Origin: Acaryochloris marina S15
GTDB taxonomy: Bacteria > Cyanobacteriota > Cyanobacteriia > Thermosynechococcales > Thermosynechococcaceae
Direction of reading: 5' to 3'
Assembly (NCBI RefSeq): GCF_018336915.1
Contig: NZ_CP064923.1
Location: 2,400,001 to 2,432,000, forward strand
DNA length: 32,000 bases
The notes beneath the pieces are model-generated. The model did no database searches. It saw only the letters and a program-made list of their open reading frames with translations, and had not been told where the DNA came from. Shown here piece after piece: positions 1 to 32,000 of this stretch. The translations under genes and the position numbers were made by a program. Position 1 is the stretch's first letter. The number at the start of each line of letters is the position of its first letter.

Positions 1-1907
1 ATTCAGCCCTCTGTGAACTATTGGGTTACACAGAGGCCGAGATATTACAGACAAACTTCAAAAGTATGACCCATCCTGAGGATGTAGCCCTTGAACAACA
101 CTATTGTGATCAACTGCTATCTGGAGAAGTGTTGGCCTGTCGCTTTGACAAGCGGTATTACCACAAGCAAGGACATATTGTTTGGGGCAGGTTGAGTATT
201 TCTCTGGTCAGAACGCCTGAGGATAAACCCCTATATTTTATTGCTCAAATTGATAATATCTCTGACCGCAAACAGGCTGAAGCAGACTTGAATTTGGTGA
301 TTGGGCAGCTAAAACTGGCCATTGAAGATCGCTCTACAGAGCTAGATACAGCTTACTCAACCTTGAAGAAATCTGCTGCTCAGTATCAGGATCTTTATGA
401 CAATGCCCCAGACATGTATCTGTCCGTCGATGCGGATAGCACCAAGATTTTGCGTTGCAACCAAACCCTAATGAAAGAACTGGGATACAGCTATTCAGAA
501 ATAGTGGGTTGCTCTGTCATCGATCTTTATCATCCTGATTTTCGGACTGAAGCACAGAATGCCTTCCAAACCTTTTTGGAAACAGGTGAAGCTAGGAATG
601 TCTACCTAGTCGTACAGCGCAAAGATGGGACGACCATGGATGTCAGCCTCAATGCCCAGGGGTTTCGCGATCAGCAAGGCAAGGTTAGGTACAGTCGCTC
701 AAGCTGGCGAGATATTTCGACGCGCAAACGTTTGGAGAACCAACTGAAGCGAATGAATGCTGAATTGGAAGAGCGGGTTGAAAATCGAACTTTAGCACTA
801 CAAATTGCCATTCAATCCTTAAAAGAGAGTGAGTCCCGTTTGGAACTGGCATTAGAGGCCTCTGGAGATGGTTGGTGGGACTGGAACATGCTCACGGATG
901 AAACAAGCTGGAGTATACAGTTCTATCAAATGCTGGGATATGAGATGGAAGAATTGCCTTCCTCGTTTCAAACTTGGCAAAGCTGGACTCATCCTGATGA
1001 TTTACCTAGAATGATGGCTTTGCTGGAAGAGCATTTACAAGATCAGTCCATCCCCTATGTTTTTGACTATCGAACGCGAACGAAATCAGAGCAATGGAAA
1101 TGGATTTCTGTCATGGGCAAAGTCGTAGATTGCAATGATCAAGGGGAACCTCTCCGTATGGTTGGGATGCTCCATGATATTAGTGATCGCAAACAGGCAG
1201 AGCAGGAACTGCGGAGAATAAATACGGAGCTCGTTCGCTCTAACCAAGAGTTGGGTCATTTTGCCTATGTTGCCTCCCACGATTTGCAGGAACCGTTACG
1301 AAAAATAAGGAGTTTTACTGAGTTATTGGCCGAACGCTATCAGGGGCGACTAGATGAGACAGCGGATCGCTATATTCGCTACATCACCGATGGGGCTGCC
1401 CGCATGCAAGGGTTGATAGATGATCTACTCAGTTATTCTCGAGTCGGACGAGCTGAACTAAAGGTGAATCCCACTGCATTATCGTCCCTAGTGAAAGAGG
1501 TGCAATCTGATTTAGAAAAGGTTATTGAACAACGCCAGGTCGAGATGGTCATAGATTCGTTGCCAACCGTTGCTGTTGATCCGGTGCAAATGAGGCAGGT
1601 GTTCCAAAATCTGATTTCTAATGCCATCAAGTATTGCCAAGCGGATCGTCCGAGTATTCACATTCGAGCCACTCAAAATAAAGAGTTTTGGGCTATTTCA
1701 GTCCAAGATAATGGAATTGGCATTAGCCCCCAGTTTGCTGAGCGAGTATTTATCATTTTCCAGCGCTTACACCACCGGGGAGAATATTCGGGGACAGGGA
1801 TTGGATTGGCCATCTGTAAAAAAATAATTGAGCGGCATGGAGGGGAAATTTGGGTGGACTCGGAAGAAGGTAAAGGAGCGATCTTTTCTTTCACTCTGCC
1901 CCGATGA
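1..1907 (+). CDS. Multi-PAS sensor histidine kinase (5' end cut by window edge)
   Basis: The frame is open from nt 3 ([15 protein letters not shown], a PAS core motif), so the TTG at 21 is not the true start. Three PAS/PAC-like modules (..THPEDV.., ..YHPDF.., ..THPDDL..) are joined by coiled-coil linkers. They are followed by the HisKA H-box [16 protein letters not shown] and HATPase_c boxes [15 protein letters not shown] and [12 protein letters not shown]. Confidence 0.9.
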   Translation, partial: [634 protein letters not shown]

Positions 1908-2067
1908 GATTTTTTTGGATGCAATTCTCGAATAATATATTCGCCAGATAATGGCCATAATCATTCGAATTTAATTTTATATGGACAAGAAATTAAAATC
2001 CCTGCAATTTTCATGGATTTGTTTATGATGTTTAACAGTTGGGTGTATTTTGACTTTGGGGCAATGA

Positions 2068-2499
2068 ATGATTGAGATATTGTTGGTAGAAGATGATGAA
2101 GGGGATATAGAACTCACTTTGGAAGCCTTTAATCGCTCAAAAGTTGCCCTCAACGTTACTGTTGTCAGAGATGGTATGGAGGCGATGGCCTACCTTCAGC
2201 AAGAAGGGACCTATGAGGCGGCAAAAACTCCCGACTTGATGTTGCTAGACCTCAACTTACCCCGTAAAGATGGTCGAGAAGTGTTGACCGATATGCAAGA
2301 GAGTAGCCGTCTCAGGCAGATACCTGTGGTTGTGCTAACGACATCAGATGCGGATGAAGATATTTTGAAGAGCTACAAAATTGGGGCTAATGCTTATGTC
2401 ACGAAACCTGTGGGTTTAAAGGGACTAGTTAAGGTGGTTAATTTGCTAGAAGAATTTTGGTTTACGATTGTCAAGTTGCCTCCCCATGAAATGAGCTAG
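2068..2499 (+). CDS. Single-domain response regulator receiver, Rcp1/RcpA-like
   Basis: 143 aa. Receiver motifs are LLVEDDEGD, the phospho-acceptor context DLMLLDLNLPRKDG, VVVLTTS and AYVTKP. The C-terminal FWFTIVKLPP tail is typical of phytochrome-associated Rcp receivers. It lies 160 nt downstream of the kinase. Confidence 0.88.
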   Translation: MIEILLVEDDEGDIELTLEAFNRSKVALNVTVVRDGMEAMAYLQQEGTYEAAKTPDLMLLDLNLPRKDGREVLTDMQESSRLRQIPVVVLTTSDADEDILKSYKIGANAYVTKPVGLKGLVKVVNLLEEFWFTIVKLPPHEMS

Positions 2500-2532
2500 A
2501 CAACCGACGGGTCCTAGAAGAGCTAGCATTCC

Positions 2533-2937
2533 TCATTCCTTGGACTTGGCTTTTATCACCCGATCGACCACTGTCATTAGCTCTGGCAAATCGATAGGTT
2601 TTTTCAGGTATTCATCTGCGCCTACGGTTTTGGCAATTTCTAGGACTGAGAAACCTGGATCATGAGAACGTCCACTAATAGCAATCAGCCATGGCTTGCT
2701 TTCTAGGGCGAGCATGTTGATTTTGGAAATCAGCATGATCCCTCCCCTAGGACTTTCTTGATTGTTTTCTTGGATAAAAATATCAATTAAAGCAATGTCT
2801 AGATATGCTTCATAAATTTTGGACATGGCCACATTGATATTAGCGGTGTATTCAACCTGGTGCCCTTGATCACCAAGGGTTTTTTGCCAGGACTCCGCCA
2901 AGATTGTATCGTCTTCGAATATAAGAATATTAGCCAA
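2533..2937 (-). CDS. Single-domain response regulator receiver
   Basis: 134 aa. Motifs are ILIFEDD, the acceptor context IALIDIFI, LIAISG and YLKKP. The start lies 14 nt downstream of the phytochrome stop on the same strand, so co-transcription is likely. Confidence 0.82.
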   Translation of the reverse strand: MANILIFEDDTILAESWQKTLGDQGHQVEYTANINVAMSKIYEAYLDIALIDIFIQENNQESPRGGIMLISKINMLALESKPWLIAISGRSHDPGFSVLEIAKTVGADEYLKKPIDLPELMTVVDRVIKAKSKE

Positions 2938-2951
2938 TGGTATAGCTCCCT

Positions 2952-5495
2952 CTAGGCTAAGAGTTGATGGATGGTGAGGTTTAATTGCTCCCCGTCAATG
3001 GGCTTTTTGAGCATGGGCACAATGGCTAAGTCTTCTGGAAGCGTGAATTTGGAATTGTAGCCCGTCGTAAACATGAAGGGGATTCGTCGCCGGATTAGTT
3101 CTCTGGCGATGTCAAAGCTATTTTCTTCCTTGAGGTTGATGTCTAAGATACCCAAGATGTATGTTTCCTGGGCTAAAAGTTTAATGGCCTGTTTGACTCT
3201 GGGGGCTGTATCGATGTCGTTAAATCCCAAAGACTCTAGAAGATTCTCCATTTCGAGGGCCAGTAACATGTTGTCTTCAACGATCAGAACATGACCAGGG
3301 GCAAGGTCTGGTTCTTCCTCGCTCTGGAAGGCGGGCATTGGCGTAGAAGACACTTCCGGTTGGTCATCTTGGAAGAGGATCAGGTGAGCAGGCAGCCAAA
3401 AATTGACTTGAACCCCTGTTCTGGGGAAGCGCAGCGTGGCCTCTCCTTCAAACTCAAACGGGATCGCCCGCTCGATTAACGTCCGTCCAAACCCTTTACG
3501 TTTAGGTGGAAAGACGGTCGGTCCATCAGATTCCTTCCAATAAATGGCCAGTCCTCCATCCTGTTCTTTCCAACGGACATCAACTTTACCTGCAGAAACG
3601 GATAAGGCTCCATACTTGGCAGAATTAGTAATCAGTTCATGAATGACTAGGGCAAACATGGGGACAAAGTTGGCTTTTAGACCTGCTTCTGGACCCGAGA
3701 GACTGACTTGATGTTCTGATTCCCCCAGGTAAGGACGGAGTTCTGTCATTACCAAGTTTTGGAGACTGGGCCACTCCAGACCATGTCCAGCCACCAAATC
3801 ATGGGCATGGGCTAGGGCTGCAATGCGGCGATCTAAGAGCAGGGTATATTCTTCAATGGAAGTAGTGGAGTGACGGGTTTGGCGAGAGATGGATCGGATT
3901 AAGGCCAGAATATTTTTGACCCGGTGGTTGAGTTCCGCAATGAGGAGATCTTGTTGTCGCCGTTGTCTTAACCATTCTTGTTGCTGAACCTCTCCTTGAC
4001 TGATGGCTAACTGCATTAGCCCAGTGCGGAGTTCTAGGGCGACTTCTGTTTCGAGGACTGACCAAGGTTTGCATTGGCCTGCTATCTTTTCTCGATACTC
4101 TGCAAAGGAGGTGCGAGGGCGTAATCGGGGTCCATTAGCCCCTTCGACAATCTCTTTTTCTGGCGATCCTGCCCATCGGACTTCATAGATCATTTCATGG
4201 CGAAAGAAAATGACGAAGACGTCGTCGCTGGGGGCTATGCCTAGACAGAGAGCACCTGCGGTTTTACCCAATTGAGTGGTACTAAGGCGGTTGAGTTGGG
4301 ATAGGTTTTCCAGGGGGATTAGATCAGGGCAGGGATGGGTTTGAACCTGATGGACTAGTTCTCTGATGATGCCATGAGTGGGAACGTCTCCATAGGTTTG
4401 AATTTCTTGCTTGGCAATAACCGCCAGACCCTGGGCAGAGAGCATGGAACAGAGTTGTTCTCCTAAGGCTTGTACGGTTTGCGTAAACCGGCCGCTACTC
4501 GTCAATTTTTGGACGAATTGGGAGATGGCTGAAGTGGTGCGTTTACGGGTGTTGAACCGCTCTTCTTCCAGGACCAACTGGAATTTGAGGGAAAAAAGTT
4601 GGCCAAATAGATCGCAGGTGGATCGGTAATCAGGGGATAGTAATTTGACACTCTTGTGATGGAAGGCAAACAGCCCCCATAGCTGTCTCCGAACAATAAT
4701 CGCCACATTCATGGAGGACTGAACCCCCATGTTGGCTAGATACTCTAGATGAATGGGAGACACTGCCCGCACATGGGTCAAGGAAAGGTCTAAGGGATCT
4801 GCAGCTGAATCAGCGGCAATTAAGTCAGCGGTGGGAGCATCGATATTCGAGATGGCCCGGATTGGCATTCTTAAGGCCATTCCTCTTACCTGCTGAGGAA
4901 TGTCTGAAGCGGGGTATCTGAGGCCAAGATAGGGATCTAAATCATCTGTCATGGCTTCAGCGACCACTTCTCCCGCCCCATCGGGTAGAAATTGATAAGC
5001 CATAACCCGATCAAATTCCGTCACCCGCTGTAGGTCTTTGACGGCCATTTGTAGTAGGGCTGGGGTTGTCGTTTCCTCCTGCAGGCGGGCCAGTAGCATT
5101 CGGACTTGAGTAAAAGCGGATTGGCTATCGAGCTGAGCCGACGCAACGGGCTCTAGTTCAATTAAAAAATGGGCACCACAGCGGTGCAGACTGATATCTA
5201 GGGTGTGCTGATGAAGGGGATAAACGCCTGCTCGTTCCCGCTGAGACTCGATGGTGGGATGGCCTGCGATATTCCTGAGGGTATGGATCACGTCTTCGGG
5301 GAGCAGGGTATTGAGGGGTTGCCCTAAAGCATCCCCAGGGGAGACATCCACAAAGTCGCTGATATTGCTGGAAACATGGGTGATGGTCTCAATATGCTTA
5401 CCTGTGGCAATCAGAGCCCCAAAGGTTTGGATGCAACCCGGTATGTGTACGGGCTCGCGATCGCAATTGGAAATCGCTAGTTCTCTACGTTCCAT
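2952..5495 (-). CDS. bphP: Bacteriophytochrome with HWE histidine kinase and C-terminal receiver (PAS-GAF-PHY-HWE_HK-REC)
   Basis: 847 aa. The N-terminus AISNCDREPVHIPGCIQ carries the biliverdin-type Cys11. GAF motifs are YPASDIPQQ (DIP) and RAVSPIHLEYLANMGV, with Ile where Cph1-type proteins have the chromophore Cys. The PHY tongue has RWAGSP and PRTSF. The HWE kinase has AELNHRVKNILALI and VRWKE. The C-terminal REC has VLIVEDN, ILDINL and MLKKP. Confidence 0.9.
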   Translation of the reverse strand: MERRELAISNCDREPVHIPGCIQTFGALIATGKHIETITHVSSNISDFVDVSPGDALGQPLNTLLPEDVIHTLRNIAGHPTIESQRERAGVYPLHQHTLDISLHRCGAHFLIELEPVASAQLDSQSAFTQVRMLLARLQEETTTPALLQMAVKDLQRVTEFDRVMAYQFLPDGAGEVVAEAMTDDLDPYLGLRYPASDIPQQVRGMALRMPIRAISNIDAPTADLIAADSAADPLDLSLTHVRAVSPIHLEYLANMGVQSSMNVAIIVRRQLWGLFAFHHKSVKLLSPDYRSTCDLFGQLFSLKFQLVLEEERFNTRKRTTSAISQFVQKLTSSGRFTQTVQALGEQLCSMLSAQGLAVIAKQEIQTYGDVPTHGIIRELVHQVQTHPCPDLIPLENLSQLNRLSTTQLGKTAGALCLGIAPSDDVFVIFFRHEMIYEVRWAGSPEKEIVEGANGPRLRPRTSFAEYREKIAGQCKPWSVLETEVALELRTGLMQLAISQGEVQQQEWLRQRRQQDLLIAELNHRVKNILALIRSISRQTRHSTTSIEEYTLLLDRRIAALAHAHDLVAGHGLEWPSLQNLVMTELRPYLGESEHQVSLSGPEAGLKANFVPMFALVIHELITNSAKYGALSVSAGKVDVRWKEQDGGLAIYWKESDGPTVFPPKRKGFGRTLIERAIPFEFEGEATLRFPRTGVQVNFWLPAHLILFQDDQPEVSSTPMPAFQSEEEPDLAPGHVLIVEDNMLLALEMENLLESLGFNDIDTAPRVKQAIKLLAQETYILGILDINLKEENSFDIARELIRRRIPFMFTTGYNSKFTLPEDLAIVPMLKKPIDGEQLNLTIHQLLA

Positions 5496-5723
5496 ACCTA
5501 ACCCATATTCACCATTGCGACCTAAAAAGATAAACCATTCCAGAAAACTAAGTCACTATTATCTTGTCAGAGAGAAAATTGTTCACCAGCCTCCCATTGA
5601 GTTACTGATAATGGAATTAAACGGTTGGCAACCTACCGCCATCATAAAGGATTATGTGATGAAGAAAATTTAGGGTTGTGGATTGTCTAGAACAAGAAAC
5701 TTACTTTTAATCAGAACCCATAT

Positions 5724-5849
5724 TAGACCTCTTGCATAATTCAGCTACCGATATGGTAGAGGACTAAAAAATCATGTCAGATCGCGGCATAAATTGAGTG
5801 AGTAACACATCATGAAATGAATATTGCAAGAGGTCTATTGTTTTTTCTC
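5724..5849 (+). other. 13-bp inverted repeat enclosing 88 nt, followed by a T-run (candidate structured RNA or terminator)
   Basis: tagacctcttgca (5724-5736) pairs with tgcaagaggtcta (5825-5837) and is followed by ttgttttttctc (5838-5849). It lies in the 712-bp AT-rich intergenic region between the divergent bphP and CheB-CheR genes. Confidence 0.25.
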
Positions 5850-6207
5850 ACTAAACTGATGGGAATTAAACTTCTTCTTCCCTAGAGAAGTGAAAATAAT
5901 ATTATTTTTTCTGCAGGGATTATTTTGTGATAAATGAAGTTGCCAAATCAATGTAGGGCTGGGGTTTAACTTTGAACGACGAGGAAATATATAGTGAGAA
6001 AAACTAGTTTTGACTAGAGAATATTTCGTTTAAAGGTTGAGGTTTAAGGAAATCTTCAGTTCCCTGTCAAATTAGTCAGTGTTGAATTAGAATGTCCAAC
6101 AGTTTAAGACTATAACATCAGTGATTTGTATCTATTTGTAGATAATAATTTCTAGATATATCCCTTCACTTCTGTGTTGAATTTTTGGCCCATCGGAATA
6201 GATTTTT

Positions 6208-9200
6208 TTGACAATGGATTCTCATAATAATCAAACCTTTGATATGAATTCCAATGAAATGCAAACTGCCGATACTTCGTTCTACGTTGTGGCGGTGGGT
6301 GCCTCCGCAGGTGGTCTTAAACCCCTAGAAGTATTCTTTGAAAATATACATCCTGAGTCAGGAGTGGCTTTTGTTGTCATTCAGCACTTGTCCCCTGACT
6401 TCAAAAGCTTAATGAATGAAATTTTGGGTCGTCGCACTAAACTGGCGATTCATATTGCGGAAGAAGGCATGGAACTTCAGTCCAATGCCATCTATTTGAT
6501 TCCAGCCGGTCAAAATATGATTGTTCGGGACCATTGTCTTTACCTCTATCCCCAAAAAAGAGATCACAAACCGAACTTTCCCATTAATTTATTTTTTCAA
6601 TCTTTGGCCGAAGAAATTGAAGAACGTGCCATCGGCATTGTTCTATCGGGCACGGGCAGTGATGGCACCCATGGACTCCAAAATATCCATGAAGGCGGGG
6701 GAATTACCCTAGTTCAAGACCCAGAAACGGCTGAATTTGACGGTATGCCCCATACGGCGATTAGTACTGGATGTATTGACTACATCGCGCCCCCCAAAGT
6801 GCTGGCCGAAATGATCAACGATTTGGGAAATCCGTCTCTTGTTCCCGCTGATTTAATTAAATTTAACGGTTTAGGGGCAGAAACCCATCAACTCCAAAAG
6901 ATAGTCGATTTGCTGGCTAAGCATGAAGGTATTGATTTTTCTCAATATAAGCTGTCAACCTTGGGCCGTCGAGTTGAGCGCCGCCGGCTATTGACCCAGC
7001 ACAACTCCTTACACGACTATGCCACCCTCTTAACTGATTCCGCCGATGAACGATCCCTGTTGCGTCGAGATTTACTGATTAATGTCACGCAATTTTTTCG
7101 GGATGGAGTGGTTTGGCAATATTTGAGAAATGAGATTCTGCGCCCCTTAATCAAAGACTTCCCCAAGAATGAAACCCTTAGGGTTTGGGTAACCGCCTGT
7201 GCCACGGGCGAAGAAGCCTATTCCATGGCGATTACAATTCGAGAATTGTGCGAGGAATTGGGGCGACAGATACCCACTAAGCTCTTTGCGACGGACCTCG
7301 ATCAGACTGCCCTGGATAAAGCCGCCCTGGGCGTATTTGACGAATCCATTGCAGATTACGTGGGGGAAGACCGGCTAAGAAAATATTTCACCTATGACAA
7401 CGGTCACTTCACGATTAAACGAATGTTGCGAGAGATGTTGATATTCTCGCCCCATGATTTGACTAAAAATGCCAGCCTGACCCGAATGAATGTGGTGACC
7501 TGTCGCAATGTGCTGATCTATATGCAGCCCATATTGCAGCAGTATGTATTGCGAAACTTACATTTTTCCCTCAATAAGGGCGGGATTCTCCTGTTGGGAA
7601 ATTCAGAAGATCTTGGTGAAGTCGAGCCTGAATTTGAGGTTCTCCATGCTAAAAATAAAATCTTTTCTAAAGTCAGAGAGCAACGACTGAATCTAAATTA
7701 TTTTCGCAATAAAACGATTGCGACCCCGGTGATGGCGGGGCGAGAGACTCGCCACCGTCGCCAAAGTGATCCGTTGCTAGAACAAGCCTTTAAAGCACAT
7801 CTGGAAGAGCTGAAAATCACTTGCCTGTTGTTGGATACCGACGAAAAACTGCTGCGGGTCTGTGCCGATCACTTAGATATTTTGCGCATCCCGGAAGGAC
7901 CAGCCACTGAGAGTGTCCGATCTTTGCTGCCGGATGTGATGCATTTGCCTTTTATATCGGCATTGAATCGGGTTTTGCGGGAAAAGCAGCCGGTCCAATT
8001 TAGTGGTCTCCTATGGGAGAAGAAGGGTGAACCGTTTGAATTAAAGTTTAAGGTCAGCCCTTGTCAACTCAATCCTCGGCAACAGCTGTTCTTAAAGCTG
8101 GAGATTTCTACGACGTCTCGAAAGTCCGTCTCTGTCCCCCAGCAAGAGTTGGAAAGCAGTACGGAAGTGATCAACCGAATTGAGCAGTTGGAGCTGGAAC
8201 TGTCCTATTCCCGTGAAAATCTGCAGGCTACGATTGAAGAACTTGAAAGTACAAATGAAGAACAGCAAGCCACTAACGAGGAACTGATTGCCTCCAACGA
8301 AGAGTTGCAAAGTACGAACGAAGAACTCCATGCGGTGAATGAAGAACTGTACACCGTCAATAACGAGCATCAATCCAAAATTAATGAACTCACGGCCCTG
8401 AGCAACGATATCGATAATCTGTTTCGGAGTACCGAAATTGGCGTGGTTTTTTTAGATCAAAGCTTGCAAGTTCGCAAATTTACCCCGGCAGCCAATCAAA
8501 TTTTTCAATTCCTGCCGAGCGATGTGGGGCGTCCCCTCAAGAACCTAGCCAGCAACGTTAATTACCCCTCTTTACTGGAGGTCTTGTCGGAAACGGCCCG
8601 GACAGGCAAAGTCACCGAGCAAGAAATTCATACGGATGAGAAACATTTGCTGATCCGCATCCATCCGTACCTCAATAATAGTGATGAGCAGCAAGGAGTG
8701 GTGATGTCGATTATCGATATCACGGCCACCCGTACGGCGCAGATTGAACTTCAATCTCAACGGATTAAAGCCAAACTGGCCCAAGATACCCTATCGGTTT
8801 TTCAAGAGCGCTATCAGCAGCTTTACCATGAAACCCCTGTGATGATGTACTCCATTGATGCACGAGGGGTAGTGGTAGAAGTGAGTAAATTTTGGCTTTC
8901 CAAATTAGGATATCCCCGTAAACAGATTTTGGGCGAGACGGTGGATGTTTTTCTCAATCCGGAGTCTCAAGAGCGGTTTCAAAAGCTCTGGCCGAGGTTT
9001 CTGGAATCTGGTTTGAGCATTGATGTACCGATGCGGATACTGACTAAATCGGGAGCAACGATTGATGTGTTGCAATCGATGATTGCGGAACGCGATGATC
9101 TAGGAGAGATTTCTCGGTGTTTAGTGGTTTCGGTAGATATTAGCCAACGTAAAAAGGCGGAAGCCGCAAGGCTAGAGAGTGAACAACGGTTTCGATCGAT

Positions 9201-10719
9201 GGCGGACCATGCCCCTGTACTGATCTGGGTGACGGATGCCCAAGGCCATTGCACCTATTTAAATGAAGAGTGGTTGAATTTTACAGGGGGCTCTCTAGAA
9301 CAAGCCCTAGAACAAGGTTGGGAAAGCGGGATTCACCCCGAGGATTTAGAGCATAATGTGACGGCTTATCGGCAGGCAGTGACAGAACGACAACCCTTTC
9401 GGTCTGAGTATCGTCGGTGCGATCGCACCGGTACCTTTAGTTGGTTACTCGATACAGCCAAGCCTCGATTCCTACCTACAGGAGAATTTGCGGGCATGAT
9501 TGGCTCCTGTTTTGATATCACCCTGCAGAAAAAAGCAGAGGAAGCTTTAGAATTGTCCAACTTCAATCTGGAAGTCGATTTAGCTGAGAAAGATGCCTCT
9601 CTCCATTCGATCGAAGGCAGTTTAGAAGAGAGTGAGACCCGATTTTACTCCCTAGCAGACAATGCCCCGGTTCTGATCTGGCTCAGTGATGAGCAAGGAA
9701 ACTGTACCTATGTCAACCAAACCTGGCAAACTTTGACCGGTCAACCTTTGGGTACTCAGCTAGGATCAGGATGGCTGAATACTATTCATCCTGAGGACCG
9801 AGCCCGAGTACAATCTATATTTCAAGACAGCAGTGTCCAGCAACAACCTTTCGAACTGGAGTTTCAGCAAGCAAAGGCAGATGGAGTCTATCGTTGGATA
9901 TTGGCAACGGGGATACCCAGACTAGCTGCAGGTCAATTTTCAGGACTGATTTGTTCCTGCATGGACATTTCTGACATCAAACATTCTCAAAAAAGATTAG
10001 AACAAGCGATTCAAGAACTACAACGATCGAATCAAGAGCTAGAGCAGTTTGCTTATATCGCATCCCATGATCTACGGGAACCTCTGCGTAAAATCCAAAG
10101 TTTTGCTGAATTGTTACAAGACGATTTGGCACCCCAGTTAGACGAGAATCAAAGCCGCTACTTTGGGTACATCATGTCAGGGGCAAAGCGCATGCAACAG
10201 CTTATTCAGGATGTGTTGCAATACTCTCGGGTTGGACGAAGTGACAAAGCGCTAGAGTCTGTAGATTTGAACCATGTGCTTGAAATAGTGCAGTCTGATT
10301 TAAGCCTAGCCATTGAAGAACATCAGGTGGTTATTGAGTATGACGCATTGCCCATGATTTATGCGCACATCGTAGAGGTGACTCAAGTTATAGAAAATCT
10401 AATCAGTAATGCGATTAAATTTCGCTCTGAAATTCTGCCTCGAATTCAGATCACAGCAGAGGAGCAATCTGAGTATTGGGCAATCTCTATCACAGATAAC
10501 GGTATTGGGATTTCTGAGGAATCCTTAGATCGTATTTTTGTGATGTTCCAGCGATTACATCATTCCAACAAGTATCCTGGGACGGGAATTGGTTTAGCAT
10601 TGTGTCGCAAAGTGATCGAAAGTTATGGCGGAACCATTTCTTGCACGTCTACCCTAGGTGGAGGATCAACCTTTCTGATCAAACTTCCTCTACAGCCCAT
10701 GGTGCCGATATTACAGTAG
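6208..10719 (+). CDS. CheB methylesterase / CheR methyltransferase / multi-PAS / histidine kinase fusion protein
   Basis: 1503 aa. The ORF opens with TTG at 6208, but the ATG at 6214 is the more likely start. The CheB-like N-terminus has [14 protein letters not shown] and [10 protein letters not shown]. The CheR SAM-binding region has [24 protein letters not shown] heptad coiled coil follows, then at least three PAS/PAC modules (e.g. IHPEDL, IHPEDR). The protein ends with the HisKA box [16 protein letters not shown] and HATPase_c boxes [15 protein letters not shown] and [12 protein letters not shown]. Confidence 0.9.
8251..8376 (+). repeat. Six tandem 21-nt (heptad) units encoding (S/T/V)NEEL-x-x, inside the CheB-CheR CDS
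   Basis: The translated units are [35 protein letters not shown] and VNNEHQS. This is coding coiled-coil periodicity, not an independent element. Confidence 0.85.
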
Positions 10720-10733
10720 TCTCTGAAGTAACA

Positions 10734-11330
10734 ATGAAACTAGCTGAAGATTCTCATTATCTCTGTACGGAACTGTATGAACTGATCCAAAATGATCCCT
10801 CCGTCTTTAGTTTCTTGCAGGAAGCGACCCTAGATGGAGTGTGGTATTGGGATTTGGTTAACCCAGAACATGAGTGGATGAGTCCCGAGTTTTGGCTTTT
10901 CCTAGGGTATTCTCCGGTCAAAAAACAGCACCTAGCATCAGAGTGGAAAGACTTAATCCACCCTGATGATTTAGCCGTGGCCTGTAAAAATCTAGAAAAG
11001 CATCTTGCCAATCCCGCACACCCGTACGATCAAATCGTTCGGTATACGAAAAAAAATGGAAAGATGGTGTGGGTCCGTTGTCGAGGAATCGCTATTCGAG
11101 ATCAGTTTGACCAGCCGATTCGGATGTTAGGAGCCCATGTAGATGTTACTAAACTTGTAGAAGTAACTGAACTGCTAGAAATTCAACTCCAAAGACTAGA
11201 TGCCTGCAAAATGCGACTTTCTTTAGAACAGCAAAAAGTCAGCCAGTTAGCCTATGAGAATGTAAAGTTGGAAGGGCAATTGCAACAAAAGGAAAAAGAA
11301 ATTCAGGCCTTGAAGCAACGGGTACTCTAG
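10734..11330 (+). CDS. Small PAS-domain protein with C-terminal coiled coil
   Basis: The ORF track begins at 10602 and overlaps the upstream gene. The ATG at 10734, 14 nt after the upstream stop, gives MKLAEDSHY.. (198 aa). PAS/PAC features are DGVWYWDL, WMSPEFWLFLGY, LIHPDDL and VWVRCRGIAIRD. A heptad-rich tail ends in LEGQLQQKEKEIQALKQRV. Confidence 0.8.
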   Translation: MKLAEDSHYLCTELYELIQNDPSVFSFLQEATLDGVWYWDLVNPEHEWMSPEFWLFLGYSPVKKQHLASEWKDLIHPDDLAVACKNLEKHLANPAHPYDQIVRYTKKNGKMVWVRCRGIAIRDQFDQPIRMLGAHVDVTKLVEVTELLEIQLQRLDACKMRLSLEQQKVSQLAYENVKLEGQLQQKEKEIQALKQRVL

Positions 11331-11493
11331 TTTCGTCGTACTCAATGAATGATTGAACTGATCTTGTGGGACTACTCATTTCGGATTTTATTTCATGGGT
11401 AAATTTGCTACCCTAAAAAATTTGGCTTACATCATGATCCATTTTCGGCATTTTTGCCCAGGTTAGTTTCAAATTCAGATCCAATTATTCTAG

Positions 11494-11522
11494 AGATCTC
11501 TTACGCAGAGATCTATTTTTTC
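11494..11522 (+). terminator. Candidate intrinsic terminator
   Basis: The stem agatctct (11494-11501) pairs with agagatct (11507-11514) across the loop tacgc, followed by attttttc. It lies about 165 nt after the PAS/coiled-coil gene. The stem is short and AT-rich, so support is only moderate. Confidence 0.4.
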
Positions 11523-11656
11523 ATGTTTGTAAAATAGAATTATGAGGGGAATTCTCAAGGCGATGCGATGCAATTTACTGCTTTTTCTTTTTTAATTATT
11601 CATATTAGTTTAAATGGCCAATATTTTAGGTCATTTAGATAAAAAAACGAAATGAG

Positions 11657-12495
11657 TTGAATGCAAAGGTTTCCTCCGAGTCTGTGCCTTCGCAGAGTAC
11701 AATGGCAGTCGTCTTGAATCGTTCAGGCTATCGACTACGGACCATCCTCCCAGCCAAGCCAAAAAACTCCCAGAAACAGATGTCATTTTTACCAACCTCA
11801 CACTCAAAGACCAGAAAGAGCATGACGGTACAGTTAAGTGATTGAGCATGAATTGCAAAGCCACGATTAAGCTCAGCAACTCATCACGGCTGGGAAAAAC
11901 CCGAACACAGACGAAGGCCTCTGAATATGACATAAATGAAGGAGAAAAATATCTCTCTTGTGGCGTCTTAGATGAGGAAATTGGAGGGTTACACATCAAA
12001 TTTGGTAACTCCTACAAAAAAGACGACTTTATGGTCGATAACTTACAAGACTGGTGGAATATAATCACGCCAACAGAGCAGCAAAACATCAAGCTGATCT
12101 TGATCAAGGTGAATAACGGTTCTGAGAATAGTGGGATATACACTCAGTTCCTCAATCGACTGGTGACATTGAGTGACCGCGTTGGCATCTCCATTCAACT
12201 ACTTTGCTATCCGCTTGATCACAGCAAGTACAACCCTATTGAGCGATGTTGGGGCATTCTGGAACAGCATTGGCATGACATCTTGTTGACCGATGTCGAA
12301 ACCCTGTTGGGTTGGGCTAGTCGCATGACTTGCGTTGTGACCTTGACAGAGGAGACCTATAAAAGAGGAGTTTCACTCACTCAAAAAGCAATGAGCGGGA
12401 TTGAGAAACGATTGGAGAGAATCTGCAATTACCTAAAGAGGATATTTTCATTCACCCAATTTAGTAAGGGACTGCTTTTCAGGAAATCACCTTAG
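11657..12495 (+). pseudogene. Decayed DDE transposase, 5'-truncated with a frameshift and an in-frame stop; resembles the cyanobacterial ISAzo13-like (PF07592) group from memory
   Basis: Two ORF pieces (11657-11845 and 11842-12495) read as one protein once two lesions are allowed. The first is a missing A in the run at 11761-11766: ..GYRLRTILPAKPK | KLPETDVIFTNL... The second is TGA at 11839-11841, read through as ..DGTVK*LSMNCKATI... The C-terminal motif HSKYNPIERCWGILEQHW is transposase-like. The piece is far shorter than a full transposase, and I saw no terminal inverted repeats. Confidence 0.6.
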
Positions 12496-12547
12496 TTCTG
12501 TTCAGTCTTGTCCACAACTCAGTTTTTTCAGAAGGAAACAGCCAGGC

Positions 12548-14215
12548 ATGGCGATTACCAATCGAATCAATTTTCGTAATTTCAGAGGCGATTTCCTCGG
12601 CGGCTTAACCGCTGCGGTGGTCGCTCTACCCATGGCTCTTGCCTTTGGCATCGCCTCGGGAGCCGGAGCCTCAGCGGGACTATGGGGTGCAATTTTAGTC
12701 GGCTTTTTTGCGGCACTGTTTGGCGGTACTCCCAGCCTCATCTCTGAACCCACTGGGCCCATGACGGTGATTATTACTGCTGTGATTCTTGAGACTACGG
12801 CCAGTGACCCCGAGAATGGATTGGCCATGGCGTTTACGGTGGTCATGCTGGCGGGTCTGTTTCAGATTGCCTTTGGCATGCTGAAGTTAGGGCGCTACAT
12901 TACAATGCTGCCCTACAACGTGATTTCAGGCTTTATGACCGGCATCGGCGTCATTCTGATCTTTATGCAGATGGCGCCGTTTTTAGGTCAAGAAACCCCC
13001 TCTGGTGGGGTGATTGGAGTGATTAAAGATCTGCCCAACCTGGTCGTTAATGCCAGTCTGTGGGAAACCGCTCTCGGCTTGCTCACCATTGCCATTCTAT
13101 TTCTGTATCCCAAATCCCTCAAGAAAGTCATGCCGCCCCAGCTCGTTGCTCTGGTGGTGGGCACGGTGGTGTCGCTGACGCTGTTGCGCAATATCGATAT
13201 TCGCACCATTGCGACCATCGGCAAGATTACCCCTGGGTTGCCTCAGCTGCAGATGCCCACCTTTAACTCCGAAAACCTACGGCTAATATTTGTCAACGCC
13301 ATGGTGCTGGCGATGGTGGGTTCCATTGACTGCCTACTGACCTGCCTGGTATCGGATAGTTTGACCCGCACCGAGCACAAGTCCAATAAAGAACTGATTG
13401 CTCAGGGGGTCGCAAACCTGATTACTGGCCTATTTGGCGGTATTGCTGGCTCTGGAGCAACCACGGCCACGGTGGTGAACATTCAGGCCGGAGGGCGCAC
13501 GGCACTGTCGGGTATTAGCCGAGCGCTGATCTTGCTGGTGGTAGTCCTTTGGGCTGCACCCCTGACCTCGGGCATTCCCCTAGCCGTGTTGGCGGGGATT
13601 GTGCTGAAAGTAGGGGTCGATATTATTGACTGGGGCTTTTTGCAGCGGGTTCACAAAATCTCCTGGAAGGCCGCAGGCATTGTCTATAGTGTGGTGCTGC
13701 TGACAGTGTTTGTGGATCTAATGGTAGCGGTAGTGGTAGGTGTATTTATCGCCAATATTCTGACCATTGCCCGCTTGGATGAGTTGCAATCGCAGTCAGT
13801 GAAAGCGATTACTACCGGCGACGATCAGATTGTGCTGAATCAAGAAGAAAAAGAAGTATTGGATGCGGCTAATGGCCGGGTACTCCTGTTTCACCTCAAC
13901 GGGCCGATGATTTTTGGAGTAGCCAAGGCCATCTCGCGTGAGCATAATGCGATCGCAAACTACGATGTGTTGATTGTGGATCTCAGTGAGGTGCCCGTGC
14001 TAGGGGTAACCTCGGCATTAGCCATTGAAAATGCGATCGAAGAAGCTACTGAGGCGACTCGTGAAGTGGTACTGATTGGCGCGAACAAAAAGGTCAAGAG
14101 CCGGCTGGAAAAGCTGGGCATAGGAAAAATTATTCCGGCAGATCACTGGATGGACGATCGATTACTAGCGCTGAAAACAGGTCTGGCGATCGCCCAGCAG
14201 AAGCTTATGCCTTGA
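12548..14215 (+). CDS. bicA: SulP-family anion transporter with C-terminal STAS domain, BicA-like bicarbonate transporter
   Basis: 555 aa. The N-terminus NFRNFRGDFLGGLTAAVVALPMALAFGIASGAGASAGLWGAILVGFFAALFGGTPSLISEPTGPMTV closely matches my recollection of cyanobacterial BicA. The body is polytopic and hydrophobic. The STAS-like tail has VLLFHLNGPMIFG and VLIVDLSEVPVLGVTS. Confidence 0.8.
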   Translation: MAITNRINFRNFRGDFLGGLTAAVVALPMALAFGIASGAGASAGLWGAILVGFFAALFGGTPSLISEPTGPMTVIITAVILETTASDPENGLAMAFTVVMLAGLFQIAFGMLKLGRYITMLPYNVISGFMTGIGVILIFMQMAPFLGQETPSGGVIGVIKDLPNLVVNASLWETALGLLTIAILFLYPKSLKKVMPPQLVALVVGTVVSLTLLRNIDIRTIATIGKITPGLPQLQMPTFNSENLRLIFVNAMVLAMVGSIDCLLTCLVSDSLTRTEHKSNKELIAQGVANLITGLFGGIAGSGATTATVVNIQAGGRTALSGISRALILLVVVLWAAPLTSGIPLAVLAGIVLKVGVDIIDWGFLQRVHKISWKAAGIVYSVVLLTVFVDLMVAVVVGVFIANILTIARLDELQSQSVKAITTGDDQIVLNQEEKEVLDAANGRVLLFHLNGPMIFGVAKAISREHNAIANYDVLIVDLSEVPVLGVTSALAIENAIEEATEATREVVLIGANKKVKSRLEKLGIGKIIPADHWMDDRLLALKTGLAIAQQKLMP

Positions 14216-14256
14216 GAACGCAAACCTAATTCCAATTTTTCAGTTTTTATTCAAAA

Positions 14257-15960
14257 TCAAGACGAACAGGTATAGTGCGACACTCCACCAGTGTTAAAAA
14301 ACGCCTTAGGTCTTAAACGATAGTATTTATCTTCTATTTCCTGTGATTGCTCATCATATGGATAGCTAAGTACATCTTGCAACTCTTTAACTAATGTGTA
14401 GTCACCCTGCATGGCTTGTTGGTAGGCGGGGACAATCAACCACTCTCGCCATGTGTATTTTGGGTTAGTCTGTTTCATCTTTGTTGATATCTCAGCCAAA
14501 TTGTTGTCGTTAATGACGAGGTTGCGCCAGCTTTTTAGCCAAGATTGCCATTGCTCGTCGAGTTGTTGTGAAGTTTTAACGTAGAAGCTCTTTTTCAATG
14601 CTGAGACATCGTCTGGTATATGAGATAACTCGCGGAAGAAAATGGTGTAATCTACCTCTGAGTCGGTCATTAACTGCATTAATTTCTTAAATAGCTCTGG
14701 GTTAAATTCAGTTAATCCAAGTTTGGTCGCCCACATTTCTTGAATTTGTTTTTGCATTGCTTCTGCAAAGCCACGGCGTACTTGGTCGAACTGTTCTAAA
14801 GTTTCAGCATCTTCTGCAAGTAGCGGTCTCACAGCTTTCCAAAACATGTGATAATTCGCTTCTGCTGCGATTGGCTGATTAAAGAATGAAAATTGCTCGC
14901 CGCCGCCAGCCCAAGGTTGAAACCAAGGGTCAAAAACTTCACAAAACCCAAATGGTCCATAGTCGAGGGTAAAGCCACCCGCGGCGCAGTTGTCACTGTT
15001 GAAATTACCCTGGCAATAACCAATACGTTGCCAATTGGCCACCAGGGTCGTGAGACGCTGGCGAAATAGCTTAGCCAACTCAACCAATTGATCTGCAAAA
15101 CCAAGGCTTTGATTAATGTCGCTTTTGTATTCTCGCTCAATTAAATGGGACACTATCATGCTTAACTCTTCTAATGCTCTTGGATGAGCATTGTTGCGAG
15201 CGCGGCGGGCAAATAACTCTAGCTGACCAACGCGCAAAAAGGATGGTGCAACGCGAGTTGAAATGGCCACAGGATCGTCCACCAAAATATCAGGGTCAGT
15301 GGAGTGGGAGTCTTGAGAATACCAAGGTCGGGTAACGGTCTCAGATTTAGAAACATACAGTGTCAAAGAGCGCGATGTTGGCACACCTAAAGCCTGCATA
15401 TATTCTTGCGCTAGAAACTCACGCACACTTGAACGTAGCACTGCGCGCCCGTCGCCACCACGGCAATAAGGCGTTGGGCCACCCCCTTTCAATTGCATTT
15501 CCCAGCGCTGGCCATTGATGATTCCTTCAAACACAGATATCGCCCGACCATCGCCATAGCCATTCCCCGTACCGAATGGACATTGTTGGATATATTCGGT
15601 GCCATAAATCGACAGTGCATAACCAGTTGCCCAGCCAACCTGACGCATTGGCTCATGCGACGCAGAGATATCACCCGAAAATACATGGCGAAATTTTTCA
15701 TTCAGCGCCAGTTCATCGCTCAACCCAAGTTCCTTAAAAAAAGTGCTGCTATGGGCTACATATTCTGGTTCTGCAAGGGGCGTGGGTGTCACAGGTACGA
15801 AATGACCAGAAAAAACCTGGCGGGCACGGTGATCATCACCATCTCCTGTAGCATCAGGATCGGCATTTAAGCTGTTCATCAGAGAATAATCTGCTAATCG
15901 CACAAACTCATCGAAGGTTGTTACGCAGGGCTCAGCAGATGGTTTAGATGGATATGACAT
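14257..15960 (-). CDS. selO: SelO/YdiU-family protein adenylyltransferase (pseudokinase fold), divergent long form
   Basis: SelO signatures are [53 protein letters not shown] and [27 protein letters not shown]. The ORF is open up to 16071 (604 aa), and the ATG at 15960 (MSYPSKPS..) is an alternative start. The terminal codons are Cys-Ser-Ser-TGA. Confidence 0.85.
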
Positions 15961-16151
15961 TGTTGCTAGTGCCGGTATTGTCGGGGAAGGTTCATGTTTA
16001 ATTTTAGACCTTGTAGGGGTATGGCAACGATTAACTAAATGAAGGGCCATTGAACTGAAAGTCAATGGCAATATATGTTCTGGCTTGCAGCTCTACCAAG
16101 CCCTGAATGTTGCGCGGACAAAATAATGTAAAAAAGAGGTCTTACTCGGGG

Positions 16152-16441
16152 GGTAGTTAGGTGAGATTATCTCAGCCCCCTATTCTTGAGAAGCTATATA
16201 AACCGGTGCTCTGAGGATCTGAGCTTCGGTCCAAATGTGTTCAGTAGACTTTACGTACTGTTAAATTCTCAAGGCCCGCTTGACCATAGCTTTCACAGTT
16301 AGAGTTCACGCAAGCTAGCTCTGAAAGTAATGGCCTTTTTTTCTCTTCCATGGGAGTATCTTGGCTCAATAACTCCCTTCCGCAATACCTTTTTCGAGCC
16401 TCCCTTAGCTAGAGGGGCTGAGATAATCTCACCTAACTACC
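16152..16441. mobile_element. MITE-like element: 28-bp perfect terminal inverted repeats around 234 bp
   Basis: ggtagttaggtgagattatctcagcccc (16152-16179) is the exact reverse complement of ggggctgagataatctcacctaactacc (16414-16441). The interior has no convincing CDS, and I could not identify a target-site duplication. Confidence 0.6.
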
Positions 16442-17227
16442 AGAAGCACTGTATCGCTATTTCTAATACGTTGGGCTTAACCCATGTTGGCACTTATAAA
16501 GGTGATATCCAACCCACTGCTATTACGGATGCAGGCCGTTGTACAGCAGAGGATTGGGAAGAACAGTGATGGGTGAGTGGGGAGATAGGGTTTAAATAAA
16601 GAGTTATTGAGAGAAATATATTGGATTTAGTGAAATTACTTGAAAAAATAACCTTTAAGTTGCACTCTTGGATCTTAATCTAATTTAAGAAAATATTTTC
16701 TGTGATAATAAATATTTCGGCTTTTAATGAATCTAAATCCTGTGCCATTTAGATATGATCTGTTCTCTGTTTTATTCACCTATTCGACAAAAATCAAGCT
16801 TTAACAGCTAATCTCTAGGACCATGTGAACACTGTTTTTTATCTGCTTCTTTCAGTGATTTTACATAGAATTTATGTAAGTTCATATTATGATCTACGTA
16901 TAATTACTGAAGGAAGAATATATATTGCTTCGTATACTAAAAATATATATAAATCAAACCTCTAGAATAAAGCACAAAAAAATATTCTTTGGAAAATTGA
17001 TTTTATTTCTGAAATATTATTGGCTTATCTCAAGAATATATTCATGAGAATGAGGGTTATGTGGCTCTCTTTTTCGCTCGATTGACTTATCAATATTTAA
17101 TACCGTATTGGCATTGTATAAGGTGATAGCCATCATCTAGCTTTGGTCATTGATGACTCGCTGTACCCTATCCAATACTGAATAGGTCAAGCGAATAGAT
17201 ATACCTAACTAATATTTTTCTTTCAAT

Positions 17228-18583
17228 TTGAATATGTTGAAGTCTAGAAGAAAGACGACCGATGAGGGGTTTGCTTTACCTATTGCCATCGGCTTTGGGT
17301 TAATCATGGTGCTGGTCGCCCTGACTTTAAGCATTAAATCCAGGGACGATCAAGTCTCAGCTGTTTCTCAAAAGCAAACAACCGCAAGTGCCACTGTTGC
17401 TGAAGGTGGAATATCTCGAACCCTTGGGTTCTTAAATCATAACTATCACATGCTGCTGAGATTGAATTATGACCCAAACAGTCTCTTAGGATCGGATAGT
17501 CCTGATGAATGGTCATCTCTTGCTAAACCCCCTCCCTGTTTCACCGGGGTGAATAATCTTTTGACTGGCAAGATCCCGACTACGGCATCAGCCAACACCT
17601 ATACCGTTGAAGCTTATCGCTACAGTGATCCAGATGGAATATCGAATTCCGGGGATGAAACTGGAACAGTAATTGTCAAGGGACATCCACCGAATTCATC
17701 TGCAGTATCGCGAATTCAGCAGACGATGAATATCTCTCAATCTTCTTCCCTGGCCAGCTTCCCAGGATTGATGGCTCAAGATATTACATTAGGGAATAAT
17801 GACGTCTTGGGGGCAATTTCAGGAAATGTAATTTGCACAGATGCGATTAACTGTGCAGTGCCTGTGAGTGAATGTGTCAATGGTCAACCTACTGATAATG
17901 GTTTACGCGATGCCATTGATGCTCTCAATAATGGTGTAGTCCAGGGGCAAATTTACGTTCGTGAAGTGATATGGCCTCCTGTTCCTGTTATTCCTTCAGG
18001 TGCAATTGCTATATCCATTAGTGGAGCAACTAGCTTTCCTCGCACCGGAGATACAGTTGGTGCTGATGGTGCTTATCACTATGAAGTCAATGACATCACT
18101 CTAAGCGGTAGTGATCAGGTGACGGTTGATACTACCTCAGCACCCATTTATTTTTATGTCACGGGTGATATCGATATGAGCGGTCAAGCCACATTGGCCC
18201 ACACCTGTTCAGGCACCGCCCATAATTGTGGCACCTATGGGAGTGGTTTAGGTAGCCCAGAGCGGTTCCGTATTTATGGCAATGCTGATGATGGGGATAG
18301 CTTCTCTGATCAGGATTTCACATTCAATGGCGGGGCAACCGCCACCAATGTTTTCATTCATGCCCCAGATACTCGTATGGGAATTAATGGCGGCAGTAGC
18401 AATCCGGATATACGGGGTGCCATTTGGGTCAGAGAGTGGGATGGCTCAAGCTCCAACACTGCTGAAATTACGGTGCCCAATGCTATGAAGCAACTGCTAA
18501 CAGATTCTGGCGTTGTGGTTACCTCCGCGTCCCATAAAACGTCTGCAGCAACCAGTTGGAATCGCTTAGAAGCAACTCCGTAA
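17228..18583 (+). CDS. PilX-like type IV pilus minor component, with a large C-terminal domain
   Basis: The ORF opens with TTG at 17228, but the ATG at 17234 is the likely start. The N-terminus KSRRKTTDEGFALPIAIGFGLIMVLVALTLS is a pilin-like hydrophobic helix. It has Ile rather than Glu at +5, as in PilX/GspK-type tip subunits. The C-terminal region of roughly 250 aa is Gly/Ser/Thr-rich, with IYFYVTGDIDMSGQATL and NVFIHAPDTRMGINGGS..IRGAIWV. I associate this pattern with PilX/TadG-like proteins. Confidence 0.7.
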   Translation: MNMLKSRRKTTDEGFALPIAIGFGLIMVLVALTLSIKSRDDQVSAVSQKQTTASATVAEGGISRTLGFLNHNYHMLLRLNYDPNSLLGSDSPDEWSSLAKPPPCFTGVNNLLTGKIPTTASANTYTVEAYRYSDPDGISNSGDETGTVIVKGHPPNSSAVSRIQQTMNISQSSSLASFPGLMAQDITLGNNDVLGAISGNVICTDAINCAVPVSECVNGQPTDNGLRDAIDALNNGVVQGQIYVREVIWPPVPVIPSGAIAISISGATSFPRTGDTVGADGAYHYEVNDITLSGSDQVTVDTTSAPIYFYVTGDIDMSGQATLAHTCSGTAHNCGTYGSGLGSPERFRIYGNADDGDSFSDQDFTFNGGATATNVFIHAPDTRMGINGGSSNPDIRGAIWVREWDGSSSNTAEITVPNAMKQLLTDSGVVVTSASHKTSAATSWNRLEATP

Positions 18584-18594
18584 TAAGCGACCCT

Positions 18595-19386
18595 ATGGGT
18601 CTATTTATAGAATTCTCATCCCTTAGGCTCACAGCTAGGAAGACTTCAGTGATCATAAGAACACACAAAAAATCTCATGAACAAGGATTTACCTTAGTTG
18701 AAGTTGCAGTTGCCATGTTGGTTATGGCAATTTTTATTGGGACTGCAATGCAAGGTTTGGTTCTCTCAACAACATTCAAGGTACGCGCCAAACAGTTGAC
18801 TGCAGCCAATAACTGGATTCAGCAAGACTTAGAAGATGTCAAAGCTGTAGCGAGTGATGTGGGCCAAGTGCCCCTCACTTCAGCATTGCTTTATGCTGAT
18901 GCACTTCCAGGGGATACAACAATTCAGGTTACTCAACTAGGATTTAGGCCAGGCGATTCTATTGTGATTGGTACAGAGACGAACAGTAACGTCATAACCA
19001 ATCTGCAAATTCAAACTGACCCCATCACTGGCACAAATTATTTAGAAGTCACCTTACTCAATCCTTTAGCCTATAACCAAAAAGCGGACTCCACAGCCCT
19101 CGTATTGGCAAGATGCCGATCTCATCTGGCTACCGGAGGTTTCGCCGCCTATCTTGATGAATCGCTACCTGCAGTCAAATCAGAAATGGACAACAGTAGC
19201 ACGCCTAAATCCGGGCAAAAAACTATCTTAGGCCAAGAATTCACCCTGCAAAGGACAACCTCCGTTCGGCCAGCAGAGCCCTATCAAATTTTGGAAGTTA
19301 CTTATAACGTCACTGATGAAAATTTGGAGACAGTAGCCCAAGCCAATTCAGAGGTGGTACCTAATGCGTTCTTTGCCTGTCCATAG
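18595..19386 (+). CDS. Type IV minor pilin, PilV-like (prepilin N-terminal cleavage/methylation motif)
   Basis: The motif EQG|FTLVEVAVAMLVMAIFIGTAMQGL has Glu at +5. The ATG at 18595 is one start option. The GTG at 18649 is preceded by AGGAAG 6 nt upstream and gives a 13-aa basic leader, so it is equally plausible. The TTG at 18556 in the track overlaps the upstream gene. Confidence 0.75.
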   Translation: MGLFIEFSSLRLTARKTSVIIRTHKKSHEQGFTLVEVAVAMLVMAIFIGTAMQGLVLSTTFKVRAKQLTAANNWIQQDLEDVKAVASDVGQVPLTSALLYADALPGDTTIQVTQLGFRPGDSIVIGTETNSNVITNLQIQTDPITGTNYLEVTLLNPLAYNQKADSTALVLARCRSHLATGGFAAYLDESLPAVKSEMDNSSTPKSGQKTILGQEFTLQRTTSVRPAEPYQILEVTYNVTDENLETVAQANSEVVPNAFFACP

Positions 19387-19888
19387 TGAACAAGGGTTCA
19401 CCCAGCTCGAAATCGTCATTGTTGTGGTAGTGATGGGTATCTTAGGGGCGGTTGCAGCACCCAGCTTTCTAAATTGGGTTAACACCCGAAAGCTTGAAGT
19501 AGGCTTAGCTGAACTGGAAGGGGCACTCATCGAAGGCCAAAACCAAGCGATTCGTCAGAGTAAGACTTGCACCATTAACCTGCCGACAGGGAGCAGTCCT
19601 GTATTGAGCAGTTCACCTACAGATTGTCTACGCACTGGCAACCGAACGCTAGAAGGGCTTCAACTCAGACATTCACTAGCCACTCCCTCCCTCAGTTTTG
19701 ACTTTAAAGGGCGAGTTCCCTCTTCTTTAACGGCAGAACAAACCATCGTTCTGTCTATCGCCAATGAAACCAATACTCCTTCAAAGTGTTTAGTGATTGC
19801 CCCTGGCATTGGATTGATCCGAGTGGGGAAATATATAGGCACACCCACGACAACATTGGCCAGCAACTGCAAAACCTCTACACTATGA
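19364..19888 (+). CDS. Type IV minor pilin / pseudopilin, GspH/FimT-like
   Basis: 174 aa. The leader MRSLPVHSEQG| is followed by FTQLEIVIVVVVMGILGAVAAPSF, with Glu at +5. GAGGTGG lies 6 nt upstream of the ATG. The gene overlaps the upstream gene by 23 nt. Confidence 0.78.
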   Translation: MRSLPVHSEQGFTQLEIVIVVVVMGILGAVAAPSFLNWVNTRKLEVGLAELEGALIEGQNQAIRQSKTCTINLPTGSSPVLSSSPTDCLRTGNRTLEGLQLRHSLATPSLSFDFKGRVPSSLTAEQTIVLSIANETNTPSKCLVIAPGIGLIRVGKYIGTPTTTLASNCKTSTL

Positions 19889-20550
19889 TTTCTAAAATTT
19901 CAGAAGTTGTGACTGGCCATATTCCACATCGTTGCCAACATCAGGGCATTAATCAGGTCTCTAATACATCAGAGAATGCCAGTAATCAAGGGTTTACATT
20001 GGTTGAGCTGTTGGTCGGAATGGTAGTGACCAGTATCTTCCTTGTTTTTGCAGGGTCGGGACTGATTTCCATTTTGCAAAGCCATCGTCAGTCAGAGGCT
20101 GAGGTGGATCAGCATACTAAATTAAACCGTGCCATAAACTTTATCGCTGACGATATTAGAGAGGCCAAGGTAGTTTCTACCACTGCACCATCAGGTTGGA
20201 CGGTTCCTGCCGACTATAGTGCTATTCTCTACCTCACTAAACCAGATAATTCAACGGTTGCTTACTACGCATTTGATACATCTTCGGGATCAAACTGGCA
20301 GGGACCACAAGTGATTTACCGATCAACAGTCTCTAATACTGCCGGAAATCCATTAGTTGATCGAGTGTCTAATGCTTCTCCAGGATGTTCTGGTTCAGGG
20401 ACGTCGGGGTTTGAAGTATCGCCTTCTTCCCTGACACCGAGCACGCGATCCGTTCGGTTATGCCTGCTGGGAGATTTGCCGAACGGTTCAACTCAACTTG
20501 TGCAATATACTGCGACCCTCAGAAGTAATGATGTGCCATCCTCTCCATAA
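19885..20550 (+). CDS. Type IV minor pilin, PilW-like
   Basis: The ATG at 19885 overlaps the upstream TGA (ATGA), which suggests translational coupling. The motif NQG|FTLVELLVGMVVTSIFLVFAGSGL has Glu at +5. It is followed by SHRQSEAEVDQHTKLNRAINFIADDIREAK, which is typical of PilW-type proteins. The track ORF start at 19786 lies inside the upstream gene. Confidence 0.75.
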   Translation: MISKISEVVTGHIPHRCQHQGINQVSNTSENASNQGFTLVELLVGMVVTSIFLVFAGSGLISILQSHRQSEAEVDQHTKLNRAINFIADDIREAKVVSTTAPSGWTVPADYSAILYLTKPDNSTVAYYAFDTSSGSNWQGPQVIYRSTVSNTAGNPLVDRVSNASPGCSGSGTSGFEVSPSSLTPSTRSVRLCLLGDLPNGSTQLVQYTATLRSNDVPSSP

Positions 20551-20918
20551 CAAGGGTGAATAAGAGAAATGTGGCGAATAATACTTATTCTACATTTCTT
20601 ATACACAAGAATTTTTTTCGAAGACATTATATTAAACATCTATATTTCATAATAGATTCATAGGCAGGTAATAATGCATTGGCTAGATATACTATTTGAA
20701 TGATATGAGCATAAAATTATAAATATTTTCGATCACTCAATAATATTTTTTTGAAATTTAAAATAACAACAATTAATTAATTTCTCGATTAATATGTCAA
20801 ATTGCAGCTATTCTAAAATCTTGCATAAATAAGAAATATAATTAAAATTTTTCAAGAACAACCATAGTAAACCAGAAATTAATGTCTACTGATTATTGAT
20901 AAATCTTGTGTGTTTTGT

Positions 20919-20959
20919 ATCACCTCAATTCTACAAGAATTGAGGTGATTTCTTTTGTT
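20919..20959 (+). terminator. Intrinsic terminator-like hairpin
   Basis: The 13-bp stem atcacctcaattc (20919-20931) pairs with gaattgaggtgat (20937-20949) across the loop tacaa, followed by ttcttttgtt. It lies 369 nt after the last pilin stop. Confidence 0.6.
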
Positions 20960-21208
20960 AAAAATTATATTAGATTAATATCAAGACACTGTCAGTGATA
21001 AATGTTTTATAAAGCTTCACGAGGTATTGCATGAGATATAGTGAAAGTCATGGAATAACCTATCTGACTGAACCCCAAGAATTTTTGCAGCATGTATTAT
21101 TGTTCGTTTGAGATATTTTAAGAACTAAAAAGTAGATTTTTTATATATTATTATTAGATAAAAATTGCTTGTGATATGTCAGATAAAGAAAAATAATTCG
21201 ATCCAGAA

Positions 21209-21245
21209 CAAGACTGATATTAATATCCAGTCTTGGTATTTTATT
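21209..21245 (+). terminator. Terminator-like hairpin in the AT-rich spacer
   Basis: caagactg (21209-21216) pairs with cagtcttg (21228-21235). The inner palindrome atattaatat adds pairing apart from one bulged c. gtattttattt follows. Confidence 0.4.
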
Positions 21246-21552
21246 TATCTCATCTTTAGCTAATAAATTAGTATTTCTACTAATCAAATCTTAGAACGGT
21301 GCCGCAGTAAGAATCTTAGGGAATTAGAGAATAATATAAGTTTTTCTTATTGAGAAAACTCTTGACATTGAAGGTAACTACAACGATTAGTCTATATTTA
21401 AGTTCGAGTCAAAAACTAATAACTCTTTTGCCACACTGACTAGATGAATTGCATCGGATATTAAATACTCACCCTAGAGTATAAAGTCCATCTCAATCAT
21501 CATCACAACAACAGTTTTCAAAAGACCGCTAACACAAATTTGACAATTTCTT

Positions 21553-21580
21553 TGGATGCTTTTGGCAAGCATCCATTTTT
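21553..21580 (+). terminator. Terminator-like hairpin 84 nt upstream of the GH16 start
   Basis: tggatgctt (21553-21561) pairs with aagcatcca (21567-21575) across the loop ttggc, followed by ttttt (21576-21580). Confidence 0.45.
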
Positions 21581-21663
21581 AAGAACCCATCAGCCATTCG
21601 ATCAAAGTGATGGTTACTGGCTTCACAATTCATAGTTTTCATCTACATATTAGGAGTAACATC

Positions 21664-23190
21664 ATGGCCAAGCCCACAACTAAAGGAAACAAAGGAAACG
21701 CAAAGCTTGGTATGGGGCAGCCCGATGTTTTAGACCTAACATCTAACCAAGGTAATTTGGGTTTGGCTTCTGATCCAGTTCCCTCACAAAGCAGTACCGG
21801 GATAGATACTTCCAATACTGCGCCTACAACCCTATTTTCTGGAAAGGGGAAGGGATTAGGCTTAGGGAATGGATTTACTCCTCCTGGACTCGACAAGCCC
21901 AAGCCTGAGAACTGGCAACGAGGTCTCAATATCAAAGGCAAAGGTTGGGAAAAGAACTTTGGAGATGGTGTCACCGTTGATGATGATCTCAATACTGGGA
22001 TTCATCCCGATTCTAAAGCCAACTGGAGCATGGTCTTTAATGATGAGTTCAACGGAACCGAGCTAGATCGCACCAAGTGGGACACCGAATACTACTACGG
22101 CAGCCGCACTAACTCCTTCAATAACGAATTGCAATATTACACCGATGCTGGCAACTTCGAATTCAATGACGGCGTGATGTCCATTGTTGCCAAAGAAGAA
22201 ACCGTTGAAGGAGAAACCTGGTTTGACTCCGGTAAAACCTTTGACTACACTTCTGGCATGATCTCAGGCCACGACAGCCTCTCTTTTACCTATGGTCACT
22301 TTGAAATTAGTGGTCAATCTCCTACCGGACAGGGACTATGGCCAGCTTTTTGGATGTTGCCTGAATCCGGTGAATGGCCCCCCGAAATTGACATCATGGA
22401 AATCTTGGGAGATGACACCAGCACGGCCTATACCACTGTTCACTACCAAGATCCCTCCCAAGCAGGTAATCACGGCATGGAAGGAAGCTGGTTTAGTGGG
22501 ATCGACTTTGCCGATGGCATGCACACCTTTGCGGTGGACTGGCAACCTGGAGAACTGACTTGGTTCATCGATGGCATGGAAGTGTTCAATACAACTGAGA
22601 ACGTTCCTGACCAACCCATGTATATGCTGGCTAACTTGGCTGTGGGTGGTAACTGGCCCGGTTCTCCGGATGAAACTACCGAGTTTCCTAGCAGCTTTGA
22701 TATTGACCATATCCGGGTCTACCAAGATTCAACCTCTACTGAAAGTGGTCTAACAGGCGGATCTGCTGATGACATGCTTTCCCGTGTAGGTGAAGGTTTT
22801 CTAGAAGGGCAAGGTGGTAATGATACTTTGGTGGGCGGAACTGGCTCTAACCGCTTAGTGGGTGGAACAGGTAACGATACCCTGATTGATTTAGAAGGGT
22901 ATGACATCTTCACCGGTGGAATCGGCAATGACCTGTTTGTTTTAGGAGATGCCAGCGGTTCAGCTTATGACTCTCCTTTCTATGATGGGTATGCTGTTTT
23001 GACCGACTTCAATGCTGCTGAAGATATGATTCAGCTCAGCGGCAATGCAAACAAATATAGTTTGGGGGCAGCTTCCGAGGGTGATGTCTCGGGTGCAGGA
23101 CTCTATCGTGGTAATGACTTGATTGCCATTGTTGAAAATACAACTGTCGAATCCCTTGACCTGGATGCCTCCTACATTAGCTATGTGTAA
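21664..23190 (+). CDS. Glycoside hydrolase family 16 (beta-glucanase/laminarinase-like) with C-terminal RTX calcium-binding repeats
   Basis: The ATG at 21664 is preceded by AGGAG 7 nt upstream, while the track ORF starts at GTG 21607. The GH16 catalytic motif is present in WPAFWMLPESGEWPPEIDIMEILG. RTX nonapeptides are GQGGNDTLV, GGTGSNRLV, GGTGNDTLI and GGIGNDLFV. There is no N-terminal signal peptide. The first ~110 aa are Gly/Lys/Pro-rich and of low complexity. Confidence 0.85.
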   Translation: MAKPTTKGNKGNAKLGMGQPDVLDLTSNQGNLGLASDPVPSQSSTGIDTSNTAPTTLFSGKGKGLGLGNGFTPPGLDKPKPENWQRGLNIKGKGWEKNFGDGVTVDDDLNTGIHPDSKANWSMVFNDEFNGTELDRTKWDTEYYYGSRTNSFNNELQYYTDAGNFEFNDGVMSIVAKEETVEGETWFDSGKTFDYTSGMISGHDSLSFTYGHFEISGQSPTGQGLWPAFWMLPESGEWPPEIDIMEILGDDTSTAYTTVHYQDPSQAGNHGMEGSWFSGIDFADGMHTFAVDWQPGELTWFIDGMEVFNTTENVPDQPMYMLANLAVGGNWPGSPDETTEFPSSFDIDHIRVYQDSTSTESGLTGGSADDMLSRVGEGFLEGQGGNDTLVGGTGSNRLVGGTGNDTLIDLEGYDIFTGGIGNDLFVLGDASGSAYDSPFYDGYAVLTDFNAAEDMIQLSGNANKYSLGAASEGDVSGAGLYRGNDLIAIVENTTVESLDLDASYISYV

Positions 23191-23207
23191 TTTAGAGTGA
23201 GCATAAA

Positions 23208-23251
23208 CAAAGTCCAAATATTGCCTGGTCGATATTTGGACTTTGTCTTTT
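23208..23251 (+). terminator. Intrinsic terminator of the GH16 gene
   Basis: The 14-bp stem caaagtccaaatat (23208-23221) pairs with atatttggactttg (23232-23245), followed by tctttt. It starts 18 nt after the stop codon. Confidence 0.7.
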
Positions 23252-23274
23252 GAAGGATATTGTGAAATCAAACG

Positions 23275-23297
23275 AGCGGTCTGATCAGACCGCTTTT
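23275..23297. terminator. Second hairpin, a perfect 20-bp palindrome with flanking T/A runs
   Basis: agcggtctgatcagaccgct (23275-23294) is followed by ttt on the + strand. A weaker cgtttgattt follows on the - strand. Confidence 0.5.
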
Positions 23298-23602
23298 GAG
23301 CTTATTTTTGCTGCGTATTGCTTACTTCCGTTTAAGACTAGTAGGTAAAGTTGAACCAAAAAATTTGCTTAGGAAGCTTGTTGCTGCCAAAATCTTTCCG
23401 CGTAACCGATTAGTCTTAATAGAGTATTGGTACAAAACACTGTATGTTTGCAAGACACCTAAGGAAGGGGAGTCCGAGTCTTAGCTGCAAGCTCGTCACC
23501 TTTACCCTTATCACAAATCTAGAAGTAACACTCCCGCTGGTTCAAGTGGGTAATCTGCCTACCTCCTCCGGTTCTCAAATTCAAACCTGATAAAGACTTG
23601 TT

Positions 23603-25066
23603 GTGATTAACCCTAAGCAACAAACCGTAGTACTGCCAACACGCTCGATTTTGGGGGATTTTTTCCGCCAAACTCGAACGCGCATTTTGCTGTTGTATGT
23701 TGTGCTGATGGGGCTATTCACAGGACTCGCTATTCCCCTATTTCAGGCGTTGATAACAGCACAGGTCTCTCTGCGAGTGCGCAATGATTTGAGCGAAGCC
23801 CATGAAATTTTTCATACAGCCTATATGAATTGGGAACGACTGCCCAATCAAACATTGGAAGATTTAGAGACCTTCGCAGATGATTTTTTAGTCAATCAAC
23901 TCCCGGAGGACGATAACTTTTTTATCTTTATTATTGGGGGAGACTTATACCACTCCAATCCCCCTCAATTACTCCAGCCCATGCGACCTGGGTCTGAACT
24001 TTATGAGCAGTGGCTCGATATTACTCAGTTCACTCGGGGAGAGCAGGTCACAGATAATCCCAAGATTGGGACCGTTCTCTATAAAGCCGAACCGCTGATT
24101 GTAGATGGTGACCCACTCGGCGTGATGGTTCTTGCCCATGCAACAGCGGGAGAACAGCATGAGGCTTTAGCAAGCGTCTATACCTTTATGTTAATGGAGG
24201 GAGTTGTCGTGCTGATCTCCTTACTCTTGGCTTGGTTTGTGACGGGGCGATTGTTTGAACCTGTGCGAGAACTTGCGATCGCAGCGCGTAACATCAATGA
24301 GACCGATTTAACCCAGCGCTTATCTCCTCAAGGCTCGGGAGAATTAGCAGACCTGTCTCAAATCTTTAACGCCATGATGGACCGACTCGAACATAGTTTT
24401 AATAGTCAGCGTCGCTTCGTCAATGATGCTGGCCATGAACTACGGACCCCAATTACGATTGTCCGAGGGCATTTGGAATTAATGGGGAAAGATCCGAAGG
24501 AACAGGAGGAAACGATTGAACTGGTGATGGATGAGCTGGATCGAATGAGCCGCCTAGTTAAGGATATGATTACCCTGACCCAGTCGGAACATCCAGATTT
24601 TCTCCAATATGAAATGATTGATCTGAGGCAGTTGGCTCATGATCTATTGACGAAAGCGCAAGCCTTGGCAGAACGTGACTGGCAATTGAATCTAGATTGC
24701 TCTGGTTCCATGATGGGCGATCGCCAACGGCTAACCGGAGCGTTACTGAATTTACTGAGAAATGCTGCTCAACATACCCCACCAACCGGGACGATTGAAT
24801 TGGGCTGTCAGCAAACCCTCACTCAAGTCATTTTTTGGGTACGAGATAACGGATCGGGTATGTCCCCAGAGGAACAACTGCGAATTTTTGACCGATTTGC
24901 TCGATTAGGCAAACGCCAATCAGATGGATCGGGTTTAGGGCTGGCTATTGTGAAAGCGTTTACCAAAGCTCACCGAGGAAAAATTGATTTGGTAAGCCAA
25001 CCCGGTGTCGGATCTACCTTTAGAATTACGCTACCCCTCTCCGCCCAAAACAGCACTGAGATGTAA
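23603..25066 (+). CDS. Membrane sensor histidine kinase (2 TM, periplasmic loop, HAMP, HisKA, HATPase_c)
   Basis: 487 aa with a GTG start. TM1 is ILLLYVVLMGLFTGLAIPLF and TM2 is FMLMEGVVVLISLLLAWFV. The H-box is FVNDAGHELRTPIT, the N-box is LLRNAAQHT, and the G-boxes are DNGSGM and GSGLGLAIV. No cognate response regulator is adjacent. Confidence 0.88.
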   Translation: MINPKQQTVVLPTRSILGDFFRQTRTRILLLYVVLMGLFTGLAIPLFQALITAQVSLRVRNDLSEAHEIFHTAYMNWERLPNQTLEDLETFADDFLVNQLPEDDNFFIFIIGGDLYHSNPPQLLQPMRPGSELYEQWLDITQFTRGEQVTDNPKIGTVLYKAEPLIVDGDPLGVMVLAHATAGEQHEALASVYTFMLMEGVVVLISLLLAWFVTGRLFEPVRELAIAARNINETDLTQRLSPQGSGELADLSQIFNAMMDRLEHSFNSQRRFVNDAGHELRTPITIVRGHLELMGKDPKEQEETIELVMDELDRMSRLVKDMITLTQSEHPDFLQYEMIDLRQLAHDLLTKAQALAERDWQLNLDCSGSMMGDRQRLTGALLNLLRNAAQHTPPTGTIELGCQQTLTQVIFWVRDNGSGMSPEEQLRIFDRFARLGKRQSDGSGLGLAIVKAFTKAHRGKIDLVSQPGVGSTFRITLPLSAQNSTEM

Positions 25067-25235
25067 TGGCATAGAGTATTGCCAAAAGCCCAAAAACTGC
25101 ATTAATGGGAGCTTTCGAAGAAGCTACAGAGTAAGCGAGTTAGGCGAGGCTACAATTTTTATGCAAGAGGTGTGGGCTGGCCCCATAACCTGCTTTCGGT
25201 TTCTCTTGGTATATATTTTGAGCTTTTTTCAAAAA

Positions 25236-25308
25236 CGAGCATGGAGGGATTCGAACCCCCGACCCTCAGAACCGGAATCTGATGCTCTATCCACTGAGCT
25301 ACATGCCC
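25236..25308 (-). tRNA. tRNA-Arg (anticodon CCG)
   Basis: The minus-strand 73 nt GGGCATG-TA-GCTC-AGTGGATA-GAGC-A-TCAGA-TTCCGGT-TCTGA-GGGTC-GGGGG-TTCGAAT-CCCTC-CATGCTC-G folds as a canonical cloverleaf. The acceptor stem has 7 bp including one G-U pair, and the T-loop is TTCGAAT. CCA is not encoded. Confidence 0.9.
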
Positions 25309-25384
25309 CCATTGGGGTAGATTACAAAATCTACCCGCCAGTATAGCGTTTATGGGTTGTTGCCATAACCACAAGACTTGAATT

Positions 25385-26494
25385 TTAGCCGAATCCTTTG
25401 CTGCGGCTGCTGGCAACGGTGGCTAAGCAGTTTTCGATTTGCGATCGCAACTTGTCATGATCTAAATCCTGGCCAATGAGTACCAGCTGATTTTTGGGCT
25501 CTCCTCTCCAGTCCTCATCATCGAGGGAGAAGCGCTTACCACTTAAGTGAAAGACGTGACGCTTTTCGCTTTCATCGAACCACAGAATTCCTTTGGCTCG
25601 GAAAACGTTGAGGGGTAGTTGTTCATCCAGGAACTTTTGAAACTTGCGCACTGAGAAGGGGCGATCGCTCTGGAATGAGAGGGATGTAAACCCATCGTTA
25701 TCTAAGTGATGGGAGTGATCATGATCATGCTCGCAATTGCTGTGGTCATGGTCGTGATGATCATGGTCATGATGGTCGTGGCTATGGTCATCACTGTGGC
25801 CGTGGTCATGGCCGTGTTCGTGGTCGTGCTCATCATCAAAGTACTTATCGGATTCAAATAGCCCGACACTCAAAATCAGGGGTAGGGAAACCTGACTTTT
25901 CGTGGTTCTAATGATCCGAGCGCCTTCTCGCATTTCCCGAACGCGCACTTCTAGCAGATCTAAATCCGCTTCATCCACCAGATCAGCTTTGTTAAGCAAG
26001 ATAATATCGCCATAGGCAATCTGACTTTGGGCCGCTTCGCTATTAAACAGATCCAAACTAAAGTTTTCAGAATCGACCATGGTGACAATTGAATCTAAGC
26101 GAGTCACATCTCGCAAGTCAGTGCCCAAAAAAGTCAAAGCAACAGGTAAAGGATCAGCTAACCCAGTAGTTTCGACCACCAGATAATCAATCTTGTCGGA
26201 CCGCTCCAGAACCTTATAAACGGCTTCTACCAAATCGTTGTTGATGGTGCAGCAGATACAGCCATTGCTCAGCTCTACCATGTCTTCGCCAGTGGAGATC
26301 AGGAGATCGTTATCAATGCCAATCTCGCCAAATTCATTGACCAAAACAGCCGTTTTTAGACCTTCCTGATTGGAAAGAATGTGATTCAATAGCGTCGTTT
26401 TGCCGCTGCCCAAAAAGCCCGTGATAATGGTGACGGGTAACCCGCGCTTTTCAGCCTTCAAGGTCTGAGTGGGGTCCGAAGTTGTTGTGGTCAT
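25385..26494 (-). CDS. COG0523 (CobW/HypB/UreG-type) G3E GTPase metallochaperone with a His/Asp-rich insert
   Basis: 369 aa. The Walker A motif is GFLGSGKTTLL, the metal-binding motif is GCICCT, and the NKxD-like motif is LLNKADL. A 44-aa tract reads DDEHDHEHGHDHGHSDDHSHDHHDHDHHDHDHSNCEHDHDHSHH. The CobW_C-like tail has FRAKGILWF. Confidence 0.88.
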   Translation of the reverse strand: MTTTTSDPTQTLKAEKRGLPVTIITGFLGSGKTTLLNHILSNQEGLKTAVLVNEFGEIGIDNDLLISTGEDMVELSNGCICCTINNDLVEAVYKVLERSDKIDYLVVETTGLADPLPVALTFLGTDLRDVTRLDSIVTMVDSENFSLDLFNSEAAQSQIAYGDIILLNKADLVDEADLDLLEVRVREMREGARIIRTTKSQVSLPLILSVGLFESDKYFDDEHDHEHGHDHGHSDDHSHDHHDHDHHDHDHSNCEHDHDHSHHLDNDGFTSLSFQSDRPFSVRKFQKFLDEQLPLNVFRAKGILWFDESEKRHVFHLSGKRFSLDDEDWRGEPKNQLVLIGQDLDHDKLRSQIENCLATVASSRSKGFG

Positions 26495-26593
26495 AATCTT
26501 GCTCAGAGATGCAGCCGCTGAAGAATATACAAAATAGGGTAGCCCCTACCCCTCATACTAAAGGATGGCACTCCGGGAAAGTGCTAAATTTTT

Positions 26594-27865
26594 CTAAGGC
26601 CGTTCAGTCACTCGATCTGGAATCACGGCCACCGACTGCCAAACCGGTAACAAGTCGTTTTGTAAGACTTCTAACCAAGTGGGCCAATGCTGATCGATAT
26701 GGGCAAGGGTGGCCTGTTTCATCTGGGCTAGCTGATCTGGGTCATGATACAGGGTTGCGATCGCACCCGCCCACGTCTCTGGCAGATCATCTTCAATGAC
26801 GACGCCATCTTCCCCAGACGCCTGCACTGACTGGTACGCTCCGCCATGACTGGAAATAATCACAGGCAACCCAGATGCCTTTGCTTCCACAATCACATTG
26901 CCGATGGTCTCCGTTTGGGAGGGGAACACAAACAGATCCGCACTAGCAAATATGGGACCTAGCTGATCATGGTCAATCGTACCTGTTAGGGTCACATGGT
27001 CTCCAAGGATAGCCTGCACCGCTTGATCGCTACTGCCCTGACCGACGACGAGGGCATGAACGGGTAGACCCTGATCGAGAAGAATTTTGACCGCTTGGGC
27101 AAAGGTGAGGATATTTTTGCAGGCATCTAAGCGCCCCACAAATAACAGCAGAAATTTTCCAGGAGGTAGGCTATAGGTTTGTTCTAGCCCAGGGCGATCG
27201 CGATGGTGGGGATGAAATAAATCCTTATCGATGCCTCGACGGAGGTGAGAAATGTGTGACTGGGGCAAAACGCCATTCACTACCCCAAAGTCAGAGGGCT
27301 GAGCCGTCAACACATGTGCACAAGACTGCCAGTAGCGCTTTTGCCGAGCCACCATCAACTGCTTATACCGCCGGGGGATTTGCAGCTGTTGGGAGAGTAA
27401 ATGGTTGAACCATCCCTGGCCAAACAGTTTTTCCAGGGCCTGTTCCGTATAGATGCGGGAATATTCCGGTGTATCGGTATGAATCGAAGCGATCAGGGGT
27501 TTGCCCTGTTGCTGGCAATATCGTTTGGCCGTCTTCCCAAAAGTGAACTGAGGATGGGTGATATGGACAATATCCAGCTGATCTAAATAGGGAATCAGGG
27601 AAGGATTCGAGGGGGCAATATCTGTATGACCGGGCACATCCTTGAGGAAGGTCAGACGCTCAGTACTAAACCGAGGGGGATGTAAGACATAGCGAACGTT
27701 GGGCGCGAGTTCGATGTCCCGTTCTTGATCACCCAAGAAATGCAGACTTAACTCTAGCTCTTCCGGCAACGTGGCGGCAGCTTTGGCAAAGGATTCCCAG
27801 CATTTCACATGCCCACCTGCGGCTTGGTGCCATCTCAAGTCTATAAAGACCCCAACCGAAACCAT
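26594..27865 (-). CDS. Glycosyltransferase, GT4-like (GT-B fold)
   Basis: 423 aa. The C-terminal half has the retaining GT-B pattern LLFVGRLDACKNI, ADLFVFPSQTETIGNVIVEAKASGLPVI and GEDGVVIE. It is transcribed divergently from the hpnJ-like gene. Confidence 0.75.
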   Translation of the reverse strand: MVSVGVFIDLRWHQAAGGHVKCWESFAKAAATLPEELELSLHFLGDQERDIELAPNVRYVLHPPRFSTERLTFLKDVPGHTDIAPSNPSLIPYLDQLDIVHITHPQFTFGKTAKRYCQQQGKPLIASIHTDTPEYSRIYTEQALEKLFGQGWFNHLLSQQLQIPRRYKQLMVARQKRYWQSCAHVLTAQPSDFGVVNGVLPQSHISHLRRGIDKDLFHPHHRDRPGLEQTYSLPPGKFLLLFVGRLDACKNILTFAQAVKILLDQGLPVHALVVGQGSSDQAVQAILGDHVTLTGTIDHDQLGPIFASADLFVFPSQTETIGNVIVEAKASGLPVIISSHGGAYQSVQASGEDGVVIEDDLPETWAGAIATLYHDPDQLAQMKQATLAHIDQHWPTWLEVLQNDLLPVWQSVAVIPDRVTERP

Positions 27866-28193
27866 ATCTCATCCTTTAACTGATCGTGATCACAGAATAT
27901 CGAGAGGCATTCCCCAATAATGACGTTGCTTACGGACTGAATAAATGGCTGCAAACCGAGCCAGAATGCAATTTAAAACTAACGTTTGGCGCTTCAAGGA
28001 GCAGAACTGCCATAATATCTATCCCGACTGGATAAATCAACTGCAACCGATCCAGGATCGTCCACCAGGTAAAGCTGGTTTTTGATACGCTATGGTTGCT
28101 TCAGTGATCTGGACGCTTGAGGGATGGACCTCAATTGATGTTTCTAACCGAAGAAACTTCCCTGTGACTGCATCTTAAATGAGGAGTGAAACC

Positions 28194-29630
28194 ATGCAGA
28201 AAACCCTATTTTTGAGTCCCCCCTCTTTTGATGGATTTGACGGTGGGGCTGGGGCTCGATATCAGGCCAAGCGAGAAATTACCTCTTTTTGGTATCCCAC
28301 CTGGCTTGCCCAACCGGCAGCCTTGGTACCCGGAAGTAAGCTGATTGACGCGCCTCCCCATGAACAAACTGTTGAGGATGTGCTCAAGGTCGCCAAAGAT
28401 TATGATCTGGTGATTATGCATACCAGCACTCCCTCTTTAGCCAACGATGTTAAATGTGCGGAAGAGATTAAGGCCCAAAAGCCTGGTACTCAGGTAGGTT
28501 TTATTGGCGCTCACGTCGCAGTTTTACCAGAAGAAACCCTGCGGGATAACCCCATCATTGATTTTGTCTGTCGCAGCGAATTTGACTATACATGCAAAGA
28601 TGTGGCCGAAGGCAAACCCCTTTCAGAGATTAAGGGGCTGAGCTATCGTGACCCGGATAATCAAATTCAACATAATCCAGAACGGGACTTAATCCACGAT
28701 TGGGATGCGATGCCCAGTGTTCTTCCCGTTTATAATCGCGACCTGGATATCAAAAAGTATTTCATCGGCTATCTCCTTCATCCCTACATTTCCTTTTATA
28801 CCGGGCGGGGCTGCCCCGCTAAATGCTCCTTCTGTCTGTGGCCCCAAACCATCGGTGGCCATAATTATCGAGCCAAAAGTCCCGAGGCCGTGGGCAAAGA
28901 AATGGAGCAGGCCAAATCTCTGTTTGGGGATACGGTGCGGGAATATATGTTTGATGATGATACGTTCACGATTGATAAACCCCGTGCGATCGCAATTAGT
29001 GAACATCTCAAACGCCTTAAGCTCACCTGGAGCTGCAACGCTCGGGCCAACCTCGACTACGACACCCTCAAGCAATTGCGAGACAACGGACTCCGCCTAT
29101 TGCTGGTAGGTTTCGAGTCTGGGAATCAGGACGTTCTAGACGGCATCAACAAGGGCATCAAACTGGAAGTGGCCCGTAAGTTTATGGCCAACTGCCGCAA
29201 ACTCGGTATCACCGTCCACGGCACCTTTATTATTGGCCTTCCCAACGAAAGTCAAGAAACCATCGAAGAAACGATTCGGTTTGCCTGTGAGGTGAGCCCT
29301 CATACCATTCAAGTTTCGATTGCAGCTCCCTATCCCGGTACAGCCCTTTATGCCCAGGCTCAAGAGAATAACTGGTTTAGCGATACGTCTCTATTAGCAG
29401 AGTCAGGGATTCAAACCTCCACCTTGGCCTATCCCAACCTCTCTAGTGCAGCGATTGAGGATGCAGTAGAACGCATGTATCGTCGCTTCTATTTCCGGCC
29501 CCAAGCCATTATTCCGATTGTGGGTGAAATGCTGGGAGATCCGCAAATGTTGGTCCGCCGCCTACGGGAAGGGCGGGAGTTCTTTGCTTATTTGAAGGAG
29601 CGACAAACCGGCGCAGCAGCTAAAGCTTAA
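28194..29630 (+). CDS. hpnJ: B12-binding-domain radical SAM protein, HpnJ-like (hopanoid side-chain cyclitol ether formation)
   Basis: The ATG at 28194 is preceded by GAGGAG, while the track ORF starts at 28179. The N-terminus MQKTLFLSPPSFDGFDGGAGARYQAKREITSFWYPTWLAQPAA matches my recollection of HpnJ. The radical SAM cluster motif is GRGCPAKCSFCLW (CxxxCxxC). Two genes downstream lies an HpnK-like YdjC gene. Confidence 0.75.
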   Translation: MQKTLFLSPPSFDGFDGGAGARYQAKREITSFWYPTWLAQPAALVPGSKLIDAPPHEQTVEDVLKVAKDYDLVIMHTSTPSLANDVKCAEEIKAQKPGTQVGFIGAHVAVLPEETLRDNPIIDFVCRSEFDYTCKDVAEGKPLSEIKGLSYRDPDNQIQHNPERDLIHDWDAMPSVLPVYNRDLDIKKYFIGYLLHPYISFYTGRGCPAKCSFCLWPQTIGGHNYRAKSPEAVGKEMEQAKSLFGDTVREYMFDDDTFTIDKPRAIAISEHLKRLKLTWSCNARANLDYDTLKQLRDNGLRLLLVGFESGNQDVLDGINKGIKLEVARKFMANCRKLGITVHGTFIIGLPNESQETIEETIRFACEVSPHTIQVSIAAPYPGTALYAQAQENNWFSDTSLLAESGIQTSTLAYPNLSSAAIEDAVERMYRRFYFRPQAIIPIVGEMLGDPQMLVRRLREGREFFAYLKERQTGAAAKA

Positions 29631-29752
29631 GGTTGTCCCCTGGAGGGTTGAGTGGCCTTCTCCATAGAACTTCCCTCCCGCCCAGGAGGGGGGAGTTAGG
29701 GATTTTAGAAACAATGAAATTCAACGTCAGTTAGGGAACCATCTAATACACA

Positions 29753-30640
29753 TTGAAATCATTGGGGGTTATGCAAGTGATGATTAATTTGGGTAGCAGA
29801 GAACATAAGCAACTATTCTGTCGCAGCTTTCTGGACACTTCTTTAGATTACGAACCCGAGAATTTACCCTGGCCGAACCTCGATTCAGTCTCCTTAAAGC
29901 GATTGCGGGGAATCCCTTTTTGGCGGGAAGCGCTTTTAACGGAGAGTGAAGCCGGGGTGATGGTGAGTGCTTTTGCCGAAACGATTTCTGATCCCCTGAT
30001 CAAAGAAGCCGTTGCCCTCCAAGGTCGAGAAGAGCGTCGCCATGCCCGTTTATTACAGCATCTGATTGAGCGGTATGACATTGAAGTGTCGCCTTTACCT
30101 GAAATCACCGTTCCCGAACAGATGGAAACGGCATTCACTGATTTTGGTTTTGGGGAATGTCTGGATTCCTACTTTGCCTTTGGCATGTTTGATTTAGCCC
30201 GCCAAGCCCAGTACATGCCGGAGAGCATGTTCAAAATTTTCGATCCGATTTTGGATGAAGAAGCCCGCCATATTGTTTTCTTCGTGAATTGGGTGACCTA
30301 TCTGCAGATCCAACAGGGCTGGAACCTAGAAGAACTACGCAGTATGAGAGCGTTCTGGCACTATGGCAAGGCCTTGAAAACTTTAATTCAAGCCTTTGGC
30401 AGCAATGGGAATCAGCAGGAAGGGAAACCTTTTACCGCCTCTGAAGCAGGACATTTTATGGACGATTTGACGGCCAATCAGTTCTTTAAGACCTGCTTGG
30501 ATGCCAACCACCAACGCATGGAACGGTTTGATGAGCAATTGCTTCAGCCTCTATTGATGCCTCGGTTATCCAAACTGGCCTTGACCTGTCTGCGTCTATG
30601 GCCCAGCCGCAATCCAGTCCCATCGTTACAGGGAGGCTAA
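29753..30640 (+). CDS. Ferritin-like di-iron carboxylate protein of unknown function
   Basis: 295 aa from TTG 29753, or 289 aa from the more conventional ATG at 29771. Two ExxH motifs are present, REERRHARLL and DEEARHIVFF. Each is preceded by a candidate helix glutamate, in LTESEAGV and FGFGECLD. This is the 4-helix-bundle di-iron ligand pattern. Confidence 0.65.
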   Translation: MKSLGVMQVMINLGSREHKQLFCRSFLDTSLDYEPENLPWPNLDSVSLKRLRGIPFWREALLTESEAGVMVSAFAETISDPLIKEAVALQGREERRHARLLQHLIERYDIEVSPLPEITVPEQMETAFTDFGFGECLDSYFAFGMFDLARQAQYMPESMFKIFDPILDEEARHIVFFVNWVTYLQIQQGWNLEELRSMRAFWHYGKALKTLIQAFGSNGNQQEGKPFTASEAGHFMDDLTANQFFKTCLDANHQRMERFDEQLLQPLLMPRLSKLALTCLRLWPSRNPVPSLQGG

Positions 30641-30670
30641 GATGCCAAATGAGATTAGGGTAGGGTTGCC

Positions 30671-31546
30671 ATGACATCCCCACGATATGTAATTGTCAAT
30701 GGCGATGACTTTGGGTTTTCCCACGGGGTCAATGAAGGTATTATTCAGGCCCATACCGAAGGCATTCTCACCAGTACCAGCTTGATGGTGACGGGGGAGG
30801 CAGTTGAAGAAGCGGTTGACCTGGCCAAACAGCATCCGAGTCTGGGGGTGGGTCTCCATGTCGTTTTGGGCTGTGGCAAAGCCGCCCTGCCGCCTGATCA
30901 AATTCCTCATCTAGTGGATGAGCAGGGGCGGTTTCCAGATAATCCGGCCCAGGCAGGTTGGCGATACTACTTCAATCAGGCCGCTCGGCAAGAGCTGTAT
31001 CAAGAAATTGAGGCCCAACTGCAGCATTTCCTCGCCACAGGCTTGCCCCTATCCCATGTGGATGGGCATTTGCACCATCATGCTAATCCCGCAGTCCTGG
31101 ACGTCTTGATGGCTTTGGCACCGAAATATAACATCCCCATTATCCGGCTTCCCCATGAGGAGTTGACCTATACCTTGAAAGCAGATTCCCAGGGCTGGCT
31201 AGGGAAGGGACTGGGCTGGTCCGTGTTTCGGCTGCTGCGCCATCATGGGGAGCAGGTGCTGACCGCCCAAGGGATACGGTATGCTGAGCGGGTCTACGGG
31301 CTATTGCAATCCGGTTCAGTGACAGAGTCCTATCTGTTGGGGTTAATTCCCCAAATTCAGGCCAATGTCATAGAGCTATATGCCCATCCTGCGATCCCAT
31401 ATCCCCACGAACCGATCAATGGGCCTGAAGGAGCGGGAGAGCGGGAGCTGGCGGCGTTGCTGAGTCAGTCTGTGAAAGCCCAGCTTCAATCTAGTGGATT
31501 TCAATTAACCAATTATCCTGAACTCATCGCTTCAGCTGCATTTTGA
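30671..31546 (+). CDS. hpnK: YdjC-family deacetylase, HpnK-like
   Basis: 291 aa. YdjC signatures are VIVNGDDFGFSHGVNEGIIQAHTEGILTSTSLMV and LSHVDGHLHHH. It sits in a cluster with an HpnJ-like gene. Confidence 0.75.
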   Translation: MTSPRYVIVNGDDFGFSHGVNEGIIQAHTEGILTSTSLMVTGEAVEEAVDLAKQHPSLGVGLHVVLGCGKAALPPDQIPHLVDEQGRFPDNPAQAGWRYYFNQAARQELYQEIEAQLQHFLATGLPLSHVDGHLHHHANPAVLDVLMALAPKYNIPIIRLPHEELTYTLKADSQGWLGKGLGWSVFRLLRHHGEQVLTAQGIRYAERVYGLLQSGSVTESYLLGLIPQIQANVIELYAHPAIPYPHEPINGPEGAGERELAALLSQSVKAQLQSSGFQLTNYPELIASAAF

Positions 31547-32000
31547 TCAATTTCCTACTTATTGTCTTCCTCATCTCCACTCAAGTGCTCGGTGATATTT
31601 GGCTGAGTCGGGGAATGAAAGTATTTGGTGAGATCACGTCTTACCATCCCGAGGCATTAGGGCAGCTAGTCGGCTATTTATTCACCAGCCCTTGGATTGG
31701 GATGGGGGTCGTCACCCTCACCATCTCTATGCTCATTTATCTCGTTTCCCTCACCCGACTAGATATGAGCTTCGTGCTGCCCATGCACGCTTTTAGCTAT
31801 GTTCTCAATGCCCTCATGGCTTGGCTGATCTTAAAGGAGCCGGTCTCTTTGGCCCGTTGGTTAGCGGCGATTTTTATCTCCTTGGGGGTGTTTATTGTGG
31901 GCTGGAGTAAGCGCATTGACGATCGCAAGGCTCAGTCACCGCAAGAATCCGATCCCAATATAAAATCCTCCTTGCTGCTGCTGCTTCCCTTGAGTTTCTC
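31543..32000 (+). CDS. EamA/DMT-like small membrane protein (3' end runs off the window)
   Basis: This ORF is not in the supplied track because it is open at the window edge. The TTG at 31543 overlaps the hpnK stop (TTGA). Translation gives LINFLLIVFLISSTQVLGDIWLSRGMK...YLVSLTRLDMSFVLPMHAFSYVLNALMAWLILKEPVSLARWLAAIFISLGVFIVGW. This resembles 4-TM EamA-like proteins. The start codon is uncertain. Confidence 0.6.
   Translation, partial: MINFLLIVFLISTQVLGDIWLSRGMKVFGEITSYHPEALGQLVGYLFTSPWIGMGVVTLTISMLIYLVSLTRLDMSFVLPMHAFSYVLNALMAWLILKEPVSLARWLAAIFISLGVFIVGWSKRIDDRKAQSPQESDPNIKSSLLLLLPLSF

Follow-up and report, generated by a model that had tools for sequence, protein, structure and literature searches.

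The gene that lies between hpnJ and hpnK in Acaryochloris marina S15 encodes a ferritin-like protein (FLP), which we consider to be a putative hopanoid-tailoring di-metal oxidase accessory to the hpn clusters, and we give this reading a probability of roughly 0.55. By its conserved co-localisation with validated hpn genes FLP is a member of the hpn gene cluster, and it represents a new, uncharacterised family whose enzyme kind is known but whose pathway context is new. The original prediction, made on the 32,000-nucleotide stretch which is called the window here, had interpreted the protein as a candidate hopanoid-tailoring enzyme, and this interpretation was supported by the analysis of fold and metal ligands as well as by that of the gene neighbourhood. 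Few bacterial biomarkers are used more than bacteriohopanepolyols and their fossil hopanes, and these membrane lipids are geologically important. The genes for much of their side-chain diversity, that is pentols, hexols, unsaturated forms and composite head groups, are unassigned (PMC12583986), and the literature agrees with what had been claimed at the outset for the pentol/hexol and desaturation enzymes.

The FLP gene and its neighbours in the window

The genes at the locus were classified by curated models and are given below with their positions in the window.

28179..29630, + strand: hpnJ, B12-binding radical SAM protein that takes part in forming BHT cyclitol ether (TIGR03471, 795 bits, cutoff 578; Pfam Radical_SAM and B12-binding)
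29753..30640, + strand: FLP, predicted ferritin-like / R2-like di-metal carboxylate protein (ORF, homologue N-termini, AF2, Foldseek)
30671..31546, + strand: hpnK, YdjC-family deacetylase of N-acetylglucosaminyl-BHT (TIGR03473, 276 bits against 233; Pfam YdjC, 252 bits)
31543..32000, + strand: 5′ part of an ArnE/ArnF-like EamA membrane protein (EamA, 27.6 bits, partial; ArnE/ArnF similarity)

The hpnJ-like and hpnK-like genes of the original prediction were thus confirmed by TIGR03471 and by TIGR03473 with YdjC respectively, and the start at 28194 first given for hpnJ is plausible as well; HpnJ also matches the BchE model TIGR02026 with 127 bits. The EamA-like neighbour is present on the + strand as described, and it is more exactly an ArnE/ArnF-like tandem protein, whose full orthologue has 277 aa and an EamA score of 37.2 bits. 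Its start at 31543 overlaps the stop of hpnK in the TTGA that had been pointed out. All four genes lie on one strand with short gaps, as described, 149 bp between hpnJ and FLP (to start 29780) and 30 bp between FLP and hpnK, and the order in A. marina MBIC11017 is hpnJ-FLP-hpnK-arnEF-hpnI.

The 295-aa FLP reading frame is present as claimed and intact, and it is the maximal ORF, opening at TTG. The true start is likely the ATG at 29780 (286 aa) or at 29771 (289 aa), because the homologues open at MKLGS or MKIGS; the start at 29771 is the one used by a homologue (P0001) with 91% identity to FLP. The spacer between hpnJ and FLP was searched for a regulatory element, and promoter-like sites showed no excess over shuffles (5 against 4.6 expected), while its RNA-fold score was z = -1.1. 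Terminator-like sites were about double the shuffle mean (11 against 5.2 +/- 2.5); none of them falls in this spacer, the closest being at 29558-29576 within the 3′ end of hpnJ.

Conserved neighbourhood and accessory distribution

The neighbourhood of FLP was profiled in 54 well-flanked loci, where the gene has 3 kb or more of sequence in each direction. Linkage to hopanoid genes in other genomes, the check proposed with the original prediction, was found in 45 of the 54, which carry hpnH, hpnI, hpnJ or hpnK within 10 kb and come from many cyanobacterial orders; 38 loci have hpnJ and 30 have hpnK on the same strand and within 500 bp of FLP. HpnJ, HpnK, HpnI (374 bits), HpnH (555 bits) and HpnA (488 bits) exceed their curated cutoffs among these neighbours, which also include an HpnG-like protein. 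The adjacency hpnJ-FLP-hpnK is far beyond chance, as it recurs in dozens of distantly related cyanobacteria.

Two architectures recur. The first one is hpnJ-FLP-hpnK(-arnEF-hpnI), and the second one is hpnH-hpnA-RND<>FLP-hpnG, in which FLP is co-directional with hpnG and divergent from RND-hpnA-hpnH; FLP is therefore tied to the C35 side-chain genes and not to the cyclitol module alone. In five loci FLP stands with hpnH, hpnA and hpnG and has no hpnI, hpnJ or hpnK within 10 kb. A second intact paralogue (FLP2) was found in the same operon in six loci, and such a pair would fit two successive or regio-distinct oxidations. A radical SAM gene of the sugar type (best match BlsE-like) lies within 3 kb of FLP in six loci.

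It is also conceivable that FLP is a di-iron protein of some other pathway and resides at this locus by chance. In seven of the 54 well-flanked loci neither a hopanoid gene nor an arnEF-like one lies within 10 kb, and unrelated neighbours there include sucrose synthase, GUN4, a response regulator and UreD, while five divergent family members (P0147, P0123, P0129, P0125 and P0135) lie on short contigs on which no hpn or informative neighbours were found. Against this, the linkage is held at 55-65% protein identity, over many orders and in several gene orders, hence it is not explained by inheritance alone, and a chance residence is strongly disfavoured.

The FLP family is essentially cyanobacterial (315 GTDB species) and every named homologue is from cyanobacteria, many of the carriers being subaerial, high-light organisms. 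Carriers besides A. marina include Gloeothece PCC 7424, Chlorogloeopsis, Fischerella and Nostoc commune. Within the cyanobacteria FLP is accessory and not universal in hpnJ/K clusters, since it occurs within 6 kb at just 15 of 63 hpnJ loci. Its presence or absence concerns this one gene only: in an Acaryochloris-like contig (L086), which is syntenic with the window, positions 29631-30691 are replaced by an 86-bp spacer. No alphaproteobacterial FLP was seen among the named homologues. Nostoc punctiforme belongs to a genus from which pentols are known and makes pentol itself; its name does not appear among the Nostocales-level matches, which is weak evidence of absence. When the named strains were compared with one culture study, Dolichospermum and Aphanizomenon stood out as makers of BHT cyclitol ether (PMC5642901) with no named FLP homologue.

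This distribution bears on the proposal that FLP may be an O2-dependent counterpart or helper of HpnJ, through which oxygen-evolving cells would form the cyclitol ring, or complete one step of it, aerobically. HpnJ, a ring-forming Cbl-radical-SAM enzyme that does not methylate, still awaits characterisation in vitro, and the aerobic counterpart to BchE is the di-iron protein AcsF (PMC13598231). FLP is likewise a predicted di-iron protein beside a BchE-like B12-radical-SAM enzyme, it is confined to oxygenic phototrophs and usually abuts hpnJ, and a weak match to the AcsF family exists (NF010172, E 0.04, over 34 residues), which at 13 bits lies below the cutoff of 391. Unlike the AcsF/BchE pair, FLP nearly always accompanies hpnJ and is not a replacement for it. 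The conversion of glucosamine to cyclitol, which is the HpnJ reaction, is redox-neutral and needs no net oxidation. Most cyanobacterial hpnJ loci, including that of the close Acaryochloris relative, lack a nearby FLP, the cyclitol-ether producers Dolichospermum and Aphanizomenon lack a named homologue, and hpnI/J/K are enough in Burkholderia, according to Schmerk 2015 as cited in PMC12583986 and PMC13598231. A counterpart or helper of HpnJ, which would rest on analogy with AcsF, is thus very unlikely. The broader version, in which FLP would be an O2-using di-metal enzyme on the amino-sugar/cyclitol head group, working alongside HpnJ or as its aerobic alternative, is quite unlikely. If it were true, it would be a hopanoid version of the AcsF/BchE duality and a new reaction type for ferritin-like oxidases, namely glycolipid remodelling or carbocycle formation.

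Predicted fold, metal ligands and known relatives

The original prediction had described two ExxH motifs and two upstream helix glutamates, and these were found at the following positions.

29942..29944, + strand: codon of E64, predicted first-helix carboxylate ligand (invariant in 119/119; on helix 57-75)
30029..30043, + strand: EERRH, residues 93-97, first ExxH motif (E93, E94, R96 and H97 invariant in 119/119)
30155..30157, + strand: codon of E135, predicted third-helix carboxylate ligand, in GECLD (invariant in 119/119; helix 124-151)
30257..30271, + strand: EEARH, residues 169-173, second ExxH motif (E169, E170, R172 and H173 invariant in 119/119)

The six predicted ligands (E64, E94xxH97, E135, E170xxH173) are invariant in two alignments, of 16 and of 119 homologues, and A171 of EEARH is kept in at least 98% of the 119. 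The superfamily is recognised by the pattern E...ExxH...E...ExxH with about 30-38 residues from the lone Glu to its ExxH; in FLP this distance is 30 residues from E64 and 35 from E135. The AF2 models are all-helical, with a pLDDT of 81 for the first and of 89 (pTM 0.86) for the second, and the means of 10-residue blocks over the ligand helices are 86-97 and 92-98 respectively. DSSP on these models places E64 on helix 57-75, E94 and H97 on 81-107, E135 on 124-151, and E170 and H173 on 164-187. The check for a four-helix di-iron fold therefore gave a helical bundle whose four long core helices carry the ligands, and R2-like matches in Foldseek. On the models FLP is predicted to be a helical bundle of the ferritin-like (R2-like) di-metal carboxylate superfamily with a metal site, and we infer that it binds two metals, either Fe/Fe or Mn/Fe.

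All of the best 50 matches listed in two Foldseek searches against the PDB are R2lox, RNR R2, acyl-ACP desaturase or ADO-like proteins, with a probability of about 1.0 and at a distance (TM 0.36-0.53, E 2e-3 to 5e-2). Since these structural relatives are distant, the reaction type of FLP is not transferable from them. The R2lox proteins (5dcs, 4hr0, 6i92) are the best or near-best matches (TM about 0.5, probability 1.0); they have about 285 aa, the same E/ExxH/E/ExxH set and, like FLP, no radical tyrosine at the R2 position, and R2lox holds a long-chain lipid in its pocket. They differ in having no detectable sequence relationship to FLP (Foldseek E 6e-3 to 1.5e-2) and no known pathway context, and R2lox itself has a Mn/Fe cofactor and a Tyr-Val cross-link. 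The acyl-ACP desaturases (1afr, 2uw1) are also top structural matches, as di-iron four-helix bundles which oxidise unactivated lipid C-H bonds with O2 and ferredoxin. They are more distant (TM 0.36-0.43) and about 60 residues longer, and they act on an ACP-borne substrate, whereas no carrier protein is encoded at the FLP locus. The Pfam models FA_desaturase_2 and Ald_deCOase gave no match to FLP at E <= 0.1, so this resemblance is at the fold level alone.

In the sequence-profile search of the PDB the sole match was the MiaE-like 5ux1 at E 0.28, to which both ExxH motifs align (EERRH to ELEH, EEARH to EARH). The MiaE, MiaE-like and ADO-like group (5ux1, 5ux2) comprises small soluble di-iron enzymes that hydroxylate unactivated C-H bonds; it is unlike FLP in its unrelated substrate, in the Pfam MiaE score (PF06175, 13.1 bits against a gathering threshold of 27) and in about 100 extra C-terminal residues which FLP has. 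An identity as RNR R2 was rejected: 116 of 119 homologues have Ile, Leu or Val at position 101, which leaves no radical tyrosine (which we take to lie four residues past the first ExxH His, as Y122 in E. coli), no Ribonuc_red_sm match was found, and the context is hopanoid.

No curated family in Pfam or NCBIfam was reached by FLP, whose matches were all below threshold, and no further domain, rubredoxin included, was detected in these searches. Hints at a sequence family come only from Rubrerythrin (PF02915, 20.2 bits against a gathering threshold of 22.8, E 8e-4, residues 59-113 only) and the encapsulin ferritins (NCBIfam EncB_fam and TIGR04535, 26.4 bits against 90 and 19.8 against 125, E 5.5e-6, about 55 residues). 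From these hints FLP may instead be a protective or repair protein without a lipid substrate, such as a rubrerythrin-like peroxidase, an iron store or an Fe-S repair factor, which would keep the O2-sensitive radical-SAM proteins HpnJ, HpnH and HpnP working in oxygenic cells. A radical-SAM gene near FLP in both architectures and the confinement of the family to cyanobacteria, many of them subaerial or of high light, would suit such a role. Both matches, however, lie below the curated cutoffs and span one helix pair only, the rubredoxin domain is missing, the 286 aa with extra helices resemble substrate-oxidising R2-like proteins rather than 24-mer ferritins or the short EncFtn, and most cyanobacterial hpnJ loci manage without a nearby FLP. 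This makes a protective role decidedly unlikely, and storage as a ferritin or EncFtn was ruled out by size and architecture.

Candidate reaction and its significance

As a hopanoid-tailoring oxidase FLP would activate O2 and tailor a C35 extended hopanoid by oxidising one of its C-H bonds. Because the cluster encodes no reductase, FLP may take its electrons from a general donor, for example ferredoxin. The likeliest reaction would be hydroxylation of the side chain at C-30/C-31, giving pentol- or hexol-type bacteriohopanepolyols or their glucosaminyl or cyclitol-ether forms; desaturation of the rings, or oxidation of the amino-sugar/cyclitol head group, is ranked below it. The assignment as a side-chain hydroxylase is itself tentative, a possibility to be kept in view rather than the expected outcome. 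The 30-hydroxy pentol is reported from cyanobacteria only (PMC5642901). Alphaproteobacteria, too, make pentol and hexol cyclitol ethers, and no candidates for the unassigned pentol/hexol genes were found near their clusters (PMC12583986); the named homologues are all cyanobacterial, therefore the FLP family is not the general route. The suggestion in the original prediction of an enzyme for pentol/hexol cyclitol ethers accordingly fails for a general enzyme.

The position of FLP between hpnJ and hpnK could equally mean a head-group substrate. FLP would then act on the glucosamine or cyclitol made by HpnI/K/J rather than on the side chain or the rings of the hopane, through hydroxylation or oxidation of a sugar carbon or N-oxygenation of the amine, and may give a composite head group specific to cyanobacteria. 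The commonest site of FLP is exactly between these two head-group genes, and the operon also contains hpnI and the ArnE/F-like putative flippase. Scytolyngbya has its FLP together with an additional hpnK, 200 kb away from the principal hpnH-J-K-I cluster, and the BlsE-like sugar-type radical SAM gene at six loci would also fit. The five loci with hpnH, hpnA and hpnG and without hpnI/J/K within 10 kb argue against it, and we know of no described oxidised amino-cyclitol BHP that would require FLP; a head-group oxidase is hence unlikely. Those relatives in the superfamily whose substrates are lipids (R2lox, desaturases) are neutral on this point.

The methylases HpnP and HpnR and the aminotransferase HpnO resemble FLP in lying inside hpn clusters with an accessory distribution. 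Unlike FLP, none of the published hopanoid tailoring genes (HpnP, HpnR, HpnO, HpnI/J/K, Desat/HpnX, HpnL/M/S/T) is ferritin-like di-iron; the proposed hopanoid desaturases (Desat/HpnX) belong to the membrane-bound 'sterol desaturase' family (PMC12583986), and HpnS/T are MlaA-like and lipocalin-like transport factors. In the literature searched, including that of 2025-26, no ferritin-like or di-iron protein linked to hpn genes and no publication on the FLP family were found, and the statement that the published HpnI/J/K pathway has no di-iron enzyme was borne out.

FLP is a strong candidate for a missing O2-dependent hopanoid step. If the tailoring role is true, it would supply a first gene marker of a modification of this kind, linking lipid structure to oxygen and cyanobacteria. 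Because related strains differ cleanly in having or lacking FLP, the question is directly testable. Synteny surveys built on domain annotation miss families without a Pfam model, as FLP shows.

Hopanoid neighbourhood of the ferritin-like gene

The gene for the ferritin-like protein (FLP) and its immediate neighbours in the window are as follows.

28179-29630, + strand: hpnJ (TIGR03471, 795 bits against a curated equivalog cutoff of 578)
29753-30640, + strand: FLP, 295 aa from TTG, from which residues are numbered
30671-31546, + strand: hpnK (TIGR03473, 276 bits against a curated equivalog cutoff of 233)
31543-32000, + strand: EamA-like gene (arnEF), running past the window end and overlapping the hpnK stop as TTGA

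The flanking genes named in the original prediction both exceed their curated equivalog thresholds, and the TTGA overlap (ORF start 31543 inside the hpnK stop) and the EamA-like nature of the last gene are borne out. The true FLP start is probably ATG 29780 (286 aa) or ATG 29771 (289 aa), because homologues begin with MKLGS or MKIGS; one of them (P0001), which is 91% identical to the window protein, is 289 aa long. The operon of A. marina MBIC11017 is ordered hpnJ-FLP-hpnK-arnEF-hpnI.

The context of 80 FLP genome loci was surveyed with 10-kb flanks by tblastn and ORF clustering. The conserved neighbourhood that had been proposed as a check was found, as hpnH, hpnI, hpnJ or hpnK is present in 45 of the 54 loci whose flanks each reach 3 kb or more. 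On the same strand and within 500 bp of FLP, 38 loci have hpnJ and 30 have hpnK, and representative neighbours score above curated cutoffs (HpnI 374 bits against 310; HpnH 555 bits). Genes for a squalene-synthase-like protein, an HpnP-type radical SAM protein (B12, radical SAM and DUF4070 domains) and a 277-aa ArnE/ArnF-like tandem EamA protein also recur near FLP. The association extends, with FLP identities of 55-65%, over Acaryochloris, Nostocales, Chroococcales, Pleurocapsales, Leptolyngbyales, Chroococcidiopsis and Coleofasciculaceae, and since gene order varies across these lineages (J-FLP-K, FLP-J-K, I-FLP-J-K, K-J-FLP) the linkage is maintained and is more than mere inheritance. Seven well-flanked loci have unrelated neighbours, and a protein without any relation to hopanoids is considered very improbable.

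A second architecture was observed in five loci (L056:4747-11656, L079:4926-11672, L068, L066 and L028), whose carriers include Tolypothrix tenuis PCC 7101 and Nostoc carneum NIES-2107. Here FLP points away from hpnH, hpnA (488 bits) and an RND permease gene, which share the opposite strand; a co-directional HpnG-like phosphorylase gene lies 3′ of FLP, and there is no hpnI, hpnJ or hpnK within 10 kb. FLP is therefore tied to C35-hopanoid genes in general, beyond the cyclitol-ether module.

Protein family, ligands and predicted fold

FLP stays below the cutoff of every Pfam and NCBIfam model; the sub-threshold scores, in bits against cutoff, are Rubrerythrin 20.2/22.8, EncB_fam 26.4/90, MiaE 13/27 and AcsF 13/391. 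The sole match of a PDB-sequence profile search was the MiaE-like chain 5ux1 (E 0.28), with both ExxH motifs aligned. The family is tight and well populated, with 1140 matches in one search, 888 clusters at 50% identity in a representatives library, and relatives in 315 of 185,579 GTDB species genomes. All homologues bearing a protein name are labelled cyanobacterial. Among the 80 listed loci several are labelled only 'uncultured bacterium', and two short contigs (L024 and L049) with cyanobacterial-type FLP (59% identity) come from MAG bins 'Candidatus Sericytochromatia' and 'Acetobacteraceae'; L049 also has hpnK, and both are probably mis-binned cyanobacterial DNA.

The predicted motifs were located at residues 93-97 (EERRH) and 169-173 (EEARH), with the lone glutamates at E64 and E135, and E64, E93, E94, R96, H97, E135, E169, E170, R172 and H173 do not vary among the full-length homologues (119/119). 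The four-helix fold that had been anticipated also emerged from two all-helical AlphaFold models (pLDDT 81 with 16 sequences; pLDDT 89 and pTM 0.86 with 135 sequences), in which four long helices of a predicted R2-like fold carry the six putative metal ligands. Two Foldseek searches against PDB returned only R2-like di-metal proteins (R2lox, RNR R2/NrdB/NrdF, acyl-ACP desaturase and one ADO-like protein), with probability of ~1.0 but TM of only 0.36-0.53 and E of 2e-3 to 5e-2. FLP was rejected as an RNR R2 because the position which we take to be that of the radical tyrosine holds Ile, Leu or Val. This kind of enzyme, a ferritin-like di-metal oxidase, is known already; the family is uncharacterised and meets no curated model, and its pathway context is newly reported here.

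A second paralogue (FLP2), 45-46% identical to the window protein and having all six ligands with the motifs EEAAH and DETRH, was found in six loci of Stigonema-type and other Nostocales (L035:11746-12618, L036:11735-12607, L055:10878-11750, L022:4397-5269, L040:10957-11820 and L064:7299-8183). It lies in the same operon as the window-type copy (FLP1), arranged as hpnJ-FLP1-hpnK-FLP2 or as an FLP1-FLP2 tandem. Several ligands are lost in 14 of 41 divergent cluster representatives (P0135, P0138, P0146, P0155, P0160, P0162, P0172, P0175, P0189, P0195, P0197, P0222, P0237 and P0248), which keep the length and other conserved blocks; judged from these substitutions, such relatives are apparently non-catalytic and outside the core family, and the few retrievable contexts contain no hpn genes.

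Accessory distribution and proposed function

In a reverse test of 80 metagenome loci with cyanobacterial-type HpnJ (76-96% identity), FLP was within 6 kb in only 15 of the 63 hpnJ loci having at least 1.5 kb flanks, and in many loci hpnK directly follows hpnJ. L086, an Acaryochloris-like marine metagenome contig whose HpnJ is 96% identical, is syntenic with window 25214-27896, 28078-29630 and 30692-31997, sharing the cobW-like gene, GT4, hpnJ, hpnK and arnEF. It lacks 29631-30691, exactly FLP, and has an 86-bp spacer instead (L086:7453-7538), a clean single-gene presence/absence polymorphism. In Scytolyngbya HA4215-MV1 FLP (L019:10001-10852) lies beside a second hpnK copy (11411-12262), ~200 kb from hpnH-hpnJ-hpnK-hpnI (L116) on the same 830-kb scaffold. 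Nostocales carriers with a name belong mainly to subaerial or terrestrial taxa, among them Nostoc commune, Scytonema, Brasilonema, Stigonema, Mastigocladus, Hapalosiphon and Chlorogloeopsis ULAP01/02. The names Dolichospermum, Aphanizomenon and N. punctiforme do not occur among the Nostocales homologues, which is weak evidence of absence; the main bacteriohopanepolyol of the first two is bacteriohopanetetrol (BHT) cyclitol ether (PMC5642901). Taken together, the hpnJ loci, L086 and the carrier distribution argue that FLP is not needed for plain cyclitol ether production.

From the intact di-metal ligand set, the predicted R2-like fold, the conserved hpn linkage and the accessory distribution, we propose FLP as a hopanoid-tailoring di-metal oxidase, with a probability of roughly 0.55. 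The tailoring-oxygenase role originally suggested is supported by both computational tests, fold and linkage; the reaction is what we infer. The protein would bind Fe/Fe or Mn/Fe, would draw its electrons from a general donor, for instance ferredoxin, as no reductase is found in the cluster, and would activate O2 to oxidise an unactivated C-H of the C35 hopanoid. A protective or repair function is held to be improbable.

Side-chain hydroxylation at C-30/C-31, giving pentol or hexol, free or as glucosaminyl/cyclitol-ether composites, is tentatively favoured among tailoring reactions. One architecture has FLP in an operon with hpnG, the second paralogue could explain a second hydroxyl or another regiochemistry, and the 30,32,33,34,35-pentol is, like the FLP family, reported from cyanobacteria only (PMC5642901). 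A 32-oxo/enol route has been discussed for pentol formation (PMC12583986); the C-30 hydroxyl is not adjacent to the tetrol, so this route would presumably not reach it and strong C-H-activating chemistry would be required. Against this hydroxylase role, pentol and hexol cyclitol ethers occur in alphaproteobacteria without the FLP family. Oxidation of the head group, which would fit the usual hpnJ-FLP-hpnK order equally well, is considered rather unlikely. In a 2026 paper HpnJ is placed among mechanistically uncharacterised non-methylating B12-radical-SAM enzymes, and AcsF described as the di-iron counterpart of BchE (PMC13598231); that FLP is an aerobic partner of, or alternative to, HpnJ is judged quite doubtful.

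Our literature search found no paper linking cyanobacterial hpnJ or hopanoids with a ferritin-like or di-iron protein. According to a 2025 survey, no genes are known for BHpentol and BHhexol, no candidates were found near alphaproteobacterial hpn clusters, and desaturation is unresolved, with a membrane 'sterol desaturase' as the only candidate (PMC12583986). From a 2025-26 synteny study emerged HpnL/M/S/T, of which none is ferritin-like; the study was based on domain annotations near shc, so this Pfam-less family would escape it. One clean gene makes an acknowledged open hopanoid question directly testable.

Neighbouring candidates and the rest of the window

Full-length arnEF orthologues (L001:11791-12624 and L004:1768-2601) encode the 277-aa tandem protein, which in NCBIfam comes closest to ArnE and ArnF (Und-P-aminoarabinose flippase subunits), both below cutoff. 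Of the 80 genome loci, 13 have this gene within the hpn cluster, as do several of the metagenome hpnJ loci. Since the GT2 HpnI, the deacetylase HpnK and arnEF parallel ArnC, ArnD and ArnE/F, arnEF may, by this analogy, flip glucosaminyl-BHT or a derived product across the membrane. To our knowledge, the published hopanoid pathway includes no gene of this type. Six loci, of which four also have hpn genes, encode an uncharacterised ~372-aa radical SAM protein less than 3 kb from FLP (L042:8060-9178, L043:5696-6844, L060:12478-13626, L062:7837-8955, L072:13641-14735 and L075:12071-13186); among NCBIfam models it scores highest with the sugar decarboxylase BlsE (70-78 bits, far below cutoff), and it is possibly a further head-group tailoring enzyme.

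The DNA of MBIC11017 is 87% identical to the window only from 25208 onward, synteny starting at the tRNA gene. GT4 adjoins hpnJ only in Acaryochloris-type loci. Positions 1-23200 hold content unrelated to hopanoids, including a PAS histidine kinase with receiver, a SulP transporter and SelO.

25236-25308, - strand: tRNA-Arg(CCG)
25385-26494, - strand: CobW/ZigA-like GTPase with a long His/Asp-rich insert
26594-27865, - strand: GT4 glycosyltransferase, divergent from hpnJ
2952-5495, - strand: bacteriophytochrome with HWE kinase
6208-10719: 1503-aa CheB-CheR-PAS-kinase fusion
11842-12495: ISAZ013-type transposase fragment
17228-19386: pilin-like N-methyl-motif proteins
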